Shown here piece by piece: positions 1 through 64,000 of a DNA stretch of 64,000 bases. Location of the stretch: the NCBI GenBank assembly GCA_023139105.1, contig JAGLOF010000091.1, forward strand, positions 10,391 to 74,390. The letters run 5' to 3'. This stretch comes from a bacterium. Its GTDB lineage: Bacteria > Zhuqueibacterota > QNDG01 > JAGLOF01. The notes below the pieces were generated by a model. It did no database searches, was not told where the DNA came from, and saw nothing but the letters and a program-made list of their open reading frames with translations. The translations under genes were made by a program, and so were the position numbers. Each line of letters begins with the position of its first letter. Position 1 is the stretch's first letter.

Positions 1-950
1 TGCCATTGTTCAGCCAGGGGTATGACGATTCTTTTGAGATGAAGAATAAGGTTAAGGTTGAATTACAGTACGCAGATTATGGCGAATATGAGTATCCTGA
101 AGCTATTTTATTTCGATTTGGACTTCAGGAATACTATCAGCTTAGGCCATTTCTGGCCAATTTTCCTGAACGCCGTTCATTAATCAAGTTTACAAGAACT
201 GTAGGGGCAAAAACAGCTATAGGCGTCAAATATCAATTTTCAGATATCAGGGAAGATGTCAATAGTCATTTAACCGAAGCAAAGGTCACCACATCAATCA
301 GACCGGGATTGACAGCCTTGGTTGGAGTGCAGATGATCTATGACGAAAGAGGTTTTAAGGCATGGCAACCTGGCGTTGGTATGCGCTGGGATCTTAGTGC
401 TGCCACTACATTACAGGCGGATGCCCAATATTATACACGTGGCGAAGATGCTGTTGATATTGGAGGTAGCTTGGGTTCATTGAACCTTCGCTGCAAACTG
501 CGTCAAGTATTGACGGTTTCTACTGCCATGATGTTGGAGTATCTTTTTTATGATGCTGACGGTGAAGCAATTGAATTTACTTCGCATACCGTCTCCCTCT
601 GGTTAAGCAGGTTTTTTCATACTCAGACCGCGGTTCATTTGAATTTACGTTTCTATGATAACAGTCTTGGTATTCAGTCTATGGCACCCTCTATTGAAAT
701 TGGTCAGTATCTTAACTGGGCAACTATTTTACGGTTTAAATATCGTTACTACAATAATAAGAGTAATAATATAAGTTTGGGTGAGAGTGATATTGTTGTG
801 CCTGACGGCTTGAAGACTCATGCTGCCAGCCTTCAGCTTAATCGGGAACTTAATTCAGAGCTTCTTGGTTATTTGAAGTACAGGTATTATAAGAGTAATC
901 AGGGCGTGGTCATGAATACATATTTATTAGGTTTTGTATATTCGTTTTAG
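1..950 (+). CDS. outer-membrane beta-barrel-like protein (5' end cut by window edge)
   Basis: The frame of ORF 6..950 stays open to base 3, so the gene likely begins upstream of the window. It has a Y/R/N/G-rich alternating pattern and the C-terminus ...LLGFVYSF (terminal Phe) typical of OMP barrels. No specific family recognised. Confidence 0.45.
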   Translation, partial: PLFSQGYDDSFEMKNKVKVELQYADYGEYEYPEAILFRFGLQEYYQLRPFLANFPERRSLIKFTRTVGAKTAIGVKYQFSDIREDVNSHLTEAKVTTSIRPGLTALVGVQMIYDERGFKAWQPGVGMRWDLSAATTLQADAQYYTRGEDAVDIGGSLGSLNLRCKLRQVLTVSTAMMLEYLFYDADGEAIEFTSHTVSLWLSRFFHTQTAVHLNLRFYDNSLGIQSMAPSIEIGQYLNWATILRFKYRYYNNKSNNISLGESDIVVPDGLKTHAASLQLNRELNSELLGYLKYRYYKSNQGVVMNTYLLGFVYSF

Positions 951-958
951 AGGATGTT

Positions 959-1750
959 ATGAGACAGCAATTAAAATTATTTTTTTCTATTACGGGAGCG
1001 GCATTTCTCATTTGGCATTGTGGCAAAACACCTGCAAATATGCCTGAGATAATACCAGGATCAATACGTATTTCCGCACAGGATGAAATTCGTATTGATT
1101 CGATCAATGTTATTCTGGATGATGAACCGCTTGAACAATATGCCAATCCGGTGCTTATGGAGGATATTACTCCGGGGACACATGCACTCTCTGTGGCAAC
1201 CCTATCAGGTGTGGAACAATTCTATCCTCAATTGTTGGTTGCATCTGATCAGGTTACTGAAGTAGCACCATTACTTGATGTCGGACCGGCGAGAAGACCA
1301 TTTGAGGGATATACTGCTCCTGATTTTTCAGCGTTAACTCTTGATAGTACCTATATTGGTTCTTCCGATTATACTGGTAATGTTACTCTATTATTTTTTA
1401 TATTGGATACTTGAAGCTCTTGTCTTGAGACGGAGTTACCGTCTGTAGAAGAATTACTTTGGAGCGTGTTTAAAAGTAATATTCATGCAAGAGTAATGTG
1501 TATTGTATATGGGCAAAGGGAATCAGTGTTTCGGGATTTTGTCAATACTCATCATTTAACATTTCCTATTGTTTATGTTGATAATTTTTCATTATTTGGA
1601 ATGTATAATGTTGGCTATGAGTGGGGGCGTATCCCGCCATCATGGTTTGTCATAGATAAGGAGGGTGTGATTCAACTGCGCCGGGACAATGCGTATGACA
1701 GTGTTACAATTATGTATTCAAAAATGAATGAACTTTTAAACTCCAATTAA
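959..1750 (+). CDS. exported PEGA-like + TlpA/ResA-like thioredoxin-fold protein with selenocysteine at TGA 1412-1414 (U-S-S-C)
   Basis: ORFs 959..1414 and 1466..1750 share a frame (1466-959=507) and the 17 codons between them contain no stop. Read-through gives ...YTAPDFSALTLDS..GNVTLLFFILDT-U-SSC-LETELP...RIPPSWFVIDKEG. This is the TlpA layout (APxF, beta-strand, CxxC, ExP, cis-Pro, ID.xG) with TGA at the first Cys. Hairpin 1428-1444 follows. The N-terminus is hydrophobic and signal-like. Confidence 0.8.
1428..1444 (+). promoter_or_regulatory. putative bacterial SECIS stem-loop
   Basis: AGACGG-AGTTA-CCGTCT is a 6-bp stem starting 16 nt after the U of TGA 1412. The apical loop contains GU. 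It shares the core GGAGTT-N-CC with the hairpins at 1984 and 4174. Confidence 0.65.
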
Positions 1751-1765
1751 TGAGCAGAGGATTAT

Positions 1766-2290
1766 ATGATATGTCGAACAAGAAAGATTCTAACCATTGG
1801 AATCTTATTTCTCGGAGTATTTTTTACGATTGTGCCTGTCAGTGCTCAATTGAAAGTGGGTGATACTGCCCCTGCTTTTAAATTACATAATGTAAACACT
1901 AAGAAATTCGTTACCTTGAGTGATTTCATTGACAAGAAGATCGTCATAGTCCATTTCTGGAAATCAAAGTGACGAGAATGTCTTGAGGAGTTTCCTCATT
2001 TGTTTGATATTTATGATGCTTACAAGGAACATGTAGAGATTTTGTCAATTAATCCAATCAATCCACGTGGACGTATTCTCTCGGATTTAAGGCGTTTTGA
2101 TGCCCCTTTCCCTGTGCTTGAAGGACGCGGCAGCCGTATTATACGCGATTACAAAATCCGCTCCCTTCCCGCCATATATATTATTGACAAGGCGGGAGAG
2201 ATAGTAGCGGGCGGCAAGTATATGTCATTTGAAAAGTTGGAAACTACTATAAAATCAATGATCGCTGTGAAAACGGCTGAAATTGAGTAG
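1766..2290 (+). CDS. secreted TlpA/ResA-like thiol:disulfide oxidoreductase with selenocysteine at TGA 1970-1972 (U-R-E-C)
   Basis: ORFs 1766..1972 and 2000..2290 are in frame (234 nt apart) with 9 sense codons between them. Read-through gives a signal peptide ...VPVSAQ, then GDTAPAFKL..FVTLSDFIDKKIVIVHFWKSK-U-REC-LEEFPHL...SLPAIYIIDKAGE. This is a canonical TlpA pattern with TGA in place of the first Cys of WCxxC. Confidence 0.85.
1984..1998 (+). promoter_or_regulatory. putative bacterial SECIS stem-loop
   Basis: TGAGGA-GTT-TCCTCA is a 6-bp perfect stem with a GUU loop, starting 14 nt after the U of TGA 1970. Confidence 0.7.
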
Positions 2291-2331
2291 AAGTAGTTCT
2301 GGTTTATTCCTTTTTAAGTGATATTTTACTC

Positions 2332-2361
2332 TTGCAAAATACATAGCTGTCGGCGTATATT
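2332..2361 (+). promoter_or_regulatory. possible sigma70-like promoter for tRNA-Sec
   Basis: TTGCAA (2332-2337), an 18-nt spacer, then TATATT (2356-2361), 14 nt upstream of the tRNA 5' end. Pattern match only. Confidence 0.3.
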
Positions 2362-2375
2362 ATGTCTGCAGTTTT

Positions 2376-2475
2376 GGGGGCGAATGAGCACCTGGTGGGC
2401 TCCGCGGACTTCAAATCCGTATGTGCCGTGCTGAGAAGTTCGGTAGGTGGGTTCGATTCCCACACGCCCTCGCCA
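2376..2475 (+). tRNA. selC: tRNA-Sec (anticodon TCA)
   Basis: A 100-nt sequence, GGGGGCGA...ACGCCCTC-G-CCA, with these elements: an acceptor helix; an anticodon stem GCGGA/TCCGT with loop CTTCAAA (TCA at 2411-2413); a long variable arm (TGCCG...CGGTA with an internal GCT-GAGA-AGT); a T arm GTGGG-TTCGATT-CCCAC; and an encoded CCA. The length and long extra arm are typical of bacterial selC. Confidence 0.9.
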
Positions 2476-2623
2476 AATAATTTCTGTTTAAATATATCTA
2501 TGCATAGATGTTCTCCCTCATCATCCAATTGCAGGAGCTTGTATGTTTCCGAAGCGATGGTTTATGCATCTTGTCATTATTCTGTTCCAACAATCATGTA
2601 ATAAATTTCCAACGGGTATTGCC

Positions 2624-4498
2624 ATGAAAAATTTACTAACATTCATGGCAATTCTTCTATTCTCTATCGGATGTAGGCGTAATGCTCTACCACCGGATGT
2701 GGAATTCAAAAAAGGCCGGAAATATGAATCAGCCGGTTATATTGATTCTGCATTAACTTGTTATAGAAATGCTATTGTTTCCGATGGAATGTATATGCCC
2801 GCACAACGTGCTGCGCACTACTGGCTAAGAAAGAAACCTTGTAATAAAGATTCACTAATAGATGTTTGCATTCGTAATATCCGGGAATACCCCGATGAAG
2901 TTGGCTGGCATATACTGCATGCACGTATGTACCCATATACAGACAGTCTGCGCCAAACACTATTGAACCTGTGTAAACGTTTTCCTAAGGAAAGTGAAAT
3001 CTGGCTTTATCTTGGTAATATTTGTATGAAAATGGAATTTAAGCATGACGCACTATCCGCATATGATAAAGCCCTTGCTCTGGATTCGACAAATGCCCGA
3101 GTCCTGTGTGCCATTGGACATTACTATTATCAATCAGATAAGTTGGAATTAGCATTAAAGTCTGCTCTTTCAGCGCTTCGATATGACAATTTAATAAGAT
3201 CAAATCTTGGTAGTATATATCTTAAGATGTATTTTAATGCCATAGATAAAGAAGAGGCTGCTGATAGTATTGAGTGTAAGATGAAGGGCCTTCTTAAAAT
3301 TTATCCTGATAATACCTATCTTCTGAACAGTGCTCATTTGTTGGCCTGTCGCTTAAAAAAGAAACATTGGTCTGCTATTCTTTCAAAACGTCTTGAGGAG
3401 AAAGCACCAAGAGGGGGCTGGGCAGAGACTCAGGCCATTTATCCGCAGGGAGTATCGGGACGGGAGCATTACTATAAAATGTGTCAGTATCTGGGGGATT
3501 ACCCTTTTGGACGCCACAGGGGTGTTGCTTTTACATGCGCTTTTGTCTATGCTGCCAAACGCAGGTCTGTAAGCGATGAGGAAGCATGCTGTATTGCCAG
3601 AGATTGGATTCGGGAATATCCGGCATCGGGCCATGTGTATAAGCAGACAATATGGGATTGCTTTGTTAAGCATCGCAAAAACATAGCCTATGCTTTTTAT
3701 CTTATAAGATGCGGTATAAGTGCTGCTCCTGTAGGGGAACGCGGCATAGCATATTTTCAGTTGGCAAAATTGCATTATCATCAATGCCGTAATGATTCGG
3801 TTTCTTATTATTTGAATCTGGCAAAAAAATTAATGCCTGCAAATGCCGATTTTTTATATTGGCAGGGAAAGTGTCAACTGGCTTTGGGACATACTAATGA
3901 GGCCTTGATACTATTATCAAAGGCAGCACATTTGGAGGAGACTACTGCCATAAGAAGAACTCTTGAGCGGGCCTATGAAAAGAAAAATGGAAGCCTTAAA
4001 GGCCTTGAAGAATATCTTAAATCCAATATTGCTGTAAATTCGTTAAAAGCATGTGGTCCTTTACTCCCTCAAATGGACGTTAGCCTTGTAAATGGTGAGA
4101 ATATAAACCTGGCAGATTATGGAGGCCGAGTATTGCTTCTGAATTTTTGGAAACCTGGCTGAGGTGCTTGCCGTACGGAGTTTCCGTATATGCAGGATTT
4201 AATTGAACAGTATCAAGATACAGAATTTTCCATGCTTTCAATATGTGTTCAGTCACACAGAAAAGTAGCCCAAAGATATGTTGATTCTGCTATGATAGAA
4301 GACAAAGCATTATTCCCAGTGGGGTATGATGGTGCCGACATTTTTAAGACCATGCATGGTAATTCTCTGCCTATGACATTTATTATCGATAGAAATCGAC
4401 AGGTTCGGTTTAGACATAGGGAATTTAAGATAGGTATGGAGAAGCAGTTTGCCCGGGAGATTGAAATATTGTTGGATGAGCCGGATGAGTCTTTGTAA
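2624..4498 (+). CDS. TPR-repeat lipoprotein with C-terminal TlpA-like thioredoxin domain, selenocysteine at TGA 4160-4162 (U-G-A-C)
   Basis: ORFs 2543..4162 and 4190..4498 are in frame (1647 nt apart). Read-through gives ...YGGRVLLLNFWKPG-U-GAC-RTEFPYMQDL...NSLPMTFIIDRNRQV. The likely start is ATG 2624 (MKNLLTFMAILLFSIGC, lipobox-like). The central region is TPR-like (repeated A/Y/L patterns). Hairpin 4174-4188 follows the TGA. Confidence 0.8.
4174..4188 (+). promoter_or_regulatory. putative bacterial SECIS stem-loop
   Basis: TACGGA-GTT-TCCGTA is a 6-bp perfect stem with a GUU loop, starting 14 nt after the U of TGA 4160. The geometry matches the 1984 hairpin. Confidence 0.7.
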
Positions 4499-4577
4499 TC
4501 TGCTGATTTATAATTTAGAACCTTTTTTATTTGGATTCATCCCCCTGGCTTGGTAAATTCAGAGAACTAAATGGAGG

Positions 4578-5369
4578 GTGAATTTGCAGGTTGGATTTGT
4601 TCAGTTTGAACCGATCTTCGGTGAAAAAAAACTCAACTTTGAAAGAATCAAAGAACTGATTCTCACGCGTCAGGCTGATCTATGGGTGTTGCCCGAGCTG
4701 TTCGCAACAGGCTATCAGTTTAAATCTCAAGAGGAAATGCGTGGATTAGCAGAACCGGCCTCCGGAGGAGCGACTTTTCAATTTCTTCAGCAGTTGTGCA
4801 TAGACTCAGCCTTTCATATAGTAGCTGGTTTTACAGAATGTGACGAAGGGGCTTGTTACAATTCATCTATGCTCATTGGGCCGGATGGACTTGTAGGAGT
4901 TTACAGAAAAGTACATCTCTTTGCAGATGAACGTCAGTTATTCTCACCCGGCAATCTCGGTTTTCCCGTTTTTGATATTGGTTCGGCTAAAGTTGGAATG
5001 ATGATATGTTTTGACTGGCTCTTTCCTGAAGCTGCCAGATCTCTGGCTTTGGGAGGTGCTGATATAATTGCCCATCCTGTTAATCTTGTCTTGCCGTTCT
5101 GTCAGGACGCTATGAAGACACGTTGTCTTGAGAATGGTCTATTCGCTATCACGGCCAACCGCATCGGCACAGAACATCGTACAGAGTCATCTTTGACATT
5201 TACTGGTCGGAGCCAGATTGTAGACCCCTCCGGTAAGCGGCTTATACGTATCGGTGAAAAAATTTCAGGCGTTCAGGTGGTGTCTATTGATCCCATGCGG
5301 GCGAGAGACAAGATGGTTACTGAACATAACGACCGCCTTGCCGATAGAAGACCGGAACAATATAGATGA
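4578..5369 (+). CDS. carbon-nitrogen hydrolase (nitrilase superfamily) protein
   Basis: The E-K-C triad context is present: VLPELF, YRKVHLF, MMICFDWLFPE. The size (about 260 aa) is typical. The start is uncertain (GTG 4578 or TTG 4584 after GGAGGG). Confidence 0.8.
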   Translation: MNLQVGFVQFEPIFGEKKLNFERIKELILTRQADLWVLPELFATGYQFKSQEEMRGLAEPASGGATFQFLQQLCIDSAFHIVAGFTECDEGACYNSSMLIGPDGLVGVYRKVHLFADERQLFSPGNLGFPVFDIGSAKVGMMICFDWLFPEAARSLALGGADIIAHPVNLVLPFCQDAMKTRCLENGLFAITANRIGTEHRTESSLTFTGRSQIVDPSGKRLIRIGEKISGVQVVSIDPMRARDKMVTEHNDRLADRRPEQYR

Positions 5370-5471
5370 TCATGCCGTTTGTCTTATATGGCAAGAAAGG
5401 CGTAATGGAAGAAGATTAGATCTATCTCTTTCGTTTTAACCAACCACCAAAAGTTTATTCTAGAGGTCTTA

Positions 5472-5879
5472 ATGCAATTCTCATCCAAACAGAAGAAACG
5501 TATTAACATTAATATTACATCATTAATAGATGTGCTCTTCCTTCTACTAATCTTTTTTATTGTTTCATCTACCTTTGTAGAGCAACCCGGACTAAAGCTA
5601 GATCTTCCCAAGACATCGGGCCGCCAAGGTGTTGAAGTTGACGGATATACATTATTTGTCACAGCTGATGGTAAGATGTTCATCAACGAAGAGTCAATTC
5701 CTATGACAGATTTGGAAAATTATCTTAAAAAATCTGTTGATATTATAAATGAAAAAGGGCTGATACTTAAAGGGGATGAAGGCGTGCGTTATGGTATTGT
5801 TGTAGAGATTATGGATGCGGCCAGGAATGCCGGTGTCGTCAAGTTAATAGTTGCAACAGAGTTGAAAGAGAGTAAATAG
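5472..5879 (+). CDS. exbD: biopolymer transport protein ExbD/TolR
   Basis: The N-terminal motif INITSLIDVLFLLLIFFIV (single TM) and a 135-aa size are typical of ExbD/TolR. No exbB or tonB is adjacent. Confidence 0.85.
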   Translation: MQFSSKQKKRININITSLIDVLFLLLIFFIVSSTFVEQPGLKLDLPKTSGRQGVEVDGYTLFVTADGKMFINEESIPMTDLENYLKKSVDIINEKGLILKGDEGVRYGIVVEIMDAARNAGVVKLIVATELKESK

Positions 5880-5910
5880 TGTCATCAGGCATCCGGGCAG
5901 GGATTGTAAA

Positions 5911-6756
5911 ATGAAGATAATAAATACAGTAAAAGCAATGCAACAGGAGGCGGATTCTTTACGCATGGCTGGGAAACGTATTGGATTAGTTCCGACAATG
6001 GGTGCGCTGCATGATGGACATTTAAGTCTCCTAACAATGGCCAAAGAAAAGTCGGATATTGTTGTAGTCTCTATTTTTGTCAATCCGACACAATTTGGCC
6101 CTGATGAAGATCTTGATGCATATCCCAGGGATTTTGATAGAGATGAGAGACTTTTAATCCGGGCCGGAGCAGATATTATTTATTATCCCGCTGTTGATGA
6201 GATGTACCCCACTTCGTATCATACTTATGTTACTGTAGATACATTGACAGAAAAGCTCTGTGGCGCATCAAGACCAGGGCATTTTAGAGGTGTTACAACA
6301 ATTGTTACAAAGCTGTTTAATGCTGTGAAACCACATTGCGCCGTCTTTGGTGAGAAAGATTTTCAACAAGTCGCTGTTATTCGGAGAATGGCAGTAGATT
6401 TGAATATGGATGTTGAAATAATTACTGCGCCAATTGTAAGAGAGAAAGACAGTCTGGCCATGAGTTCGCGCAATAATTATCTTTCCATAGAAGAAAGACA
6501 GGATGCGTTGATACTTTATAACTCTCTTGAAAAAGCACGCAAATTAATCCGTGAAGGAATGCGGGATGTTGATAAAATCTCCAAGGCAATTGAGGCCTTG
6601 ATTTTGGAGAAAGATAATGTGTCTATTGATTATATCAATCTGATTCATCCTGGTACACTGGAGGATATTCAGCATATTGAGGATTCTGTACAGATTGTTC
6701 TGGCTGTTTTTGTAGGCAAGATTCGTTTAATTGATAATCTCAGAGTTGATCTCTGA
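5911..6756 (+). CDS. panC: pantoate--beta-alanine ligase
   Basis: VPTMGALHDGHLSL and FVNPTQFGP motifs, 281 aa. Ends with a genuine TGA stop at 6754-6756. Confidence 0.95.
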   Translation: MKIINTVKAMQQEADSLRMAGKRIGLVPTMGALHDGHLSLLTMAKEKSDIVVVSIFVNPTQFGPDEDLDAYPRDFDRDERLLIRAGADIIYYPAVDEMYPTSYHTYVTVDTLTEKLCGASRPGHFRGVTTIVTKLFNAVKPHCAVFGEKDFQQVAVIRRMAVDLNMDVEIITAPIVREKDSLAMSSRNNYLSIEERQDALILYNSLEKARKLIREGMRDVDKISKAIEALILEKDNVSIDYINLIHPGTLEDIQHIEDSVQIVLAVFVGKIRLIDNLRVDL

Positions 6757-6864
6757 TCACCTATTAAAAGGCCACAGCACTAAATTGCAAAATACAAATA
6801 ACAAAATACAAACAGGAATAGAAGAACATATATTACCAACTAAAATCGACATAGGATCTGTTTT

Positions 6865-7902
6865 TCAGCCTCTGCCTGGTAGTTTAATAGTAAAAATTGT
6901 TCCCTCATCAACATTGCTTTCTACCTGAATTTCACCCTTATGAAGATCTACAAATTCTTTGCATAGTATTAATCCCAGACCTGTTCCCGGTTCATTTTCT
7001 GTTCCTCTCACTGAAACACGTTCTCCAACCTGAAAGAGTTTTTTGATTATAGCCGGATGAATTCCTACACCGTTATCAGAAATGCTAATTTCTACATGAC
7101 TATTAACATATATGGCATGAATACGTATTTCGCCATTCTCCCGTGAAAATTTAATACTATTATTAATCATGTTACGTATAATTGCTTCAATCATATTGCG
7201 GTCTGCGTAAAGGATTATGGGGTCCTCAATGGAGTTTACCAGAAATAATCCTTTTTTTTGTGCTATTTCATAGGAGTGTCTCATCACCTTATCGATGAGT
7301 GGAGTCAGGTTTATCATATATGGATTAAATGGTAGTGTATTAGTCTGTGTTTGCGACCATTCAAGCAGGTTTTCTAAAAGTGATGCCGTATTGTTAACAT
7401 TTATCTTCAATTGAGTGACGAGTTCGGAAATTTCTTCAGGTGTATATGTTGTGGCATGTCGCTCCATCAATTTTATGAAGCTGCATAGGGTTTGAAATGG
7501 ATTTCTCAGATCATGTGCGATAATAGAGAAAAACTTGTCTTTTGCATCATTTGCTTCTTTAAGTTCCCGCTGATTCTTTTTCAATTTTATGTTAGTTCGA
7601 TGTACCTGCCAGAAGGCCAGTATGAATATGGTCATGCTTATAAAGGTTGCAAAAATAAGTATATTCTGTCTTTTATTTTCGGCATTATGCATTGTCTGTT
7701 CTTTTCCTAAAGGAATACTTTCACTGATTTTACTTTGCACAGACAATGCCTCTGACGCTGGTTTTGATTGTTCCGGGTTGAGTCGGCCAACCATGTTCTG
7801 GTGGTTTGATGCAAAACAATATGCTGTAATCAGACAGAATAAACATGTTGCTAAAATACTTGAACTATTATGAGTAAATTTTTTGTATCGCATATTCATC
7901 AT
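6865..7902 (-). CDS. membrane sensor histidine kinase
   Basis: A TM segment, a HisKA H-box FFSIIAHDLRNPF, and HATPase_c motifs (NNSIKFS, DNGVGI, GTGLGL). The start overlaps the upstream gene's stop by 4 nt. Confidence 0.85.
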   Translation of the reverse strand: MMNMRYKKFTHNSSSILATCLFCLITAYCFASNHQNMVGRLNPEQSKPASEALSVQSKISESIPLGKEQTMHNAENKRQNILIFATFISMTIFILAFWQVHRTNIKLKKNQRELKEANDAKDKFFSIIAHDLRNPFQTLCSFIKLMERHATTYTPEEISELVTQLKINVNNTASLLENLLEWSQTQTNTLPFNPYMINLTPLIDKVMRHSYEIAQKKGLFLVNSIEDPIILYADRNMIEAIIRNMINNSIKFSRENGEIRIHAIYVNSHVEISISDNGVGIHPAIIKKLFQVGERVSVRGTENEPGTGLGLILCKEFVDLHKGEIQVESNVDEGTIFTIKLPGRG

Positions 7903-9026
7903 GCTTTAATGTCCTTCTGTTTCTGTGGAATTCGTATAAAAAAACAACTTCCAACATTTTTTTCGCTCTCAACATGTAGGCTACCATTATGGCGTTTAAC
8001 AAATTCATTACATAATATTAAACCCAGACCACTTCCTCTTTCCTGTTCAGTGCCTTCTGTGGTTATTTTTGTGTCAATTTTAAATAGCTTATTCAATACT
8101 TTTTCACTCATACCAACACCATTGTCTTTTACTGAAAATTCAATACCGGATCTGTAATGTCGTGCATCAACCATTATCTGTCCTTCCCGGTGTGAAAATT
8201 TTATTGAGTTGGATATAATATTTCTCAGAACAGTAGCCATCATATGCCTGTCACCTGTGAATTGCAGGTCTGTATCAACCGTGGTCTTAAGCTCGATACC
8301 CTTGTATGCAGCATGTGTATTCATAAAAGTTATACATTCGTCAATAATATCTTGAGCCGGCATGGTCTCACTGTTAAACTGTATACCGTCGGTTTGGGAT
8401 TGAGCCCATTGTAATAAATTTTCCAGCAAAGCCTTGGTTGTATCTGCCTTGGTACGCAATTCATCAATAAACATCATGAGTTCTTCATTGCTGAAATGAT
8501 TTGAGCCTCTGGCAGTCAACTTTAGAAAACTGACAATAGTATTGAATGGGCTACGTAAATCATGGGCAATTATAGAGAAAAAACGATCCTTGGAAGCCAG
8601 AGCATTTTTAAGAGCGTCTCTTGTCTGTTTTAGAGTGAGATGAGTTTTTACTCGAGCCAGGAGTTCCGTGCCATTAAAAGGTTTTGTTATGTAATCAACA
8701 GCACCCAGATTGAATCCCTTAACTATATCTTCTGTCTCTGTCTTTGCTGTTAGAAAAATAACAGGTATGTCTACTGTATTCGGATTTTCCTTAAGTTTTT
8801 TACATACATCAAAACCAGAGAGTCCCGGCATCATTATATCCAAAAGTATCAGGTCGGGCTGCACATCATGTATACGCTCCAAAGCTTGCATGCCGTCAGT
8901 GGCCACGGCCAGATGATAATCATGTTTCTTTAGAATATTACCCAATACCTGAAGATTTCTTGGAGTATCATCAACCAAAAGTATGAGGGCATGGGGAGCG
9001 GGTGTTGTATTTTTTAAGTCTATCAT
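7899..9026 (-). CDS. response-regulator receiver / histidine kinase fusion
   Basis: An N-terminal REC domain (LLVDD...DLILLDIMMPGLSG...LTAK), then the H-box FFSIIAHDLRSPF and an HATPase_c domain (GSGLGL). Confidence 0.85.
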   Translation of the reverse strand: MIDLKNTTPAPHALILLVDDTPRNLQVLGNILKKHDYHLAVATDGMQALERIHDVQPDLILLDIMMPGLSGFDVCKKLKENPNTVDIPVIFLTAKTETEDIVKGFNLGAVDYITKPFNGTELLARVKTHLTLKQTRDALKNALASKDRFFSIIAHDLRSPFNTIVSFLKLTARGSNHFSNEELMMFIDELRTKADTTKALLENLLQWAQSQTDGIQFNSETMPAQDIIDECITFMNTHAAYKGIELKTTVDTDLQFTGDRHMMATVLRNIISNSIKFSHREGQIMVDARHYRSGIEFSVKDNGVGMSEKVLNKLFKIDTKITTEGTEQERGSGLGLILCNEFVKRHNGSLHVESEKNVGSCFFIRIPQKQKDIKA

Positions 9027-12022
9027 TTCATAGTCTCCTCATTGGATAAATATTCAATGATTTCAGGCAAGCGTTTAAGTGTCTCCGGAAGCCGGGCAAT
9101 ATCAAATTGTCCGGCTTGTATTGCAAGTGTTTCCGCATAGCATTCCAACGATTGTAATTTGTAAGTTTTTGAAATATTTGATATCTCTCCAGCCAAGTTC
9201 TCGATGGAATCCAGAATAAATGTTTTTTGTATCTCATTCCATATTGGCATTGCCTGTGTTGTTAAATCATTGGCTAATTTATTGCGAATATTCTGAGGAA
9301 GCTCCTTGCCAATCCGGGTATTAACGGATAGTTTTTTTGGATCGATCTCTTTTATATTATTCCGGGTTAAATATGATATATGTTGAGCCAGGACAAGTAT
9401 AAGATCTTGCTTGCTGACAGGTTTTTGCAGAAAAGAGTTAAAACCTGCTTTACTTAAGGTTTCAATTGAATCTTTAATAATCGAAGTTGTCAGAGCAATT
9501 ATTGGAATTGAAGCCAGAGCTGCATCGCTCTTTAAGTGATGCATAACACCATGCCCGTTAAGTTTACTTATTTTAATGTCCATTAAAATACAGTCAGGTA
9601 TAAACTTATTTATACATGATATTGTTTCCTGCTCATTAGAAGATTCAATAATTGTAAATGGGAATTCCTTGAGATATGCAGAGATGAGTTCACGATTTAC
9701 GGCCAGGGAATCATTGACTAATATTGTTGCCTCAGAGAATTGTATATGTGATAGGTCCAATGCATGTTTTGTTATTGGAACGGTATTAATTGAAGAAATT
9801 TTAACATCATCTAATTCGATAGCGAAAGTAGAACCTATATTTGGTTTGGATTGAATTGTAATCTGTCCATTCATGATTTTAACAAGTCGTTTTGTAATGG
9901 CCAGGCCCAAACCTGTTCCACCGTATTGAGTCTCATTTTGACCGGGACTTTGTCGGAATGCATCAAAAATTAATTTTTGATGATCATATTCAATACCTAT
10001 GCCTGTATCGTTAATGCTGATAAGTAATTTTATTGTAGACTGATCTTTTGAAATTTCAAGCTGTCTGGCATTAATCTCTATACCACCTGCCTCTGTAAAT
10101 TTAACAGCATTTCCAACAAGGTTTAATAAGATTTGACGTATTCTAAGCTCATCCAGCATTAATACAGGGGGTAGATCCTTATCAATATTAAATTTAAGAG
10201 ACAATGTTTTTGACTCTGCCTTCCATGAGAAAATCTGTACAATTTCATTAAACATGTTGAGAAGTTTTACAGGTTGAAGCTGTATTTCAATCTTGCCTGC
10301 TTCAATTTTGGATAGATCCAGTATGTCATTGATTAAACTGAGCAATGCCTTTCCACTAGCTTCAATATTTTCAAGATAATGCTTGATACTCGGTTGATCA
10401 ACTTGTGATTGCATGATTTCAGTGAACCCAAGAATGGCATTCATGGGTGTACGTATTTCATGGCTCATACTGGCAAGAAAAATTGATTTTGCTTTATTTG
10501 CGGATTCAGCCTGGTCCTTTGCCGTCTTGAGGGCCATTTCCTGTTTCTTTCTTTTTTCAATATCTCGGAGAATCCCAATGGCATGCCATTCTTCTCCAAG
10601 TTTAACGGCAGATATAGATAGCTCTACCGGGAAACGGCGCCCCTGTTTATTCAATGCATGGAGCTCTATGGTCTTTCCAAGAACCGGTCCTTTACCAGAA
10701 TCTTTGAAAGATCTTAAACCTTTTATAGCCTTGTTCCTTTGATCCATTGGTACAATAATGTTATGAAGAGTTTTACCCAATATTTCATCATTAGTATAAT
10801 CAAATAGGAGCTCTGCGGCCTTGTTCCAGTATGTAATAAGACCTTCTGCATTGATCATAATGATTCCATCATGTGCAGATTGGCTTATAGCCTTAAATTT
10901 ACTTTCACTGTCTGATAATTTCCGCTGTGAACTAATGAGCCTGGCGTTTAGCTTGCCAAATTTAAATGCGACTGTAATGAGTGTAGTAATAAGCAATGCG
11001 ATTGATAAGATCCAGTATTTAAACTGTTGGTATAGACTTGCCAGAGTAATATTGCCATAGTGTTCATACGGTTGCAACTTGAGTTCTTTTAAGCATATAT
11101 GAACCGGTTGGTAGTTAAATGGAACAGTCCAGCCGCCAATTCGGGCTGTATATGCAGCCGGATGAGAAGATGGCATGGCCAGGAGTCTGGAAGCAACGAT
11201 TTTGGCAAGATAATCAGGTACATGCGCCAGTTTGGCAAGTGGCCATTCAGGATAGAGTCTTGTAGAGCTCAAAAAAGGTTGATTAATTGACCAATTATTA
11301 TCTGTTATGAATTTAAAATCATTCATATTAATAAGGCCCTGTAATGCAAGTTCTTCAAATATTTGTGTTCTCACGCAGCCGGCATCGGCATGGCCTGTTT
11401 TTACGGCGTTTATAACTGAGTCTTGAGATCCTGTAAAGACTAACTGACGGAAATTTTCAGGATTTACACCATTGTTTTTTAGTGCCCTGCAAGCCATGAT
11501 CCAGCCACCAAAAGCATTTTTATGGACAGCAAAAAAACTTTTGCCCCGCAAGTCAGTGAATTGATTTATATTATTTTCTGACTTCCGTGTAAAGATGACA
11601 CTGCCAAATTCATTAGCGAGTCCACTGGCAGATTTGGTTTTTAATGATACAATACGGGTTATGCCATACTGCGCTTCCATGCGAACATAATACGCAGGAT
11701 TTGCAAGTATAAAGTCTACTTCTTCGCGGGCAATTGCCATATCTATATTGTCAAATGTCAATGGTATAATTTTGTATTGGTAGCGTTCTGAACGAGCAGA
11801 TAAATAAGTGGCCGTTGCATCCCATTGATGATGACAATGTTCTGAACCGCGACTACAGAGTACACCTATTTTTATTTGATTGATCTGCCCCGGGAGAGGC
11901 ATGTTAACCAGAAGGAAGAGTAATGTACACCATGATATTTTGATCTTACAAAATAATTTGGAATGTTTATTATTTTGTCTAATTATTTTCGGGAGAGGAC
12001 TATTTGTTTTTTGTTGTTTCAT
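9023..12022 (-). CDS. hybrid sensor histidine kinase with periplasmic PhnD-like solute-binding domain, PAS, HisKA/HATPase and receiver-like domain
   Basis: An N-terminal signal/TM then a PhnD-type fold pattern (IKIGVL...DFILANPAYY), a PAS domain (ITYWNKAAELLFDY), the H-box MSHEIRTPMNAILGF, GTGLGLAI, a REC-like segment (ILMDIKISKLNG), and a helical C-terminal tail. Confidence 0.85.
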   Translation of the reverse strand: MKQQKTNSPLPKIIRQNNKHSKLFCKIKISWCTLLFLLVNMPLPGQINQIKIGVLCSRGSEHCHHQWDATATYLSARSERYQYKIIPLTFDNIDMAIAREEVDFILANPAYYVRMEAQYGITRIVSLKTKSASGLANEFGSVIFTRKSENNINQFTDLRGKSFFAVHKNAFGGWIMACRALKNNGVNPENFRQLVFTGSQDSVINAVKTGHADAGCVRTQIFEELALQGLINMNDFKFITDNNWSINQPFLSSTRLYPEWPLAKLAHVPDYLAKIVASRLLAMPSSHPAAYTARIGGWTVPFNYQPVHICLKELKLQPYEHYGNITLASLYQQFKYWILSIALLITTLITVAFKFGKLNARLISSQRKLSDSESKFKAISQSAHDGIIMINAEGLITYWNKAAELLFDYTNDEILGKTLHNIIVPMDQRNKAIKGLRSFKDSGKGPVLGKTIELHALNKQGRRFPVELSISAVKLGEEWHAIGILRDIEKRKKQEMALKTAKDQAESANKAKSIFLASMSHEIRTPMNAILGFTEIMQSQVDQPSIKHYLENIEASGKALLSLINDILDLSKIEAGKIEIQLQPVKLLNMFNEIVQIFSWKAESKTLSLKFNIDKDLPPVLMLDELRIRQILLNLVGNAVKFTEAGGIEINARQLEISKDQSTIKLLISINDTGIGIEYDHQKLIFDAFRQSPGQNETQYGGTGLGLAITKRLVKIMNGQITIQSKPNIGSTFAIELDDVKISSINTVPITKHALDLSHIQFSEATILVNDSLAVNRELISAYLKEFPFTIIESSNEQETISCINKFIPDCILMDIKISKLNGHGVMHHLKSDAALASIPIIALTTSIIKDSIETLSKAGFNSFLQKPVSKQDLILVLAQHISYLTRNNIKEIDPKKLSVNTRIGKELPQNIRNKLANDLTTQAMPIWNEIQKTFILDSIENLAGEISNISKTYKLQSLECYAETLAIQAGQFDIARLPETLKRLPEIIEYLSNEETMK

Positions 12023-12023
12023 G

Positions 12024-15000
12024 CTAATTTTTATCTTCTATTGCCAGGGCCAGTGTTTTTACTTTGTCAACCAGTGCAGGATACTCTTTTATTGTATCCG
12101 GTAATTGTTCCATGTCAAAGTTGATGGCAAGATTATGAAGTTTTGAACTCCATTCTGCCATAGGTTGAATATTAAATTTTGTACTCAATGTATTTATCTC
12201 ATCTGCAAATTCAACGATTTCATGTATAATCATTGATTTGCTTAATGTTTTCCAGTATTTATAGTATCTGCCTTCCAGATTCTTGATAAATGTATCAATT
12301 TCCAACTTACTGAGCTCAGATAGGTTCCACTGGTACTCATCAATAAATGAATTGATTTCAGGTATGTCTCTCCGTTCAGTCACAGTAGATTGCCTGGATT
12401 CTCTGAGGTCAAGTATTGTTACATCCGATAAAGTTATTGTATAGGTAGAACCCTTTCCCGGCTCTGACCGGAGAAGAATTGTGCCATTCATCATTTCTAC
12501 TAATTGTTTGACTATTGAAAGACCTAGTCCTGTTCCACCGTATTTGGCTTGGTCCTGACCTTCAACCTGCATAAATGATTCGAAAATTCTATTTTGCTGA
12601 CTTGAGGGTATACCTTTGCCTGTATCTTGAATTTCTATTTTGATGTCAACAATGCTGTCTCGCAGATCTACTATTCCAACGCGAATTTCAATAGTACCAG
12701 CTTGAGTAAATTTAACTGCATTGTCTATCAGATTAAGAAAGATCTGTTTCAATCGATCAATGTCAAGCAATAGAGCTGACGGAACATTCTTCTGTACATC
12801 AAGAGTGAAACGGATAGATTTTTCTTTCATCTGGAAGGAAAACAGATTTGCAATGTCATTGATGAGTGATTTAATATTGCAGTACCCGGGCTGCAGCTCT
12901 AATCTACCGGATTCAATACGAGAAAGGTCTAAAATTTCATTGATTAGTTGCAATAGTGTTTTACCGGCAGATTGGATATTTGTAGTAAAAGCTTTAATTG
13001 AACTGTCTGTTGTTTGGTTCTCAATGATCTCTGCAAAGCCTAAGATAGCGTTCATTGGTGTACGTATTTCATGACTCATATTGGCCAGGAAAAGACCTTT
13101 TGCCTTGTTCGCATCTTCTGCCAGTTCTTTTGCTTTTTTCAACTCTGCCTGAGCATGAACCTGTTCAGTGATATCACGTTTTACAGCTGCATAATAGATA
13201 ATATTGTCTTCGTTATCTTTTATGGGGAAGATAACAGCATGCTCATGATATTCGGTGCCGTCTTTTCGCAAGTTGATAAATGTATTACTCCATGTCATAC
13301 CATTTGCTATTGTATCCCATAATGACTTATAGAATGCCGCATCTTGTTTATCTGATTTTAATAAGCGAGGATTTTTTCCAAGCAGCTCTGAATGACTATA
13401 TCCGGAAATTTTTGATGTGTGTGGATTTATATAGATAATATTACCATCTAAATCTGTAATTACAATGGAGACTGTTGCCTGATTTACCACGGCAGCTAAT
13501 TGAGCCAATATGTCGCGTGTTGCTTTCTCTTGTGAAATATCTCTTGAAACCCCCAGAAGCATCTCCAACTTATTGTCTTCATTGAATATCGGCGTAATAT
13601 CAGCTTCTGTCCATACAGAGCTGCCGTCTTTTTTAGGCTGCTCCAGTTCAAGTCTAATATGATCATCAGGGATATGATTGTTCTTAACAGCAGTTTGCAA
13701 TGTTGAGATACTGTCAGCTACAATAACTGCAGATTGATGCGTTAATACTTCAGTTAATGTCTGATTTATAACCTCATCAGGTGTATAGCCTCGTAATCTC
13801 ATGACTGACGGGCTGATGTAAGTAAACTTACCTTGAGGTGTCATGGTCCATATGACATCATTTATATTTTCAGCCAGGAGCCGGTACCTGGCCTCACTAT
13901 CTTGTAAAGCCTTTTGATTTATAAACCTTGATGTAACATCATGTATTATTGAATAGATTAATGTACGGCCTTCGATGTGAACAGGTCCGCAAAAGATATC
14001 GACAAATCTTTTTTCGCCATTTTTTAATACATGTTGAGATTGGAAATATTTTTTTGACTTATATAACACCTGTTCCATTTTGCTAAATGTTTTTAGATCT
14101 GATGATGTACTAATATCAGAGAGTTTCATGGTTTTAAGTTCATGAATTTTATAGCCGTAAAAATTACTGGCAGCTGGGTTGGCATCAATAATTGAACTGT
14201 TATCAGGATTGATAATTAGCATTGGTGTATGGTCATTCTCAAAGATGCTCCTGTATCGCCATTCACTATCCCTGAGTGCATTGCGTGCATTATCGAGTTG
14301 TGTTATGTCATGTGCCACCATGATTATACTGCTGATTATATCATTTGTATTACGCATAGGCATGATTTCAAGACGATATTGGAAGTATCGACCTTCAAAT
14401 AATACTTCAACGTTCTCAGTTTTGAGTTTTAACTTGGGGCTATCCAGCACACCTTGTACTGTGTCTTGAATGGCCTCAGGTAGAATGATGTCTATATGGT
14501 TCTTGCTTTTCCAGAGTTGGTTGGCAATATGGTTTGCAAAATGGAGTACACCTTTGTCATCAAATAAAAGTATGGGTGTAGGTAGCGAGTGAAGTATGGT
14601 CTGAAATTTATTTTTTTCAGTTGTTAGCACTTTATTTATGAGTTCAAGTTCAGACATTCTCTGTGTATTATTTAATTCGATACGATTTTTGATTAATTCT
14701 ATTTCGAAGTGGTCAAATAAACGGTTGATTCTTAGTCTGGCAATTTCAGGTTTCTGAAGGTCTGAATATTTTTCAGTGATCAAATCCTGATAGGTCTGAC
14801 GATAATATTTGAACAATCCCAGGAATTGAGTGAGGTTAATACCTTGATTATGATGATGTTCAGCTATCTCCAGGACGATTCTTGTAAATGTATCGTCTTG
14901 AAAGTTTTCATCAGGTCTGATTTCAAGTTCACAAAGTTTGCTTTTTTCCAGCTTGATGATTACAGAGGATATGTTTCGTATTACAGCCTTCCAGATATCA

Positions 15001-15116
15001 TGTTGTGGTGGAATTGCCACTATATAGCCCTGCCTGTGAGCATAAAACAGTATTCTGGCTATTAGCCACTCTTCATGTGCGAGAAGTAGTTTGCCCGGTT
15101 GATCCACGTAAGGCAC
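12024..15116 (-). CDS. multi-PAS sensor histidine kinase
   Basis: Several PAS/PAC blocks, the H-box MSHEIRTPMNAILGF, and an HATPase_c domain (GTGLGLSIV). The C-terminal helical tail is homologous to that of the 9023..12022 product. GTG start. Confidence 0.85.
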   Translation of the reverse strand: MPYVDQPGKLLLAHEEWLIARILFYAHRQGYIVAIPPQHDIWKAVIRNISSVIIKLEKSKLCELEIRPDENFQDDTFTRIVLEIAEHHHNQGINLTQFLGLFKYYRQTYQDLITEKYSDLQKPEIARLRINRLFDHFEIELIKNRIELNNTQRMSELELINKVLTTEKNKFQTILHSLPTPILLFDDKGVLHFANHIANQLWKSKNHIDIILPEAIQDTVQGVLDSPKLKLKTENVEVLFEGRYFQYRLEIMPMRNTNDIISSIIMVAHDITQLDNARNALRDSEWRYRSIFENDHTPMLIINPDNSSIIDANPAASNFYGYKIHELKTMKLSDISTSSDLKTFSKMEQVLYKSKKYFQSQHVLKNGEKRFVDIFCGPVHIEGRTLIYSIIHDVTSRFINQKALQDSEARYRLLAENINDVIWTMTPQGKFTYISPSVMRLRGYTPDEVINQTLTEVLTHQSAVIVADSISTLQTAVKNNHIPDDHIRLELEQPKKDGSSVWTEADITPIFNEDNKLEMLLGVSRDISQEKATRDILAQLAAVVNQATVSIVITDLDGNIIYINPHTSKISGYSHSELLGKNPRLLKSDKQDAAFYKSLWDTIANGMTWSNTFINLRKDGTEYHEHAVIFPIKDNEDNIIYYAAVKRDITEQVHAQAELKKAKELAEDANKAKGLFLANMSHEIRTPMNAILGFAEIIENQTTDSSIKAFTTNIQSAGKTLLQLINEILDLSRIESGRLELQPGYCNIKSLINDIANLFSFQMKEKSIRFTLDVQKNVPSALLLDIDRLKQIFLNLIDNAVKFTQAGTIEIRVGIVDLRDSIVDIKIEIQDTGKGIPSSQQNRIFESFMQVEGQDQAKYGGTGLGLSIVKQLVEMMNGTILLRSEPGKGSTYTITLSDVTILDLRESRQSTVTERRDIPEINSFIDEYQWNLSELSKLEIDTFIKNLEGRYYKYWKTLSKSMIIHEIVEFADEINTLSTKFNIQPMAEWSSKLHNLAINFDMEQLPDTIKEYPALVDKVKTLALAIEDKN

Positions 15117-15240
15117 CTATAATTGAATGGAATTCAGGAGTATAATGGGGAGATTAATGTCTAAACGGTAGATTTTATTACAATAAGCGTACCAGAAGGT
15201 TTAAATATAGGCCAGCCAAGTATGAAGTTTTTTTCGTTAT

Positions 15241-16194
15241 TTATGCATGCATTTTAATTAATAATTCCAAAGGATCAGGGTATAGATAGTGTTGATCCAA
15301 TAAAAAAACGTCATTATACCTTTGAGCATATTTGTTTAAATGTTTTATCGGGATAATCAGGGGGATTTCGTATTGTGTATATGAATTAATGATGTCAGTA
15401 AGTTCCTGTTTTTCAGCATGTTGAAGCTTTGATCTATATGATTGTTGTATATGGTTGAGTACATAGACGTTTTTTTTAACAGTCGAAGGTAATTGCAGGG
15501 TCTTCATCATGATATTAATATATTTTAGTGTGGTGTAATTAAAATTTGTGGAATGAGAATTGACTAAAAGTGAATCAAGTTCATCTGTTTTCTCAAGATC
15601 ATGGCTCATGATGAGTAATCTATGCTGCATGTTAAACCGGATCAAGCCTTGCATATTGCAATTATTATCTTTAAAATCCAGCCATCTTTTATACACAAAA
15701 ACTCTCTCAATGAAGTTGATACGTGATTTCGTATCTTCAAAGCCAAGTTCATCTGTTATTGGCATAAATGGATTTGCTTTTATTAGAGCTTTTGCAAAGA
15801 GACCGGTGCCAATATGACCAAGGCTCTTACCTTGTGCATTGTGGATCTCAATATTTGATACTCCACAGCTTGGAGATTTGGATTTTAATATGAATCCGCA
15901 GAGATGCCGACCAGGCATTGTGTCTAAATAACAGGAAATCCAGTCATTCATTTGAGAAGAATAATTTATTTCTGTGTCAATTGTAATTAATTTGGGATTT
16001 TCAATGGGGGTAAATAGCAGCATTGGAGTACGCGGAGTAGGAAGACCACACTCTACTTCAGGACATACAGGGACATAGTCAATAAATTTTCCCAGTACAT
16101 CCATGAGGTACGTATGGTATTTATGTCCGCCCTTGTAACGTGTTCTTGCACCTGTTAAACATTTTGAGATACCCAGTGAAATCGATTGATTCAT
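15241..16194 (-). CDS. DUF523 + DUF1722 domain protein
   Basis: GISKCLTG..RYKGGH and PVCPEVECGLPTPR motifs (DUF523) followed by a helical DUF1722-like C-terminal half. ATG 16194 is preferred because it avoids overlap with the upstream L,D-transpeptidase. Confidence 0.7.
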   Translation of the reverse strand: MNQSISLGISKCLTGARTRYKGGHKYHTYLMDVLGKFIDYVPVCPEVECGLPTPRTPMLLFTPIENPKLITIDTEINYSSQMNDWISCYLDTMPGRHLCGFILKSKSPSCGVSNIEIHNAQGKSLGHIGTGLFAKALIKANPFMPITDELGFEDTKSRINFIERVFVYKRWLDFKDNNCNMQGLIRFNMQHRLLIMSHDLEKTDELDSLLVNSHSTNFNYTTLKYINIMMKTLQLPSTVKKNVYVLNHIQQSYRSKLQHAEKQELTDIINSYTQYEIPLIIPIKHLNKYAQRYNDVFLLDQHYLYPDPLELLIKMHA

Positions 16195-16216
16195 TGCAGT
16201 TCCAATTGATGTCTTT

Positions 16217-16822
16217 TTATTTAATGATAATGACAAGTGTATTCTCATGAACTTCAGGATACATTTGTATGACATCAAAATTTTTCATTCTGATGCAACC
16301 GTGCGAGGCAGGTCTCCCGATAAGGCCTTCTTCATTGGTTCCGTGAATATAGATATATCGTTGATATGAATCTACGTCACTGCCTATGTTTAAGCCGGCT
16401 TCCAGGCCTTTAAGCCATAGGATTCTGCTGGTTATAAGATCATCTTTAACATCAGTGGAGTCAGTATAGATACGGGCAATCTCTCCAGTGTTTCTTCGTG
16501 ATTTGAAAATTGTTCCGGACAGGGCATTGGCACCGTATTTGGCCGCAATACCATGAACTCCCAAAGGTGTTCTGTTGCTGCCTGCTGCTGATCCGGTACC
16601 GATGTATGATGTAGATATGGCGTATGTCTGAATGATGGTCTCATTCTGTATCAAATATAGTCTCTGATCGGTGATTGAGACCACAATACAAGATTGATCA
16701 TCCTGATATTCAAACTGCGAATATAGTTTCTGCACGGCTTGCTCTATGGCAGGTGGCAGAGATAGAGATTGTGCACATGCAAGAGTAAGTGTGCTCAATG
16801 ATAAGGCAATTATTTTTATCAT
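16217..16822 (-). CDS. L,D-transpeptidase (YkuD family), secreted
   Basis: Signal peptide MIKIIALSLSTLTLACA. Catalytic motif IHGTNEEGLIGRPASHGCIRM. Confidence 0.85.
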   Translation of the reverse strand: MIKIIALSLSTLTLACAQSLSLPPAIEQAVQKLYSQFEYQDDQSCIVVSITDQRLYLIQNETIIQTYAISTSYIGTGSAAGSNRTPLGVHGIAAKYGANALSGTIFKSRRNTGEIARIYTDSTDVKDDLITSRILWLKGLEAGLNIGSDVDSYQRYIYIHGTNEEGLIGRPASHGCIRMKNFDVIQMYPEVHENTLVIIIK

Positions 16823-16845
16823 GAAATATTCTATCCTAGAAGCAT

Positions 16846-17020
16846 TGGAACACGGATGACACGGAAATAACGGATAAACATGGATAGAGACAGAAAAAGG
16901 ATATAAAGATCAGATCCATTGTCCATTAATATATACGAAATCATCGGGCCTGTTCTGAAAGAACACAATCAATATTTTTTATCCGATCCGACCCGTTTAA
17001 TCCATGTCATCCGTGTTCCA
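16846..17020. repeat. REP/MITE-like inverted-repeat element (CACGGA-type arms)
   Basis: A perfect 15-bp inverted repeat, TGGAACACGGATGAC (16846-16860) / GTCATCCGTGTTCCA (17006-17020). Imperfect pairing extends to about 30 bp. The arms are made of tandem CACGGA/CGGAT motifs. Intergenic. Confidence 0.6.
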
Positions 17021-17041
17021 TTATAATTGTTTTTTAGAATC

Positions 17042-18310
17042 TTAAAGCAAAACACCGGCTATACATGCTGTCATCCATGAGGCCAGGGCACCGCCAAACA
17101 TGGCCTTTAAACCCAGTTTAGCCAATTCATGGCGCCGCTCAGGAACTATTGATCCAATGCCACCAATTTGAATTGCAATAGAACTGAAATTGGCAAAGCC
17201 ACAGAGTGCATATGTAGCAATCACATATGAACGGGGTGTTATTGTGTCTTTTAAAGCTGCCAGATCGATATATGCAACAAATTCATTTAATGAGAGTTTA
17301 GTGCCAAGCAGATGGCCGATTTCAAATAAATCTTTAAAATCAACGCCCATTACGAAAGCCAGAGGACTAAAGGCGTAACCTAATATGTCTTTGAGGCTTA
17401 GATGAACAAGGCCGAGAATGGCATTAATCATGGCTATGAGTGCAATGAAGGCAAGAAGCATGGCACCTACATTGGCAGCAAGTTTTAATCCTGCAGCAGC
17501 ACCTGAAGCGGCTGCATCAATTACATTGGATGATTCTTTTTTAAGATTAACCTCTACTTTGCCAGCTGTTGCTGCTACCTGGGTTTCAGGATACATGATT
17601 TTTGCTATTACAAGAGCGGCAGGTGCAGACATGACACTGGCAGCCAGGAGATGTCCCGGATCAATTCCAAACCTTACATATGCAGCCATGACACCGCCGG
17701 CAACTGTAGCAAATCCCCCGGTCATTATAGCCATAAGCTCTGATCTTGTCATTTTAGGCAGGAAGGGTGCAACTACAAAGGGCGCTTCTGTCTGGCCGAC
17801 AAAGATATTGGAGGCTGCGGAAAGAGCTTCTGCACCGCTTACTCCCATGAAGCGTGTCATTACCCATGCTAATCCTTTTACTAATTTTTGCATGACACCC
17901 AGATGATATAGTACGCCCATCAGTGAGGCAAAGAAAATAATTGTAGGCAACACATGAAAAGCAAAAATGGGTCCAATTTCTGTAAGAGCTCCCGTAGAAC
18001 TGTCGGTAAGCAGGAAAGGGCCACCCTTACCCATAGTTTCGGCAATACCGTCAACACCCAGATAGAGCTTTCCAAAGAGAAATTCTGCACCATGGTCAGT
18101 AAATGATAATAGTTTTGTAACCGCTATCCTGGCACCTGCAAAAATATTTTTACCAATACTGGATTTGAGAATAATCAGTGCAAATAGGAATTGCAGGCTG
18201 ATTCCAAAACCGATTGTTCGTTTATTTATTTTTTTCCGGTTATTGGATAATAAAAAAGCTAAACCCATGAGGGCAAATACGCCAAAGAAGCTGATCAGTC
18301 TCAATAACAT
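17042..18310 (-). CDS. nupC: NupC/NupG-family (CNT) nucleoside transporter
   Basis: A multi-TM protein with a typical NupC N-terminus (LSNNRKKINKR) and C-terminal nucleoside-transporter blocks (GFANFSSIAIQIGG). ATG 18310 is preferred (10 nt after the tdk stop). Confidence 0.85.
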   Translation of the reverse strand: MLLRLISFFGVFALMGLAFLLSNNRKKINKRTIGFGISLQFLFALIILKSSIGKNIFAGARIAVTKLLSFTDHGAEFLFGKLYLGVDGIAETMGKGGPFLLTDSSTGALTEIGPIFAFHVLPTIIFFASLMGVLYHLGVMQKLVKGLAWVMTRFMGVSGAEALSAASNIFVGQTEAPFVVAPFLPKMTRSELMAIMTGGFATVAGGVMAAYVRFGIDPGHLLAASVMSAPAALVIAKIMYPETQVAATAGKVEVNLKKESSNVIDAAASGAAAGLKLAANVGAMLLAFIALIAMINAILGLVHLSLKDILGYAFSPLAFVMGVDFKDLFEIGHLLGTKLSLNEFVAYIDLAALKDTITPRSYVIATYALCGFANFSSIAIQIGGIGSIVPERRHELAKLGLKAMFGGALASWMTACIAGVLL

Positions 18311-18320
18311 AGTGATACTC

Positions 18321-18890
18321 CTATTGTTCCTGGGGTATGGTATGATGTTTCCGGCAGCGGGCTTCATATACACCCTGGCCGCCAATAAGTACTCGTTCCG
18401 ATGAATGTGTCAACCTTTGCGTTCTACTTGCGGGTCGGCCGCATTGAACACAGATGGCAAGTGTTTTTGTAATATATTCCGCCTTTGCAAGAATTTGCGG
18501 TATGGGTTCAAAAGGATCATTTTTAAAATCCATGTCCAACCCTGCAATAATAACACGCTTGCCGTCATCTGCCAGTTTTTCAATTACAGGAAGCAATGGC
18601 ATGCCAAAAAATTGGGCCTCATCAATTCCAATAACAACGGCATCTTTCGCTAAATCAAGAATATCGTTGGGATCTGTAAGTGCCACAGATTTTAGTCTTT
18701 GTTCTGAATGAGAGACAATAAAGCTCTCCTCATATCTGTCGTCAATGGCTGGTTTGATAATCAATACTTCCTGGTGGGCAATTAGTGCACGTCTTAGCCG
18801 TCTGATTAGTTCTTCTGATTTTCCGCTGTACATACAGCCGCAAATTGCTTCTATCCATCCGCCTTCTGACGGATGCATGGATTCCATCAA
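18321..18890 (-). CDS. tdk: thymidine kinase
   Basis: P-loop GCMYSGKSEELIRR, the DEAQFF motif, and a C-terminal zinc ribbon (CxxC...C..H pattern). Confidence 0.9.
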   Translation of the reverse strand: MMESMHPSEGGWIEAICGCMYSGKSEELIRRLRRALIAHQEVLIIKPAIDDRYEESFIVSHSEQRLKSVALTDPNDILDLAKDAVVIGIDEAQFFGMPLLPVIEKLADDGKRVIIAGLDMDFKNDPFEPIPQILAKAEYITKTLAICVQCGRPASRTQRLTHSSERVLIGGQGVYEARCRKHHTIPQEQ

Positions 18891-18912
18891 TGTCTTGCCT
18901 CTTTAGTTAGAA

Positions 18913-19536
18913 TTAAAGGAGTGAATGTATTTTTGTCCGGAGTAAATCAACAGCCACATGATTATAGCCGCCTTCCGGAATTATTATATCAGCAAATCTT
19001 TTACTTGGCTCAACAAATTCCATATGCATTGGACGTACAGTCTCCTGATATTGATGAATTACAGATTCCAAAGTACGTCCCCGGCTGTTCAGGTCTCGTT
19101 TGAGCCTTCTAATGAAGCGTATATCCGCATCTGTATCTACAAAAACTTTTATATCCATCAACGCGCGCAGCTCAGGGTAGTAGAGTATTAATATGCCTTC
19201 CAGTACATAGATGGAGTGGGGTTCTACTTTTATGGTTTCAGGTTGTCTCAGGTGATCTTTAAAGTTATATATGGGCCTGTCAATTGATTGGCCATTTAGC
19301 AGGGCCTTCATGTGTTTTAGAAGAAGTGGTGTGTCAATGGCATTGGGATGATCAAAATTTTGTGCGGCACGTTCTTCAAATTCAAGCGGTCGTAGATCAC
19401 GGTAGTAGGAGTCCTGATCAATAATGGTAACCTGGTTAGGCCCCATATCTTCCAGAAGGCGCCTGGCGACCTTGGTCTTGCCGGAACCTGTACCGCCGGC
19501 AATGCCAATGAGAATACCCGATTGCTTTACGTTCAT
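18913..19536 (-). CDS. udk: uridine kinase
   Basis: IGIAGGTGSGKT P-loop, NFDHPNA, and YVLEGIL motifs. ATG 19536 (MNVKQSG) is preferred over the longer ORF. Confidence 0.9.
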   Translation of the reverse strand: MNVKQSGILIGIAGGTGSGKTKVARRLLEDMGPNQVTIIDQDSYYRDLRPLEFEERAAQNFDHPNAIDTPLLLKHMKALLNGQSIDRPIYNFKDHLRQPETIKVEPHSIYVLEGILILYYPELRALMDIKVFVDTDADIRFIRRLKRDLNSRGRTLESVIHQYQETVRPMHMEFVEPSKRFADIIIPEGGYNHVAVDLLRTKIHSLL

Positions 19537-19886
19537 GGATTTCCTGTATTCGAGAATGAAATACAATATAAACTTTCATGAAGCCTGTTTCAAGTAAAAG
19601 GTGTATTTGTGGTGTGTTTATGCCGTTTTAGCTATGGTTATCAGCAGGGAAATAGTTTCATTTAGTCTCAGTTGTATTTCATAATGAAAGATCAGCTGTT
19701 TGGCGTGTCTCTGAAATTATTTATATAAATCATTGAATAACAATAGGTTGAATAAGTGATTAGAGATACTTTCCTCTAGATAAAACTAGTATAATTTTTT
19801 TCTGGCATATTCTTTGAACGGTCTTGTGTGACACTTCAGTGTTGTTGCATTTCTATTTTATTATAAATTATTTTTATTGGAATTCT

Positions 19887-21011
19887 ATGAACGAGCGTTG
19901 TAACATAAATTTTGATCAGCATGATCAAAATATGGGGCAGATTGTAGCAGGATTAGCGCATGAGTTTAACAATATATTTACAGCTATCAGCGGCAGTGCT
20001 GAAATTGCACTTCTTGAGACAGATCAGGGACAGCATATAAGAAGTGATCTTGATGCAATACGTAATGCCTCGGACAGAGGTGCGATGCTTATCTCTCAAT
20101 TATTGTATGCTGTTGGTAAAAAACGGTTGAACCGCGAAAAAATGAATGATATGGGCTGGGAGAGAGCATTCCGCAAGCTGGTTAGAGATTTGCCCGTAAA
20201 TATTAAAGTTCAGTGGCAGTTCTCTGATAATTTATGGCCGATCTATGTTGATAGAGAACAGTTAATATTGATTCTTAAACAGTTGTTGGACAATTCTATC
20301 AATGCAATGGAATCAGGTGGGACTATAAATATATCGCTGGATAATATCCGGAGTAATACATGTTTGCATAGAAGTGCCGGTCCGTATTTACGTATTCTTT
20401 TTGAAGATTCCGGGTGCGGAATGGAAAAAAAGATTGTACAGCGAGTATTGGAGCCATTCTTTACAAAGGAGATCATGCCCGGACATTCCGGTCTTGGCTT
20501 AGCTATGATACACGGCATTGTGGCAAAACACGGCGGATGGATTGATATTAAGAGTATGCCCGATGAGGGAGCACAGTTTTCAATCTACTTACCGGCACAA
20601 CCGGATTGGAAAGCCGCCCTTCAGGATGAATCCAATAATATTGAGGTACTACCCAGGCAACGTGTATTAGTAGTTGAAGATGAAGAAGATGTGTTGGAGT
20701 ATACGATGATGGGATTGAGCCAGGATGGCTTTGAAGTTGCCGGAGCCGGCTCCGCAGAAGAGGCAGAATCACTTTTTGGAGATGAGATGTTTCATATGGT
20801 TATAAGTGATGTAGGGCTGCCCGACGGTAATGGTGTGGAATTGATTGAGAGATTAGTAACACGCCGGCCAGCTTTAAAAGTTGTACTTTCCAGTGGATAT
20901 GCAGATCATCATCACAGGTGGCCTGCAATACGTGAACGTGGTTATCCATTCCTTGAAAAACCATATGCCCTTCAGGATCTGATTGCTACAGTGCGTCAGA
21001 TGAATGCCTAA
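19887..21011 (+). CDS. cytoplasmic histidine kinase / receiver hybrid
   Basis: H-box GLAHEFNNIFTAI, an HATPase_c domain (DSGCGM, GLGLAMIHG), and a C-terminal REC domain (VLVVEDEEDV...VISDVGLPDGNG). No TM or sensor domain. Confidence 0.8.
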   Translation: MNERCNINFDQHDQNMGQIVAGLAHEFNNIFTAISGSAEIALLETDQGQHIRSDLDAIRNASDRGAMLISQLLYAVGKKRLNREKMNDMGWERAFRKLVRDLPVNIKVQWQFSDNLWPIYVDREQLILILKQLLDNSINAMESGGTINISLDNIRSNTCLHRSAGPYLRILFEDSGCGMEKKIVQRVLEPFFTKEIMPGHSGLGLAMIHGIVAKHGGWIDIKSMPDEGAQFSIYLPAQPDWKAALQDESNNIEVLPRQRVLVVEDEEDVLEYTMMGLSQDGFEVAGAGSAEEAESLFGDEMFHMVISDVGLPDGNGVELIERLVTRRPALKVVLSSGYADHHHRWPAIRERGYPFLEKPYALQDLIATVRQMNA

Positions 21012-21035
21012 ACATAGCTAGTGGAGAGTAGATTG

Positions 21036-23054
21036 ATGCTTAAAAAGTTGAAATTGCGTGATAAGATGTTGGTCTCTATATTAGGGATTACACTATTGAT
21101 GCTTACAATTATTATGGTGTCCTTCAGCATCTATTCAAAACAGATTGTTGTACGCGAGACCCAACGAAGGGCCATGGAAAAAGTATATGGCGTATCGGCC
21201 GGGCTTGAGGGTTTTTTAAATGAAAAAAGTAAGATTGCATGGACATATTGTGAACATAAAACCGTAAAAGATTGGCTTCGTACCAATACACGACGCAAGG
21301 TGGATGAACGTTATGATAAAGCTTATGCCGATATTAAATTCCACCTTCGTAAATATGTAGCAGCAGACAGTGATATTAAATCACTTTTTATTGGCAGTGA
21401 GAAGACTCAGTATTACTACGAGGATGGTGATCGGCCTATGCCAGATGATTATCGCCTCAGAAATAGACCCTGGTATCGTGCTGTTGTTGAGTATGGCAGC
21501 CCTATGTTTGATGTTGATGTTGATCTGGTAGATAAATCAATTTCCGTAACTTATCAATATCCTATCTATGAAGAAGGTGCTCTTTTAGGTGTTGGAGGCG
21601 TAGATATTGATATAGCGATGTTTCAACAATATCTTGGAGAATTAAATAATATTTTTGAGACCGGAACAGTCTTTATGGTCGACAAGGATGGAGTAATACT
21701 GGTTCATCCCAATCTTGAATGGGTGCTACAGAAAAATATTAGTGAATTCACACATAAACATGATGGAAAAAATGCAAATATCCATCGTTTTATCGATAGG
21801 CTGAAGACCAGGGAAAGTGGTATTGACGAAGTTACATTTTTAGGGCGCGATGAGTATTTTATTTCAACACCTTTGTCGCAATTGGGTTGGACATTAGTGC
21901 TTTCGGTTGCCAGGGATGAGATAAATCGTCCTGTTAAAATGCTGGCACAATCATCCCTAATAATTCTCCTGATTACAGCTCTGATTCTGATAGTAGGTAT
22001 ATTAATGCTTACACGTTCTATAACCAAACCCATCCAGCGTGTAGTGACTCTTTTTAATGATATTGCAGAGGGACGTGGAGATTTAACACAGAGGCTTCCG
22101 GTAGAAACCAATGATGAGATTGGAGAAATGGCTGGTAGTTTTAATCTTTTCATGGATAGATTGCATAGTATTGTACAAAATGTAAAGAAAAATGCCGAAG
22201 AAATTGCAGGTACAACAGGAAATGTAAGTTCAACTGCTACGCAGTTGGCTGCCGGAGCAGAGGAGCAGAATGCCCAGGCATCTGAAGTTGCCAATAGTAT
22301 TCAGGAGATGGCCGCTGTCCTGGTGCAAAATGCACAGAGTGCAAAGATGACAGCTTCAATTGTAGAACGAGCTACGCATAAAGCCAATGAAGGTACAATA
22401 GTTATGCGTAATACACAGGAAGGTATGGATGGCATTGTGGAGGCATCGGGACGTACAGGGCAGATTGTGGAAACCATGTCAGGCCGTACAAGGCAGATAG
22501 GTGAGATAATTCGAGTTATAGATGATATTGCCGTACAGACCAACCTCCTGGCCCTTAATGCCGCTATTGAGGCATCCAGCGCTGGAGAATATGGTAAAGG
22601 TTTTGCCGTAGTGGCAGATGAGGTGCGTCAGTTGGCAATTCAAACCAAGAAGGCCACCAAGGAAGTTGTGAGAACTATATTGGAAATTCAGGATGATATG
22701 AGGCAGGTGGGAGAGGCAATGAATGAGTCTCAAGAAGTTGTGGCTCAGGGACGTGAGGCAACACTGCAAACCGAGACAGTTTTCCATGAAATTGTTGTAT
22801 CAGTTGAACAGGCCATGCAGATGGTCAGCCAGATTGCCATGGGTTCCGAAGAACAGAGACGCAGTGCTCAAGAGATATCGGGCAGCGTGCTGGCCATAAG
22901 CAATGTTACTGAAGAGTCTGCCCGTGGTGCTGAGCAGATGGCAGTTTCAGTAAAAGAACTTGAGACTCAAACAAATGCATTGCGCAATATCGTAGGCCAG
23001 TTCAGATTAAATGAAGAACTCATTGAACCGGAAATGGGAATTTATACAAATTAG
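21036..23054 (+). CDS. methyl-accepting chemotaxis protein (Cache-type sensor, HAMP)
   Basis: Two TM segments flank a Cache-like periplasmic domain. A HAMP domain follows ([17 protein letters not shown]), then the highly conserved MCP signalling hairpin ([37 protein letters not shown]). GGAGAG sits 7 nt upstream of ATG 21036. Confidence 0.9.
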
Positions 23055-23069
23055 CCAATGTTTCCGTGG

Positions 23070-23834
23070 TTAAAATGATATTGTAATATCTATCGGGCAA
23101 TGGTCAGATCCCATGACATCAGGTAGTGTTGATGCTGATACAATATTATCTTTCATATTTTCACTTATAAAGAAATAGTCTATACGCCAGCCAACATTTC
23201 TGGATCTGGCCCTGGTACGAACATCCCACCATGTATAGAGTTCAGGCTCTTTATGGAATATTCGGAGTGTATCGGTGAATCCGGCTTCCATCAATTTATC
23301 AATCCAGGCACGCTCTTCAGGCAGGAAACCTGATGATTTCTGATTCTGTTTCGGATGAGTAAGATCAACAGGTTTATGAGCCGTATTGACATCACCGCAA
23401 ATTATTACTGATCTGCCTTGCTCTCTGGTCTTGATTACTTCTTTCAGGAAGGCATCGTAAAACTCCATTTTATATATCAATCGTTCTTTTGATGCTTTGC
23501 CATTGGGGAAATAGACATTATACAAGATAAAGTCGCCCATGTCTGTAATCATTATCCTGCCTTCGGAGTCAAATCTATGAATTCCAATTCCAGGTGTGAT
23601 GCTTTGTGGTTGTATTTTTGTATATGTTACAACACCGCTATAACCTTTTTTTTCAGCTGAAGAGAAATTAGCGTGATAACCTTTTGGCGTTAAAAGTTCT
23701 TCAATAAGTTGCTCCGGATGTGCCTTTGTCTCTTGCAGGCATAGAATGTCAGGTGCTTCTTCTGCAAACCATTCAAGGAATCCTTTTTTTGATATGGCTC
23801 TAATGCCGTTTACATTCCATGAAATTAGTCTCAT
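23070..23834 (-). CDS. xth: exodeoxyribonuclease III
   Basis: [20 protein letters not shown], and SDHCP motifs. About 255 aa. Confidence 0.9.
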
Positions 23835-23872
23835 AATCTGCCTTTCCATATATTTGATTCTATTATTTGCTG

Positions 23873-24616
23873 TTACACAGGTTTAAGCCAGCTCATAGGC
23901 CAGCGCCAGATTTTTCCATCCGGAGTCATAATTACAATACGTTTTGAATTGAGTCTTATCGGGCGCTCTACCAGGGCGGTCTCTCCTTGATAATTGTGCT
24001 GTGTATCATTTAGAATTAACAGCTTGTCGCCTTTTTTAAGACCTCTGAATTTTTTAAACGGATCAAAGATTGAAATGCGTCTTTTTTGTTTTCTTTTTTT
24101 CTTCAATAATATACGTTTTCCTGCAATGGAAAAACCAGTATCCTGTGTCCGTGAAAGTGCCCATTTATTAGCGGCTTGTTCTCCCTGGCGAGGATGCAGA
24201 TTTAAATGATATCTTCTATAATGATGTAGCTCATGTGCAAAGAGCAGTGCCAGATGATCTTCCAGAGATGTGTAGTGAAATTTCCACCCATAAATATCCT
24301 GCTCGGCCCTTGGATATATTGTTGCCGGTCTGTCCAAGTGCATGCGTATCAGTCTAAAACGTTCCGGTAGATTTTGCGGGACAGGAAATATATTGGCGTT
24401 TTTCCACGTGCCGCGTTGTGCATGCCAGGTTTGTGGAGTATGCCAATCTCTAATATAAGCAGTACCACGGCAGGAGAGCCCGGGAACGCCAAAATATACT
24501 GCTACTGCCAGATCATTGACATCTGTATTCGCTGAAATTTCCTGAAGAATTTCTTGAACCCGTTCAGAATTAAGATATGTACCGCGCTTTGCATGGGTAA
24601 AAGTATGGATGTGCAT
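23873..24616 (-). CDS. hypothetical protein with HExxH motif
   Basis: A 247-aa ORF with good coding appearance. It has a single AHELHHY (HExxH) motif and a basic KKKRKQKRR stretch. No family recognised. Confidence 0.5.
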
Positions 24617-24742
24617 ATAAACCTGGCTGAATAACTAAAGGGGCTGTATCAGAATAACAGCCCCTTCTGTATCACAGAAACCCAAGGAGGTGCAGTCGGA
24701 GGGTTTCATATAATTATACGGTTTGTGGCCGAATTAGTTCTA

Positions 24743-25672
24743 TTAAACAGTTGAGTCCGGATGTTTTTTACGCCAATTGGTAATTACTCTATTACCTATA
24801 AAGAACATCATGGTACCTAAAGCGGCTCCTGCTATAGGGTCTACTGCATGGTGGTAACGGCAATATACTGTAGACAGGGCTACGCCGATAGCAAGGAACA
24901 TGAATAGAAGCCCCAGTTTTCTTTGATACTTTAATGTAGACCACGCCACAATGAAAGCACCTGAACAATGTGAACTGGGGAAGGCACCGCCTCTTACAGA
25001 GCCATTGGCCTGCATAAATTGATTTATTGATTGAAAGAATCCGCCTTCTGCCTCAACAGTATGCAGGTCTTTCAAAATGATCCACGCGCCTTCTGCAGGA
25101 AAGAGCAGAAAGAGCAGAAAATTTATGTAATATGAGAAGAAAATTAGAAAGAACAAATCAATGGCATCTTTCTTTCTATTTCTAAAATAGAGTGTCATAG
25201 AGCTTACAGGGATAAAGAGGAAATAGACCCAATAGAAGAAATTCATCAGCTCTGTTAACCATGGACGGAAAATACCTTCAAGCCATACTGTAGGATGACA
25301 TCCGAAAAGTTTAAGATCCAGGTTGACTACCCAGTCATTGGCCCAATAAGGTAGAATCATAGTAACAATGTGTTCAAACTCTCCCCAGCCAATAGCCAGA
25401 GCCAATCCGGCATAGAATGTACGTATAAACCGGAAGATGAAGCTTGGTATGCGGGCTTCCTGACGCAGGAATTCCAGCAACGCAATTGCAATACCAAAGT
25501 GTACAAATGGGTATGTACCCCAGTGTGGAACATCTCTGTGGAAGGGTATGATCAAAAGGCCTATAATGGTTGTATAACCCAATGAGATATAATCTATCGG
25601 ATGAAAATTGATGATGCCGTAGCGGTGTTTAATTGCCGCCATTATTTGTTTTATGATATTATTTGACTGCAA
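24743..25672 (-). CDS. PAP2-superfamily (PAP2_C-like) integral membrane protein
   Basis: A multi-TM protein with FPSSHCSGAF and CRYHHAVDPIAGA motifs resembling PAP2 C2/C3 boxes. The start is uncertain (TTG 25672 or ATG 25642). Confidence 0.6.
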   Translation of the reverse strand: MQSNNIIKQIMAAIKHRYGIINFHPIDYISLGYTTIIGLLIIPFHRDVPHWGTYPFVHFGIAIALLEFLRQEARIPSFIFRFIRTFYAGLALAIGWGEFEHIVTMILPYWANDWVVNLDLKLFGCHPTVWLEGIFRPWLTELMNFFYWVYFLFIPVSSMTLYFRNRKKDAIDLFFLIFFSYYINFLLFLLFPAEGAWIILKDLHTVEAEGGFFQSINQFMQANGSVRGGAFPSSHCSGAFIVAWSTLKYQRKLGLLFMFLAIGVALSTVYCRYHHAVDPIAGAALGTMMFFIGNRVITNWRKKHPDSTV

Positions 25673-26009
25673 GGATGCTCCTATAGCTGATGGTATTTAT
25701 ATTATTCATGATTGGCTTTAATGTAATTGATCAGTTTACGCAAAAAAACAGGGTGGATCAAGTTGTTTTTCGGCGCAAATTTATTTTTAGATGGATAAGT
25801 AAATTCCAGGTCAGATTTCTTGTTCCGACGCACCGGCAAAAGCGACCGGTCTTGTAAGGGAAAGAACTGCCGCTTTGTCCGAATATATTATTATGTGACA
25901 TTTTCTTAACCTGCTAAATCTTTATAAAACAGGCTATATTTCAAATGGAGAAAAATGGCATGCCCATTGCTTGGATAGAGTGCAGTTATCAACTTGGAAT
26001 GGGGAAAAA

Positions 26010-26627
26010 ATGCAGCGCTTCAACATCTACTTCATCATACTGTCCATCGGAATACTCTTTTCCGGAATTACATCTGCAGCAACTCTAAATTGGGAAGCCT
26101 GTGCGGATGCTGATCTTGTTGGTTATCAGATATATTGCGGCAATGAATCCGGTGTATATACTGATACCATTGATGTTGGTAATGTTGTTGAATATTCTCT
26201 TTCAGCCATGGCAGTGGGACATAGTTACTACCTGGCCGTTTCTGCTTATGACCATTGGGGAAATCAAAGTGAACTTTCTACGGAAATTCCATATGAACCA
26301 CAGGTAGCAACGGATGTTGATGATCACTTAAATGCCATGCCTCGTAGTTTTGCTCTTCAACAGAATTATCCCAATCCCTTCAATCCCGAGACTACTATTC
26401 TATATTCTCTTGATGAATCAGGCCCCTTTGAATTGGCTGTATATAATCTTCGCGGTCAGTGTGTGAAAGTTTTATTGGATGATAATGCACCTTATCAGGG
26501 TACAAAGGGAAGTGCCATGTGGGACGGAAGAGATTCTTCCGGTCAGTCTGTGGCTTCCGGTGTATATTTTTACCGTCTGCGTCAGGGTCGGAAAATCAAG
26601 ACCAAACAGATGTCATTAACCAGATAA
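26010..26627 (+). CDS. secreted FN3-like protein with T9SS-type C-terminal sorting domain
   Basis: Signal peptide MQRFNIYFIILSIGILFSGITSAA, an FN3-like block (LVGYQIYCG...YYLAVSAYD), and a C-terminal NYPNPFNPETTILYSL...GVYFYRL sorting-domain signature. Confidence 0.7.
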   Translation: MQRFNIYFIILSIGILFSGITSAATLNWEACADADLVGYQIYCGNESGVYTDTIDVGNVVEYSLSAMAVGHSYYLAVSAYDHWGNQSELSTEIPYEPQVATDVDDHLNAMPRSFALQQNYPNPFNPETTILYSLDESGPFELAVYNLRGQCVKVLLDDNAPYQGTKGSAMWDGRDSSGQSVASGVYFYRLRQGRKIKTKQMSLTR

Positions 26628-26644
26628 TTCAGGATTAAATTAGA

Positions 26645-27040
26645 ATGGAAGCAGTATCTACAGCCGCAATTGAACCCAAGGAAGTCTTAGTTGTTGATGA
26701 TGATCCTATCCTTGTAAAAACACTTGGTGCTTATCTGAAGAGAGCGGGTTACCGTGTAAGGACGGCTTCTCATGGATTGGAGGCTCTACAGCGCGTCAAG
26801 GCGCATAAACCGGATATTATTCTACTCGATGTATTAATGCCAATGCTGGATGGATTCAAAGTTGCGCGTATGTTAAAATTTGATAGGAATACAAGAGATA
26901 TTCCGATAATAGTTATTACCTCCAGAGCCACTGAGAATGAACGTAATCTCGGGGCACAGGTTGGAGCAGATGAATATATGACCAAACCTTATAAGATCAG
27001 CCATGTTCTTCAGGCTGTTGCCAGGCATTTGAATAATTAA
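26645..27040 (+). CDS. single-domain response regulator (CheY-like)
   Basis: VLVVDDDP...DIILLDVLMPMLDG...VITSR...KP, the receiver signature. 131 aa, no output domain. Confidence 0.85.
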   Translation: MEAVSTAAIEPKEVLVVDDDPILVKTLGAYLKRAGYRVRTASHGLEALQRVKAHKPDIILLDVLMPMLDGFKVARMLKFDRNTRDIPIIVITSRATENERNLGAQVGADEYMTKPYKISHVLQAVARHLNN

Positions 27041-27063
27041 TCCCTTTTCGTCTTCCTGTTTTT

Positions 27064-27097
27064 GATAAGCTCCCCGGTGTTAATCGGGGAGCTTATC
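27064..27097 (+). terminator. strong hairpin downstream of the response-regulator gene
   Basis: GATAAGCTCCCCG-GTGTTAAT-CGGGGAGCTTATC is a 13-bp perfect stem. There is no T-run after it (the T-run precedes it), so it is not a canonical intrinsic terminator. Confidence 0.4.
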
Positions 27098-27533
27098 AAT
27101 ATATAGCATCATTGATTTGTATCACTTTAGAGCTAAATTTCAGGCTCTTCCGGCAATTGAGTGGAATATTAAATCCGCAGATAACCCGGAAGAACACAAA
27201 AGAAAAAGCATTTGTCCACGGAATACACGGAGCCTCCCAGCCCTGCCCTACATATAAAAAAAGAGCTCTTGCGGATGATGTCTTGTACACTCTCAAGAAT
27301 GTCATCCCCCGTACAGAACCGGGACTCGGCCCGAAATCTTTTTGCGTTGCTTATAAATGATGAATATCCAATGTCCAATATCGAATATAGAAGTAAGAAC
27401 TCCTTGGGTATTCTGCATTCGGTGTTCTGCTGTTGGATATTCGTTCTATTAAATTTCAATTAAAGATCACTTGAATTCAATATCCTTGAGGCATGACTGG
27501 AATACGCTGAAAAAGAAGTTGGGAGGCTATGGT

Positions 27534-27682
27534 AGTGGGTGAGAAACTCACCCATTTAGATAATTGATTTTATTGAATTAAGCTTGTTTTTAGCGTAGGT
27601 GGGTGAGAAATTCACCCACCTTTTTTAATCTCTTTAAAAATAAAGACTTAGGTTATGTAGGTGGGTGAGAAATTCACCCACT
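27534..27682 (+). repeat. three copies of a palindromic ~24-nt element in the leader of the RHS gene
   Basis: GTAG(G)TGGGTGAGAAAYTCACCCA occurs at 27535-27554, 27598-27620 and 27660-27681, spaced 63 and 62 nt apart. Each is a 7-9-bp inverted repeat (GGTGGGTGA / TCACCCACC). Copy 2 is followed by TTTTTT. Confidence 0.8.
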
Positions 27683-27866
27683 TTCTCGATTTTACTGTTT
27701 CTGTTTTTAAAAATATAATTACATGATGATGTTTTTAAGCTTTTGATTTTATGGGGGTTATGAATACATGTGTTTTTTATGATATGGGAATGGTATGGTT
27801 GTTGTGTATAGAGGGGGTAATTGGATAAAAGTAATTTCTCCCTAACAACAAGCTGAGAGGTGAAAC

Positions 27867-30800
27867 ATGAAATGCGGATGGTTTTATCGGTTAAAATATT
27901 TAATAGCAGTATGTTTTTTGTTAGTACCAGTTATACTTTCGGCACAGCAAATATTTTCAAACGGTTTTGAATCCGGCACTTTCAGCCCTGAGTGGACAGA
28001 AGGCAGTGCTGGTGTAAAGACTATTATCAATACCGATTCATACACCGGCCAGTACTGTGTGAGTATGGAAAACTATTCAGGCACTAACTGCATATACACC
28101 AGCACTGCTCTATCAGTTACTGCCGGAAATACTTATACTATCAAAGTATGGTATAAATGTGCAGCAGACAGGCAAGCACGAGTTAATTTTTATGATAATT
28201 TAAACTATCGCAGCCATAGTAGTGCTTTCTTTAGCGGTACTGGCACGTGGACGCAGTTGGAGCATTCTTTTGTTGCTGAAACAGACTGCCAGCAGGTGAA
28301 AATTTTTCTTTATGGTCATTACGGCAGTGGGACAACTGCTGTGTTGTATGATGAAATTGAGATTTATGAAAATGATAACAGCACGCCCAGTTTGACGGTC
28401 ACTGATCCCAACGGGGGCGAAGCCTGGACAGCCGGGACAATCCAGACAATATCCTGGGTCAATGAGAATTTTACTGATACAGTGGCACTGGAATATACCA
28501 TTGATGGTGGTCAGTATTGGAATACCATTGTCAGTGGCTCCACCAATGATGGCACCCAGCATTGGCTTGTTCCCGATTCTGCGTCGTCCAACTGCCTGGT
28601 GCGAATTTATGATTCAGCAGATCAATCACCTGCTGATACCAGTGACGCTGTTTTCAGTATTGCTGCTCAACCGGTTTTGGTAGAGATCTTTGCTGATGGA
28701 TTTGAGAGCGGTGCTTTCGGCCCGGTCTGGACAGCGGGCAGTGGTGGTGTAAAGAGTGTCATCAGTACAGATTTTCATGCTGGACAGTACTGTGCCAGTA
28801 TGGATGCTCATACAGCAACCAGCTACATCCATTGTTCTACGCCACTGACTGTGACTCCTGGTAAAACTTACATCATCAGAGGATGGTATAAGTGTAGTGC
28901 CGATCGCCAGGCCCGGGTGAACCTATATGATAACCTGAACTATCGAAGCCACAACAGCCTGATGCTAGATGGCACCGGGGACTGGGAACCGCTGGAACAT
29001 TCATTTATAGCAGAGAATGACTGCCAGCAAGTAGAGGTTTTCCTTTATGGCCACAATGGTACAGGTAGCACACCCATTTTCTATGATGATATCCAAGTCC
29101 TGGAAGATGCCAGTACCATGCCCACCCTGACTGTAGCTATGCCCAATGGCGGTGAGGAGTGGACTGTAAACACCAGCATGAATATTGCCTGGTCCAGTGT
29201 AAATTTTACTGACAATGTGACGCTGGAGTATTCCATTGGTGGTGGCAGTTATTGGAATACCATTGTTAGCAACACCACCAATGATGACAACCATGATTGG
29301 ACTGTACCTGATTCGGTAACTACCAATTGCCTGGTGCGTATCTATGACACTGCAGATCAAAGTCCCTGTGATACCAGCAATGGCTCCTTCAGCATAGTGG
29401 CACAATCAGATTCAATACAGATTTTTTCCAATGGATTTGAAACAGGTACCTTTAGCCCGATCTGGACTGAAGGCAGCAACGGTACCAAGCTTGTGATAAA
29501 TACAGATTATCACACAGGTCAATACTGTGTGAGTATTGATCAATACAGTGGTACCAACTGCGTCTATACCTCTACGCAGCTTGACGTCACTGCGGGCCGG
29601 ACCTATACAGTCAAGGCATGGTATAAGTGTGATACTGGCCGTGATGCCAGGGTCAACTTTTATGACAATTTGAATTACAGAAGCCATTCCAGTGCATACT
29701 TCAATGGCACGGGCGCATGGACTCAGTTGGAACATTCATTTGTTGCCGAGTCTGATTGTCAGCAAGTTGAGTTTTTTCTTTATGGTCATTACGGCACCGG
29801 TACAACACCGGTGTTGTATGATGATGTGGAAATTTATGAAGTGTGGGAAGAAACCGATACAACAGCCTTGGTGCTCTATGCCTATGAACCCTTTGATAGT
29901 CTGAGCACCATTGATGAATTCGTTCGTATTCTGGGTCAAGTCAACAAGCCAGACGTTCCTGTGACGGTTAATGGCACAGCCATGACTGTTGACAGTACAG
30001 GACGATTCCAAGCCCAATTATCGCTTTCTCTGGGAAGCAACACCTTTGTCTTTAATGCCAACAATGGAGAGGCCACCATCAGCAGAGTGGTTTACAGAGA
30101 AGCCGCCGATCTGCCTCCTGATCCTGAAGATGTTGCACCACCGGTTGATAATACAGTTACTACAACAGTGACTAATTCAACCCGATTCCTCTATACGGGC
30201 ATTAATCCTATACAGACAGGCGTTGATACTTCGCAGATGGACCCTGTCAGGGCAGCTGTTGTGCGCGGTAAAGTAGTTACTGTTACCGGAGACCCCCTTC
30301 ATGGTGCCATTATGACCATCAAAGATTATCCTGAGTTTGGGCAGACCAAATCCAGAGAGGACGGCTGGTTTGATATGGCTGTGAATGGTGGTGACGATCT
30401 GACGGTGCATTATTCCCGGCAGGGGTATTTAGATGTACAACGCCGCTTCCATGTGGACTGGCAGGATTGGGCCGTTATGGATAGCGTTGCCATGATTCAA
30501 CTTGATACCCGAGTGACGGTGGTTGATTTTAGTGATACCATTCAGGTTGCCCGGGGCAATGTCGTGACAGATGATGATGGTGCGCGCCAGGCAACTATGA
30601 TTTTTAAGCAGGGTACGCAGGCGGAAATGGTGATGCCAGATGGCAGCAGGCAGGCTTTGGATGAATTGCACATCCGTGCCACTGAATATACGGTGGGCGA
30701 TATTGGTGTCGCGGCCATGCCCGCTATGCTGCCGCCCGAAAGCGGATACACCTACTGTGTTGAATTGACATGCGATGAAGCACTGAAAGCCGGTGCTACA

Positions 30801-33800
30801 GGGGTCGTATTTGACCAGCCTGTGCCGTTTTATGTGGAGAATTTTCTTGATTTTCCCGTGGGGTGCCGGGTGCCTGTGGGCTATTATGATAAAGAGAAGA
30901 AACAGTGGATCGCATTACCTGATGGATGGAATCTTGAAATCGTCAGTGTGAGTAACGGGGTTGCAAATATTGATGTTACCGGAGATCATCTCGCAGATAC
31001 TCCTGATACGTTGGCGATAGTCGGAATCGATTTGAATGAACGAAAATCGATTGCCGATCTGTATGATCCGGGGCAGTCTTTGTGGCGGGTGGAATTGAAT
31101 CATTTCTCCCCCATCGATTTGAACTTGCCCATTACTCGGTATGAGGAGAGAGTACCCAGTATAATTTTAGATGAGGCAAAATTGATCAGTGATGAAGACG
31201 AGTGTGAAGGGAGAGGTTCGATTATTAAGATTCAGAAACAAGTTCTTAAAGAGGTGGTGCCGGTGTCCGGTACAGGAATGGCGCTCAATTACATGAGCAA
31301 TAGAACACCGGATTACGCTTCGGCTCTCAATATCAAGCTGATTTCCGGTGAAGTTCCGCCTGAAGTGCTGAAGATCATGTTGAAGATTTCAGTGGCTGGC
31401 CGAGTCTTTGAGTATCAGTACCAGCCGCTGGCCAACCTGACACATGTGTTCATTTGGGACCGAAAAGACGCCTATGGACGCCTTATTCGGGGGGAGATGC
31501 CGGTCAACATCTCCATAGGATATGAGCAGTTCCAGCGCTATCTCACACGGAGGAATTTTGATCTGGGCACTTCGTTCGGTAATTTGGTCGTGCTAAGTTC
31601 TACTCTGGATGAGGGATCAAGCCAGATGGCATACACAATGATTGATACGACGCGTCAGCCGGTCATATCATACCGGAATTATGTGAGATATATCGGCGGT
31701 TATCAGCCTCCGGTACAGGATTTTGGCGGATGGACTCTGACTCCTCATCACTATTACAATCCCATCAGTAAAGTGGTACATTCGGGAAGTGGAGATAATA
31801 TTAATTCTTCGTTCAGTAAGAACAATTCTATCAATACGGAAATCGATCTCGATGATATTCAGTTGGTTGGCGGTTTATCTGGCTTGCCCAGAAATATCTG
31901 TCTTGGTCCCTATGGCAATTGGATCGCTCTGGTTGAATCAAGGCTGTATTTGTTATATAATAATTTCGCTACTTCGATCCATGATCAAATGGTTGGGGAT
32001 ATGTGTGCCGGGGCAGATGGGACGATCTTTGCGGTTGAGACCAGTAACCATCGAGTGATCAAGATTGACTCGGTAGGGACTGTTACGGCCATCGCCGGGA
32101 CTGGGGTGAGTGGTTATTCAGGTGATGGCGGGGCTGCGGTGAATAGTCAATTGAGCTGTCCTACAAACATTGCTGTCAACAAAGATGGAGCTATTTATAT
32201 CTCTGATTTTGGCAATCACTGTATACGCCGCATTGGTACAGAGGGCAACATTGAAACCATTGCAGGAACAGGGGAAATTGGATTTAGCGGTGATAGTGGT
32301 TATGCTCTGGATGCCAAAATTTTCGCTGGAGATCTGGCTGTGGGACCAGATGGCAGTCTGTTTATCGCCGATCCCATAACTTGTCGAATTCGAAGGATAA
32401 CTCCTGATGGCATCATTGATACCTATGCGGGCAATGGCGAGGCAGGATATGGCGCGAATGGCAGCATGGCTGCATCTGCGGAACTGTTCTTTCCGCTGTT
32501 TATTAATGTTGACGAGCGGGGCAATCTTTATATCTCAGATTTTGGAAACCATTGCATACGAAGAGTCGATGTCAATGGCGTGCTTAGCACAGTTGCCGGT
32601 TGCGATGGAGTATTCGATCCCAGACTGCTGTATGAAGAGTTGCTGGGTTTTCCCATACCGGCGGGAATGGACCTGTCGCTGACAGATATCTATTCTTATA
32701 CTGATCCGATTTCTGATATACTTCCCTTTTTGTTGTTTGAGCTTTATGAATTGGACATGAATTATTGCCCCGGCTTCAGGGGGGAGGGTATGAACCCTTT
32801 AAGAGCTCATTTATGTGCCGGAGGATTGGTCGATGCACCTGATGGTAGTCTTTACTTTGCCGATCCCCTGAATAGGCGCATCCGTCAAATCCAGTCGGCC
32901 TACCCTGTATTCAGCAATTCCGATTACAATGTTTCATCCCCTGATGGTGGTGAACTGTATGTCTTTGATCAGATGGGAACACACCTAAAGACTCTGGATG
33001 GGCTGACCGGCTCTGTAAAATATACATTCAACTATACGGACGGTCTGCTGAGTGAAATACTCGATCAGGACAGCCTGGTCACCCGGATTGAGCGCACTGA
33101 GTCCGGAGATGTGAGAATGATTTTGTCTCCCTTCGGCCATCGTACGATCTGCTCCCTCGATTCCAGTGGCTACCTGGTTTCGGTAACCAATCCCGGGATA
33201 GAGACTGTGCGTTTTGAATATACCAATGGGATGTTGATGACTGAAGAGACAGACCCCTGGGGAGGAGTCCATTGCTTCACTTACAATAATGAAGGAAAAC
33301 TGATCCGCGATGAAGACCCTGCCGGAGGATGGAAATCAATCACCAAAACCCGAACTCAATCAGGATATTCCATCGAGTATAAAACGGCCGAGGGTAGTAT
33401 CAAATCCTATGCGATTGAGGTGCAGGATGATCAAACGATTCGTATGACCAATGCCAATGCCACTGGAATAGCCACAGTGTCTCTGAAAAACCCCGATGGC
33501 TCGCAGTCGATCACTTATCCTGATGGTGTTAACATGTTCAAGTTGATGAAGCCCGATCCCCGCTACGGCATGCAGGCACCGTTGATTGATACATTGAGGA
33601 TCACCCTGCCTTCCGGGCTCCAGTCTGTCATGAGCCAGTCGCGAACCATTGACGTGATGTCCGGACTGGCCATCACCCAGATGACGGATACGTCAATTGT
33701 TAACAACAAGATCTCTGTCACCCAGTTTGACGGGAACCAGCATTTCTGGCGCACAATCTCTCCTGAAGGCAGACAGGCCTACGCATTCATCGATGAAAAG

Positions 33801-36068
33801 GGCCGCACTGTTCTGGACTCCATCCCCGGCCTGCACGGTGTACATTACACTTACAACAATGAAGGTTTCTTAACTGCCACCAGGCAGGCTGACAGGATCA
33901 CATCGTTCGCCTATGACACCCTGGGCCAGCTGGAAGCTGTAACCGATCCCATAGGCCGCACCAGCCATATGGCCTACGATTCTGTTGGTAGATTAACTCA
34001 ACAAACGCTGCCTGACGGCAGACAGATTGCCTACACCTACGACGCCAACGGTAATTTAACTTCACTCACACCCCCGGGAAGACCGGCTCATCTCTTCTCG
34101 CACACAGCCGTTAATCAAACAAGTCTCTATCAACCGCCTGAACTGCCAGATAGTCTCGGAACGACCTTCTACGAGTATAACCTTGACCGTCAGATCACCC
34201 GTACTATTCTGCCGGGTGGCGATACAATCCTTGTTAATTATGGGTATGAAGGTTGTGGCTGCGGGAGTATCGGGTCTCTGGCCCGCATCGGCTTTGACCG
34301 GGGATTTCAGTACTTTAAGTATGATTCAACCACCGGTCACTTACGCCATATTATTTCGCCAGAGCAGGATACACTGACCTATGCCTATGACGGCCGCCTG
34401 CCCTTATCTGTTAGCTGGACAGGCAGGATTAACGGTAGTGTCGGAGTGGATTATAATAACGATTTCAAAGTGACAGCTCAACGGGTGAATAATGGATACC
34501 AAGTCGGATTCGTCTATGATGCTGACGGGCTGCTAACTGCTGCAGGTGATCTGACTCTGGCCTATGACCCGGTTAATGGTATGCCTTTGGGAACACAGCT
34601 TGGCAACGTGACTACTGAAAATACGTTTACTGGGTATGGTGAATTAGCTCGTTTTGAGTCGAAATATAATCTTGACAATTTATTAACATTTGATTATTCA
34701 CTTGACTCTTTGGGCAGGATTAATCATATTAATGAAGTAACATTAAATGATACCAATGCTTACGTCTACGGTTATGATTTAACAGGCAGATTGGTCAACG
34801 TTTCAAGAAACGACACAGTTGTTTCTGCATACACCTACGATGACAACGGCAACCGGCTTTCTCACACCACACCTGATGGTACGGTTTACGGTGTTTACGA
34901 CGACCAGGATCGGCTTCTTTCTTATGGTGATGCTTCTTACGGCTACACTCCCAACGGTTCTTTGACTTACAAGGCCACTGGCACGGATACCACTTGGTAT
35001 CACTATGACTTGCTGGGTAACCTGATCTCTGTTGCCCTGCCAAATAGTGATTTTATTGAGTACATGATCGACGGGCAGAACCGGCGGATTGGGAAGCTGG
35101 TTAATGGGGTATTTAAGAAAGGGTGGTTGTATCAAAATCAACTTAGTCCTGTTGCTGAGTTGGATAGTCTTGGGAACATCGCTACACGTTTCGTTTATGG
35201 AACAAGAAGTAACGTGCCCAATTATATGTTAAAAGATGATCAGGTTTACAGAATAATATCTGATCATTTGGGCTCTGTCCGTCTGGTTGTTAACACAGGT
35301 ACCGGAGCAATTTTCCAGCAAATCGATTATGATGAGTTTGGAAATGTTCTCTGTAATGCCAATGAAGGTTTTCAACCCTTTGGTTATGCCGGTGGATTAA
35401 ATGATGAGCATACTCAGCTCGTTCGGTTTGGGGCAAGGGATTATGATGCCGGTGTTGGGCGGTGGATGAGTAAAGAACCTGCCAAGTTTGCTGGAGGATT
35501 AAACTTTTATTCTTATGTTAGTAACGATCCGATTAATTATAACGATCCAACAGGTCTTTATGCACTCAGAGTTGACTATGAGAACAAAAGGTTGTTCGCT
35601 GTTATCACAAATAGGGGCGAAACGCTCTGGAATCTTGCAAAAAATGTGAGTGGTAATGGTTCAAGGTGGTCTGAATTAGGAGTTTGCGAAAGTAATGCAA
35701 AAACCATACAAATTGGGGATGAATTTAATGTGACGGGACTGTTTCCTAGTAATGTCATAGCTAACATATTTTCTCAACATTCAAACGAATCAATAACTGC
35801 AGGATCTCAAGCAAATCCTACTCAAGGTTTAGCAAAAGCATATGAATATTTGGGGTATGCAGAAGTTGGATTACTGGGAGCCGGTTTTATAGGTGCAGGC
35901 AAACTTGCATTACTAGGAGGGACTGTAGATGGTTTGGTTATAGTCGGTGGTGGAGCAGCTGGATTGATCGGTGGAGGTGTATTTGTTGTTGTTGGTGTTG
36001 GCTTGGTCCTTATAAGTGCTGATTTACTTGAGGGTGGAGGGCTTAATCTATTTGGTTTAATTGAATAG
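27867..36068 (+). CDS. giant secreted teneurin-like RHS/YD-repeat polymorphic toxin (CBM-like x3, TTR-like, NHL, YD shell, RHS core, LysM-like + glycine-zipper C-terminal domain)
   Basis: RBS GAGAGGTGA and signal peptide ...VPVILSAQQ. Domains in order: 3 x GFE.G..W CBM4_9-like plus PNGGE.W Ig-like modules; a CarboxypepD_reg/TTR-like block (VVRGKVVTVTGDPLHGA); NHL repeats (GDGGAA..S.L..P..IAV...G.IYISD..NH.IRRI) at about 32.0-32.9 kb; many YD repeats (Y.YD..G.L) at about 33.0-35.1 kb; and an RHS core ending [14 protein letters not shown]...DPINYNDPTGL at 35544-35558. Confidence 0.95.
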   Translation: MKCGWFYRLKYLIAVCFLLVPVILSAQQIFSNGFESGTFSPEWTEGSAGVKTIINTDSYTGQYCVSMENYSGTNCIYTSTALSVTAGNTYTIKVWYKCAADRQARVNFYDNLNYRSHSSAFFSGTGTWTQLEHSFVAETDCQQVKIFLYGHYGSGTTAVLYDEIEIYENDNSTPSLTVTDPNGGEAWTAGTIQTISWVNENFTDTVALEYTIDGGQYWNTIVSGSTNDGTQHWLVPDSASSNCLVRIYDSADQSPADTSDAVFSIAAQPVLVEIFADGFESGAFGPVWTAGSGGVKSVISTDFHAGQYCASMDAHTATSYIHCSTPLTVTPGKTYIIRGWYKCSADRQARVNLYDNLNYRSHNSLMLDGTGDWEPLEHSFIAENDCQQVEVFLYGHNGTGSTPIFYDDIQVLEDASTMPTLTVAMPNGGEEWTVNTSMNIAWSSVNFTDNVTLEYSIGGGSYWNTIVSNTTNDDNHDWTVPDSVTTNCLVRIYDTADQSPCDTSNGSFSIVAQSDSIQIFSNGFETGTFSPIWTEGSNGTKLVINTDYHTGQYCVSIDQYSGTNCVYTSTQLDVTAGRTYTVKAWYKCDTGRDARVNFYDNLNYRSHSSAYFNGTGAWTQLEHSFVAESDCQQVEFFLYGHYGTGTTPVLYDDVEIYEVWEETDTTALVLYAYEPFDSLSTIDEFVRILGQVNKPDVPVTVNGTAMTVDSTGRFQAQLSLSLGSNTFVFNANNGEATISRVVYREAADLPPDPEDVAPPVDNTVTTTVTNSTRFLYTGINPIQTGVDTSQMDPVRAAVVRGKVVTVTGDPLHGAIMTIKDYPEFGQTKSREDGWFDMAVNGGDDLTVHYSRQGYLDVQRRFHVDWQDWAVMDSVAMIQLDTRVTVVDFSDTIQVARGNVVTDDDGARQATMIFKQGTQAEMVMPDGSRQALDELHIRATEYTVGDIGVAAMPAMLPPESGYTYCVELTCDEALKAGATGVVFDQPVPFYVENFLDFPVGCRVPVGYYDKEKKQWIALPDGWNLEIVSVSNGVANIDVTGDHLADTPDTLAIVGIDLNERKSIADLYDPGQSLWRVELNHFSPIDLNLPITRYEERVPSIILDEAKLISDEDECEGRGSIIKIQKQVLKEVVPVSGTGMALNYMSNRTPDYASALNIKLISGEVPPEVLKIMLKISVAGRVFEYQYQPLANLTHVFIWDRKDAYGRLIRGEMPVNISIGYEQFQRYLTRRNFDLGTSFGNLVVLSSTLDEGSSQMAYTMIDTTRQPVISYRNYVRYIGGYQPPVQDFGGWTLTPHHYYNPISKVVHSGSGDNINSSFSKNNSINTEIDLDDIQLVGGLSGLPRNICLGPYGNWIALVESRLYLLYNNFATSIHDQMVGDMCAGADGTIFAVETSNHRVIKIDSVGTVTAIAGTGVSGYSGDGGAAVNSQLSCPTNIAVNKDGAIYISDFGNHCIRRIGTEGNIETIAGTGEIGFSGDSGYALDAKIFAGDLAVGPDGSLFIADPITCRIRRITPDGIIDTYAGNGEAGYGANGSMAASAELFFPLFINVDERGNLYISDFGNHCIRRVDVNGVLSTVAGCDGVFDPRLLYEELLGFPIPAGMDLSLTDIYSYTDPISDILPFLLFELYELDMNYCPGFRGEGMNPLRAHLCAGGLVDAPDGSLYFADPLNRRIRQIQSAYPVFSNSDYNVSSPDGGELYVFDQMGTHLKTLDGLTGSVKYTFNYTDGLLSEILDQDSLVTRIERTESGDVRMILSPFGHRTICSLDSSGYLVSVTNPGIETVRFEYTNGMLMTEETDPWGGVHCFTYNNEGKLIRDEDPAGGWKSITKTRTQSGYSIEYKTAEGSIKSYAIEVQDDQTIRMTNANATGIATVSLKNPDGSQSITYPDGVNMFKLMKPDPRYGMQAPLIDTLRITLPSGLQSVMSQSRTIDVMSGLAITQMTDTSIVNNKISVTQFDGNQHFWRTISPEGRQAYAFIDEKGRTVLDSIPGLHGVHYTYNNEGFLTATRQADRITSFAYDTLGQLEAVTDPIGRTSHMAYDSVGRLTQQTLPDGRQIAYTYDANGNLTSLTPPGRPAHLFSHTAVNQTSLYQPPELPDSLGTTFYEYNLDRQITRTILPGGDTILVNYGYEGCGCGSIGSLARIGFDRGFQYFKYDSTTGHLRHIISPEQDTLTYAYDGRLPLSVSWTGRINGSVGVDYNNDFKVTAQRVNNGYQVGFVYDADGLLTAAGDLTLAYDPVNGMPLGTQLGNVTTENTFTGYGELARFESKYNLDNLLTFDYSLDSLGRINHINEVTLNDTNAYVYGYDLTGRLVNVSRNDTVVSAYTYDDNGNRLSHTTPDGTVYGVYDDQDRLLSYGDASYGYTPNGSLTYKATGTDTTWYHYDLLGNLISVALPNSDFIEYMIDGQNRRIGKLVNGVFKKGWLYQNQLSPVAELDSLGNIATRFVYGTRSNVPNYMLKDDQVYRIISDHLGSVRLVVNTGTGAIFQQIDYDEFGNVLCNANEGFQPFGYAGGLNDEHTQLVRFGARDYDAGVGRWMSKEPAKFAGGLNFYSYVSNDPINYNDPTGLYALRVDYENKRLFAVITNRGETLWNLAKNVSGNGSRWSELGVCESNAKTIQIGDEFNVTGLFPSNVIANIFSQHSNESITAGSQANPTQGLAKAYEYLGYAEVGLLGAGFIGAGKLALLGGTVDGLVIVGGGAAGLIGGGVFVVVGVGLVLISADLLEGGGLNLFGLIE
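27951..29850 (+). repeat. in-frame tandem repeat, period exactly 735 bp (2.6 copies) inside the RHS gene
   Basis: Unit starts are IFSNGFESG at 27951, IFADGFESG at 28686 and IFSNGFETG at 29421. Each unit is a CBM-like plus Ig-like module. The third copy holds only the CBM-like half. Confidence 0.85.
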
Positions 36069-36093
36069 TTTATATTGATTTATGGAGAAATAA

Positions 36094-36456
36094 ATGATTT
36101 ATTTTGGCTTTGGATTACTAATAATCACGCAAGTTGTTGGAGTAATTTTGATTAAATCCAGCAAAATTAAACTAACTAAAACTATATCTACTCATAATAA
36201 AAGGAAGGCTCTTCAATTGAATGCTTTTTCAAAAAAGTATATTAGGCTTCTAGGTGCCTTGTTGTTGCTGTTACCATTTGTTTTGGCGATTACTCTTGCA
36301 CAAGTTGTTGATAAAAATACAAAGCATATGTTAATCATCTTTTTCTTTTTTATTGTTTTCATTTTAGTGGATTTTATTGTATACTATTTAATTATTGAAG
36401 GATTAACTAGAGAAAAGATTGATAATGATGAGCTAAATAGGTCATGCAATTTGTAA
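36094..36456 (+). CDS. putative cognate immunity protein (3-TM membrane protein)
   Basis: Starts 25 nt after the RHS stop, preceded by GGAG. It has three hydrophobic helices (FGFGLLIITQVVGVILI, LLGALLLLLPFVLAITLAQVV, MLIIFFFFIVFILVDFIVYYLII). The position is the canonical immunity slot. Confidence 0.6.
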   Translation: MIYFGFGLLIITQVVGVILIKSSKIKLTKTISTHNKRKALQLNAFSKKYIRLLGALLLLLPFVLAITLAQVVDKNTKHMLIIFFFFIVFILVDFIVYYLIIEGLTREKIDNDELNRSCNL

Positions 36457-36503
36457 GCTGTACAGAGTGTGCAGACAAGCCTATAGCTTCCTAAGGATTC
36501 TGC

Positions 36504-36709
36504 ACATCTTGGCTTCTAATGGTCAAACACCGGGTATGCCCTCATGCTGCCCGGTGTTCTTTAAAAAATAATCCATTGCCTCTTGTCATATATGGCAATT
36601 GACCTAAAACTAATTAATAATAAAATAAACAGCATATCTAAGATGTCGGCTACACTCCCAACGGTACTCAGGTTTCTTATTTGACGGCCCAAACCGGCGC
36701 ATCGGCACG
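36504..36709 (+). repeat. type-1 cassette junction, copy A (copy B at 38136-38340)
   Basis: About 200 bp are conserved between 36504-36709 and 38136-38340. The block includes the hairpin AACACCGGG-N15-CCCGGTGTT (36526-36558 / 38157-38189) and an RHS stub (GYTPNGTQV.Y). Confidence 0.8.
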
Positions 36710-37498
36710 TTGGTAAATGGTGTATTCAAAAAAGGCTGGCTCTACCAGGATCAGCTCAACCCCGTGGCAGAACTGGACAGCCTGGGTAATATCTCAGCAC
36801 GGTTTGTATACGGTTCAAAAGGGCATGTGCCTGATTACATGATCAAGAATGGTGTAACCTATCGTTATATCACAGACCATCTCGGTTCAGTACGGTTGGT
36901 CGTCAACTCTGTTTCTGGTCTTGTTGTTCAGCAAATTGCCTATGATGAGTTCGGTTATGTGCTGGTTAATACCAATGCTGAGTTTCAACCATTTGGTTAT
37001 GCTGGTGGATTGTTGGATGCGCATACTAAACTGGTTCGGTTTGGTGCCAGGGATTATGATGCTGGCGTTGGCAGGTGGACGGCTAAGGATCCGATTGGAT
37101 TTGAAGGTGGGGATGTAAATCTGTTTTCCTACTGTATCGTTGATCCGTTAAACAATATTGATTCGAATGGGATGTTGTTTTGGGGTTTGATAAATGCAGG
37201 TGAACAATGGGGGCAGGAGGCAGCTGAGTATTATGCGAGAGTAGTTGCCGATCCTTGTGCTTCTGATGCAGCAAAGGCTGGAGCCTGGGTAGGTGGTTTG
37301 TTTGCTTCTTTGTGGACACCAAGTACAAGTGATATTACGCTAACCGTTTTGACTACTGCTTATGCGTGGAGAGTCATTGGCCCATATTCAACGAGAGGTT
37401 TGCCACGATGGTTGCAGCGTATTCGAAAATATATTCGATTTGATCGACCACATCATGATAAACCAGGGTATCATTGGGATGGGAATTGGTTTAAATAA
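36710..37498 (+). CDS. orphan RHS C-terminal fragment 1 (core tail + unknown toxin domain)
   Basis: The first 155 aa are homologous to main-gene residues around [13 protein letters not shown]...[14 protein letters not shown]...DPLNNIDSNGM. A unique 107-aa tail (37175-37495) follows. There is no ATG start, and the upstream stub is frameshifted by a 4-nt deletion relative to copy B. Confidence 0.75.
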   Translation: MVNGVFKKGWLYQDQLNPVAELDSLGNISARFVYGSKGHVPDYMIKNGVTYRYITDHLGSVRLVVNSVSGLVVQQIAYDEFGYVLVNTNAEFQPFGYAGGLLDAHTKLVRFGARDYDAGVGRWTAKDPIGFEGGDVNLFSYCIVDPLNNIDSNGMLFWGLINAGEQWGQEAAEYYARVVADPCASDAAKAGAWVGGLFASLWTPSTSDITLTVLTTAYAWRVIGPYSTRGLPRWLQRIRKYIRFDRPHHDKPGYHWDGNWFK

Positions 37499-37514
37499 AT
37501 ACAGGAGAAGGTAA

Positions 37515-38084
37515 ATGGATAAAATACAAAGCACGATTACTAATTTGGTGACAAAAGTATATCAAACGTCTAGCTACCCTACAGCTGAAATGATTATAAC
37601 TGATGAAGTGATGATTCGTAATATCGTAAGTGGTATTAATGAAAAGAGCCGATATATTGCTGAATATAAAAAATGTTCGGATTGTTTCTATTGTTACCAG
37701 ATTGCTATATCTGTTGATTTACCAATAATTCCGAATGCCCATGAGAAAGAGAGGATGAGGGACTGGATAAAGAAATACGGTCAAAATTATTGGCAGATGT
37801 ACATAGCCATCAGTAAGCTTGGGAAGCTTGCTTTTTACTACTGGACAAAATATGGTTTAACACTATTCAAATTTAAAACTGTAAAACATAATTATTATCC
37901 GCCTAACAATGATTATAAAAAAGTACAGTCGCTAATTGATTCTATTTTAAGTAATTTTGATATCGAAGTCCTTGAAGCAAAATTAGTGACAGAAGAATAT
38001 AAAGTTAAATATGATGGTAAAATTATAGGATATGATCCAAAACCCAATTTAGTAAAATTGTTGTTTACTGAAGAACTTCATTGA
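37515..38084 (+). CDS. putative immunity protein for orphan toxin 1 (cytoplasmic)
   Basis: ATG 16 nt after the toxin stop, with AGGAGAAGG as RBS. 189 aa, no signal peptide or TM. No recognised family. Confidence 0.55.
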   Translation: MDKIQSTITNLVTKVYQTSSYPTAEMIITDEVMIRNIVSGINEKSRYIAEYKKCSDCFYCYQIAISVDLPIIPNAHEKERMRDWIKKYGQNYWQMYIAISKLGKLAFYYWTKYGLTLFKFKTVKHNYYPPNNDYKKVQSLIDSILSNFDIEVLEAKLVTEEYKVKYDGKIIGYDPKPNLVKLLFTEELH

Positions 38085-38469
38085 TGTTTTTAGCCAGGGT
38101 GCGTTGATAAAGCCACCGCTTTATAAAGGCTCCGGACATCTTGTTTTCAATGATCAAACACCGGGTATGTCCTCATGCTGCCCGGTGTTCTTTAAAAACA
38201 ATCCATTGCCTCTGTCTTATATGGCAATTGATTTAAAACCAATTAACACAATCGACTAATGAAATAAATAGCATATTTAAGATGCAGGCTACACCCCCAA
38301 CGGCACTCAGGTTACTTATTTAATTGATGCTCAGAACCGGCGCATCGGCAAACTAGTAAATGGTGTATTCAAAAAAGGCTGGCTCTATCAGGATCAGCTC
38401 AACCCAGTTGCCGAACTTGACAGTCTGGGCAACATCACCGCTCGTTTTGTATACGGATCTAAAGGCCAT

Positions 38470-39231
38470 GTGCCCGATTACATGATCAAGGATGGTGTGC
38501 GGTATCGTTTTGTCACAGACCATTTGGGTTCGGTGCGGCTGGTGCTCAACGCCACCACCGGTGCCGTTGCGCAACGTTTGGATTATGATGCTTTTGGCCA
38601 AGTACTGCTCAATAGCAATCCTGACTTTCAGCCGTTTGGGTATGCGGGTTGCCTCAGCGATACTCACACGGGGTTGATGCGCTTTGGTGCCAGGGATTAT
38701 GATGCTGGTGTTGGGCGGTGGACGGCTAAAGAGCCGCTAGGATTTAATGGCAGTAATAATTTCTACTCTTACTGTCATAATGATCCATTGAATCTGGTTG
38801 ATCCAGGTGGTGACCTTGCGTTTATCCCCATATTGCTGGGTGCCTGGGCTATTGCTGAATTTGGTTTGTCTGTGTGGGATATATTTGATGCTGGTAGGAC
38901 TTTACTTGATCCTTGTGCTAGTTGGGGTGATAAAGGTATCACAACATTGGGGGCTTTTGCAGGTTTAATATTACCTGGTGGTGGCTGGGATGATTTGGCA
39001 AAAGGGGGAGTGAAATTAACAAGGACAATGCTATCTAAGTCACATGTAATTGCGAAAGGAAGTAAAATAAGACAAGTAAATTCCCTTGTTAGTAAGTACG
39101 GTGGTAAGTCTAGTAAGTGGGTGAAAAAAAGTAGTGAAGCAATGTTTGTTAATGGTCGGATGATAGAAGTTCATTGGTATGAACACCCAGGTATTGGAAG
39201 AGTAATGGAAAAATTGAAACCTTTGGAGTGA
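38470..39231 (+). CDS. orphan RHS C-terminal fragment 2 (core tail + unknown toxin domain)
   Basis: The frame is open and RHS-homologous from 38281 ([37 protein letters not shown]...) with no ATG. The first possible start is GTG 38470. The core ends DPLNLVDPGGD, followed by a unique 138-aa tail (38815-39228). Confidence 0.75.
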   Translation: MPDYMIKDGVRYRFVTDHLGSVRLVLNATTGAVAQRLDYDAFGQVLLNSNPDFQPFGYAGCLSDTHTGLMRFGARDYDAGVGRWTAKEPLGFNGSNNFYSYCHNDPLNLVDPGGDLAFIPILLGAWAIAEFGLSVWDIFDAGRTLLDPCASWGDKGITTLGAFAGLILPGGGWDDLAKGGVKLTRTMLSKSHVIAKGSKIRQVNSLVSKYGGKSSKWVKKSSEAMFVNGRMIEVHWYEHPGIGRVMEKLKPLE

Positions 39232-39234
39232 ACG

Positions 39235-39567
39235 ATGAAAGTTATACTAAAGCCAAAGTATGCAGATAAAAAGGAAGTAAATGATCTTAGTGCATCGGTT
39301 TTATATTTGGTTATTGGTCTAGAAGCGGATGATTATCGATTGATAAATGATAATCGGCGGCCATATTTGTATGATCATAAATTATTTGATTTAATTGATG
39401 AAAAGGAACCAAGTAACTGGTGTAATGAATATGGGGATGATGGTGAGAGGTACGCTTATCCTCCAGAACTAAATAAATCAGGTTTTTTTGAAGATTATTT
39501 TGATGGAAATAAAAAAGCATTAAAAATTTTTAATGATTATTTGAAACAGATAAAACTTTTAGTTTGA
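39235..39567 (+). CDS. putative immunity protein for orphan toxin 2 (small, acidic, cytoplasmic)
   Basis: ATG 3 nt after the toxin stop. 110 aa, D/E/Y-rich, no signal peptide. Confidence 0.55.
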   Translation: MKVILKPKYADKKEVNDLSASVLYLVIGLEADDYRLINDNRRPYLYDHKLFDLIDEKEPSNWCNEYGDDGERYAYPPELNKSGFFEDYFDGNKKALKIFNDYLKQIKLLV

Positions 39568-39758
39568 TTTTTTATTTGATATGAAATTGATAATGTATCG
39601 ATGTCATTCAAATGGAATGCTTCAATTAATTTGATCGGGTAGGCATGTTTGAAAAATAACTTTACACAAACGGCTCCCACACCTAAATTGGAGTTTAATA
39701 AGTAGCCATGTAGGCCGGGGTTTACCCTGGCCTACCTAACAAATAATGATTGCTATTT

Positions 39759-39790
39759 ACAGACATACCTGCGTGTATGTCTGTTTTTTA
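39759..39790 (+). terminator. intrinsic terminator closing cassette 2
   Basis: ACAGACATAC-CTGCGT-GTATGTCTGT is a 10-bp stem followed by TTTTT. Confidence 0.75.
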
Positions 39791-40041
39791 TGTGATGTTT
39801 TGTTGTAGGTAATTGGGTGTATTACAATTTATTGTTGTAATGCTAGGATAGGCCTCACACTGCAGAGCTGTGTGGATGTGTTTTCCGCAATGACACCATC
39901 AACGGTTAGTTACGCTAATTATAGCAATGGCAACTGCGTTAGTTGTACTAATCAGAATGGTACGGTTACCGAGTCTACGATGACCAGGATCGGCTGCTTT
40001 CTTATGGTAATGCTTCTTACGGCTACACTCCTAACGGTTCT

Positions 40042-41040
40042 TTGACGTATAAAGCAGTTGGCACAGACACAACTTTTTACCATTACGACCTGCTTGGTAA
40101 CCTGATCAGCGTTGCCCTGCCAAATAGCGATTTCATAGAGTACATGATTGACGGGCAGAACCGCCGCATCGGTACGTTGGTTAACGGTATTTTTAAAAAA
40201 GGCTGGCTTTACCAGGATCAGCTCAATCCCGTGGCAGAACTTGACAGCCTTGGCAATATTTCTACCCGGTTTGTGTACGGATCAAAAGGGCATGTGCCGG
40301 ATTACATGGTTAAAGATGGCATAACTTATCGCTATATCACCGATCATCTCGGTTCTGTGAGATTGGTAATTAACACCACCACTGGTGCCGTTGCTCAGTG
40401 CATGAAATATGATGAGTTCGGTAATGTACTGGTGAATACCAATCCTGACTTCCAGCCATTTGGGTATGCGGGTGGCCTCACTGATACTCACACAAGCTTG
40501 GTGCGTTTTGGTGCCAGGGATTATGATGCCGGTGTAGGGCGGTGGACGGCTAAGGATCCGATTGGGTTTGCAAGTCAATCAGGAAATTTATATAGTTATG
40601 TAATGTCGGATCCAATGAATTGGATTGATCCAAGTGGTTTGTCAAAACTTATATTTGACCGTAGTAGAGGAAAACTCGAAATATGGCAAGATAATTGGGT
40701 TGGCCCACCGTTGATTTTTGCCGCAGGAAATTTTACGGTAAATCAAGATGGGGATCCTTTGCAACCGGAGAGTTTTGGTCCAACTCCAAATGGGCTTTTC
40801 GATCTTGGAGAAATGATAGAAACAGGTTTGGATCCATGCTCTTCTTTTGGATCAGGTTTTTTTAGAATTAATCTTCCAAGTAAAGAATCTGGTGAACATC
40901 GTACGGGTGTTGGTTTGCATGCAGGCAGGAGAGATTCAGGTGGTGTAAAGCATCGTACGCTTGGTTGTATACGAACAACTGAAGAGGCTTTAGCAGTTCT
41001 TAGGAATGATCTGCCAACTCAAATATTAATTCAGGAGTAA
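40042..41040 (+). CDS. orphan RHS C-terminal fragment 3 with Tlde1/DUF2778-like L,D-transpeptidase-fold toxin domain
   Basis: RHS homology is recognisable from about 39880 (degenerate, with stops), and the frame is open from 39952. The core ends [11 protein letters not shown]. The 132-aa tail (40642-41037) carries [11 protein letters not shown]...GFFRINLP...[24 protein letters not shown], i.e. H-x15-C with T-x-G-C as in YkuD/Tlde1 catalytic sites. Confidence 0.75.
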
Positions 41041-41679
41041 ATGATGAAATTATATTTGGTTATTATTTGTATAATAACAGGGATGGTTTTTCAAGAAGTG
41101 GAATCTTCTACTTTTCAGGATAATGTTGTTCTGAAGAATATTTTCACTGATACTTCAGTAGATACTACTCAATATACAAGAATGCTAAATAAAAGCACAG
41201 TTTACACACAAAATGTGAAAAATTTCTTGGTTGAATATTATTTATTTATGAGAGACCCTGGAAAAGAAAGAATTAAGTATATTAATGCGTTTCCAGAAGA
41301 TTATGATAGTATTATGCACTTAGTATATGAAAAAATTGAGCTAGAAAGATTTTCGCCTAGTTTTTTATTTTCTTTTAAGGTAATAGGAGATGCTGCGATA
41401 TCTGGAGACTGTAATGCAGCAAGGAAGGTTGTAAGAGTATATGTGAATTCTGATGGTGTTGTTGCAGATCTTATGTTCGGATATCTAGTAACTCTTTTTA
41501 AAACCAATTTGGATTTAATATTGAATACAATTTGTGAATTAAATGAGAGGGATACTAAAAAAATCTGCTTATCTCTGAAATACCTCAATGTAGAGGACAA
41601 AGATATTATTAGAAAGAATGTACTAAAACATACAGAGTCTTGGTGTCATAATTTGGATGCTTTAATGGGAAGTCTATAA
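41041..41679 (+). CDS. putative periplasmic immunity protein for orphan toxin 3
   Basis: The ATG immediately follows the toxin TAA. Signal peptide MMKLYLVIICIITGMVFQEVES. 212 aa. Confidence 0.6.
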   Translation: MMKLYLVIICIITGMVFQEVESSTFQDNVVLKNIFTDTSVDTTQYTRMLNKSTVYTQNVKNFLVEYYLFMRDPGKERIKYINAFPEDYDSIMHLVYEKIELERFSPSFLFSFKVIGDAAISGDCNAARKVVRVYVNSDGVVADLMFGYLVTLFKTNLDLILNTICELNERDTKKICLSLKYLNVEDKDIIRKNVLKHTESWCHNLDALMGSL

Positions 41680-41819
41680 GAATTAGCCAAGTAGATATTA
41701 TGTTTGAAAAGTGACTTTGTATAAACGGCTCCCACACCCTAAATTCCTTTTGTGAAGAAGAAAAATAAGGGAAGGGCAAGTATTAATGCCGGCAAAGGCA
41801 AAGGATATAGCAATCACAA

Positions 41820-41851
41820 CAGGCATGCCATTCGGCATGTCTGGTTTTTTT
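41820..41851 (+). terminator. intrinsic terminator closing cassette 3
   Basis: CAGGCATGCC-ATTC-GGCATGTCTG is a 10-bp stem (one G-U pair) followed by GTTTTTTT. It is similar in sequence to the terminator at 39759. Confidence 0.75.
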
Positions 41852-42004
41852 GTGCGCCCGGCCGGTCACGCTCACTAGGTGGTGGGAGTCCACTATACGC
41901 CCGACAAGGGGAAGTATTAGCCGAGCGGCAAGGTTATCATCGTGAGTTGATTGCTGAAGGAAGGTGAAGGCAAAGCACTGGTCTGACGAACAGAAATCGT
42001 ATAT

Positions 42005-43222
42005 GAGGCCCTGGGCAGACTGGGATTTGTAATCGACCCTATCGGCCGCAGCAGCCACATGGCCTACGATTCTGTCGGTAGAGTAACTCAACAAACGCTG
42101 CCTGATGGCAGACAGATCGCCTACACCTACGATGCCAATGGCAATTTAACTTCACTCACACCCCCGGGAAGACCGGCTCATCTCTTCTCGCATACCGCCG
42201 TTAATCAAACAAGTCTCTATCAACCGCCTGAACTGCCTGACAGTCTCGGAACGACCTTCTACGAATATAACCTTGACCGTCAGATCACCCGTACTATTCT
42301 GCCGGGTGGCGATACAATCCTTGTTAATTATAGGTATGAAGGTTGTGGCTGCGGCAGTATCGGTTCAGTTGCACGTATCGGATTTGACCGTGGTTTTCAG
42401 TATTTCAAGTATGATACAACCACTGGCCATTTAAAATACATCATTTCTGCTGATAACGATTCCCTTGCTTTTGCCTATGATGGCCGTTTGCCCTTGTCTG
42501 TTGCCTGGACAGGGATGATAAACGGCAATGTGTCGGTAACCTATAATAATGATTTCCGGGTGACCTCCCAGAGTGTGAATAACGGGAATACGGTTGGATT
42601 CGCCTATGATGATGACGGTTTACTCACGGCTGCTGGTGATCTCTCTCTGGCCTATGATCCGGTTAATGGTATGCCTTTGGGAACACAGCTTGGTAACGTA
42701 AGTACTGAAAATACGTTTACCGGGTATGGAGAATTGGCCCGTTTTGAGTCTAAATATAAATTTGATAATTTATTCACAACTGATTATTCACTTGACTCTC
42801 TCGGTCGAATTAATCATATTAATGAAGTTACATTAAACGATACCAATGCTTACGCCTACGGTTATGATTTAACAGGCAGACTAATCAACGTTTCAAGAAA
42901 CGACACGGTTGTTTCTGCATACACCTACGATGACAACGGCAACCGGCTTTCTCACACTACACTTGACGGTACGGTTTACGGAGTTTATGACAATCAGGAT
43001 CGGCTTCTTTCTTATGGTGATGCTTTTTACGGCTACACTCCTAACGGTTCTTTGACTTACAAAGCAGTTGCCTCAGACACAACTTTTTATCAGTATGATC
43101 TGCTGGCCAATCTGATCAGTGTTAATCTGCCAGATGGTACGGTTGTATCATATATGATCGACGGGCAGAACCGGCGCATCGGTACGTTGGTTAACGGTAA
43201 TTTCAAGAAAGGCTGGCAGTAA
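42005..43222 (+). pseudogene. truncated duplicate of the RHS YD-shell segment (no N-terminus, no core end, no toxin)
   Basis: Colinear with main-gene 33913-35130, with only scattered substitutions over the first ~450 bp compared by eye. The ORF 42059..43222 ends ...[16 protein letters not shown], exactly at the KKGW junction where the orphan cassettes begin. Confidence 0.8.
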
Positions 43223-43352
43223 TGTGTCAGCTTGTTTTTTATCATGATCATCCATCTATCATGGGTATATGTGAGGCGTGTTTGTGAATCATACTTTGTG
43301 TGATAGCTCAAATAAATTTATTATATTCCATTAAGTATAAGGAATATGTCTT

Positions 43353-43550
43353 ATGACGGATTACAAATATGCTGAGCTAACTGGTAAGATCATTGGTTGT
43401 GCAATGCGTGTGCATAGTGCTTTGGGCAATGGATTTCAGGAAGTGATTTATCAACGCGCGTTGGCCATTGAACTTGACAAAGTAAAATTGCTATTTGATC
43501 GTGAATTGGAAATGCCCCTCAATTATGGTGAGTGCGAGATTGGGACATGA
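43353..43550 (+). pseudogene. GxxExxY-family protein fragment (truncated)
   Basis: The N-terminus LTGKIIGCAMRVHSALGNGFQEVIYQRALAIEL matches the GxxExxY family. A TGA falls before the conserved R.DFLV block, and family similarity is lost soon after. Confidence 0.6.
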
Positions 43551-43670
43551 CGTGTAGATTTTCTAGTATTGATTCATTTTAATCGAAAAAAAAATACCCA
43601 CTCGATTCGCCATAGAGCCTTTTTTCAATTATGAGAAATCCACTTAAAAATTCATTGACATTAATGGAGG

Positions 43671-44273
43671 GTGATTATGGTGCAACATATGGATATTCAA
43701 AAACCTGACAACTATTCTGACAAAGATTATAAGGCATTCCGTTTCAAGTTGGGTTCACAATATACTTCAAAAAAGGAACTTGAAGAGATATGCATGACAT
43801 TAGCACATTTACCTACTAAAGAAGCCAGTGAGATACTTGATGAGTTTAAAAAAACCGAGAGAGGGGGGGATGTTGAGTGGCTGGATTGTGCAATTGAAGA
43901 AAATAAGTTTTTGTTGTTATCTCCGGAGAATGAACAGGAAAGGCGGGATTTTATCGCAATAAAGTTGATTGGTGAGATCTTTGATAAAATTGTAGAACTT
44001 CAGTGTCAAACTGATGGGTATCAGTTATGTATTATCAAGAATGAAATTCGACTCCAGGCATTGGGGAAATTACAATCAGAAAATCAAATTGATCATGAAA
44101 TCGCCGCTCTTAATGAAGTTATGAAGTGTAATAAACAGAAGATAAACGATATTCAGCAAAGTATTCTTCTTGAGGAAAAAATTGAAGACGAAATCAGGGC
44201 ATCTATTGTTTCAGAAAAATATAAGAAGCTTGACCCTATGGATTTGGTTGATTTTCATCATGATGGGGAGTGA
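43671..44273 (+). CDS. hypothetical protein (acidic, helical)
   Basis: A 200-aa ORF with reasonable coding appearance. No motif recognised. It lies between RHS remnants and could be a stranded immunity gene. Confidence 0.45.
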   Translation: MIMVQHMDIQKPDNYSDKDYKAFRFKLGSQYTSKKELEEICMTLAHLPTKEASEILDEFKKTERGGDVEWLDCAIEENKFLLLSPENEQERRDFIAIKLIGEIFDKIVELQCQTDGYQLCIIKNEIRLQALGKLQSENQIDHEIAALNEVMKCNKQKINDIQQSILLEEKIEDEIRASIVSEKYKKLDPMDLVDFHHDGE

Positions 44274-44583
44274 ATCTTAGCGCCGGGTGTCCTGACCATT
44301 GATATTGGCGTGTGGCACGGCCCTTTGGGCCGTGTTTACACGTTGGTTGCGTCACAGGTGGCCGGATTAAATGATGAGCTATGATACAAGACAATACTTT
44401 TTTGATTTTAACGGGCTGGCGTAAACACATCAGCCTGTTTTCTATCATGGTCATTTATAACGCAAGTTTGTGAATTATACTTTCTTTGATAGTTCAATTA
44501 TATTTAAAACTTGCAAAAAACTATAAATAGCGGTATTTTAGTACAGGAATTTAGATTAACTACTGTACTAAAGGGTGGTTATT

Positions 44584-45723
44584 ATGATTTATTATCCCAG
44601 AATTCTTTCTGAACAAGTATTTGATGCCCTCACTCCTGGAAAGGTTGTGTTAATTACAGGGGCAAGGAGAGTGGGGAAAACTGTATTAATTTCACGAATA
44701 ACTGAGAGGATAAATGAAGAAGTACTTATGCTGAATGGTGAGGACTTTACAATAAAAGAACAATTGCAGGGGCAGCGTATTGAACAGTACCGTAGCCTTC
44801 TCGGAGAAAAAAGTGTTCTCATTATAGATGAAGCGCAAAAAATAGATAATATCGGTCTGATAATAAAATTGATGATCGATAATATTGATGGATTGAAAGT
44901 CATTCTAACCGGCTCATCAGCACTTGACCTGGGAAATAGATTTGGGGAGGCACTGACAGGTCGTAAAATTACATTTCATCTTTTTCCTCTGTCAATACAA
45001 GAATTCAAAGAATTTGAGAATGATCTTGAAATTAAAGATAGATTTGAAGAGAGGCTTATTTACGGCATGTATCCGGAAATCTGGCAGACAAATGACAGAA
45101 TGAAAAGGATTAATTATTTAAAAGAATTGGCAAATGATTATCTGTTCAGAGATATCCTTCAGCTGGAGAACATCCGTAATGCCTCAAAGTTGCAGGATTT
45201 ACTTCGCCTTATTAGTTTTCAAATTGGGAAAGAAGTATCAAATGAAGAACTTGGGCGCAAGCTGGGTATGAATACAAAAACAGTTAGTCGGTATCTTGAT
45301 CTTTTATCAAAGGTTTTTATCATATTTAGGGTCCAGGGATTCAGCCGGAACTTGAGAAAGGAAATCACAAAAAATTATCGCTGGTATTTTTATGATAACG
45401 GGATACGGAATGTATTTTCTGCTAATTTTAACACTATTCGACTGCGGCAAGATATTGGCCAAATATGGGAAAATTTTATTATAGCTGAAAGAATAAAATG
45501 TCTGTCATACAGTAGAGATTATGGTAATATATATTTTTGGAGAACATATGACAAACAAGAAATTGACCTGGTAGAAGAGCGTGATGGATACCTGCATGGA
45601 TATGAAATTAAATGGGGGAAAAAGAACAAGAAATGCCCACCGGCCTGGAGTAAAGCCTATCCAGGAGCTTCGTTTAAGATAATTCATCCTGAGAATTACC
45701 TTGAGTGGGTGGGGGGGGGGTGA
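44584..45723 (+). CDS. AAA-family ATPase with DUF4143-like C-terminal domain
   Basis: Walker A GARRVGKT and Walker B LIIDEAQ, with a C-terminal region typical of ATPase/DUF4143 proteins. AAGGGTGG precedes ATG 44584. The gene ends in a G10 tract. Confidence 0.8.
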   Translation: MIYYPRILSEQVFDALTPGKVVLITGARRVGKTVLISRITERINEEVLMLNGEDFTIKEQLQGQRIEQYRSLLGEKSVLIIDEAQKIDNIGLIIKLMIDNIDGLKVILTGSSALDLGNRFGEALTGRKITFHLFPLSIQEFKEFENDLEIKDRFEERLIYGMYPEIWQTNDRMKRINYLKELANDYLFRDILQLENIRNASKLQDLLRLISFQIGKEVSNEELGRKLGMNTKTVSRYLDLLSKVFIIFRVQGFSRNLRKEITKNYRWYFYDNGIRNVFSANFNTIRLRQDIGQIWENFIIAERIKCLSYSRDYGNIYFWRTYDKQEIDLVEERDGYLHGYEIKWGKKNKKCPPAWSKAYPGASFKIIHPENYLEWVGGG

Positions 45724-45999
45724 CTTATGATGATTAATAAGCCTTTTCTATCACGTTTGTGTTTCCAACTATAGAGAATAAAGTGGTGGCATCAGTCTTT
45801 AGATTAACTCATCCATAGTTCACAAAATGCTCAAAAGATGGCTATGGATTATCTAGCACTCGTTTCGGTATAGATCTTTTTTGAAATTGCTCACAGGAAC
45901 CTTTGATTCGATATAACAGGGAGGGAAGGTAAGGAGGCATGAAATTGCAGCTTCAACACCAGGCACAAGCTGTAGCAGCACCCGATGTTGAAATGTATT

Positions 46000-47031
46000 T
46001 TACACATTAAACCTGAAATCAATAATATCACCGTCTTGTACAATGTAAGTCTTGCCCTCAAGGCGGACAGTACCGCGTTTGCGTGCTTCTGCGTAATTAC
46101 CGGCATCAATTAGGTCGTCATATGCTATAGTCTCGGCGCGAATAAAACCCTTCTTGATATCCGAATGAATAACATCGGCGGCATCAACGGCTATTGTTTC
46201 TTTTTTTATTGTCCATGCACGAACTTCGTCAGGTCCAACTGTGAAGAAAGGCATGAGCCCCAGTAGGTCGTAGGATTCACTGATGGCCCTGTGTGTGGCC
46301 GGTTCTGTAATGCCGTATTCCTCTAAAAAGGTTTTGGCGTCTTCATCATCCATCTGTGTGATTTCATGCTCAAGCTGGGCACGTATTGCAAAACAGCGTT
46401 CTTTTTGTGCAAGACCACCTACCTCCGGCATTGAATCATCGTCCTCACCGTTATTGAAGACAATCATAAGAGGGCGTGCGGATAGAAAGGCAAAACCACG
46501 CAAGAGCGGGTCAGAGGCAATTTCCGGATAGTGGCGCAATGGTTCTTCACGCTCCAGAATCTCTTTAACTTTAATGATTATTGCCTCTTCTTCCGGTGAT
46601 GCCTTGGTTGGGCGTCCTCGGTCTTTTTCAATTCTTTCCATACGCTTCTCGGCAACTATAAGATCGGCAAATATAAGTTCATTCTCTAGTTTCAGGAAGT
46701 CGGCCAGAGGATCAGGCGTGCCAAGGCCTGCGGCATTGTGGTTGCGAACTACATGGATCAGGGCATCACAATCCCGCACAGCCGTCCATGGCGATTGGTT
46801 TTTGGGTTTGTCTGTCTGTGCATTCCTGCCGGGCAAAAAGTATTCAATTTTTGCATATATGGTCTTTTTCGGATTGTACATTTTTGTGAGAATGTCAATA
46901 CGCAGCTCAGGCACTGTTATAGTCCCAAGGCGGTTTTCAGCCTTTTTTTCCGGCTGTGCAGGGCTCTGTGTAAGTGCTTCAAATAGTGTCGCCTTGCCTG
47001 ACATTGGCAGACCCATGATACCAATCTTCAT
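46000..47031 (-). CDS. ychF: redox-regulated ATPase YchF (Obg-family GTPase-like)
   Basis: MKIGIMGLPMSGKATLF P-loop and a TGS-like C-terminus ...GKTYIVQDGDIIDFRFNV. Confidence 0.9.
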   Translation of the reverse strand: MKIGIMGLPMSGKATLFEALTQSPAQPEKKAENRLGTITVPELRIDILTKMYNPKKTIYAKIEYFLPGRNAQTDKPKNQSPWTAVRDCDALIHVVRNHNAAGLGTPDPLADFLKLENELIFADLIVAEKRMERIEKDRGRPTKASPEEEAIIIKVKEILEREEPLRHYPEIASDPLLRGFAFLSARPLMIVFNNGEDDDSMPEVGGLAQKERCFAIRAQLEHEITQMDDEDAKTFLEEYGITEPATHRAISESYDLLGLMPFFTVGPDEVRAWTIKKETIAVDAADVIHSDIKKGFIRAETIAYDDLIDAGNYAEARKRGTVRLEGKTYIVQDGDIIDFRFNV

Positions 47032-47055
47032 AATTCCAAACTCCTGAATGATTTA

Positions 47056-48723
47056 CTATTTCTTTTCACTAACTTTGGGCTTGCCTGATTTTGCCCCTGT
47101 ACCTTCGCTACGGCGTGGGCGATGGCGTTGGTCACTATCTTTCTTATTGCCTGACTTGCTGCCGGAGCGATCTTGTTTTTTGCGATCTCCACCGCCTGAT
47201 CTGTGACTACTGGAAGTACGGCGTTGTCTGGTCGAATCAGACCTTCCACCACGCTGTGTAGATTCAGGTTTTTTAGGTGTTGGATCCAGAGCTTCAGCCA
47301 GTTCAGGAGACTGAGCATCAATGTAAAAACTGTCCAGAACCATGGCAAGCAGCTTTTGGCCGTCTTCTGTTTCGCCGTAACGACGTGCCAGATCTGTAAA
47401 TCTGACAACTCTCTCTTTAGTCAATGGATCCAGTCCGTGAAGGCGTGCCTCCAGCATTACTTCAAGTCGTTCCGAAACGATATTTTCAACCTCAGATTCA
47501 GTTGGAATATCTATTTTAGGCATTTCAATTTTATAACGTCTTGCCAGACGTTTTAATGTAAGCTGCTCAATAATTCCAGTCAAGGTGATGGCAGTACCTG
47601 TTGCACCTGCGCGACCTGTCCGGCCTGCACGGTGAATATAATCTTCATGATCTTCCGGTACTTCATAGAGAAAAACATGTGAGAGTGCGGGAATATCAAT
47701 GCCGCGAGAGGCTACATCGGTTGCAACCAGGAGGCGTAATTGGCCGGCTTTCATCTGGTGTATGAGGCGTTCTCTGTTGGCCTGACTCAAGTCAGATGTA
47801 ATGCCTTCGGCTTTATGACCAAAATTTTTCAGAGTTTCTGCCAGGTATTCCACCTGAGCCTTGGTATTACAGAAGATTAAAGCCTGATCCGGATTTTCAA
47901 CTTCTATGAGCCTGAGAAGTACTCTGTCTTTATCCAGGCCCCGGACAACTGCATAACGATGATTAATTTCAGTAACATGAACATTATCCTTTGAGAGGCT
48001 CAGTGTCTCCGGTTTATTCAAAAAAGAGTCTGCCAGGCCCATGACGCGGGGTGGGAATGTAGCGGAAAAGAGATAAGTGTTAATATGTTTACCGCCGGGT
48101 AGTTCACCTTTGATGCGTTCCATGTCAGGATAGAATCCCATTGAGAGCATGCGGTCAGCTTCATCAAGAACTAATATGCGTAATTTGTCCAGTTTTAATG
48201 TGCCGCGCTGCATGTGATCAAGAATTCGTCCTGGTGTCCCAACAACAAGTTGAACGCCTTTTTCCAATCCCTTGAGCTGAGCACCGTAACCAACGCCACC
48301 GTAGATTGGCATTGATTGCAGGCCTGAATCACCAAAGAGCATTTTTGCTTCCAGATGAACCTGTTGCGCCAGCTCTCTTGTAGGGACGAGAATAAGTGCC
48401 TGGCATTCAGCTTTATTCGGATCAAGGCGTTTGATCAAAGGTAAAATGAAGGCACCTGTTTTACCACTGCCGGTTTTAGATTGAACCATAAGATCTTGTT
48501 TTTTTAATATATAGGGAAGTGACCGCGCCTGTACGTCCATGAGTTTGCTCCATTTGGCCCGTTTGGCTGCTGCTTGAATTTCAGCTGGCAAAGATTTTAA
48601 CTCAGCCGGTGGTAATTCATCCTTGGTCGGTTTTAGCGCGTCTTTTTTTAATGGAGACTCTTCCTCGATGGGCTTTGGCCCCGAGAGTCTGCTTGATTTC
48701 TTTTTTCTACCAAATTGTGACAT
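47056..48723 (-). CDS. DEAD-box ATP-dependent RNA helicase with basic R/S/G/K-rich tail
   Basis: The SKTGSGKTGAF, VLDEADRML (DEAD), SAT, and HRAGRTGRAG motifs are all present. Confidence 0.9.
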   Translation of the reverse strand: MSQFGRKKKSSRLSGPKPIEEESPLKKDALKPTKDELPPAELKSLPAEIQAAAKRAKWSKLMDVQARSLPYILKKQDLMVQSKTGSGKTGAFILPLIKRLDPNKAECQALILVPTRELAQQVHLEAKMLFGDSGLQSMPIYGGVGYGAQLKGLEKGVQLVVGTPGRILDHMQRGTLKLDKLRILVLDEADRMLSMGFYPDMERIKGELPGGKHINTYLFSATFPPRVMGLADSFLNKPETLSLSKDNVHVTEINHRYAVVRGLDKDRVLLRLIEVENPDQALIFCNTKAQVEYLAETLKNFGHKAEGITSDLSQANRERLIHQMKAGQLRLLVATDVASRGIDIPALSHVFLYEVPEDHEDYIHRAGRTGRAGATGTAITLTGIIEQLTLKRLARRYKIEMPKIDIPTESEVENIVSERLEVMLEARLHGLDPLTKERVVRFTDLARRYGETEDGQKLLAMVLDSFYIDAQSPELAEALDPTPKKPESTQRGGRSDSTRQRRTSSSHRSGGGDRKKQDRSGSKSGNKKDSDQRHRPRRSEGTGAKSGKPKVSEKK

Positions 48724-48771
48724 AATCTCTCTTTCTTTGCTCTTTCTCTTCTACTTTAGGGAAGTACGCGA

Positions 48772-49755
48772 TCAAATGCGTGGACGGAATCCTTCGCCCA
48801 GTACTTCGTGTACATTATTGACAATGACAAAAGCCTTTGGATCTATGGCTTTGACATCGTCAATAAATTTGCCGATCTCTTTTCGGCTGAGCACGGTATA
48901 GAGCACTTCCCGCTTCTGGTTTTTATAGAGGCCGCGTGCCTCAAATGCAGTTGCACCGCGGCTCATGTCTTTCATTATTACTTTAGCTATTTCATCTGTT
49001 TTAGATGAAATGATATAGGCTGATCTTGCATAATCAAATCCATCCAATATGACATCAATAATGCGGCTGGATACAAATAGCAGAAGAAATGCATAGAGCG
49101 TCAAGGCCAGGACTGAACGATCTAAAGCCAGGCCCTTAATCTGAATGATTGCAGCTGCAATAAGAATAACTACAAAGTCAACTGTCATAAATACCTGGCC
49201 GGGTTTTACTCCCCAGCGTTTTTGTCCGATAGCTGCCAGTACATCGGAGCCGGCTGTCGACCCTTTTGCCTTGAATATAATGCCAAGGCCTACACCCATA
49301 AGTACGCTTCCTACCAGTATTGCCATGATAAAATCATTTTGTTGCAGTGCAATAATATGGGGATGGTCGTGAAGATGTATATGTCCAAGTCCGGGGATAG
49401 AGCCTCGGAGCAAATCTATGAAAAATGCATTAGTGCTGAAACCAACCAAGGTGCGCGCGCCAAATTGTCGGCCCAACACGCGTACGCCCCAGATATATAG
49501 AGGGATATTAAATACCCACATCATGAGGCCTACAGGGAGTTTTTCATCACTCAGGTAGTGAAGTGCCATTGACAAACCGCTCACTCCGCCCGGTACTACT
49601 TTTGCATCTACTAAAAATACGGCAATGCCCATTGCCATAATAAATGCACCTATGACGATTATTATGTAATCTTTTGCTGTTTTTCTGAAGGCTGCCGTAT
49701 TTAATTTAGATAGCGTGGCATTCATTTTACTACTCTCCGAAGGATGTTGATTCAT
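48772..49755 (-). CDS. YitT-family membrane protein (DUF2179 C-terminal domain)
   Basis: About 5 TM helices plus a C-terminal ...YTVLSRKEIGKFIDDVKAIDPKAFVIVNNVHEVLGEGF block. Confidence 0.8.
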   Translation of the reverse strand: MNQHPSESSKMNATLSKLNTAAFRKTAKDYIIIVIGAFIMAMGIAVFLVDAKVVPGGVSGLSMALHYLSDEKLPVGLMMWVFNIPLYIWGVRVLGRQFGARTLVGFSTNAFFIDLLRGSIPGLGHIHLHDHPHIIALQQNDFIMAILVGSVLMGVGLGIIFKAKGSTAGSDVLAAIGQKRWGVKPGQVFMTVDFVVILIAAAIIQIKGLALDRSVLALTLYAFLLLFVSSRIIDVILDGFDYARSAYIISSKTDEIAKVIMKDMSRGATAFEARGLYKNQKREVLYTVLSRKEIGKFIDDVKAIDPKAFVIVNNVHEVLGEGFRPRI

Positions 49756-49770
49756 CTTGTTTCTCTTCTT

Positions 49771-50508
49771 TTATCTGCCCAGTTCACCAAGTCTGTCCAT
49801 GGTCTGAGTCAATAATACTAAACCCGCTGTCTCTGCTCTAAGTCGCCGGCGGCCCAAGGTAATAGAATTCAACCCTGAATCCAAGGCTAATCTAACTTCT
49901 TCTTCAGAAAAGCCACCCTCGGGTCCCACCCACAATCCAATACGTGTCTTGCCTGGTGTATTGAGGTCTTTTTTTTGTACACCCAGGCTGTTTTCACTGT
50001 CATCAGCCAGTAGAGCGGTGCTCAGGTTTGTGACTTGAGCCATAGTTGCTTCAAATTCTACAGGCTGCGTAATTATCGGGCAACGACAACGTCCACACTG
50101 TTTCATGGCTGCAAGGGCCAAGCGGTGCCATCTTTGCAGTTTTGAAGCATTTGTCGGATATTTGCTCCGTTGTGATTGTATTGGGACAATGCTGTATACG
50201 CCCAGTTCTGTGGCCTTTTCTACCAACCAGTCAAAACGGTCTCCTTTAAGTATGGATTGAAACAGCGTAACCTGTGCCTCTGCTTCACCGGTATTTTGCC
50301 GTTTCTCAAGTATTTGTCCAATGGCCATGCTCTTGCTAATTGACGTAAGTTCAACAAGATAGGCACTGCCTATGCCATCAACCACCCAGATATTATCGTT
50401 CAGTTTTTTTCTCATGATTCGTGATAAATGGCGAAGTTCATTATCACGAATCATAATTTCATTGTCTTTTATATCTTCCGGTGGTGCGTAAAAACTTTCC
50501 CAATGCAT
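49771..50508 (-). CDS. rsmE: 16S rRNA (uracil1498-N3)-methyltransferase
   Basis: FYAPPEDI... N-terminus, ELRHLSRIMR, and a C-terminal GPEGGFS.EE...LG.R.LR.ETA SPOUT knot motif. ATG 50508 is preferred. Confidence 0.85.
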   Translation of the reverse strand: MHWESFYAPPEDIKDNEIMIRDNELRHLSRIMRKKLNDNIWVVDGIGSAYLVELTSISKSMAIGQILEKRQNTGEAEAQVTLFQSILKGDRFDWLVEKATELGVYSIVPIQSQRSKYPTNASKLQRWHRLALAAMKQCGRCRCPIITQPVEFEATMAQVTNLSTALLADDSENSLGVQKKDLNTPGKTRIGLWVGPEGGFSEEEVRLALDSGLNSITLGRRRLRAETAGLVLLTQTMDRLGELGR

Positions 50509-50730
50509 AGAGATCCTGCAGTTAAAATTCCAAATTCCAAATTCCAAATCACAAATAATAATTTACAAATAAAAAAAGTAAATATCAAAAAAGAAAAAAT
50601 AATAAGAATTTATAGCAAATCAAGTGGTTGGATAATTTATCCAGGGATAAATATTCTACATAAAATTATGGATCTATGTTGTTTTGAGTGTGTAATAACA
50701 GTCCTTTTATTTCACAGTGCAACAAATTTT

Positions 50731-50828
50731 TCCACGGATGTACACGGATTTTGCACAGAATAAAAACGTCGTTCTCACAAAATTTGGCGTTTCGGCTCTT
50801 CTCTGTACACTCCGTGTAGATCCGTGGA
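50731..50828. repeat. REP/MITE-like inverted-repeat element (CACGGA-type arms)
   Basis: TCCACGGATGTACACGGA (50731-50748) pairs with TCCGTGTAGATCCGTGGA (50811-50828), an 18-bp inverted repeat with one mismatch. It uses the same motif family as 16846-17020. Confidence 0.6.
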
Positions 50829-50871
50829 GATATTGTTGGATTTGCTCTTTTTACTAAATTTCCTTTTAAGA

Positions 50872-52170
50872 TTAGATATCAATAAATAAATCTGTAATAA
50901 ATTGTGATTGTCCCTCTTCATTCCATGCCATTTCAAATCTGAGGATATTTATATATGGCAGATGTATGAGCAGACCGGCTCCAAATCCTGCAATGCGATC
51001 TGACCAGAGTATCTCTTGATCCTGCATTCCTATCCATCCGGCATCTACAAATATGTTCCATGAAATACCAAATGGTAGATTTGATAATTGTGGCATATTG
51101 CCTAATGAAAAATGTCTGATTGGCAATAATGGGAATCTAAGAGATGTAGAGATTAGAAGGCGGTTCTCACCTTGTATTATACGATTAAAGTGTCCGCGAA
51201 TTCGTTCTGAATAACCCAGATAGATGCGGTCATAAATTGGTATGTCGCCTTTTGATATTATTGTGGCTGCACGAAAGGCGAGTGTTATATTGGATGTGAC
51301 AGGGAAATAACCACGGCCTTCACAGCGAAATCTATTGAAATTTACTTCTCCGCCAAAACCGTATTTCGATATACTTGTTGATAAGTACCAGCCTGTGTGA
51401 GGGCAGGCAGTATAGTCTCGTCTGTCCCAGACAAATGAGAGTCCTGCATATAAGGTGTTATCACGTCCATTGGCCGATAAGGTCTGTCCGGGCATGATCG
51501 GTTTCATTGTAACCGACTTAAAGCCAAGATTAATGTTCAGCCGCGTATGATATCCGAAGCGTTTTCCTATTACTCCCAGCATTCCTTGATGGAGTTCGGT
51601 CACCTTATCGCCAAAATGCTTGGATTCAATATGATTAGAGTAACCGGTGAATTGTGTAAATATATGGGCCTTGCCGCCAATCCAGGGATTTGAGTAGGAG
51701 AGGCGTACTGAAGGATTATATCCAAGCCAGAAGACTCCATTAAGGTTTTCTCCCCGGCCGCGAAAATTTGAATGTGTTAATCCCAGCCCGTATGAGAGCT
51801 TGGACCAGTCACGATCATTCACAAAAAAAAGTGGTACCGGGAAGATATACCAACGCTCGGTGACTACAATCCTGATTATTGCCTCTGTGGCTTTGGGCTC
51901 TGCAAACAGAAGTACGCGGTTAAACAGATAGAGGTTAACGATCCGTTTTTGATCTTCTTCCAGGCGTTGCCAATCTATAATATCGCCTTCTTTTATCTTC
52001 ATCTCCCGCAGGATTATTTCTTCTTTTGTCTTTTCATTGCCATGAATAAAAATTTGAATAACGCGCCGGCCGGTAAGTGTTGAATCCGGCACGACCTGTG
52101 CTTTTATAGTAATTGCACTGCTGATTGTTATTATTAAGTATAAAAGTAATATTTTTTGTCTTATCGGCAT
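50872..52170 (-). CDS. Omp85/BamA-family outer-membrane protein (single POTRA)
   Basis: A signal peptide, a POTRA-like block (IQIFIHGNEKTKEEIILREM.IKEGD), a surface-antigen barrel region, and a C-terminal ...ITDLFIDI. Confidence 0.75.
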   Translation of the reverse strand: MPIRQKILLLYLIITISSAITIKAQVVPDSTLTGRRVIQIFIHGNEKTKEEIILREMKIKEGDIIDWQRLEEDQKRIVNLYLFNRVLLFAEPKATEAIIRIVVTERWYIFPVPLFFVNDRDWSKLSYGLGLTHSNFRGRGENLNGVFWLGYNPSVRLSYSNPWIGGKAHIFTQFTGYSNHIESKHFGDKVTELHQGMLGVIGKRFGYHTRLNINLGFKSVTMKPIMPGQTLSANGRDNTLYAGLSFVWDRRDYTACPHTGWYLSTSISKYGFGGEVNFNRFRCEGRGYFPVTSNITLAFRAATIISKGDIPIYDRIYLGYSERIRGHFNRIIQGENRLLISTSLRFPLLPIRHFSLGNMPQLSNLPFGISWNIFVDAGWIGMQDQEILWSDRIAGFGAGLLIHLPYINILRFEMAWNEEGQSQFITDLFIDI

Positions 52171-52179
52171 ATTTATCCT

Positions 52180-53406
52180 TTAAAATTTTATGCTGGTCCC
52201 TGCACTGAGAAAACCCCAGCCCCGTCCATGATATCCATATTCGGTACGTAATACATATTGGCCCCATATGGCATGGATCCCCATGCCACCGGCAGTTTCC
52301 CATCTTCTATTAGCAATGTTAGTGCCTTTGTTCCAGGCTGATCCGGTATCAATAAAGAGTACTAATGCATATCCGGCATGAAATCCTTCCAGAGGATGCC
52401 TTGAGTATAATATCGGTATTCGGTATTCGAGTGTAGCATTAATTGCATTGTCACCGGCCAGATCTCCGGTTTTTAGTCCGCGGATAGTGCTGCCACCACC
52501 AAGATGCCACTTGTATAGAGTAGGCGCATGATTGTTAAACCAGCGGATATGGGTTTCTATGGCTAGTATGTTATTATTCAAAACCGTATGATAATAACTT
52601 CCATGCAGCCTGGTTTGAATAAGCGACTGTTCCTGGGCTGCTTGGTATCTCCGGGCACTGATCTCAAGCATAATGCCGGATTGAGGATATGCGGGCCAGT
52701 CACGTGTGTCAATACAGCTGGATGCTTCATAATAGTATGCGTATTCTTCAGTTGATCCGGATAGTGTTTGCTCTCCAATTTCTGCTTGATGATGTATTAA
52801 GCCTGCTGCCAGCCCCGTTGTCCAGTGTCTGTGGATTGGTCTGGATGCAGCTACGTGTATATTGGTTTTCCTGTAATTGAATTTTTCTTTTGCATCGGGA
52901 TATAGATATGGAGTGCGATAGTGATTGATCATTGCCTGCCAATTCATTTGGAATGGGGCAGAGCTGTGGGGCATTGACCATGAAATTCCCGCTCCCGGTT
53001 CTCCGCCAATTTGGCTGAAAGCCTTTATACGCTGACGTTTTCCCCAGGCATTATGTATTACTATTTCCATGCCGGCACTGATTCCAAAGCGGCTGTCGCG
53101 CCTTAGTAAGGGCATGATGGACATTATACTTTTTTCCTGTAGAATCACCAATACGCGGATGAGGCTGTCCAGAGTTCCGGGAATCATTTCCAGTTCAACA
53201 CGGTTGAACATGCCCTCTCTTAACAGCCATGCACGATCTTCATGTAGAGTTTTACTGGAGAAAGATGCTCCGGGTCTGGTTCTTATTTCTCTTTGAATCA
53301 TTGAGGTTGAGGAACGCGAATTTCCGTAAAATGAGACTGATTGGATCTCTTGCGAATGTACATTAATAAATCCAAGGAAGATGTATATTATATACACTGT
53401 TCTCAT
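52180..53406 (-). CDS. Omp85/BamA-family outer-membrane protein (single POTRA), paralogue
   Basis: A signal peptide, a POTRA-like block (IQSVSFYGNSRSSTSMIQREI), barrel motifs (HLGGGSTIRG), and the terminal ...SAGTSIKF. Confidence 0.7.
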   Translation of the reverse strand: MRTVYIIYIFLGFINVHSQEIQSVSFYGNSRSSTSMIQREIRTRPGASFSSKTLHEDRAWLLREGMFNRVELEMIPGTLDSLIRVLVILQEKSIMSIMPLLRRDSRFGISAGMEIVIHNAWGKRQRIKAFSQIGGEPGAGISWSMPHSSAPFQMNWQAMINHYRTPYLYPDAKEKFNYRKTNIHVAASRPIHRHWTTGLAAGLIHHQAEIGEQTLSGSTEEYAYYYEASSCIDTRDWPAYPQSGIMLEISARRYQAAQEQSLIQTRLHGSYYHTVLNNNILAIETHIRWFNNHAPTLYKWHLGGGSTIRGLKTGDLAGDNAINATLEYRIPILYSRHPLEGFHAGYALVLFIDTGSAWNKGTNIANRRWETAGGMGIHAIWGQYVLRTEYGYHGRGWGFLSAGTSIKF

Positions 53407-54986
53407 GGCGTAGAAGGTTCACTTAAATATAGATAAATTATTCCGGATTCATCAGGCTGCCAAAATAGAAGATCTTTGATGTTATCACCGTTTATATCAT
53501 GAAATACAGGTTGGCATTTGGCTGGAACGGCCATCTCTACAAGATTTTTTTTATCAAATAATTTATCGCTGCAACCGGGGAATAATGCCCATTTATTATC
53601 ATCAGTTACAGCCAGGAGATCAGGATATGTATCTTTATTCAAATCTGTGATATAATATCCTGTCTGAGATTTTGTGATCATCTCAGTTAATGATGTGGAT
53701 CTGGAGAAAGAGAACTGTCTGTCTGGCTTGGCATTGAAGCTATTGTCCTGTTTCATGTAATGCACAGAGCAGCCAATTTTTACACGCCCGGTGAGCAGGT
53801 ACCTGAGAGCCTGGGTCAGACCGGTAGAAAAATTATCCAGTGCCAGATCTTTCAGCCCGTCTCCGTTAAAGTCTTTAGCAATTGCATTCCCTGAGAAATG
53901 ATCTGATGTAATTATTTGATCCGGTTTCTCTGGCAGGTAGCCACCCCTGTTCATATAGACCCTTATCTGGCTTAAGTCTGTAGCAAAACGAGCGAGTGGT
54001 TTTTTAATTGCCAGCAGGTCTGTCAGGCCGTCACCATCAAGATCGGTCAGTTGAATATTTGTTTGCGGAGGGTCCATTGATTCAAGTACTGAGGAGGTGA
54101 GAGAATGTGTTGAAAAATGATATCTCCATGTGGAGGGCCGCCCATCCGGTGCAGCATTGTATGCGCGTAAATAACAGTCCATGTCTGAATTGATGATTGC
54201 AAAACCATCAATAATGGAATCAGGATTAAAGTATCCGGTATGGAAATCCGGGGCCAGAATATGGGCTTCCCCATCATTTGATTTCATGGTTAGACGTGGA
54301 GGAGTCTTGAGGAGCGATTGTCTGAAAATGCCTGAATCTTGCAGCTTGAGAATCTCCAGTCCTGCGGTAGTTGGTACAACATATTTTTGTGAGCCTATAG
54401 AAAGATGTCTCATTGGCAGGGAGGAAGGATCAGGAATAGTAAGCCATGGGCTAAGGTGTATGCCCCGGAGTGGTGGAGCATTGAAGTTCAGAGTATCAGT
54501 GTTGTGGCAGGTAAGGCCAATAGTGCGAAGCAGCAGTAACTGACCATTCTCCCGGTCAATATCGAAACAGATGGCAGTTTCAGGTACAGGAATGGCTCTG
54601 CCTACATGGAATTCACCCGGAGCTGTCTGCATTATTGAGATCAGGATGCGTTGTATTCTATTTCCCGGCTGTATGCAGTATGTTGATGAAACAATGAAGT
54701 CGCAGATATTATCACCATTTAGATCTGCCGGAATGATAGCCTGTATCCTGCCGGGTACAGATAGAGTATGAGATGGTTTTACAGAATCATCTGCCATTGC
54801 CAGTGTAGAGATGAAAAGAGAGAAAGCCACAATTATGTTCTGGCTCCTCTTTGCGATCCTTGCGAATCCCTTGCGATCTTTGCGGTAATCTTCTAAAAGA
54901 GCCGAATCGCAAAGTACGCAAAGATTACGCAAAGAGGAGCCAGAATATAATAAGAGCTCTGTTTTTGTGTGAGATCTCTGTGACAA
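53403..54986 (-). CDS. FG-GAP/VCBS-repeat protein (start probably near 54830-54836)
   Basis: Repeated D.NGD/DLDGDG...D motifs (DLNGDNICDF, DLDGDGLTDL, DFNGDGLKDL, DINGDNIKDL). The first ~50 codons of the maximal ORF translate an intergenic inverted-repeat element. The signal-like IIVAFSLFISTLAMA begins at ATA/ATT/GTG 54836-54830, after AAGAGGAG. Confidence 0.65.
   Translation of the reverse strand: MSQRSHTKTELLLYSGSSLRNLCVLCDSALLEDYRKDRKGFARIAKRSQNIIVAFSLFISTLAMADDSVKPSHTLSVPGRIQAIIPADLNGDNICDFIVSSTYCIQPGNRIQRILISIMQTAPGEFHVGRAIPVPETAICFDIDRENGQLLLLRTIGLTCHNTDTLNFNAPPLRGIHLSPWLTIPDPSSLPMRHLSIGSQKYVVPTTAGLEILKLQDSGIFRQSLLKTPPRLTMKSNDGEAHILAPDFHTGYFNPDSIIDGFAIINSDMDCYLRAYNAAPDGRPSTWRYHFSTHSLTSSVLESMDPPQTNIQLTDLDGDGLTDLLAIKKPLARFATDLSQIRVYMNRGGYLPEKPDQIITSDHFSGNAIAKDFNGDGLKDLALDNFSTGLTQALRYLLTGRVKIGCSVHYMKQDNSFNAKPDRQFSFSRSTSLTEMITKSQTGYYITDLNKDTYPDLLAVTDDNKWALFPGCSDKLFDKKNLVEMAVPAKCQPVFHDINGDNIKDLLFWQPDESGIIYLYLSEPSTP
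54841..54942. repeat. REP/MITE-like inverted-repeat element (TTGCG-type arms)
   Basis: TGGCTCCTCTTTGCG (54841-54855) pairs with CGCAAAGAGGAGCCA (54928-54942). The arms are built from tandem TTGCG(A)NNN / CGCAAAG motifs. Confidence 0.6.
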
Positions 54987-55024
54987 TTTTCTTATGCCCT
55001 TCTTTTAGTTCTTGTTTGTTCTGT

Positions 55025-56905
55025 TTAATATGCCAGAAGATCATCCATCTCTATTACAAGCATCTCTTCCAGATCCGGGTGTAGCCCTCGGTGAGTAAAA
55101 TGTGTATATCCTTTATGGTCAATTACAAAAATCATAGGTACACCTTCTACTCCAAAACGGCTGCTGGCTTCTTTGTCCAATAAAATGCTTAATCTTGGAT
55201 GGCGTTTCTTTATGAACTTTTTTATATCGCCGATACGAGGATCAGTTGCCACTGTCAGGAATAAAATGTCATCATCCCAATCTTTTGCCAGACGGTGCAG
55301 TATGTCCAATGCTTTTACAGAGGTCTTGCTCCAGGTAGACCAGAAGCAGAGTACAATTACACTGCCGCACTGATCACTAAGCCGCACATAGTCACCTTCA
55401 AAATCAAGAAAATCATAATCAGGTGTAGTGCGGATAATACGCCGTGCCAGAACTTTATTAATGAAACGATTCTCTATCCTGCTAAACTCTGTATTTAAAA
55501 GTTGATTTAAAGCGGTACTATCTCTTCCTGTTGAATGCCAGCGTCCTAATAATTCATTATAGGCTTCATTACCATATCCACCGTTAAAAGCGGCACTACG
55601 TGCAAGTTCACGTAAGGCCTTGTCTGTTTTAAACTGTTTTAAGAGTATCTTTGCATAGTGATAATGATAGGCAGCATGTGAACCTAGATTGACAGCTTTT
55701 TGTAATTCATCACTGGCACGGTTGTATAGTTTTTGCTGATAGAGAATCCAGCCCAGCACATCGTGGAGACGAGCCTGTATTTGTGATTGTTCTTGAATAG
55801 AATCTATGTTTCTCAGTTCCAGAGCCGAGTCCAGTAATTTATTTTTTTGCCTTAATGTCAATGCATATTGCGCGTATTCCCTGGCTTTATTCAGGTGTTG
55901 TGCATCTTCAGATAGTGCAGCTGCCAATGTGGAAAGTGTAGTGACTGTACTACTTGTACTTTCAAGCAATAATCTTTCACCCAATGGTATATAGCGTTGT
56001 CGCTGGTCCAGCTGAATTGCACAGTTTATCAGTTGAGCAAGAGCTATCTCCAGAATTTGTTGTGGTATATTATCAGCTGCCAGATCATCTAATTCGTCCA
56101 TGCGATGCTCTGTTGAATCGATGGACATTATCTGCTGTAGTCTCAGCCTGGCACCGGGGATGCTCTGTGGATAATCTTCCAGCAGAGTGCGGGCCATTGC
56201 CGCAGATTGATCTTGATCTTCAATAAATCCATATGCACGCATTGCAAAGGCCATTGCAGCAGGATCACCCGGATAGAGGGACAGTGTGGCCTTAATATCC
56301 TTGCCGATACGTTTTTTTGCCCGTTTGAATCCGTCTTTTCTCTTCCACAGGACATATAATGATTGCCGGGCATCATAATTTTGAGGGTATAATCTGAGTT
56401 CCTGAAAAAGAGCTTCTTGCGCTAATTTCAGACTGTATGTATGGTCGATAACGTGATCTGAGTAGAAACGTGCCATTGTATGATAGGCATTTTTAAGAAT
56501 ATAATCGTCAGTGTCAGTTAGCAACACATCATAATGTATAAAATTGTCAAATTTCAATGTTTTACTGAGATTACGAAGCGTATCCACGTATTCTACGGAA
56601 AAATAGAATGCATGCACACCTTTTCTTGGGATGGGTAATTTAATATGAAAATTTGATCCTGATTTGTTCATATAGAGCGTATCAGCTGACATATTGCTGT
56701 GCCAGTGTATTAGTAATCTAATCATACCACGTTCTATTTCATCCGCCTTCAATCCGCTTTTATGGCCGATTATCTGAAAAGTAGTAGCATGGTCAATTTG
56801 AGTTAGTAATACATGGGAGTTGTCTGCCGCTTTAATACTATTGTTAAGAAGCAGGATGATGATGTAAAAAAGGTAAAGTGGGAGTGTTTTTTTCATGAGT
56901 ATCAT
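55025..56905 (-). CDS. secreted TPR-repeat protein with C-terminal thioredoxin-like domain lacking redox cysteines (W-S-K-T-S)
   Basis: Signal peptide MKKTLPLYLFYIIILLLNNSIKA and TPR-like repeats. The C-terminal domain reads ...GSVIVLCFWSTWSKTSVKALDIL...VEGVPMIFVIDHKGY, the TlpA layout with SxxS instead of CxxC. The maximal ORF start (56995) translates a low-complexity array and is rejected. Confidence 0.75.
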   Translation of the reverse strand: MILMKKTLPLYLFYIIILLLNNSIKAADNSHVLLTQIDHATTFQIIGHKSGLKADEIERGMIRLLIHWHSNMSADTLYMNKSGSNFHIKLPIPRKGVHAFYFSVEYVDTLRNLSKTLKFDNFIHYDVLLTDTDDYILKNAYHTMARFYSDHVIDHTYSLKLAQEALFQELRLYPQNYDARQSLYVLWKRKDGFKRAKKRIGKDIKATLSLYPGDPAAMAFAMRAYGFIEDQDQSAAMARTLLEDYPQSIPGARLRLQQIMSIDSTEHRMDELDDLAADNIPQQILEIALAQLINCAIQLDQRQRYIPLGERLLLESTSSTVTTLSTLAAALSEDAQHLNKAREYAQYALTLRQKNKLLDSALELRNIDSIQEQSQIQARLHDVLGWILYQQKLYNRASDELQKAVNLGSHAAYHYHYAKILLKQFKTDKALRELARSAAFNGGYGNEAYNELLGRWHSTGRDSTALNQLLNTEFSRIENRFINKVLARRIIRTTPDYDFLDFEGDYVRLSDQCGSVIVLCFWSTWSKTSVKALDILHRLAKDWDDDILFLTVATDPRIGDIKKFIKKRHPRLSILLDKEASSRFGVEGVPMIFVIDHKGYTHFTHRGLHPDLEEMLVIEMDDLLAY

Positions 56906-57064
56906 TACCTTGTTGTTATGAGCCAATTTTAATATTTTGGTATTTTGGTATTTTTGTTGTTTGTTGTTTGTATTTTGGCACTTGTATTTTGGCACTTGGT
57001 ATTTGGTACTTTGGTATTTGTAATTTTGGTACTTGGTACTTGGATCTCTATAGTTGTGCTCTTG

Positions 57065-57739
57065 TCAGCGTGCACTCTTTTGAACTTCCAGACCACCTTC
57101 CTGCCAGATAAAACGCAGACTCTTTGCAGTAATGACCTGGTCTCCGAACCCTGTGACGTTCAAGACAAGATCCATTAGCCAGGCACCGGCTTTTTTCTTT
57201 GTCGGTGGTGCCTGGGCAACTGTCTTTGCATTTATCTCTTTAACTTCACCGGAGAGCCATTTTGTAATTTCATTGACGTTTTCAACAGACATCGGTTTGA
57301 GAATGATTTTCAATACAATGTAGTATCGTACGCCTTCTGCTAAAACTTTAAGTGGTGCAATACGCATTGTCTCAAAGATAGTACATCTCCTTATTAAATC
57401 TTCCTGAGAGATTAGATGCGGTTGCGAATTTCGGGTCTCAATGGTAAAACGTTTTGACCAAGGATCAAATGACAGCTTCATCCTGTGAAATTTTTCACTG
57501 ATTAATTTATCTGACCAGGAACGATCCTGCCAGAGTTGTAACTTATACTCCAGAGCCGCAGTCATTCCTTTTTCCAGGCCTTCAAGGGTTTCAGTGTTTA
57601 TTAGTTGTGATACTTCAATATGAGCCAGAATTTGACCATTCTCTGCCCATATATCGTAGAATTCTATTTTATGATCCTGGCCTGCAAGATAGCATGGCAG
57701 AAAGAAAAATAGAGTAATTTTAAGGAATCGCTTCACCAT
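57065..57739 (-). CDS. DUF4390-like secreted protein
   Basis: A signal peptide, then a LEKGMTAALEYKLQLWQDRSWSDKLI...LSFDPWSKRF pattern resembling DUF4390. Confidence 0.5.
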   Translation of the reverse strand: MVKRFLKITLFFFLPCYLAGQDHKIEFYDIWAENGQILAHIEVSQLINTETLEGLEKGMTAALEYKLQLWQDRSWSDKLISEKFHRMKLSFDPWSKRFTIETRNSQPHLISQEDLIRRCTIFETMRIAPLKVLAEGVRYYIVLKIILKPMSVENVNEITKWLSGEVKEINAKTVAQAPPTKKKAGAWLMDLVLNVTGFGDQVITAKSLRFIWQEGGLEVQKSAR

Positions 57740-57829
57740 CGATAGTCAATCCTGTATCATAATTGGGATTGTTGAATAAAGGATATTATTATGTACGTAC
57801 AAACCATCGATGTGTTACTAGAGTCGTAA

Positions 57830-59197
57830 TTAAGTATTCATCATCTTGTCTAGTCGTTCAAGGTAATCTTTGCATACCTGTTCTGCAAGCTCGCTGTCTT
57901 TAGCCTCAGACATGACACGTACAATTGGTTCTGTATTTGATTTACGTATCTGTACCCAGTAGTCATCATAGTCAATCTTGATACCATCTAAAGTGGAAAC
58001 GCGGTCCTGCGGGGCGTCAGCGGCCAATCTGTCCAACAGTGAATCGGGATTGCTGCTGCCAATGTATAATTTGTCTTTTCTCATAGTGTATTGTGGCAGT
58101 GATTTCCAAAGTTCTGATATGGACTTATCCGCATCAATCAAGGCTTGCAGGACTAATGCAATTGCCACAGGTGCATCACGACCAAGGTGAAGATCCGGCA
58201 AGATGACTCCACCGTTGCCTTCACCGCCAATTACAGCATCCAGTTCATTCATCTTGATAGCTACATGAATTTCACCGACCTTGGTTCTTATGACCTCTGC
58301 GCCCATGCTGCGGGCTATGTCTTCCGTAGCGCGGCTTGTAGAGAGATTTAGCACAACTGGCCCGATCTTCCGGTCAAGCATCATCTTGACAGCAATGGCC
58401 AGTGTATACTCCTCACCCATGGGCTCTCCGGTCTCGGCTACAAGGGCACAGCGGTCTGCATCGGGATCGACTGCAATTCCCAGATCAGCCCGGTGTTCTT
58501 TAACGGCTTCGGCTAGTTGAACAAGGTTGGCGGGAACGGGTTCCGGTTGATGTGCAAACAAACCGGTTGGTTCAAGATTTAATGCAATGGTCTGGCATCC
58601 CAGAGCCTCAAAGAGCTGTGGCAGAATAGTGCCGCCGGCTCCGTTAACACAATCATATGCAACTTTAAATTTACGTTTTTTAATGGCGTCAATATCTATA
58701 ATATCCAGTGCCAAGAGTGCATCAAGATGATGCTGTGTGGCATCGGATTTTGTTGAGATTTTACCAACTTTATCCCAGCTGCACCAGGCTATGGCATCAT
58801 CATCTATCATTTTTTTAACACTGGCACCTTGATTGGCATCCATGAAAATGCCTTCTCCTGTAAGCAGCTTCAATGCATTCCATTCTACAGGATTATGGCT
58901 GGCTGTTATGATGATTCCGCCTACAGCATCGGAATCCTTTACGGCCATTTCCACTGTCGGAGTAGAGCATATGCCCAGGTCAACAGGATCACAGCCAACG
59001 GCCATGAGGCCGGAGAATACTGCGGCTTTTACCATTTCACCTGTTACCCTTGAATCACGGCCAACCATCACCCGGCCGGGGCCGTAAGTGCATCCTGCTG
59101 CTGCTGCAAATTTCATTACCAATTCAGGGGAGAGTCCTTCACCTACAATTCCACGGATACCGGAGACAGAGATCATAACTGGTTTACTCATGACCAA
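57830..59197 (-). CDS. alpha-D-phosphohexomutase (phosphoglucosamine/phosphomannomutase family)
   Basis: ISVSGIRG, active-site TASHNP, metal-binding GIAVDPDADR, and GGEGNGG motifs. Confidence 0.85.
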   Translation of the reverse strand: MVMSKPVMISVSGIRGIVGEGLSPELVMKFAAAAGCTYGPGRVMVGRDSRVTGEMVKAAVFSGLMAVGCDPVDLGICSTPTVEMAVKDSDAVGGIIITASHNPVEWNALKLLTGEGIFMDANQGASVKKMIDDDAIAWCSWDKVGKISTKSDATQHHLDALLALDIIDIDAIKKRKFKVAYDCVNGAGGTILPQLFEALGCQTIALNLEPTGLFAHQPEPVPANLVQLAEAVKEHRADLGIAVDPDADRCALVAETGEPMGEEYTLAIAVKMMLDRKIGPVVLNLSTSRATEDIARSMGAEVIRTKVGEIHVAIKMNELDAVIGGEGNGGVILPDLHLGRDAPVAIALVLQALIDADKSISELWKSLPQYTMRKDKLYIGSSNPDSLLDRLAADAPQDRVSTLDGIKIDYDDYWVQIRKSNTEPIVRVMSEAKDSELAEQVCKDYLERLDKMMNT

Positions 59198-59580
59198 TCC
59201 TTCTCCTGTCGTGGCGGGCCTTCGCTGCGTACCGAACGTACCAGACCGGTGAGCATTCTTCCAACTTCTTCTATATTTTCAATCAATGTGTCAACATTCT
59301 TTGCGTATTCCAGGTCTCGAGAGAGGATTACCATATATTTTAATGCTTCTATGGATTCCAATGTCCCTTTATAAGCAAACGTTTTATCTTTGGGACTGCG
59401 ACGCATGAATCCCTGTGCTATCCTGATGGGAATGTCAGCGGCAGTATGCCGCATGCGGGATGATAGTTCACCTTTTTCATCCTTGGGATACTTCTTTGTT
59501 AACTCATAGATGTTTAGTACCAGTTTGTGGGATTTTTGCCATACATTTAATTGGCGAAAATCCGTCAGTTTGTCGGACAC
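59188..59580 (-). CDS. four-helix-bundle protein (23S rRNA intervening-sequence protein family)
   Basis: FRQLNVWQKSHKLVLNIYELTKKYPKDE...IPIRIAQG... is typical of the TIGR02436-type family. 130 aa. Overlaps the mutase start by 10 nt. Confidence 0.75.
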   Translation of the reverse strand: MSDKLTDFRQLNVWQKSHKLVLNIYELTKKYPKDEKGELSSRMRHTAADIPIRIAQGFMRRSPKDKTFAYKGTLESIEALKYMVILSRDLEYAKNVDTLIENIEEVGRMLTGLVRSVRSEGPPRQEKDWS

Positions 59581-59618
59581 GTTTCCTCCTTGATATGCAT
59601 CTTAACTTTTTATTACAC

Positions 59619-61865
59619 TCAGTTAAATGTTGCGTTTGCCCCCAGCAGTCCTTCAAATGTTATAAAAAATTGTCGGACCGGTTCCATAAAACGCTGCCGT
59701 AGAGTATAATGATAATTTCTCAGGTTTTTAATCTCAATGCTAATTCTATATCGATTCCATGAATGCCCTGCACGAAAATCCATGACATGCATTGCAACAC
59801 GTGGATCATTTGGATAGATATTGGCGACAGCTTCAGCACGGCTGGCATATCTGTAATCCACACCACAGAAGAAGCCTTTCCAGTTTGCAGCCAGGCCGAT
59901 ATTGGCCCTGTGTCGTGGACGGTAGGGCAGTGGGTCATTATTTTTTATGCGACTATGTGATAGCCATGTGTAGCCCAATGATGTTTCAATTTTACGATTT
60001 AGAAACGCCGTGTTTAAACGTGTCTCTATACCCCATATCCGGGCAGCACCGATATTAGCAAATTGTATAGCCGATTCATTGTCTGCTACCTGTACATCAA
60101 TCATATTATCATAACGGCTGTAAAAAATAGCGGCATCAAGGTCTATCATTGGATTCAGTGGTAGATCGGGCCATCCTGCCATTTGGTGAAAACCGGTTTC
60201 CAGGCTAAGTGCGCGTTCTGCCTTGTCGAGGTTTGGATTGGGAATAACCTTGAATCCCGAGACTATAATTTGTGCAAATATCTCTGCAATAGATGGGGCG
60301 CGAAATCCTCTGCCTGCTGTAAAGCGCCATAGCCCGCCTTGCCAGGTTTTATATACAGCACCAATGCGCGGGCTGATCTGACTGTCTGTACCAATACTGT
60401 CCACATGATGTAGATCAAATCTGGCACCCATGGTGAGTGTCAGGGACGGATGGGGCTGCCATTGGTCTTCGGCATAGACTGCACCGTCCCAAGTACTGCG
60501 GTCACCGTAGATATCTGAATTTGTACCTGCTGTGATTAGTTCAATGCCGCTGGTCAGAGTATGCTTTCCCATGATACGGTCGGTCTGTAGTTCTGCGCCA
60601 AGCCTGTAGTTCTTTGCCTGGTCATTATTATCATAAAAGTCATTTTCCCAGAAAGTATGGTATCCGTTTACCTTTGCCGTAATTCCGAATGTCTCGCTTA
60701 AAACCTGCCTGAAATCGGCATTAATAAACATTTTTTCATATCGAACATTGTTGCCCAGTTCATTGGCAGGCACTTCCAGTGGAGCTTGCAGACTCTCCCA
60801 TTGTAGTACATCGCCATGATTATTTACAGACCAGCCGCCGGAGATATTAAGCAATCGGCCTTTACCCAGATCAGTACGGGATTTTGCCATTAAATTCAAC
60901 CGACTATAATCACCGTTTTGCTGGTATCCTGTAGAACTGCGCTGTGTCATATGCAGTCTTATGCCAGTCCTGCCAATTTTACGACTGTGGGTCAGTGAGA
61001 TACCTTTGGTTGATAGAGCTTCAGAGAAACTAAGATTATTATCGGCGAGTTGAGTCATTAGGAAATTATCTGTCCAGGCCCATTGGTCATAGGCCGGTTT
61101 ATCAAAAAAGCCCCATGTCAATTTGTAACGTGTCTCAGGAGTTGTACTGGGAGCTTTTGTTATAATATTTATCACTCCTGCCATTGCATTTGAACCGTAG
61201 AGTGCCGAACCTGCACCCTTCACTACTTCTATCTGTTCAACCTCTTCCGGGGCTATGGCATCCCAGTTAATACCACCTGTATCACCACCAATAAGTGGGT
61301 GACCGTCAAGCAGGAGCAGGACGCGGCTGCCAGCAGTCCAGTTGAATCCTGTGGATCCGCGGATGTCTATCTGGCCGTCTATCACACCAATACCGGCAGA
61401 ATTAGCCAGTACTTCATCCACACTGACCACATTGCGAAGGGCGATATCTTTGCCGCGAACAACATCCACCGAGATTGGTGTAGATTCTAAAGGTTGCTGC
61501 CTCTTGGACGCTGTCACTATAACGGCAGGACCAATGATCGGCGCGGAAGTTAATCTGATTTCAATGATTTGTATTGATCCCGGCTCTACTGTTATGGGCA
61601 AGGTGTGTCGTTCATAGCCTATCATAGATGAAATTAATGTATAGTTGCCTGTGCCCATTCCCTCTATTATAAAATGTCCCTGTGTATTGGTTGCAGCTCC
61701 CAGAAGAGTACCCTTTACGGATACATTGCAGCCGTATAGAGCTTTGCCGGTTTCACTATTGAGTACAAAACCTTCAATGCTTGTACGCTTTTGTGCATGA
61801 AGAGGCAGGGTAGATAGAGATACTATCAGTATGATGAATTTCATGCAATTGGCAGCCAGTCTCAT
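59619..61865 (-). CDS. TonB-dependent receptor with N-terminal carboxypeptidase-regulatory-like domain
   Basis: A signal peptide, a CarboxypepD_reg block (IEGFVLNSETGKALYGCNVSV), a plug (VDVVRGKDI...IEVVKGAGSALYGSNAMAGVINIITK), and a long barrel. The start overlaps the upstream gene's stop as ATGA. Confidence 0.9.
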   Translation of the reverse strand: MRLAANCMKFIILIVSLSTLPLHAQKRTSIEGFVLNSETGKALYGCNVSVKGTLLGAATNTQGHFIIEGMGTGNYTLISSMIGYERHTLPITVEPGSIQIIEIRLTSAPIIGPAVIVTASKRQQPLESTPISVDVVRGKDIALRNVVSVDEVLANSAGIGVIDGQIDIRGSTGFNWTAGSRVLLLLDGHPLIGGDTGGINWDAIAPEEVEQIEVVKGAGSALYGSNAMAGVINIITKAPSTTPETRYKLTWGFFDKPAYDQWAWTDNFLMTQLADNNLSFSEALSTKGISLTHSRKIGRTGIRLHMTQRSSTGYQQNGDYSRLNLMAKSRTDLGKGRLLNISGGWSVNNHGDVLQWESLQAPLEVPANELGNNVRYEKMFINADFRQVLSETFGITAKVNGYHTFWENDFYDNNDQAKNYRLGAELQTDRIMGKHTLTSGIELITAGTNSDIYGDRSTWDGAVYAEDQWQPHPSLTLTMGARFDLHHVDSIGTDSQISPRIGAVYKTWQGGLWRFTAGRGFRAPSIAEIFAQIIVSGFKVIPNPNLDKAERALSLETGFHQMAGWPDLPLNPMIDLDAAIFYSRYDNMIDVQVADNESAIQFANIGAARIWGIETRLNTAFLNRKIETSLGYTWLSHSRIKNNDPLPYRPRHRANIGLAANWKGFFCGVDYRYASRAEAVANIYPNDPRVAMHVMDFRAGHSWNRYRISIEIKNLRNYHYTLRQRFMEPVRQFFITFEGLLGANATFN

Positions 61866-62380
61866 TCAGCGTCTCCCGGCCACTCAAAGAATGGTCTGTC
61901 TCTATTAATATGTATCAAATTTGCATTAATATTAATGCCTGTAATGCGTTGTCCGTCTCTAACAGTGATAGATTGTGGCTCATCTGTTTCATCGGATGTA
62001 TTTGTATAAGCTCCCAATTCTTTGACGCCTTGCAAGTAGTCATCCAATTCCGGAAACCAGGCAACAACAATCCATTTATATTCTCCGGGAGCCAGATCCA
62101 GGCTGTATTCGACCTGGTTGCGGAATAGGGCAAGAGTATCTGAAAAGACAAGATCGCCTGTTAGAAATGCAGTGGTCATGAAGTTTATTAGCTCTGTGTT
62201 TTCACTGAGCCCATGGGGGAAATGGCGCAGAGCTGCTACTCGTACTTCACGGGTAGAGTCAGGCCAGCTGCCTTCAAAGCTGATAATGCCTGTAATGCCC
62301 GGTGTAGAAAGATTATCCGTTCCGGGCTCCAGCCCATGGCCGTCATAACAGGCTGTACATAGCCAGGTAAGTGCCGCCAT
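61862..62380 (-). CDS. hypothetical lipoprotein co-transcribed with the TonB-dependent receptor
   Basis: LTWLCTAC lipobox-like N-terminus, 172 aa, with a translationally coupled ATGA overlap to the receptor gene. Confidence 0.5.
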   Translation of the reverse strand: MAALTWLCTACYDGHGLEPGTDNLSTPGITGIISFEGSWPDSTREVRVAALRHFPHGLSENTELINFMTTAFLTGDLVFSDTLALFRNQVEYSLDLAPGEYKWIVVAWFPELDDYLQGVKELGAYTNTSDETDEPQSITVRDGQRITGININANLIHINRDRPFFEWPGDAE

Positions 62381-62414
62381 TAATATGGCGAGAGTTCTGT
62401 AGATATTTATATGA

Positions 62415-62936
62415 TTATAACGAATTGTTCTGATCCTCTATTTGCTGAGGTGAAGCTTTTTTCTTAAATATGGCTACACCGATTATGCCGCCAAGTAAAC
62501 CAAATATACTATAGATAATTAATGATGCAATGAGTTGTATAACAACAAAGAAAGGACTCAGGAAGCCTTCTTCGCCTATACCATTGAAAAAATCTTCAAT
62601 TTCCGGGTCAATATCACCCTGGTATTGACGGATATTATCAAAAATATCATCCAGAGGCATGGCATTTCCCATTGCCATGAAGAGTGTATTGAGTAATGTA
62701 AAGAACAAGGCACCAAATACACCGGCTAAAAGGCCTATAAGCGCACCGTCACCACCGGTCATGACAGTTCCGGCCGGGAGGTTTTTTCTATAGAACCATA
62801 CAGCCATGGCACCACCAATTAGCAGCCACATACAGCAAAGACAATTGCCCAGATTAATTAAAGGTACAGTTGACAGAATTGCCATTGTACCGCCGCCTAT
62901 GAGTGCAGGGATCAGCTTACTCGGTTGATTCTCCAT
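62415..62936 (-). CDS. hypothetical multi-pass membrane protein
   Basis: Four hydrophobic, glycine-rich helices. No family recognised. Confidence 0.5.
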   Translation of the reverse strand: MENQPSKLIPALIGGGTMAILSTVPLINLGNCLCCMWLLIGGAMAVWFYRKNLPAGTVMTGGDGALIGLLAGVFGALFFTLLNTLFMAMGNAMPLDDIFDNIRQYQGDIDPEIEDFFNGIGEEGFLSPFFVVIQLIASLIIYSIFGLLGGIIGVAIFKKKASPQQIEDQNNSL

Positions 62937-62939
62937 TAT

Positions 62940-63428
62940 CTACCTCCGTTTGTTGAGTTTCAAAAATAATTCTTCCAGAGCCGGTATTACAAAAAAAGGT
63001 ATCGATGCCCCTGCTGCAAAGCCAATTGCTGCCCGTAATGTTAATGAGCCGAAGATCAATCCTGTTTTTTCAAGCGCAAATTCAAATGCCGAAGGCAACA
63101 GGGCGGCCCAGAGCCATCCACGTGCGGGTGGCAAATGGAAGCGCAGCCTGTTGAAAAACAGGACTATTGTCGACACCAGGAAGCCTGTATATATGCCTGT
63201 ACAGCGAGCACATATGGGCATTGCATTGCCCCAAATATGCCAACATCTTGCTGAATCCTGATGGCATACAGGTGAAAAAAAAAGGGTGAATCCCATAGCC
63301 CATGTACGTTGAGCTCTGTCACCATTTGCCAACATTGGTTCAAGCAGGAACATTCCGCACCATATCAGTGCACCTGCCAGTAGAAAACCCATTATGAACT
63401 TTTGAGGAACAGACGATTTTTTATCCAA
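62940..63428 (-). CDS. DUF2085-family membrane protein
   Basis: CHQDSARCW...PICARCTGIYTGF motif characteristic of DUF2085. Confidence 0.7.
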   Translation of the reverse strand: MDKKSSVPQKFIMGFLLAGALIWCGMFLLEPMLANGDRAQRTWAMGFTLFFSPVCHQDSARCWHIWGNAMPICARCTGIYTGFLVSTIVLFFNRLRFHLPPARGWLWAALLPSAFEFALEKTGLIFGSLTLRAAIGFAAGASIPFFVIPALEELFLKLNKRR

Positions 63429-63697
63429 TTTAAATAACCAGAAAAACTTATTATCAATAATGCAAATTTAATATGTTTCAAATATCAAGATATTTATGGT
63501 AAAAGTCAAATCCTTTCTCTCTAAATGTTGCCTTTTGATCAGGAAATTGCTAGTTTTATGACTTGTTCTAATTTTGAAGTGAATGAAGTTGTCACTGGGG
63601 ATATTGATATTTTCTGTGGAGAAAATTATACAAGCCCCGGGGGATCTTTCCAATTCCGGGGCTTGTGTTATTGTCCTTCAATAATAATTTAGAAGAC

Positions 63698-64000
63698 CTA
63701 TTTTTGCAGTATCAGCTTGGATATTTTTACCTGTCCGTCACATTCCATGCGGCAGATGTATACGCCTGACGGTCTGTCTGCTGCATCCCATTGTAATTTA
63801 TGTACCCCTGCCGACATTGTCCGGTCTGTAAGGGTTTCTATCAGGCGTCCGCGAATGTCAAAGATCTGTATTTTCACCTCTTCTTGTGCCGGCAATGTAA
63901 ATGAAATGCAGGTCTCCGGGTTGAAGGGATTGGGATATGCCGGATTCAGCATGAGCTGACGTGGAATTGTAATTACTTCAATGTCAGAGTAATTACTCCA
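63698..64000 (-). CDS. C-terminal part of a secreted protein with T9SS-type sorting domain (N-terminus beyond window)
   Basis: The frame stays open to base 64000. YPNPFNPETCISFTL...GVYICRM...KLILQK is the sorting-domain signature. Confidence 0.7.
   Translation of the reverse strand, partial: WSNYSDIEVITIPRQLMLNPAYPNPFNPETCISFTLPAQEEVKIQIFDIRGRLIETLTDRTMSAGVHKLQWDAADRPSGVYICRMECDGQVKISKLILQK

What the first reader, a model, noticed from the sequence alone, without database searches (positions are those of the whole stretch)
959..4498. Three adjacent exported TlpA-like oxidoreductase genes each recoded with selenocysteine (UxxC)
Seen directly: three consecutive genes are each split by a single in-frame TGA, at 1412, 1970 and 4160. 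In every case the upstream ORF ends right after the hydrophobic strand that precedes the thioredoxin active site. The downstream ORF continues in the same frame with x-x-C-x-x-E-[LF]-P, the cis-Pro and ID.xG. The TGA therefore occupies the nucleophilic first Cys of CxxC (U-S-S-C, U-R-E-C, U-G-A-C). All three proteins have signal-peptide or lipoprotein N-termini. TGA is a normal stop elsewhere in the window (panC 6754-6756), which argues against a reassigned code.

Sec-containing thioredoxin-fold proteins are known. A tandem trio of periplasm-directed ones with three different domain contexts (PEGA-like, stand-alone, TPR-fused) next to selC is unusual. It would be mis-annotated as six fragments by standard gene callers.
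Basis: partly seen in the sequence, partly recalled or inferred. Interest (0 to 1): 0.85.

Follow-up and report, generated by a model that had tools for sequence, protein, structure and literature searches.

The report
Three exported selenocysteine thiol-disulfide oxidoreductase genes
Three neighbouring genes for exported thioredoxin-fold redox enzymes each use an in-frame UGA to insert selenocysteine at the active site; this kind of selenoprotein is already known, but here it sits in a conserved gene cluster joined to the selenocysteine machinery, which public annotation splits into fragments.

Summary

- **The sites.** In-frame TGAs at 1412, 1970 and 4160 each replace the first Cys of a CxxC motif in a TlpA/ResA-like domain. 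The Pfam AhpC-TSA match runs across each TGA.
- **Machinery.** tRNA-Sec lies between genes 2 and 3. A Sec-containing selD lies about 1 kb upstream of the trio, just outside the window.
- **Recoding signal.** A hairpin with a GUU apical loop starts 10-13 nt after each UGA. Orthologues show compensatory base changes in it.
- **Conservation.** Divergent homologues in Ignavibacteriota, Bacteroidota, KSB1 and unclassified MAGs keep TGA at the same codon. This holds for 18 of 20 genuine genome matches for the gene 2/3 motif. It also holds for all 7 genome and 29 metagenome loci of the gene 1 family.
- **Context.** The order outer-membrane β-barrel, gene 1, gene 2 recurs, often directly after selD and selC. 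One contig carries selA-selB-selD-selC-barrel-gene 1.

Sec-containing "Prx-like thiol:disulfide oxidoreductases" (UxxC) have been known since 2004-2006, so this is a new member of a known kind. No curated NCBIfam selenoprotein model covers these families. Their physiological substrate is unknown. selA and selB were not found within reach in this genome.

The parts
6..950 (+). 3' part of a gene for a 330-aa outer-membrane β-barrel protein with a weak DUF3570-like match. Its true start is 42 nt before the window. It is the conserved first gene of the module.
   Evidence: Pfam DUF3570 matches at 25.9 bits (cut-off 25), partially, over profile positions 282-340 of 427. Orthologues give weak OMP_b-brl and Porin_4 hits. 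The protein has a signal peptide and a C-terminal ...YSF. Orthologues (30-68% identity) sit directly upstream of gene 1 in L007, L008, L011, L016 and L017 and in 20 metagenome loci. None of the five aligned sequences has a [S/T]GA[S/T] flavinylation motif.
959..1750 (+). Gene 1: a lipoprotein with a β-rich N-terminal domain of unknown family and a TlpA-like domain. Its active site is T-U-S-S-C, with Sec encoded at 1412-1414.
   Evidence: Pfam AhpC-TSA, E = 4.7e-12, spans the TGA. Seven orthologues align full length with invariant CG (lipobox Cys), T-U-x-x-C, E-x-P and a cis-Pro PP. The family keeps TGA in 7 genome and 29 metagenome loci.
1428..1444 (+). SECIS-type hairpin of gene 1 (AGACGG-AGUUA-CCGUCU), starting 13 nt after the UGA.
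   Evidence: Folded. The helix is 100% paired in 7 orthologues, with C-G to U-A and G-C to A-U double changes. Slid controls pair in 38-60% of cells.
1766..2290 (+). Gene 2: a stand-alone periplasmic TlpA/ResA-like oxidoreductase with a signal peptide (...VSA/QL). Its active site is U-R-E-C, with Sec encoded at 1970-1972.
   Evidence: Pfam AhpC-TSA, E = 2.4e-17. The best NCBIfam match is ResA (84 bits, below its cut-off). The best solved structure is ResA 4nmu, E = 8e-15, with U aligned to its first Cys.
1984..1998 (+). SECIS-type hairpin of gene 2 (UGAGGA-GUU-UCCUCA), starting 11 nt after the UGA.
   Evidence: In the family alignment of 21 sequences, 96.6% of cells are paired, 4 of 7 pairs show changes on both sides, and 0 of 500 shuffles reach the observed value.
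2376..2475 (+). selC, the tRNA-Sec gene (anticodon UCA), between genes 2 and 3.
   Evidence: ARAGORN and Rfam RF01852 at 61.5 bits against a gathering score of 47. tRNA-Sec is also found next to the module in L010, L033, L042, L045, L046, L055 and L056.
2624..4498 (+). Gene 3: a lipoprotein with a long TPR region fused to a C-terminal TlpA-like domain. Its active site is U-G-A-C, with Sec encoded at 4160-4162. An alternative upstream ATG is at 2543.
   Evidence: Pfam gives TPR_2 (E = 2.9e-14), AhpC-TSA (E = 4.7e-14) and Redoxin (E = 9e-14). A full-length homologue, L024b, aligns at 27% identity over 620 aa (E = 3e-78) with TGA at the same codon. L024a and L018 also carry it. In L033 a TPR lipoprotein follows selC in the same order.
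4173..4189 (+). SECIS-type hairpin of gene 3 (GUACGGA-GUU-UCCGUAU), starting 10 nt after the UGA.
   Evidence: It is in the same alignment and covariation count as gene 2. The A-U at pair 16-28 is a compensatory variant of the G-C seen in most family members.

Best explanation
The three genes are genuine selenoprotein genes.

**Recoding.** During translation, a hairpin 10-13 nt downstream of each UGA has an apical loop containing GUU, which overlaps the conserved E-[FL]-P codons. It recruits SelB carrying Sec-tRNA(Sec). The tRNA comes from the selC gene inside the cluster. Selenophosphate comes from the adjacent SelD, which is itself a selenoprotein. Sec is therefore inserted where ordinary TlpA/ResA proteins have the nucleophilic first Cys of CxxC.

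**Products.** The proteins are exported: two as lipoproteins and one through a cleavable signal peptide. They most likely act in the cell envelope as thiol:disulfide (selenylsulfide) reductases.

**Module.** They belong to a conserved module of outer-membrane β-barrel, lipoprotein T-U-x-x-C enzyme and periplasmic FWKxxUxxC enzyme, here with a third, TPR-fused copy. In many uncultured FCB-type bacteria this module sits directly beside the Sec-decoding genes.

**Shown.** UGA position, Cys alignment, conserved hairpin, conserved TGA in orthologues, selC and selD linkage, and the conserved gene order.

**Inferred.** Actual Sec insertion, export, the reductase (rather than peroxidase) chemistry, the electron donor and the substrate.
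For: - **Domain continuity.** The Pfam AhpC-TSA/Redoxin match continues across each TGA.
- **U aligns with Cys.** U aligns with the first Cys of CxxC in Cys homologues (Algivirga, a Chloroflexota MAG, WCPPC-type proteins) and in ResA 4nmu. The cis-Pro is present.
- **Machinery.** selC at 2376-2475. selD lies upstream at 335 bits to TIGR00476, with its own in-frame TGA at the catalytic ...GACAG-U-AGK... site and a hairpin after it.
- **Closest relatives of the gene 2 C-terminal half.** Among 1.84 billion representative proteins, 9 of the 11 best hits are fragments of about 77-110 aa that start just after the site. The two full-length hits carry 'W' there, which is TGA in the DNA.
- **Genome scan for FWKxx[U/C]xxCxxEFP.** 18 genuine matches have TGA, 2 have Cys and 2 are chance.
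- **Gene 1 family.** TGA in 7 genome and 29 metagenome loci.
- **Gene 3.** Full-length homologues carry TGA.
- **Hairpin covariation.**
- **Selection.** Against a relative at about 40-70% amino-acid identity, the stretch after each TGA evolves like coding sequence. For gene 2, differences by codon position are 24/10/49, with 72% amino-acid identity downstream against 58% upstream.
- **Assemblies.** Three assemblies agree at the TGAs they cover.
- **Ordinary stops.** TGA is a normal stop in 14 of 42 other ORFs.
- **Conserved order.** selD-selC-barrel-gene 1-...-gene 2 recurs, and L045 carries selA-selB-selD-selC-barrel-gene 1.
Against: - No selA or selB was found in the 64-kb window or the 9 kb upstream. 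The rest of the MAG could not be searched.
- Folded alone, the hairpins are not significantly more stable than shuffled sequence (z = -1.4, -0.3 and -1.8). Rfam gave no SECIS match at gathering threshold.
- Part of the covariation coincides with amino-acid changes and with clade structure, so the number of independent events is small.
- The DNA pattern used for the gene 1 family fixes hairpin-forming codons. It is therefore biased against finding Cys forms.
- There is no experimental evidence for selenium incorporation, export or activity.
- No CcdA/DsbD-type electron donor was found nearby.
Confidence: 0.9

Rival explanations
1. The TGAs are real stops. The six pieces are then separate genes, pseudogene remnants or assembly errors.
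For: Public gene callers annotate six fragments. The word-index protein search returned only those fragments.
Against: - TGA sits at the identical codon in dozens of divergent homologues, with conservation on both sides.
- The most conserved motif straddles the TGA, and no start codon immediately follows it.
- The Pfam domain is continuous across each TGA.
- Three assemblies agree.
Confidence: 0.02
2. UGA is decoded here as another amino acid (Trp, Gly or Cys), through a reassigned code or a suppressor tRNA, and not as Sec.
For: Two database homologues were translated with W at the site by a pipeline using an alternative code. The identity of the inserted residue was not measured.
Against: - TGA ends 14 of 42 other ORFs in the window.
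- The only tRNA in the window is a canonical tRNA-Sec inside the cluster.
- A Sec-type selD is adjacent, and selA and selB adjoin the same module in L045.
- A conserved hairpin follows every such UGA.
- The site is the redox-active Cys position. Trp or Gly there would inactivate the enzyme.
Confidence: 0.03
3. The Sec reading is correct, but the chemistry differs. The proteins are periplasmic thiol (selenol) peroxidases of the Prx or GPx type, not disulfide reductases.
For: The best Pfam family is AhpC-TSA. One remote hit for gene 1 is a BCP-type peroxiredoxin. Sec is a good peroxidatic residue, and anaerobes benefit from periplasmic peroxide defence (general knowledge).
Against: - The motif is U-x-x-C, not PxxxTxxC.
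- The cis-Pro typical of Trx/TlpA-type oxidoreductases is present.
- The best NCBIfam and PDB matches are ResA, TlpA, StoA and DsbE, not Tpx, BCP or AhpC.
Confidence: 0.2
4. The module is a variant of the flavin-based DsbD-ApbE-DUF3570-thioredoxin-like extracytosolic electron-transfer clusters. The barrel would be a flavinylated electron carrier.
For: DUF3570 genes are known to cluster with exported thioredoxin-like genes and DsbD (PMC8238504). The barrel here gives a weak DUF3570 match.
Against: - The match is partial (about 60 of 427 profile positions) and falls below the cut-off in the four orthologues tested.
- None of five barrel sequences has the [S/T]GA[S/T] flavinylation motif.
- No ApbE, DsbD or DUF4266 was seen among the window ORFs scanned or among the 25 most recurrent neighbour families.
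Confidence: 0.1

Closest known systems
'Prx-like thiol:disulfide oxidoreductase' and 'thiol:disulfide interchange protein' selenoprotein families (Kryukov and Gladyshev 2004; Zhang et al. 2006, PMC1794560; review PMC13188914)
   Same: They share the thioredoxin fold matched by PF00578, Sec at the first position of a UxxC motif, Cys-containing homologues, and a SECIS just downstream of the UGA.
   Different: The families here have their own motifs (FWKxxUxxCxxEFP; FFxxT-U-xxC-x-E-x-E-x-P). They carry export signals and extra domains (a β-rich N-terminal domain; TPR). They sit in a conserved cluster with an outer-membrane barrel, selD and selC. Direct orthology to the Geobacter-type reference proteins was not tested.
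ResA / TlpA / CcmG (DsbE) / StoA: Cys-containing extracytoplasmic thiol-disulfide reductases
   Same: These are the best NCBIfam and PDB matches. They share the same CxxC position, the cis-Pro and export to the envelope.
   Different: Sec replaces the nucleophilic Cys. Scores are far below the equivalog or subfamily cut-offs (for example 84 against 170 bits for ResA). No cytochrome c maturation, Sco/Cox or sporulation genes are adjacent.
Curated NCBIfam Sec-containing redoxin families: WAxxUGC (NF041054) and TUGYCR redoxin (NF053656)
   Same: They are Sec-containing members of the TlpA/redoxin superfamily. The TUGYCR family shares the T-U-x-x-C spacing with gene 1.
   Different: Scores are 26 bits (cut-off 300) and 17 bits (cut-off 100), and for gene 3 only. 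Genes 1 and 2 do not hit them at E <= 0.01. The three genes are not members.
DsbD-ApbE-DUF3570-thioredoxin-like-DUF4266 clusters (Méheust et al. 2021, PMC8238504)
   Same: A DUF3570-type exported protein is encoded next to exported thioredoxin-fold proteins. This suggests extracytosolic electron transfer.
   Different: Here there is no flavinylation motif and no ApbE, DsbD or DUF4266. The redox proteins are TlpA-like (PF00578/PF08534) rather than PF13899, and they contain Sec.
Selenoprotein genes flanking the Sec-decoding genes (fdhA next to selA-selB-selC; Zhang et al. 2006, PMC1794560) and multi-selenoprotein operons (SAO, Tso; Haft and Gwadz preprint 10.1101/2022.07.06.499078)
   Same: Client selenoprotein genes are physically linked to selC and selD (and to selA-selB in L045). 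Several selenoprotein genes lie in one cluster. Double-cubane reductase and activase genes sit beside selD, as those authors noted statistically.
   Different: The proteins, the cellular compartment (envelope) and the lineages (Ignavibacteriota, Bacteroidota, KSB1, unclassified FCB-type MAGs) all differ.

Membership tests
Bacterial selenoprotein gene (SelB/SECIS-dependent UGA recoding) | In-frame UGA at a position occupied by Cys in homologues | tested here: met
   U aligns with the first Cys of CxxC in five Cys homologues and in ResA. The Pfam match is continuous across the TGA.
Bacterial selenoprotein gene (SelB/SECIS-dependent UGA recoding) | Stem-loop immediately downstream of the UGA, with G/U in the apical loop, conserved as a structure | tested here: met
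   Hairpins start 10-13 nt after each UGA, with loop GUU or AGUUA. In the family alignments 96.6% and 100% of cells are paired, with compensatory changes, against 34-69% in slid controls. Single-sequence z-scores are weak, and no Rfam SECIS hit was found.
Bacterial selenoprotein gene (SelB/SECIS-dependent UGA recoding) | UGA retained in orthologues, with coding conservation on both sides | tested here: met
.
Bacterial selenoprotein gene (SelB/SECIS-dependent UGA recoding) | tRNA-Sec (selC) and selenophosphate synthetase (selD) in the genome | tested here: met
   selC is at 2376-2475. selD lies 179-1399 nt upstream of the window start on the same scaffold, at 335 bits to TIGR00476.
Bacterial selenoprotein gene (SelB/SECIS-dependent UGA recoding) | selA and selB in the same genome | not testable with these tools
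   Neither is in the window or the 9 kb upstream. The rest of MAG GCA_030635125.1 could not be searched. In the related contig L045, selA (460 bits) and selB (346 bits) directly precede selD-selC-barrel-gene 1.
Bacterial selenoprotein gene (SelB/SECIS-dependent UGA recoding) | Selenium actually incorporated into the protein | not testable with these tools
   This needs 75Se labelling or mass spectrometry.
TlpA/ResA-like extracytoplasmic thiol:disulfide oxidoreductase (thioredoxin fold; Pfam AhpC-TSA/Redoxin/Thioredoxin_8) | Domain match above the Pfam gathering score | tested here: met
   AhpC-TSA scores 46.4, 63.5 and 52.8 bits against a cut-off of 26. Redoxin is also above its cut-off in all three.
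TlpA/ResA-like extracytoplasmic thiol:disulfide oxidoreductase (thioredoxin fold; Pfam AhpC-TSA/Redoxin/Thioredoxin_8) | C/U-x-x-C active site at the start of helix 1, plus a cis-Pro loop | tested here: met
   The motifs are U-S-S-C, U-R-E-C and U-G-A-C. The conserved Pro in ...IPPSWFVID...SLPAIYIID and ...SLPMTFIID aligns with the Pro of Cys homologues. This rests on sequence alignment only; no usable 3-D model was obtained.
TlpA/ResA-like extracytoplasmic thiol:disulfide oxidoreductase (thioredoxin fold; Pfam AhpC-TSA/Redoxin/Thioredoxin_8) | Export signal (signal peptide or lipobox) | tested here: inconclusive
   This was read from the sequence, because no signal-peptide predictor was available.
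- Gene 1: hydrophobic N-terminus followed by an invariant Cys-Gly in 7 orthologues.
- Gene 2: ...VPVSA/QL.
- Gene 3...LLFSIGC.
TlpA/ResA-like extracytoplasmic thiol:disulfide oxidoreductase (thioredoxin fold; Pfam AhpC-TSA/Redoxin/Thioredoxin_8) | Membership of the named ResA, TlpA or DsbE NCBIfam models (score at or above the curated cut-off) | tested here: not met
   ResA NF002854 scores 40.7, 84 and 60.6 bits against 170. TlpA NF047696 scores 49.5 against 230. DsbE scores 35.3 against 123. The genes belong to the superfamily but are not these named orthologues.
Peroxiredoxin (Prx/BCP/Tpx) | PxxxTxxC peroxidatic motif, with a conserved Arg in place of the cis-Pro | tested here: not met
   The motif is UxxC with the cis-Pro retained. 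Only a weak BCP hit was found (E = 1.2e-6, 28.5 bits against 140).
Curated Sec-redoxin families (NF041054 WAxxUGC_long; NF053656 redoxin_TUGYCR) | Score at or above the NCBIfam cut-off | tested here: not met
   Gene 3 scores 26.4 against 300 and 17 against 100. Genes 1 and 2 have no hit.
Flavinylated DUF3570 (ApbE substrate; PMC8238504) | Full-length PF12094 match, [S/T]GA[S/T] flavinylation motifs and a cognate apbE | tested here: not met
   The match is partial: 25.9 bits in the window protein and 8.6-23.4 bits in orthologues. None of 5 sequences has the motif. No ApbE was found among the window ORFs scanned.
   No PEGA hit at E <= 0.1 for the window protein or at E <= 1 for six orthologues. 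The AlphaFold single-sequence model is unusable (pLDDT 32.5).

The most novel reading that the evidence does not exclude
The barrel, T-U-x-x-C lipoprotein and FWKxxUxxC periplasmic protein (with an optional TPR-fused copy) may form one previously undescribed envelope redox system built on selenocysteine.
- It would be hard-wired to the Sec-decoding genes (selD-selC, and selA-selB in L045) in Ignavibacteriota, Bacteroidota, KSB1 and related uncultured lineages.
- It would then be the client module that maintains, and perhaps travels with, the Sec trait in these bacteria, as fdhA does in others.
- It could be a Sec-based counterpart of the flavin-based DUF3570/thioredoxin-like extracytosolic electron-transfer clusters.
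Probability: 0.35. Interest if true: 0.62.

Novelty: new member of a known kind. Interest (0 to 1): 0.45.

Why it matters
**Annotation.** Three selenoprotein genes, plus selD, are split into fragments in every public copy of this contig. The same error recurs in dozens of MAGs and metagenome contigs. No NCBIfam selenoprotein model covers these two or three families, so the selenoproteomes of FCB-type uncultured bacteria are under-counted.

**Biology.**
- The data define a compact, conserved locus: selD-selC-barrel-Sec lipoprotein-(secreted β-propellers)-Sec periplasmic protein.
- The gene 1 family was found only with Sec, although the search pattern was biased toward that result.
- This gives a concrete test system for asking why envelope thiol-disulfide chemistry would need selenium, and what keeps the Sec trait alive in lineages where formate dehydrogenase may not be the anchor.

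It does not change the known principles of Sec decoding.

Tried and rejected
- **Word-index homologue searches.** Searches with read-through genes 2 and 1 returned only the window's own fragments plus one remote BCP protein. Full HMMER and DNA-pattern scans were needed instead.
- **The search for related loci.** Hand-built IUPAC patterns replaced them.
- **Upstream lookup.** A protein upstream of the window could not be looked up. Only about 5 kb more upstream was reached, via P0152. It held double-cubane/HGD-D genes, an activase and an ABC transporter, but no selA or selB.
- **Rfam.** At gathering threshold it found only tRNA-Sec and a group II intron fragment, and no SECIS family.
- **Single-sequence folding.** The three hairpins are not statistically distinguishable from shuffles.
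- **Promoter and terminator scan.** Uninformative: counts were near shuffle expectation, and one 'terminator' is the gene 2 SECIS itself.
- **AlphaFold.** The single-sequence model of the gene 1 N-terminal piece gave pLDDT 32.5 and is unusable, so no fold search was run.
- **Other in-frame TGAs in the window.** These were checked and rejected as Sec sites. They are an RHS toxin/immunity junction at 38281-39639, DUF4390 followed by the TPR-TlpA paralogue at 55025-57814, and the region upstream of a transporter at 17042-18583.
- **DUF523 protein.** The protein at 15241-16278 belongs to a family with Sec forms, but here it is the Cys form.
- **Taxonomy.** It could not be resolved. The nearest named helicase homologues are at about 55% identity, from Zixibacteria, GN15, Gemmatimonadota and Eisenbacteria MAGs.

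Full report
**1. The observation**

Translation of 959-1753, 1766-2293 and 2543-4501 in one frame each shows a single internal TGA, at 1412-1414, 1970-1972 and 4160-4162. Each upstream piece ends with the hydrophobic β-strand ...LLFFILDT...VIVHFWKSK or ...LLLNFWKPG. Each downstream piece continues SSCLETELP, RECLEEFP or GACRTEFP.

With the stop written as Cys, Pfam AhpC-TSA matches each protein almost end to end across the TGA. The values are E = 4.7e-12, 2.4e-17 and 4.7e-14, covering profile positions 2-122, 1-122 and 6-123 of 124. Redoxin is also above its gathering score in all three, and gene 3 adds TPR repeats.

ARAGORN and Rfam both find a tRNA-Sec at 2376-2475 on the same strand, between genes 2 and 3. 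TGA is an ordinary stop for 14 of 42 other long ORFs in the window.

The window is part of ENA scaffold ZHAN22-2_SAMN18200495_METAG-scaffold_116 (95.7 kb). The same DNA is in NCBI MAG GCA_030635125.1 and in Logan assemblies of SRR13892605. All gene calls there show the six fragments. The 63-nt contexts of the TGAs are identical in every assembly that covers them. The ENA and NCBI copies differ from each other at three positions elsewhere.

**2. Sec machinery next door**

Just upstream of the window (L001 2691-3911; L001 coordinate = window + 4090) lies selD. It scores 335 bits to TIGR00476. It has its own in-frame TGA at the catalytic ...GACAG-U-AGK... site (L001 2901-2903), followed by an 8-bp hairpin.

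No selA, selB, DsbD/CcdA or ApbE was found among the window's larger ORFs or in the further 5 kb reachable upstream.

**3. Homologues keep the TGA**

*Gene 2.* A full HMMER search with the post-UGA half of gene 2 against 1.84 billion representative proteins gave telling results.
- Nine of the eleven best hits were fragments of about 77-110 aa beginning just after the site.
- Two were full-length proteins with 'W' at the site.
- Their DNA (L004, L005) has TGA there, so a pipeline using another code had read through it.
- More distant hits carry WCPPC- or WCPTC-type motifs.

A degenerate DNA pattern for FWKxx[U/C]xxCxxEFP was scanned over one genome per GTDB species. It gave 22 matches: 18 genuine genes with TGA, 2 with Cys (Algivirga pacifica, a Chloroflexota MAG) and 2 chance hits. 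The TGA genes come from Ignavibacteriota, Bacteroidota, KSB1 and unclassified MAGs.

In a MAFFT alignment and against ResA structure 4nmu, U aligns with the first Cys of CxxC, and the cis-Pro is conserved.

*Gene 3.* It has a full-length TPR-TlpA homologue with TGA at the same codon (L024b, 27% identity over 620 aa, E = 3e-78). Two more are L024a and L018.

*Gene 1.* It looked orphan in the word-index search. A six-frame screen of the fetched loci for U-x-x-C then found six orthologues. They align over their whole length. Invariant features are the lipobox Cys-Gly, T-U-x-x-C-x-E-x-E-x-P and the PP cis-Pro region.

A metagenome scan with a pattern for this motif returned 36 loci. Of these, 29 are genuine family members, some redundant, and all carry TGA. 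The 7 others, including every TGT or TGC match, lack any ORF context. One caveat applies: that pattern fixes hairpin-forming codons, so it is biased against Cys forms.

*Selection.* Compared with the relative L033, the stretches after the TGA evolve like coding sequence. Differences by codon position are 53/38/73 for gene 1 and 24/10/49 for gene 2. Amino-acid identity downstream is equal to or higher than upstream.

**4. The recoding signal**

Each UGA is followed, after 10-13 nt, by a hairpin. The apical loop contains GUU and overlaps the conserved E-[FL]-P codons. Folded alone, the hairpins are not significantly more stable than shuffles (z = -1.4, -0.3 and -1.8). Rfam has no match.

Across 21 gene 2/3-type sequences the 7-bp helix is paired in 96.6% of cells.
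- Four pairs show changes on both sides, for example G-C and U-A at 10 sequences each at pair 15-29. The window's own genes contribute A-U variants at pairs 16-28 and 17-27.
- No shuffle out of 500 reaches the observed value.
- Slid controls pair in only 34-69% of cells.
- The three apical pairs were fixed by the search pattern. The four lower pairs were not.

The gene 1 family helix is 100% paired in 7 sequences. C-G changes to U-A through a synonymous Pro codon change that matches a Thr-to-Val change.

The spacing of about 11 nt and the G/U-containing apical loop fit what I recall of the E. coli minimal SECIS. That comparison is from my own knowledge and was not tested here.

**5. A conserved module tied to the Sec genes**

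In L008 (KSB1), L016 and the window, the order is outer-membrane barrel, gene 1, gene 2. In L007, L011, L012 and L017 (Ignavibacteriota, Bacteroidota and an unclassified MAG), two Sortilin/BNR β-propeller proteins are inserted between gene 1 and gene 2. One of them carries a T9SS sorting tail. Sortilin-Vps10 is the most recurrent neighbour family, found in 21 of 102 neighbouring ORFs.

The barrel is conserved at 30-68% identity. It has only a weak, partial DUF3570 match and no [S/T]GA[S/T] flavinylation motif.

In the metagenome loci the barrel directly precedes gene 1 in 20 cases where sequence is available. selD occurs in 6 of these loci and tRNA-Sec in 7 loci in all, counting the genome locus L010, always just upstream of or inside the module.

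L033 is a relative at about 70% identity. It reproduces the window exactly: selD, barrel, gene 1, gene 2, tRNA-Sec, TPR lipoprotein.

L045 carries selA (460 bits), selB (346 bits), selD, tRNA-Sec, barrel and gene 1 contiguously.

**6. Mechanism**

*Shown.* UGA at the nucleophilic Cys position, a conserved SECIS-type hairpin, selC and selD in cis, and conservation of TGA and of the gene order.

*Inferred.*
- SelB-dependent Sec insertion.
- Export: two lipoproteins and one protein with a cleavable signal peptide, read from the sequences.
- Action as envelope thiol:disulfide (selenylsulfide) reductases of the ResA/TlpA type. The UxxC motif, the cis-Pro and the best matches favour this over a peroxidase role.

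The electron donor (a CcdA/DsbD type is expected) and the substrates are unknown. The constant barrel partner and the frequent secreted β-propellers suggest a function at or beyond the outer membrane.

**7. Comparison with what is known**

Sec-containing 'Prx-like thiol:disulfide oxidoreductases' (PF00578, UxxC) and 'thiol:disulfide interchange proteins' are listed among bacterial selenoprotein families in 2006 (PMC1794560). They also appear in a 2026 review, together with a 'UGC-containing TlpA' family (PMC13188914).

The same review lists known selenoprotein operons: grdAB, prdBC, frh/hdr, Prx-SelW-like, Prx-like-AhpD-like, SAO and Tso. It does not mention this module or these lineages.

The three proteins fall far below the cut-offs of the curated NCBIfam Sec-redoxin models and of ResA, TlpA and DsbE.

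DUF3570 genes are known to cluster with thioredoxin-like genes, ApbE and DsbD (PMC8238504). The defining flavinylation features are absent here.

The verdict is therefore genuine selenoproteins of a known kind, belonging to uncurated families in a conserved context that I did not find described in the two full-text searches run or in the papers read.

**8. Verdict**

Confidence is about 0.9 that these are Sec-encoding genes and about 0.6 for the reductase role. Interest is moderate (0.45). A specialist would not be surprised by Sec in a TlpA-like protein. The obligate-looking Sec family, the recurrent selD-selC-barrel-gene 1-gene 2 locus and the systematic mis-annotation are still useful and testable.

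Noticed in passing
L001 2691-3911 (window -1399 to -179, outside the window): selD is itself a selenoprotein, with TGA at L001 2901-2903 (...YGACAG-U-AGKLKP...). It also carries a Cys-rich N-terminal extension of about 60 aa (CPCPADCSRHGDCKACIAYHKKRGDQTCC) with no Pfam match. Public gene calls truncate it to 332 aa.
   Followed up: partly
L028 1-7575 (scaffold region upstream of selD); L055 107-2201; L042 4757-5605: In the window's scaffold, three HGD-D/double-cubane-type genes, a BcrAD/BadFG-type activase, a NitT/TauT-type ABC transporter and a Phenol_MetA_deg outer-membrane channel precede selD. A double-cubane reductase (NF040772, 409 bits) plus an activase also precede selD in L055, and an activase alone in L042. 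This fits the statistical association between double-cubane proteins and SelD reported by Haft and Gwadz (10.1101/2022.07.06.499078).
   Followed up: partly
L045 3-6971 (metagenome contig Ga0209048_10002337): The complete Sec gene set is contiguous with the module: selA (460 bits), selB (346 bits), selD, tRNA-Sec, barrel, gene 1 homologue with TGA.
   Followed up: yes
window 55025-56995 (-): A second TPR + TlpA-like protein (AhpC-TSA E = 1.9e-7) has the active site replaced by W-S-K-T-S, with neither Cys nor Sec. It is probably a redox-inactive paralogue of gene 3 (20% identity in the C-terminal domain). It follows a DUF4390 gene in the same frame.
   Followed up: partly
L016 1064, 1814, 3325 (+) and L021 2105 (-): These loci hold another apparent Sec family. 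A short thioredoxin-like N-terminus ends ...T/S-U-G-G-C (one L016 copy has R-U-G-V-C), and most copies continue with about 440 aa of TPR. L016 has three tandem copies. The motif resembles, but was not tested against, the NCBIfam TUGYCR redoxin family.
   Followed up: no
window 27867-45723 (+): A large RHS/YD-repeat protein (2733 aa) is followed by several shorter YD-shell C-terminal cassettes and small ORFs, a toxin/immunity-like array. An Rfam group II intron D1-D4 hit (RF02001, 50.9 bits) lies at 41936-42116 inside the array.
   Followed up: no
L001 1186-1188 versus L002 1186-1188: The ENA assembly has an in-frame stop (LLKQ*PVTG) in the ABC-transporter ATPase, where the NCBI MAG has LLNQEPVTG. 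This is strain or assembly variation. It shows the assemblies are not copies of each other, which strengthens the agreement at the three TGAs.
   Followed up: yes
window 15241-16278 (-): A DUF523 (PF04463) + DUF1722 protein. The 2026 review lists a Sec-containing DUF523 form (SxSUG), but here the site is Cys (ISKCLTG).
   Followed up: yes
L007-L017 and L046, L055, L056 (between gene 1 and gene 2 homologues): Two Sortilin-Vps10/BNR β-propeller proteins (about 430 and 330 aa) are inserted in the module in several of the loci. Where scanned (L007, L011), the smaller one has a T9SS C-terminal sorting domain. Among the named MAGs these loci are Ignavibacteriota and Bacteroidota. They are absent from the window's version.
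   Followed up: partly
L046 9278-9877, L055 4172-4771, L056 217-897: A conserved ORF of about 200 aa ending ...MNLENGM(E/A/T)YQ(S/A)F lies between tRNA-Sec and the barrel in three metagenome loci. It has no NCBIfam match (only the L055 copy was scanned) and may be a second small outer-membrane protein.
   Followed up: no

Follow-up and report, generated by a model that had tools for sequence, protein, structure and literature searches.

Organization of the locus

The window (a stretch of 64,000 nucleotides from contig JAGLOF010000091.1) contains an open reading frame of 8.2 kb on the forward strand (27867..36068) that starts with ATG and encodes a protein of 2733 aa and roughly 300 kDa. Downstream, in the same orientation, lie a gene for a protein with three predicted TM segments (36094..36456) and, at 36.7-43.2 kb, an array of three orphan cassettes, each accompanied by a putative immunity gene, with a displaced piece of YD shell at its end; coordinates given below refer to the forward strand unless stated otherwise. 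The contig stems from a cold-seep sediment metagenome (PRJNA707313, sample RS_7, SRR13892605). In the NCBI gene model the large gene starts 17 codons further downstream, and its product is named carbohydrate binding domain-containing protein. The initial annotation rightly saw a toxin in this locus and overlooked the three-TM immunity gene, the three orphan cassettes, and the YD fragment. A consensus scan finds a promoter-like site (TTTACT-17-TATAAT; 27691..27719) 148 bp before the ATG, with twin terminator-like hairpins ahead of it at 27597-27621 and 27659-27683. This site is weak, since such sites are not above shuffled expectation in the region.

Export signal and stalk

The first 26 residues (27867..27944) form a type-I Sec signal peptide, recognised by inspection and by a hydropathy segment at residues 5-32, in agreement with the classical signal peptide read earlier. 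It has K2, R8, and K10, a hydrophobic stretch, and a cleavage site predicted, by eye and from hydropathy, between LSA and QQ; the NCBI start codon would remove its n-region. Inspection of the N-terminus finds no canonical lipobox: the sequence IAVC has Val at position -1.

The N-terminal adhesin or targeting region (27948..30059) was delimited by Pfam and by its internal repeats. It comprises three CBM4_9-like modules (aa 28-168, 272-412, and 518-657), which Pfam CBM_4_9 matches in three stretches with 77.6 bits (cut-off 25.9) and which are mutually 59-78% identical. An Ig-like domain of ~90 aa, found by repeat comparison, comes after module 1 and again after module 2 (aa 175-266 and 419-512), while a Glucodextran_B-type Ig domain found with Pfam comes after module 3 (aa 673-731). 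Giant T9SS-sorted proteins from Ignavibacteria and Bacteroidota contain the same N-terminal modules. The stalk that they form would be glycan- or cell-binding.

A teneurin-type core

Behind the stalk, teneurin-specific Pfam models pass their cut-offs in the very order that had been proposed from the letters alone (TTR-like, NHL, YD shell, RHS core, toxin); three elements of the core, the TIP domain, the FN-plug, and a second autoproteolysis motif, had been missed. Residues 793-876 (30243..30494) constitute a TTR domain of the teneurin type (PF25020, TTR_TEN1-4; 84.2 bits, cut-off 27), modelled by AF2 at a pLDDT of about 80. The generic CarboxypepD_reg model named for it earlier falls short of its cut-off (18.1 vs 32.3 bits), whereas the teneurin-specific model clears its own by a wide margin. 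There follow the TIP (teneurin insertion protein) domain, a name taken from PMC13018210 (aa ~877-1100; 30495..31166), located by its alignment to the TLP of Bacillus inaquosorum (BiTLP) and by AF2 (pLDDT 72-92), and the FN-plug (aa ~1101-1311; 31167..31799), located by PF24329 (FN-plug_TEN1-4; aa 1154-1220, 33.4 bits, cut-off 27.8) and by the same alignment, in which aa 755-1311 match BiTLP 359-917 as one continuous HMMER domain. Here C1113-EGR-G1117 and the adjoining S1118 (nt 31203-31220) are aligned with C719...G723 and S724 of BiTLP, a match at motif level only, and mark a putative N-terminal autoproteolysis site. The G[S/C] at this putative FN-plug cleavage site is kept in 7/8 homologues.

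The NHL beta-propeller (aa ~1320-1664; 31824..32858) is matched by TEN_NHL (PF25021, 72.3 bits) and NHL (PF01436, 53 bits); AF2 gives blades at pLDDT 72-90 and Foldseek finds NHL domains. An insertion of ~60 aa considered in the NHL region was rejected: in the alignment, aa ~1583-1640 are a degenerate blade. The YD-repeat shell (aa 1665-2564; 32859..35558) is recognised by TEN_YD-shell (PF25023; aa 1685-2537, 117.3 bits, cut-off 50) and RHS_repeat (81 bits), and aa 1665-2567 align with BiTLP 1244-2147 as a single chain closed by the RHS-associated core (Rhs_assc_core, TIGR03696; aa 2488-2564, 72.4 bits, cut-off 32.5). In the core the Arg of ...GARDYD... is present, and the DPxGL autoproteolysis site noticed earlier is found in the motif P2555-INYN-D2560-PTG-L2564 ahead of Y2565, with E2537 and D2560 as the predicted catalytic pair. 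The first catalytic acid is thus Glu2537 here and Asp in 30/30 TLPs captured by pattern; C-terminal cleavage could therefore be slower or lost.

The top PDB match of the protein is BiTLP (cryo-EM structures 9PT5/9IFO; E=0, 1149 bits), whose alignment covers the region from TTR to FN-plug as well as the NHL domain and the shell. Metazoan teneurins rank lower (1e-88), and T6SS Rhs proteins lower still (about 1e-25). The parallel to the teneurin ectodomain drawn in the initial annotation is therefore real homology. Foldseek with the AF2 model of aa 755-1700 likewise ranks 9IFO first and teneurins next, a ranking that is informative although, at pLDDT 62 and pTM 0.38, the TM-scores are not. Because the teneurin-specific models lie above cut-off in the right order and the best PDB match is BiTLP, we assign the protein to the bacterial teneurin-like proteins (TLPs).

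Such an architecture is already known. FN-plugged teneurin-like YD proteins were noted in bacteria by Jackson et al. in 2018 (PMC5851990), and one TLP structure was solved, by cryo-EM, by Raoelijaona et al. in 2026 (PMC13018210). According to the latter study the family consists of Sec-dependent polymorphic toxins, 96% of which carry the TTR domain and the TIP insertion before the FN-plug; their C-termini are toxins, polymorphic and short (~15 kDa), with an immunity gene downstream. By homology with the solved BiTLP, the FN-plug would close the YD shell and the shell would enclose the tip, while the chain would be cut between G1117 and S1118 and between L2564 and Y2565. The freed tip would then stay caged, possibly tethered through a C1113-C2607 disulfide. 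The idea that every tip has a Cys to pair with C1113 holds here and was discounted, being too likely by chance.

Predicted toxin tip and immunity partner

Phmmer, hydropathy, and GC3 (0.24 in the tip vs 0.49 in the shell) delimit a predicted C-terminal toxin of 169 aa (aa 2565-2733; 35559..36065), in which a linker connects a LysM-like module (aa ~2578-2625) to a hydrophobic segment of the glycine-zipper type (~2657-2733). Pfam gives no match to the tip, its LysM model remaining without one even at E<=5, and the AF2 model of the tip (pLDDT 41) is unusable. In phmmer searches, 26/29 hits align with tip residues ~14-60, and the four that were checked are bona fide LysM proteins. The last 75 residues are rich in Gly, Ala, Val, and Leu, with a hydropathy peak of 2.5. 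Full-length relatives of the tip are very rare: an exhaustive phmmer search of 1.84e9 representatives yielded only three, one of them on the end of a TEN_YD-shell and another within a different orphan array.

Immunity gene 1 (36094..36456; GC 0.275) starts 26 nt past the TLP stop and encodes 120 aa with three TM segments, predicted from hydropathy and from comparison of the partner genes. All three relatives of the tip (3/3) are followed by a 3-TM gene of 117-129 aa, and two of these (2/3) are homologous to 36094-36456, either directly or via the third, in what is a four-sequence comparison of hydrophobic proteins. From the make-up of the tip and from its partner gene we infer a membrane-permeabilising toxin that would act from the periplasmic side: the LysM-like module would dock the tip on peptidoglycan, the glycine-zipper segment would insert into the inner membrane, and the 3-TM product of 36094-36456 would protect the producer. 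The hydrophobic tip of BiTLP has to reach the periplasm to be toxic, and it permeabilises cells (PMC13018210). In two membrane-depolarising glycine-zipper toxins of other polymorphic systems, the CdiA-CT ionophores (PMC11630599) and EsxX of the T7SS (PMC12744356), the C-terminal toxin is likewise small, hydrophobic, and Gly-rich, and its immunity protein is small and has several TM segments. The present tip differs from them in its added LysM-like module and its TLP carrier; no sequence similarity of the tip to either was detected. The locus offers a rare toxin/immunity pair amenable to testing in E. coli.

Orphan cassettes

Orphan cassette 1 (36674..37498, ORF from 36710) joins a copy of the RHS core end (main aa 2399-2538) to an unrelated toxin tip of 106 aa, and is followed by putative immunity gene 2 (37515..38084; 189 aa), which is assigned by position and GC (0.307) and matches no family. 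Cassette 2 (38296..39231, ORF from 38470) carries a core end corresponding to main aa 2392-2538 and a tip of 137 aa with a hydrophobic start; putative immunity gene 3 behind it (39235..39567; 110 aa) is likewise assigned by position and GC (0.291). In cassette 3 (39967..41040, ORF from 40042) a longer YD/RHS core end (main aa 2341-2538) precedes a YkuD-like tip, which scores 22.2 bits with PF03734 (L,D-transpeptidase fold), just below the cut-off of 23.4 (E=2e-4), and carries an H...TLGCIR motif. Putative immunity gene 4 (41041..41679; 212 aa, position and GC) is probably periplasmic, since it has an N-terminal hydrophobic signal or anchor. The array closes with the displaced YD-shell fragment (41990..43222), identified by its homology (85% identity) to main aa 2012-2420 and devoid of both core end and tip.

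The RHS core model (TIGR03696) matches each of the three cassettes, and in all of them the homology to the main gene, of DNA as well as protein, ends at aa 2538. Tips and immunity genes are AT-rich (GC 0.27-0.31, GC3 0.18-0.27; GC3 of the body 0.42-0.50). Extra core ends downstream of TLPs are present in about 9/57 other loci that show a core match. The orphan cassettes could be a reserve of tips, any of which might take the place of the expressed one when the core sequence common to both undergoes homologous recombination; their immunity genes would give additional protection, as happens in Rhs and CdiA loci. The locus suggests that orphan cassettes, a known source of diversity in Rhs and CdiA, serve TLP genes in the same way.

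Taken as a whole, 27867..36068 very probably encodes a bacterial TLP, a Sec-exported polymorphic toxin with a membrane-active C-terminal tip and the orphan cassettes as its reserve. It is quite unlikely that the protein is mainly a surface adhesin, or a carbohydrate-binding protein of cell-cell recognition, whose tip is not a weapon. Such a role would suit the three CBM4_9 and three Ig modules and the NCBI product name, and a signalling role is left open for TLPs (PMC13018210). It fits poorly, however, with the hallmarks of a polymorphic toxin, namely an autoprotease motif, a tip of a size that can be caged, a membrane immunity partner that co-varies with it, an AT-rich tip/immunity pair, and an orphan array, and the TLP tips tested so far are toxic (PMC13018210).

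Secretion and delivery

The initial annotation took the host for a T9SS-bearing diderm, and the window does contain genes for a TonB-dependent receptor, ExbD, and Omp85, as well as a T9SS type A sorting domain. The latter is found in a small ORF (25971-26627) 1.2 kb upstream of the TLP gene (TIGR04183, 35 bits; cut-off 23). T9SS tails, a SusC-like TonB receptor, and the FCB-type N-terminal modules suggest a host of the FCB group. The YchF protein has two relatives at 87% and 78% identity, while Desulfobacterales, the closest with a name, reach only about 61%; the GTDB species representatives do not include this genome. The TLP itself has no T9SS tail (PF18962, PF13585, TIGR04183) and no TPS or FHA domain in Pfam. 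The two Omp85/POTRA genes (50872-53406, reverse strand) lie 15 kb off on the opposite strand, are BamA-like with one POTRA, and are not of the TpsB type, which has two POTRA domains.

Por_Secre_tail, PAAR, VgrG, Hcp, TpsB, LXG, and WXG100 gave no match to the protein itself, to window ORFs of at least 100 aa, among precomputed annotations of every gene up to 10 kb away, or in the 9 kb beyond the window start, ORFs <100 aa being covered up to a distance of 10 kb. The absence of a dedicated secretion partner, first remarked for the window, therefore extends to 9 kb more. A search of 80 loci for a conserved neighbour of the TLP gene turned up nothing beyond fragments of orphans, response regulators of a generic kind, and T2SS genes in six loci. 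The latter are bona fide GspG/GspF/GspH genes within 1-5 kb of the TLP gene (6/80 species-level loci); the present window has none of the three.

For diderm TLPs we tentatively propose a route that has so far not been linked to polymorphic toxins and that we ourselves consider doubtful: export by Sec into the periplasm and then through the outer membrane by T2SS (or release by lysis or vesicles), docking of the cage on a glycan of the target cell through the CBM/Ig modules, and killing by a peptidoglycan-binding glycine-zipper tip, perhaps with its disulfide link to the N-terminal fragment still in place. Gene adjacency at the level of the family is the sole positive hint for the T2SS route, and it provides one lead on the delivery problem. 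The question of delivery is real, but it has already been published, Raoelijaona et al. (2026) themselves calling TLP delivery unexplained (PMC13018210). As the source is a metagenome contig, this locus does not ease its testing.

An unconventional export by T9SS, for instance in association with the small T9SS-sorted product of the upstream gene or by means of the N-terminal modules, would agree with the T9SS-type sorting domains of the lineage and with modules of the kind found in T9SS cargo. We hold it to be very unlikely, since the TLP carries no sorting domain at its C-terminus, which would lie inside the shell, since none of the 80 other TLP genes has a relative of the upstream gene beside it, and since the route has no known precedent.

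Effectors of the T6SS Rhs type (RhsA, Tse5) resemble the locus in having a tip that is released by autoproteolysis inside the cage of a YD shell, AT-rich tip/immunity modules, and orphan cassettes of core end, tip, and immunity gene downstream; Tse5 too carries a glycine-zipper membrane toxin. With its RHS core, its polymorphic tip, and a shell matched by T6SS Rhs structures at about 1e-25, the protein might accordingly be read as such an effector, with PAAR/VgrG partners elsewhere in the genome. This is extremely improbable. T6SS Rhs effectors are loaded in the cytoplasm onto PAAR/VgrG and are without signal peptide, TTR, TIP, FN-plug, and NHL, whereas a protein with a Sec signal peptide cannot be loaded onto VgrG in the cytoplasm; an FN-plug closes the shell, as it does in TLPs and teneurins, the BiTLP match lies >1000 bits above the T6SS Rhs match, and 73 kb contain no gene for PAAR, prePAAR, VgrG, Hcp, or Eag. 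That the protein is a BC-type subunit of an ABC toxin complex in need of a TcA injector can be given hardly any credence, although its RHS core matches TccC and YenC2 and an adjacent FG-GAP protein has a faint TcdB_toxin_midN match: the window has no TcA gene, SpvB and TcdB-mid domains are missing from the protein, a single chain with FN-plug and NHL domain makes up the shell that TcB-TcC build from two chains, and the TcC matches are limited to the last ~100 residues (1e-6).

Comparison with teneurins and other TLPs

With BiTLP and the other TLPs the protein shares the order TTR-TIP-FN-plug-NHL-YD-shell-RHS core, the sequence motifs of the two autoproteolysis sites, an N-terminus with a Sec signal peptide and variable adhesin modules, a small polymorphic C-terminal toxin with an immunity gene directly downstream, and the lack of a linked delivery machine. 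It differs from them in several respects. Its host is an unclassified cold-seep diderm with T9SS-type signals, outside the six phyla of PMC13018210, and its signal peptide is of type I, whereas the TLPs of Gram-negatives (Myxococcota) have the lipoprotein type (PMC13018210). None of the 80 other TLPs sampled has the stalk of CBM4_9 and Ig modules. Further differences are the Glu in place of Asp at the first catalytic position, the LysM-like plus glycine-zipper tip, and the orphan array of three cassettes; the word "orphan" is absent from the main text of PMC13018210.

In contrast to the metazoan teneurins (Ten1-4, Ten-m), the protein lacks a cytoplasmic domain at its N-terminus as well as a TM helix and EGF repeats, neither EGF nor Tox-GHH giving a Pfam match, whereas it does have a TIP domain, an immunity gene, and orphan genes. 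It has also kept the autoprotease motif, and its tip is therefore predicted to be cut and caged, while the C-terminus of teneurins is threaded outside as ABD/Tox-GHH (PMC13018210, PMC5851990). TLPs are a newly recognised class of bacterial polymorphic toxins, and from them descend the teneurin receptors by which the nervous systems of animals are wired. The locus does not overturn this understanding; it extends the TLP family to an uncultured diderm of cold-seep sediment that bears T9SS signals. Cultured carriers of TLP genes include Methylovulum psychrotolerans and a Sorangium strain. To the known carriers of TLPs, the record titles of a GTDB scan add Nitrospirota, Gemmatimonadota, Ignavibacteria, Chloroflexota, and Planctomycetota.

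Assignment to the teneurin-like protein family

The intact ORF at 27867..36068 (+) encodes a product of 2733 aa whose best matches in a sequence search of the PDB are two "Teneurin-like protein" entries, 9PT5 and 9IFO (E=0, 1149 bits), aligned in a single 557-residue block over the TTR-TIP-FN-plug region and, further on, across the NHL repeats and the entire shell. Metazoan teneurins rank after these (~1e-88), and weaker matches are found to T6SS Rhs proteins (~1e-25) and TcC proteins (~1e-6). An AF2 model of aa 755-1700, of moderate quality (pLDDT 62), retrieved 9IFO first and teneurins next in Foldseek, in support of the teneurin-like architecture that the initial annotation had proposed. 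Both entries were published by Raoelijaona et al. 2026 (PMC13018210), who define bacterial teneurin-like proteins (TLPs) by their FN-plug/NHL/YD-shell superfold and find that 96% carry a TIP domain; Jackson et al. 2018 (PMC5851990) had earlier described teneurin-like YD proteins with an FN-plug from across the bacteria. TLPs carry Sec signal peptides and variable N-terminal adhesion modules, undergo autoproteolysis at two sites (G723|S724 in the FN-plug, and past the RHS DPxG motif), cage a ~15-kDa tip, shown to be toxic for several of them, and have an immunity gene immediately 3' (PMC13018210). Apart from one catalytic residue, all sequence-level features of the family are found in the window protein, which, judged on these, is a further member of this already described and structurally solved family. 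What the locus adds is a CBM/Ig stalk, an array of orphan cassettes, a predicted LysM-like glycine-zipper toxin with its 3-TM immunity protein, a Glu catalytic variant and a new host lineage, all within the modular variation that is usual among polymorphic toxins. With the TTR-TIP-FN-plug region as query against 185,579 species-representative genomes, we recovered 118 relatives (identity up to 47%) that extend, by their record titles, beyond the six phyla of PMC13018210 to Nitrospirota, Gemmatimonadota, Ignavibacteria, Anaerolineaceae, Planctomycetota and Bdellovibrionales.

Domain order and predicted autoproteolysis sites

The Pfam models run from three CBM_4_9 stretches (77.6 bits) through a Glucodextran_B-type Ig (aa 673-731), TTR_TEN1-4 (aa 793-876, 84.2 bits), FN-plug_TEN1-4 (aa 1154-1220, 33.4 bits), TEN_NHL and NHL between plug and shell (72.3 and 53 bits, respectively), and TEN_YD-shell (aa 1685-2537, 117.3 bits) to the RHS repeats, which come last; the NCBIfam model for the RHS-associated core (TIGR03696) covers aa 2488-2564 (72.4 bits), and the core ends in PINYNDPTGL|Y2565. 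The order of domains read initially from the sequence is thereby confirmed, but that reading had left out the FN-plug and a domain of ~220 aa between TTR and FN-plug. Pairwise identity among the three CBM modules is 59-78%; together with the Kre9-like Ig modules they find their matches in giant T9SS-sorted proteins from Ignavibacteria and Bacteroidota, and neither type of module occurs in any of the 80 other TLP loci retrieved. One NHL blade (aa ~1583-1640; 32613-32786) is degenerate and modeled by AF2 with low confidence, and six homologues retain the canonical GDGG...DGS.Y..D motif at its position. Inspection of the N-terminus, MKCGWFYRLKYLIAVCFLLVPVILSA|QQ, suggests a type-I signal peptide and shows no canonical lipobox; the signal-peptide call depends on the start codon, since the NCBI gene model begins 17 codons downstream of the start used here. 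In the family at large, a crude pattern finds a lipobox-like motif in only 6 of 74 complete TLP N-termini.

The predicted N-terminal cleavage motif, C1113-EGR-G1117|S1118, aligns with C719...G723|S724 of the Bacillus inaquosorum TLP (BiTLP). The first acid of the catalytic pair of the RHS autoprotease is Glu2537 (KEPAK, 35475-35477), where all 30 other TLPs captured by a sequence pattern have Asp; Glu is also found there in orphan 2 of the downstream array and in P0246, a metagenomic relative of the toxin tip. This is the one deviation of the window protein from the sequence features of the TLP family.

In the cryo-EM structure of BiTLP, C719 is disulfide-bonded to the caged tip (PMC13018210). 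Its counterpart by alignment is C1113 (31203-31205), and C2607 (35685-35687) is the only Cys of the main tip. Orphan tips 1 and 2 likewise contain a single Cys each, orphan tip 3 contains one in addition to its catalytic Cys, and P0247, the only toxin relative not on a YD protein, has none. As a set of disulfide partners for C1113 the pattern is suggestive, but chance alone would readily produce it.

Predicted toxin tip and putative immunity gene

No Pfam model matches the 169-aa tip, and its AF2 model was unusable. Exhaustive phmmer gave 29 hits in 1.84 billion representatives, of which only P0245, P0246 and P0247 match the whole tip (60%, 46% and 36% identity). In the other 26, tip residues ~14-60 align to repeats of other proteins; the four of these that were scanned are all LysM proteins. 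The C-terminal ~75 residues are hydrophobic, rich in Gly, Ala, Val and Leu, and glycine-zipper-like. P0246 is fused to a TEN_YD-shell end, and P0245 is located in a different orphan array. Behind all three relatives lies a gene of 117-129 aa with three hydrophobic segments; the window counterpart, at 36094-36456, lies directly after the TLP gene, and its product is homologous to the partner of one relative and, via that one, to a second. The hydrophobic tip of BiTLP is lethal to E. coli solely when exported, and the cells become propidium-permeable (PMC13018210); depolarising toxins of the glycine-zipper type, paired with small immunity proteins in the membrane, are known in CDI, T6SS and T7SS systems. 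From the hydrophobic tip, the three-segment partner genes, the behaviour of the BiTLP tip and these precedents, we infer that the main tip would act in the periplasm as a membrane-permeabilising toxin, and that the product of 36094-36456 would be the membrane immunity protein against it.

Array of orphan cassettes

Downstream of the TLP gene, TIGR03696 and the terminal part of the teneurin YD-shell model hit three more ORFs. Extended to take in the homologous stretch upstream of each ORF, orphans 1 (36674-37498, +), 2 (38296-39231, +) and 3 (39967-41040, +) are homologous to aa 2399-2538, 2392-2538 and 2341-2538 of the main gene; all three homologies end at aa 2538, shortly before the cleavage site, and continue into unrelated tips, each followed by a small ORF. 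GC3 is 0.24 in the main tip and 0.18-0.27 in the four putative immunity genes (GC 0.27-0.31), compared to 0.42-0.50 in the TLP body and 0.33-0.43 in background genes; the AT-rich tips and GC-rich cores across 35559-41679 form the classic Rhs-element pattern. Such a layout of orphan cassettes is familiar from Rhs and CdiA loci, and the window array has the same. The TLP paper (PMC13018210) does not use the word "orphan" in its main text. Extra core ends downstream of the TLP recur, since they are seen in about 9 of the 57 other loci with a core match; the three-cassette array is the longest among the loci examined, one of which (L067) has up to three additional core matches, all partial. Orphan tip 3 is YkuD-like: it falls slightly below the cut-off (22.2 bits) but contains an H...TLGCIR motif, and the hydrophobic anchor at the N-terminus of its partner is in keeping with a periplasmic target.

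Behind the array, a displaced YD fragment (41990-43222, +) is 85% identical to aa 2012-2420 of the main protein and has no core end. An Rfam match to group-II-D1D4-3 at 41936-42116 (+; 50.9 bits, gathering score 32, E=2e-8), ~90 nt past a terminator-like hairpin (41820-41843), is strong in its first ~75 nt only, with no RT ORF or D5/D6 nearby; it looks like the remains of a group II intron, located precisely at the fragment's 5' junction. On another, 8.7-kb metagenomic contig (L085, JGI 3300033146), an orphan array lies behind a large gene without a family on record: one orphan joins a TEN_YD-shell end to Ntox44, and a shortened LysM-like/glycine-zipper tip with a 3-TM partner comes after it.

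Neighbourhood, secretion and host

How TLPs are delivered, the question raised by the initial annotation, is a gap that the TLP field itself had already stated. No PAAR, VgrG, Hcp, Tss, TcA, TpsB, LXG or WXG100 gene was found among window ORFs of at least 100 aa, the precomputed calls for all genes within 10 kb, and those for the 9 kb outside the window start, so that the lack of a dedicated partner noted at first reading holds over this range. Upstream of the TLP gene are a hybrid kinase, an MCP, a nuclease/phosphatase-fold gene and a PAP2 gene. The ORF at 25971-26627 (+), 1.2 kb upstream, encodes a small protein (205-218 aa) that scores 35 bits against a cut-off of 23 for the T9SS type A sorting domain, and a stand-alone response regulator comes next; none of 80 other TLP genes has a counterpart of the small protein beside it. 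The 827-bp gap before the TLP gene holds two near-identical hairpins (27597-27621 and 27659-27683, +; AGGTGGGTGAGAAATTCACCCAC[C/T]T), 62 nt apart, and directly after them a promoter-like site (27691-27719).

A minus-strand cluster (50872-56995), 15 kb downstream, holds two paralogous single-POTRA Omp85 genes and genes for an FG-GAP repeat protein with faint TcdB_toxin_midN and XAC2610-like matches and for a TPR/thioredoxin-like protein, with no indication of a link to the TLP. The Omp85 pair was rejected as TpsB, being BamA-like, single-POTRA, on the other strand and 15 kb away. The window also encodes ExbD and a TonB-dependent receptor with a CarboxypepD_reg domain; these and the Omp85 genes indicate a diderm host, as had been presumed.

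Clustering of flanking ORFs over 80 loci gave no conserved partner gene. At six of 80 species-level loci (L013, L026, L036, L052, L060 and L067), genuine GspG/GspF/GspH genes are found within 1-5 kb of the TLP gene (GspG PF08334 at 77-149 bits); three of the six are Gemmatimonadota and may share one ancestral arrangement. As a raw count, this T2SS adjacency is a possible hint, and a lead only, to an outer-membrane export route of diderm TLPs; it does not extend to the window, which has no T2SS genes.

The contig originates from reduced sediment at the Site-F cold seep, South China Sea. In a comparison of YchF, two unnamed relatives share 87% and 78% identity, and the nearest named ones only about 61%. 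A tRNA-Sec gene at 2376-2475 (+), on which ARAGORN and Rfam agree, and benzoyl-CoA reductase/HGD-D-type genes immediately upstream of the window (locus L082) fit an anaerobic, selenocysteine-using sediment organism.

Follow-up and report, generated by a model that had tools for sequence, protein, structure and literature searches.

The window analysed here, a 64,000-nt stretch of DNA from an uncultured bacterium, contains a gene for a secreted, teneurin-like polymorphic toxin followed on the same strand by an array of truncated relatives (Table 1). The N-terminus of the main gene product consists of a signal peptide and three CBM_4_9-containing repeats. Pfam then places PF25020 (TTR-like) at residues 793-876, PF24329 (FN-plug) at 1154-1220, PF25021 (NHL) at approximately 1417-1468, and PF25023 (YD-shell) at 1685-2537, the shell being matched by TEN_YD-shell (E = 8e-34) and RHS_repeat (E = 7e-23). 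TTR-like domain, FN-plug, NHL propeller, and YD-shell thus stand in the order expected of a teneurin-like protein. An earlier, sequence-only reading of this DNA had called the gene teneurin-like, and the Pfam matches (TTR_TEN, FN-plug, TEN_NHL, TEN_YD-shell) agree with it. The tip of the main protein begins at DPTGL (nt 35544). The gene is followed, after a gap of 25 nt, by imm0, which has a weak FxsA-like match in Pfam. The flanking genes are unrelated and include a response regulator, a Por_Secre_tail protein, an MCP, and an AAA ATPase. A T6SS-delivered Rhs effector was considered and rejected: the N-terminus carries a signal peptide and CBM repeats, Pfam gave no PAAR match, no VgrG or Hcp was found, and the surroundings are not those of a T6SS.

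Table 1. Features of the main gene and the array downstream, in positions of the whole window.
Feature	Position	Strand	Remarks
Main gene, 2733 aa, secreted teneurin-like polymorphic toxin	27867..36068	+	Pfam domains, tip boundary, Shine-Dalgarno site GAGAGGTG and ATG
imm0, 120-aa multi-pass membrane protein	36094..36456	+	Open reading frame, Shine-Dalgarno site GGAGA; presumed from its position to be the immunity gene for the main tip
Junction element A, copy 1	36486..36640	+	10-bp-stem hairpin at ~36527-36557 without U-tract, second small hairpin, AT-rich spacer
Orphan 1 open frame	36629..37498	+	In-frame core homology from 36683; boundary DSNGM at 37160
imm1, 189 aa	37515..38084	+	16 nt after orphan 1; Shine-Dalgarno site AGGAGAAGG; no family match
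Junction element A, copy 2	38118..38280	+	Hairpin at ~38158-38188
Orphan 2 open frame	38281..39231	+	Core homology directly after TAA; boundary DPGGD at 38800
imm2, 110 aa	39235..39567	+	3 nt after orphan 2; Shine-Dalgarno site GGAG
Junction element B, copy 1	39645..39792	+	46-nt conserved block 39645-39689, GC hairpin, strong intrinsic terminator 39759-39784 with T-run
Decayed core remnant upstream of orphan 3	39885..39951	+	~70 nt, several stops
Orphan 3 open frame	39952..41040	+	Well-conserved core from 39957; boundary DPSGL at 40627
imm3, 212 aa, N-terminal signal-like segment	41041..41679	+	0 nt after orphan 3; Shine-Dalgarno site AGGAG
Junction element B, copy 2	41700..41851	+	46-nt block 41700-41745, strong terminator 41820-41843 with T-run
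Group II intron 5' fragment, ~150 nt	41853..42000	+	Rfam RF02001, 50.9 bits against a gathering score of 32
Tip-less shell fragment, 411-codon open frame	41987..43222	+	Cut inside the FKKGW block; stop and terminator-like hairpin 43210-43233

The array 3' of the main gene and imm0 consists of three 5'-truncated frames, each made of a core end and a tip, and then of a shell fragment that has no tip. All are located where the sequence-only reading had placed three orphan cassettes and a truncated shell copy, and their homologies to the main gene are far beyond chance. By blastn, orphan 1 (36683-37092) aligned with positions 35070-35479 of the main gene at 69% identity (E = 1e-44), orphan 2 (38332-38735) with 35076-35479 at 68% (E = 2e-36), and orphan 3 (39957-40559) with 34876-35479 at 74% (E = 4e-101). 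The same reading had given each cassette its own boundary, a unique tip, and a closely coupled small gene; the four boundaries align, and the gaps to the downstream genes are those it reported. The boundary motif (PxxxxDPxGL type) is canonical in the main gene and orphan 3, and degenerate, at the aligned position, in orphans 1 and 2. Its claim that every cassette starts inside the conserved block has to be amended for orphan 3, which starts approximately 65 codons upstream of the NRRIG block. The 5' edge of orphan 1 (36645-36682) is frameshifted relative to orphan 2. The three orphan frames are uninterrupted over 289-362 codons.

The GC content of the tips is lower than that of the core. Orphan 1 ends in a DPCAS linker and a His-rich tail of about 45 aa, and orphan 2 in a linker of about 70 aa and a putative toxin domain of similar length (about 70 aa), which also forms the C-terminus of PT-HINT, LysM, and 2466-aa TcdB/SpvB/RHS proteins, the PT-HINT, RHS, and TcdB proteins being full-length. 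The tip of orphan 3 weakly resembles YkuD (L,D-transpeptidase; E = 2e-4, below the Pfam cutoff) and contains an LHAG...GCIR motif. All-against-all blastp comparisons revealed that the four tips are mutually unrelated save for a short DPC[AS]S linker piece (E = 0.005-0.04), and that the four downstream open reading frames are likewise unrelated to one another. No curated Pfam toxin or Imm family was matched by any of the four tips or the four immunity proteins. The position of the four small genes suggests an immunity role. All are uninterrupted, and each has its own ATG and Shine-Dalgarno site, so that they look expressible, as had been expected.

A hairpin or terminator closes every module. 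Two pairs of modules share non-coding junction elements, and the two copies of element A are about 87-90% identical. The hairpins after imm0 and imm1 have no U-tract and read-through from the main operon is therefore possible, whereas imm2, imm3, and the shell copy each have a strong terminator behind them. The immunity genes are probably translated, imm1 and imm2 possibly by way of such read-through.

The shell copy (42002-43216) aligned with positions 33912-35126 of the main gene at 85% identity (blastn, E = 0) in a mosaic pattern. It is truncated, as the sequence-only reading had it, and begins near 41990, where it is fused to the 5' fragment of a group II intron. The intron fragment opens with GTGCG immediately behind the T-run of the 41820-41843 terminator and breaks off at the onset of the shell homology; in the RF02001 alignment, the high-confidence half reaches to near 42010, where this homology takes over. 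The 5' GUGYG, the domain I match, and the site just 3' of an intrinsic terminator are those of a terminator-targeting group II intron. Domains V/VI and the reverse transcriptase are absent, with no other Rfam intron match at E≤1 in 36000-44700, and no other group II intron reached the gathering score in the whole window. The intron fragment is dead.

The cores of the three orphans are 68-74% identical to the main gene, with saturated synonymous sites (pS 0.80-0.85), low pN (0.18-0.21), and longest exact matches of 19, 16, and 22 nt for orphans 1, 2, and 3, respectively. Among the orphans, dS is about 1.2 and omega 0.12-0.14. The saturated pS together with the low pN indicates a long divergence of the copies as functional genes, and their import instead of a duplication in place. 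The longest exact repeat among the orphans is 32 nt (orphans 1 and 2, in the FKKGW block), and that between the main gene and the shell copy is 66 nt. The FKKGW block is a local peak of identity as well as the site at which the shell copy is cut. In successive blocks the main gene and the shell copy are 92-100%, 65-73%, 82-97%, and about 72% identical, with dS of 0.24, saturated, 0.38, and 0.89, and the identity of orphans 1 and 2 falls from about 90% at the 5' junction to 55-70% further on. This mosaic identity (permutation p at most 0.012) shows that past recombination built the array. Uneven protein constraint is able to mimic part of a mosaic signal.

Related loci were compared for cassette number, as the sequence-only reading had proposed. 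Same-strand arrays of at least two copies were present in 25 of the 42 related loci with enough downstream sequence, and they stand behind genes that Pfam calls teneurin-like. The orphan 3-imm3 cassette recurs in another metagenome (L024), at a non-first position and among other neighbours. Between the two homologs dS is 1.46 in the core and 0.42 in the tip, and core and tip are therefore decoupled. The tip (omega 0.13) and imm3 (63% identity, dN/dS 0.26) are under purifying selection. The L024 copy of orphan 3 has a frameshift in its core.

The array is one of displaced tips in a polymorphic toxin locus, a layout that is real, ordinary, and already described. In all major lineages of bacteria, polymorphic toxin loci typically carry cassette arrays, at a median of one active toxin to three cassettes (Zhang 2012, PMC3482391). 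The present locus follows this template without essential difference: one active toxin is followed by cassettes with adjacent immunity genes, in a ratio of exactly 1:3. The novelty of lineage put forward in the sequence-only reading was therefore overstated, all the more as such arrays are frequent in the teneurin-like family itself. As in enterobacterial rhs (Jackson 2009, PMC2935791) and in Rhs/CdiA orphan modules (Poole 2011, PMC3150448), a full-length YD-repeat gene precedes tandem 5'-truncated cores. Further likenesses to enterobacterial rhs are different tips after a DPxG-type boundary, a small downstream gene, tips of lower GC, and decoupled histories of core and tip. The differences are that the core fragments are 68-80% identical here and identical in the enterobacterial rhs and CdiA modules, that a T6SS context is lacking and export by a signal peptide is predicted, that the main protein contains TTR, FN-plug, and NHL domains of the teneurin type, and that the modules end in a hairpin or terminator with conserved junction elements shared by two module pairs.

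We interpret the locus as a teneurin-like (YD-shell/RHS) polymorphic-toxin locus whose 3' end has been rebuilt several times, and which serves mainly as an immunity archive and a slow toxin reservoir and not as a ready switch, with a probability of about 0.7. Anatomy and divergence suggest an active unit made up of imm0 and the secreted shell protein, whose C-terminal tip is encapsulated. On the same grounds, each orphan would be a former or imported module in which a core-end fragment and a tip are followed by an immunity gene and closed by a 3' hairpin or terminator. Such modules would have come, singly or as a block, from distant alleles and recombined into the locus, leaving older tips stranded downstream (C-terminal displacement). 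The shell fragment may be the remnant of another allele, which illegitimate recombination attached to a group II intron lying 3' of the imm3 terminator. The immunity products would protect the cell against neighbours deploying the corresponding tips. Rejoining of an orphan tip to the main gene via RecA would be possible in principle and should be rare, because of the low identity of the shared core and its short exact matches, which is why an archive with slow exchange of toxin tips is favoured here over a ready switch.

The sequence-only reading had seen in the array a classic substrate for toxin switching, in which the orphans form a standing library and homologous recombination within the locus regularly swaps a new tip into the main gene. 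The architecture is indeed that of the Rhs and CdiA orphan systems, the tips are intact, the mosaic identity indicates that recombination has occurred in these cores, and the FKKGW block, with its identity peak, exact repeat, and shell cut site, would be a plausible place for it. Nevertheless, we consider an active switch unlikely. The enterobacterial model depends on identical cores: in Enterobacteria, orphans always have the same core sequence as the main gene, and very high identity is considered a requirement (PMC2935791). With 68-74% identity, saturated synonymous sites, and exact matches of 16-22 nt, the tip-bearing orphans are poor substrates for RecA-dependent switching today. The main gene has just one good recombination partner, the shell copy without a tip (exact match of 66 nt, tracts of >95%), and a crossover between these two would delete tips rather than switch them.

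Somewhat less likely still is the internal expression of the modules, from a promoter within the conserved core end and a non-canonical start, as toxin-antitoxin-like addiction units. The precedent is the Salmonella rhs orphan, a TA-like module whose internal promoter, P2, lies upstream of DPxGL and whose translation starts at CTG (Starsta 2020, PMC7043789), and here too tip and immunity gene lie behind a conserved core end that could hide such a promoter. The frames are long and intact, conservation sets in sharply where the orphan 3 frame begins, and the low omega of the orphan 3 tip was obtained between two copies that are both in the orphan state. Promoter-like hexamers are found near the core ends of orphan 2 (38674-38703) and orphan 3 (40567-40596). 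However, such sites are not enriched (27 found, 27.9 expected in shuffled sequence) or conserved across the copies, the core of the L024 copy is frameshifted, and the low omega may stem from time spent attached to full-length genes.

The starts likewise speak against it. Read from stop to stop, the orphan frames open at 36629, 38281, and 39952, each right behind a TAA. In-frame ATG, GTG, and TTG codons before the boundaries exist and are mostly internal core codons, such as the Met that is conserved in the YM(I/V)K motif. None of the in-frame starts before the boundary in the three orphan frames has a Shine-Dalgarno site at working distance, although the main gene and all four immunity genes use one. 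The Salmonella orphan thus differs from the present modules, in which neither a conserved promoter nor a Shine-Dalgarno-linked start was found. The earlier statement that the orphans have no ATG or ribosome-binding site of their own holds for a Shine-Dalgarno-linked start and fails for ATGs as such. Given the 5' ends of the orphan toxin frames, these are most likely not translated. Two observations run against the displaced-archive view. The orphan frames are intact and the decay upstream of orphan 3 ends sharply, so that the orphans could be translated. Secondly, orphan 3-imm3 lies behind the strong terminators after imm2 and would therefore need a promoter of its own, and no promoter for this pair was identified.

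That the entire array, immunity genes included, is inert debris made of decaying pseudogene remnants is improbable. The decayed 5' edges (the frameshift of orphan 1 and the stops upstream of orphan 3), the presence of a tip-less shell fragment and an intron fragment, and the lack of family annotation for the immunity genes would fit such decay. On the other hand, the tip, shell, and immunity frames are all uninterrupted, the immunity genes retain Shine-Dalgarno sites and ATGs, and the purifying selection on imm3 and the orphan 3 tip relative to L024 does not agree with a lack of present function.

Three assemblies, all from one metagenome sample, were compared. Logan contigs cover 34906-36742, 36715-38385, and 38358-42172 at 100% identity with one 32-nt repeat as the sole break, and every junction from an immunity gene through the spacer to the next orphan lies inside a single one of them (L107, L002, L105). 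The 95.7-kb ENA contig contains the full array, and the 75.2-kb NCBI MAG contig encodes the same proteins under accession numbers consistent with the same gene order. An assembly chimera, in which tips from several strains living side by side were strung together in error behind a single main gene and which the sequence-only reading had named as a way to overturn it, is highly improbable, since all three assemblies reproduce the junctions, the repeats are too diverged to collapse (longest exact repeats as above), and each orphan has its own non-coding 5' junction, unlike strain variants of a single gene. This holds even though the source is a metagenome sampled once, the repeats lie within one locus, and a 32-nt exact repeat bounds the orphan 1 cassette, so that contigs built at k=31 cannot prove that this cassette is present in every genome of the population.

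Effector/immunity pairs have been described for bacterial teneurin-like proteins, or TLPs (Raoelijaona 2026, PMC13018210). By Pfam the present main gene shares their domain superfold; as in those proteins, DPxG is followed by a variable tip, and a small gene lies immediately 3'. Unlike those pairs, the pair described here is followed by an array of further tips, as in the 25 related loci, and the words "orphan", "cassette", and "recombination" are absent from the text of that study. It is conceivable, if speculative, that TLP arrays are not switch libraries at all and are immunity archives, built up as whole modules are imported one after another from very distant alleles, with the junction elements as the right-hand homology arm. 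If so, the right arm (the hairpin and spacer after imm0 and imm1, the 46-nt block and terminator after imm2 and imm3) and the FKKGW core block would allow tip and immunity gene to be exchanged together, as one module, with no need for a dedicated recombinase, and archiving by import would be a general, undescribed layer in the biology of the recently defined bacterial TLP family.

Downstream of the main gene, blastn placed four pieces homologous to it, with E-values from 2e-36 to 0 that exclude chance. Three are orphans, i.e. 5'-truncated frames consisting of the end of the conserved core and a tip (the variable toxin C-terminus): orphan 1 (36683-37092, 69% identity to main-gene 35070-35479), orphan 2 (38332-38735, 68%), and orphan 3 (39957-40559, 74% to 34876-35479). 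The fourth, at the far end of the array, is the shell copy, a tip-less fragment of the main gene (42002-43216, 85% to 33912-35126). The sequence-only reading had described tip/immunity cassettes and a shell copy at these places. It had also described DPxG-type boundaries, unrelated tips and tightly coupled downstream ORFs, and this was borne out: the boundaries are DSNGM, DPGGD, and DPSGL in orphans 1 to 3, the three tips and that of the main gene are mutually unrelated except for a short DPC[AS]S linker piece, and a distinct small ORF (imm1, imm2, imm3) follows each orphan after gaps of 16, 3, and 0 nt, respectively. The shell copy is cut inside the FKKGW block, and its end is formed by a stop codon and a hairpin that resembles a terminator.

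Each of the four small ORFs (imm1 to imm3, and imm0, the presumed immunity gene of the main gene), like the main gene itself, begins with an ATG that has a Shine-Dalgarno-like sequence upstream at normal distance. No Shine-Dalgarno sequence was found at working distance before any in-frame ATG, GTG, or TTG upstream of the boundary in the orphans or in the shell frame, where the in-frame ATGs are mostly conserved methionine codons internal to the core. With start signals confined to the main gene and the small ORFs, the observation that the orphans have no start of their own linked to a ribosome-binding site is confirmed, with small corrections. The statement that each cassette starts inside the conserved block did not hold for orphan 3, whose start lies approximately 65 codons before the NRRIG block and directly behind approximately 70 nt of decayed core with stops. 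Relative to orphan 2, orphan 1 carries a frameshift at its 5' edge.

Features of the main gene, its downstream array and the module ends (window positions)
Feature	Position	Strand	Basis or remark
Main ORF, 2733 aa	27867-36068	+	signal peptide and three N-terminal CBM_4_9-containing repeats
Main tip start, DPTGL	35544	+	boundary motif
imm0, 120-aa membrane ORF	25 nt after main gene	+	position
Conserved element (~150 nt) after imm0 / imm1	36486-36640 / 38118-38280	+	sequence comparison
Open frames of orphans 1, 2, 3	start 36629, 38281, 39952	+	each directly after TAA
Conserved 46-nt block after imm2 / imm3 (core AAACGGCTCCCACACC)	39645-39689 / 41700-41745	+	sequence comparison
Strong canonical terminators downstream of the 46-nt blocks	39759-39784, 41820-41843	+	terminator prediction
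Shell open frame	start 41987	+	open frame

The main protein carries, in order, the Pfam domains TTR_TEN1-4, FN-plug, TEN_NHL, and TEN_YD-shell, which makes it a teneurin-like protein (TLP) of bacteria, belonging to the polymorphic toxins of RHS/YD type. Its N-terminal repeats are three tandem units of approximately 245 aa (window 28116-29840, 735-nt period, 64-73% nucleotide identity), each with a CBM_4_9 carbohydrate-binding domain. Inspected by eye, the main tip consists of a LysM-like segment and a glycine-rich hydrophobic tail, neither of which was called by Pfam, and its partner imm0 is a multi-pass membrane protein. A related locus (L025) carries a tip 51% identical to that of the main gene.

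The array had been called a classic substrate for toxin switching by homologous recombination, in which the orphans would serve as ready tips exchanged into the main gene. RecA-dependent homologous recombination has sequence-identity requirements, and by this general rule the orphan cores are poor material: the longest exact matches to the main gene are 19 nt (orphan 1), 16 nt (orphan 2), and 22 nt (orphan 3). In enterobacteria, where very high identity is considered necessary for exchange, the orphan and main cores are identical (Jackson 2009, PMC2935791), whereas here they are only 68-74% identical. Only the shell copy is a good recombination partner for the main gene: the two share an exact stretch of 66 nt and tracts above 95% identity. 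As this copy is tip-less, a crossover with it would excise or delete the 8 kb in between without installing a new tip. The poor identity and the tip-less partner make an active switch unlikely, and the claim of a classic substrate is not supported as stated. We favour the array as an immunity archive and slowly exchanged reservoir, in which the immunity genes would be expressed and the orphan toxins would not.

Orphans can also be internally expressed as toxin-antitoxin-like modules, as shown for Salmonella (Starsta 2020, PMC7043789). The intact orphan frames (289-362 codons) and the sharp conservation edge where orphan 3 begins argue for such modules, but no start linked to a Shine-Dalgarno sequence was found, and we consider this slightly less probable again than an active switch. 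Intron-mediated splicing of the main gene to downstream exons was rejected because the only intron is without catalytic domains, and shufflon- or integron-like site-specific recombination because no recombinase was found among the ORFs scanned around the array, at 15.2-27.0 and 43.3-45.7 kb.

A hairpin is found at the end of every module. The element after imm0 and imm1 comprises two hairpins, one with a 10-bp stem and no U-tract and the other small, together with a spacer rich in AT; its two copies are 87-90% identical and better conserved than the adjacent coding sequence. Within it, a mini-ORF of 13 codons (ATG at 36643 and 38282) is conserved in a frame other than that of the orphan. Given these hairpins and the terminators after imm2 and imm3, each orphan looks like a former operon 3' end that was brought along with its terminator, and transcription of the main operon could continue into imm1 and imm2 but would probably stop short of orphan 3 and imm3. 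Promoter-like sites in a sigma-70 scan were not in excess over shuffled sequence. Neither the imm0/imm1 hairpin nor the 46-nt block had a further copy in the window or in approximately 100 related loci, and no non-coding DNA conserved with other loci was found.

Between main and orphan cores synonymous sites are saturated (pS 0.80-0.85) while pN is 0.18-0.21; between orphan cores dS is approximately 1.2 and omega 0.12-0.14. Saturation combined with low pN and omega indicates that the copies had a long history of divergence as functional coding sequence before import united them; duplication in place was rejected on the saturated synonymous sites and low pN between main and orphan cores. Identity between the main gene and the shell copy is a mosaic: 92-100% over 33970-34240 (block dS 0.24), 65-73% over 34300-34500 (dS saturated), 82-97% over 34510-34930 (dS 0.38), and then approximately 72% (dS 0.89). 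Orphans 1 and 2 are approximately 90% identical over the junction element and on through ~150 nt of core, and 55-70% thereafter. Permutation tests of mosaic identity gave p ≤ 0.012; uneven protein constraint may contribute to the mosaic signal. The orphan 3-imm3 cassette also occurs in another metagenome (locus L024) at 80% nucleotide identity, again not first in its array and with different neighbours. Core dS between the two is 1.46 and tip dS 0.42 (omega 0.13 for the tip, 0.26 for imm3), and core and tip are therefore decoupled. Mosaic, import and decoupling agree with the C-terminal displacement of Jackson 2009. The orphan 3 homolog in L024 (2509-3533) is frameshifted in the core, between FQPFGYAGG and the DPSGL boundary, through either recent decay or a sequencing error; its tip is still 90% identical as protein.

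The possibility that the array is an assembly chimera of several strains was rejected as very unlikely. The window originates from a 95.7-kb metagenome contig at ENA. A 75.2-kb MAG contig at NCBI that shares its BioSample, SAMN18200495, encodes the same proteins, and the accession numbers looked up fit the same gene order (MCK5147773 for the main protein, then 774, 778, 780, and 781, the last being the shell copy). Three Logan contigs (run SRR13892605) match 34906-36742, 36715-38385, and 38358-42172 at 100% identity and break only at one 32-nt exact repeat common to orphans 1 and 2, so that each junction of immunity gene, spacer and next orphan lies inside an independently built contig. The repeats of the array are also far too diverged for collapse during assembly.

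Functions of the tips are tentative. Pfam searches of the tips and immunity ORFs at relaxed E-values returned nothing but a sub-threshold YkuD (L,D-transpeptidase) match for the orphan 3 tip, in which a His and Cys motif is present; a signal-like N-terminus of imm3 would fit a periplasmic target. The orphan 2 and orphan 3 tips had no significant match among PDB sequences, and an AlphaFold2 model of the orphan 3 tip from a two-sequence alignment was unusable (pLDDT 38.5). A word-indexed protein search gave one match for the orphan 3 tip and three short ones for the orphan 1 tip with only the linker in common; the latter tip consists of this linker, common to other short proteins, and a His-rich tail of approximately 45 aa. 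The orphan 2 tip is composed of a linker and a domain of approximately 70 aa each. Its linker also occurs just after the shell in proteins of 2000-2300 aa, and its domain at the extreme C-terminus of PT-HINT, LysM, and 2466-aa TcdB/SpvB/RHS proteins, a position that would thus mark it as a bona fide, unnamed polymorphic-toxin domain.

Between imm3 and the shell copy lies a group II intron 5' fragment of approximately 150 nt (41853-42000; Rfam match 41936-42116). Its first bases, GTGCG, adjoin the T-run that closes the imm3 terminator, the position typically targeted by terminator-seeking bacterial introns. The fragment is truncated where shell-copy homology starts, and the two overlap there by a few bases (TATGA...CCCTGGGC). 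Rfam found no intron catalytic domains or reverse transcriptase gene in the whole window, and at E ≤ 1 only the intron fragment across the array. Beyond the shell copy, an 86-nt direct repeat (43255-43340 and 44441-44526, 73% identity, 1186 nt apart) holds an internal TCTATCA...TGATAG inverted repeat. Its first copy precedes a truncated PDDEXK_3 (GxxExxY-type) ORF (43353-43550) and its second an AAA_14/DUF4143 ATPase gene (44575-45723); the repeat may serve both as a promoter or leader, or may mark the border of a small mobile unit.

The host is diderm, with TonB-dependent receptor and Omp85 genes and proteins carrying a T9SS-type sorting domain; no T6SS genes were found among the ORFs scanned at 15.2-27.0 and 43.3-45.7 kb. 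A tRNA-Sec gene (anticodon TCA, 2376-2475, Rfam 61.5 bits) indicates that the organism probably uses selenoproteins. The nearest named YchF proteins, at approximately 60% identity, are from Desulfobacterota. In the closest available relative (locus L101, YchF 87% identical), positions 500-11029 keep the gene order of window 46000-56257; synteny stops exactly at 46000, the end of YchF. Beyond YchF, L101 has Peptidase_M6 and other genes where the toxin locus would be and no TLP locus, which places the teneurin-like locus in a variable region.

Core-end profile scans yielded 21 genome loci and 76 metagenome loci; the genome records are from Melioribacteraceae, Calditrichaceae, Nitrospirae, Gemmatimonadota, Bacteroidetes, Thermodesulfobacteriota/Deltaproteobacteria, KSB1, and Kangiella. 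For 42 loci the sequence extends 3 kb or more beyond the first match on its downstream side; 25 of these have at least two core-end copies on the same strand, and up to seven. In most extra copies the open frame starts at most ~90 codons upstream of the homology, and in some it reaches 290-500 codons upstream. Three arrays (L009, L014, L037) have full-length genes that are teneurin-like by Pfam, and there too the first copy and the orphans are 67-90% identical.

Across all major lineages, polymorphic toxin loci typically carry arrays of cassettes with adjacent immunity genes, at a median ratio of one active toxin to three cassettes (Zhang 2012, PMC3482391). The 2026 paper that defined bacterial TLPs reports effector/immunity pairs and makes no mention of orphans, cassettes, or recombination (PMC13018210). 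The array is therefore of a known kind and a small increment for TLPs: our results refine a well-known system incrementally, with no new mechanism, and the earlier interpretation is partly supported. They extend the orphan-tip architecture to the recently characterised teneurin-like toxins of bacteria, in which arrays are frequent across many phyla, a point absent from that paper. The locus also runs clearly counter to the assumption that orphan tips are substrates ready for recombination. Since synonymous sites in its shared core are saturated, the array more plausibly owes its selective value to the immunity genes.
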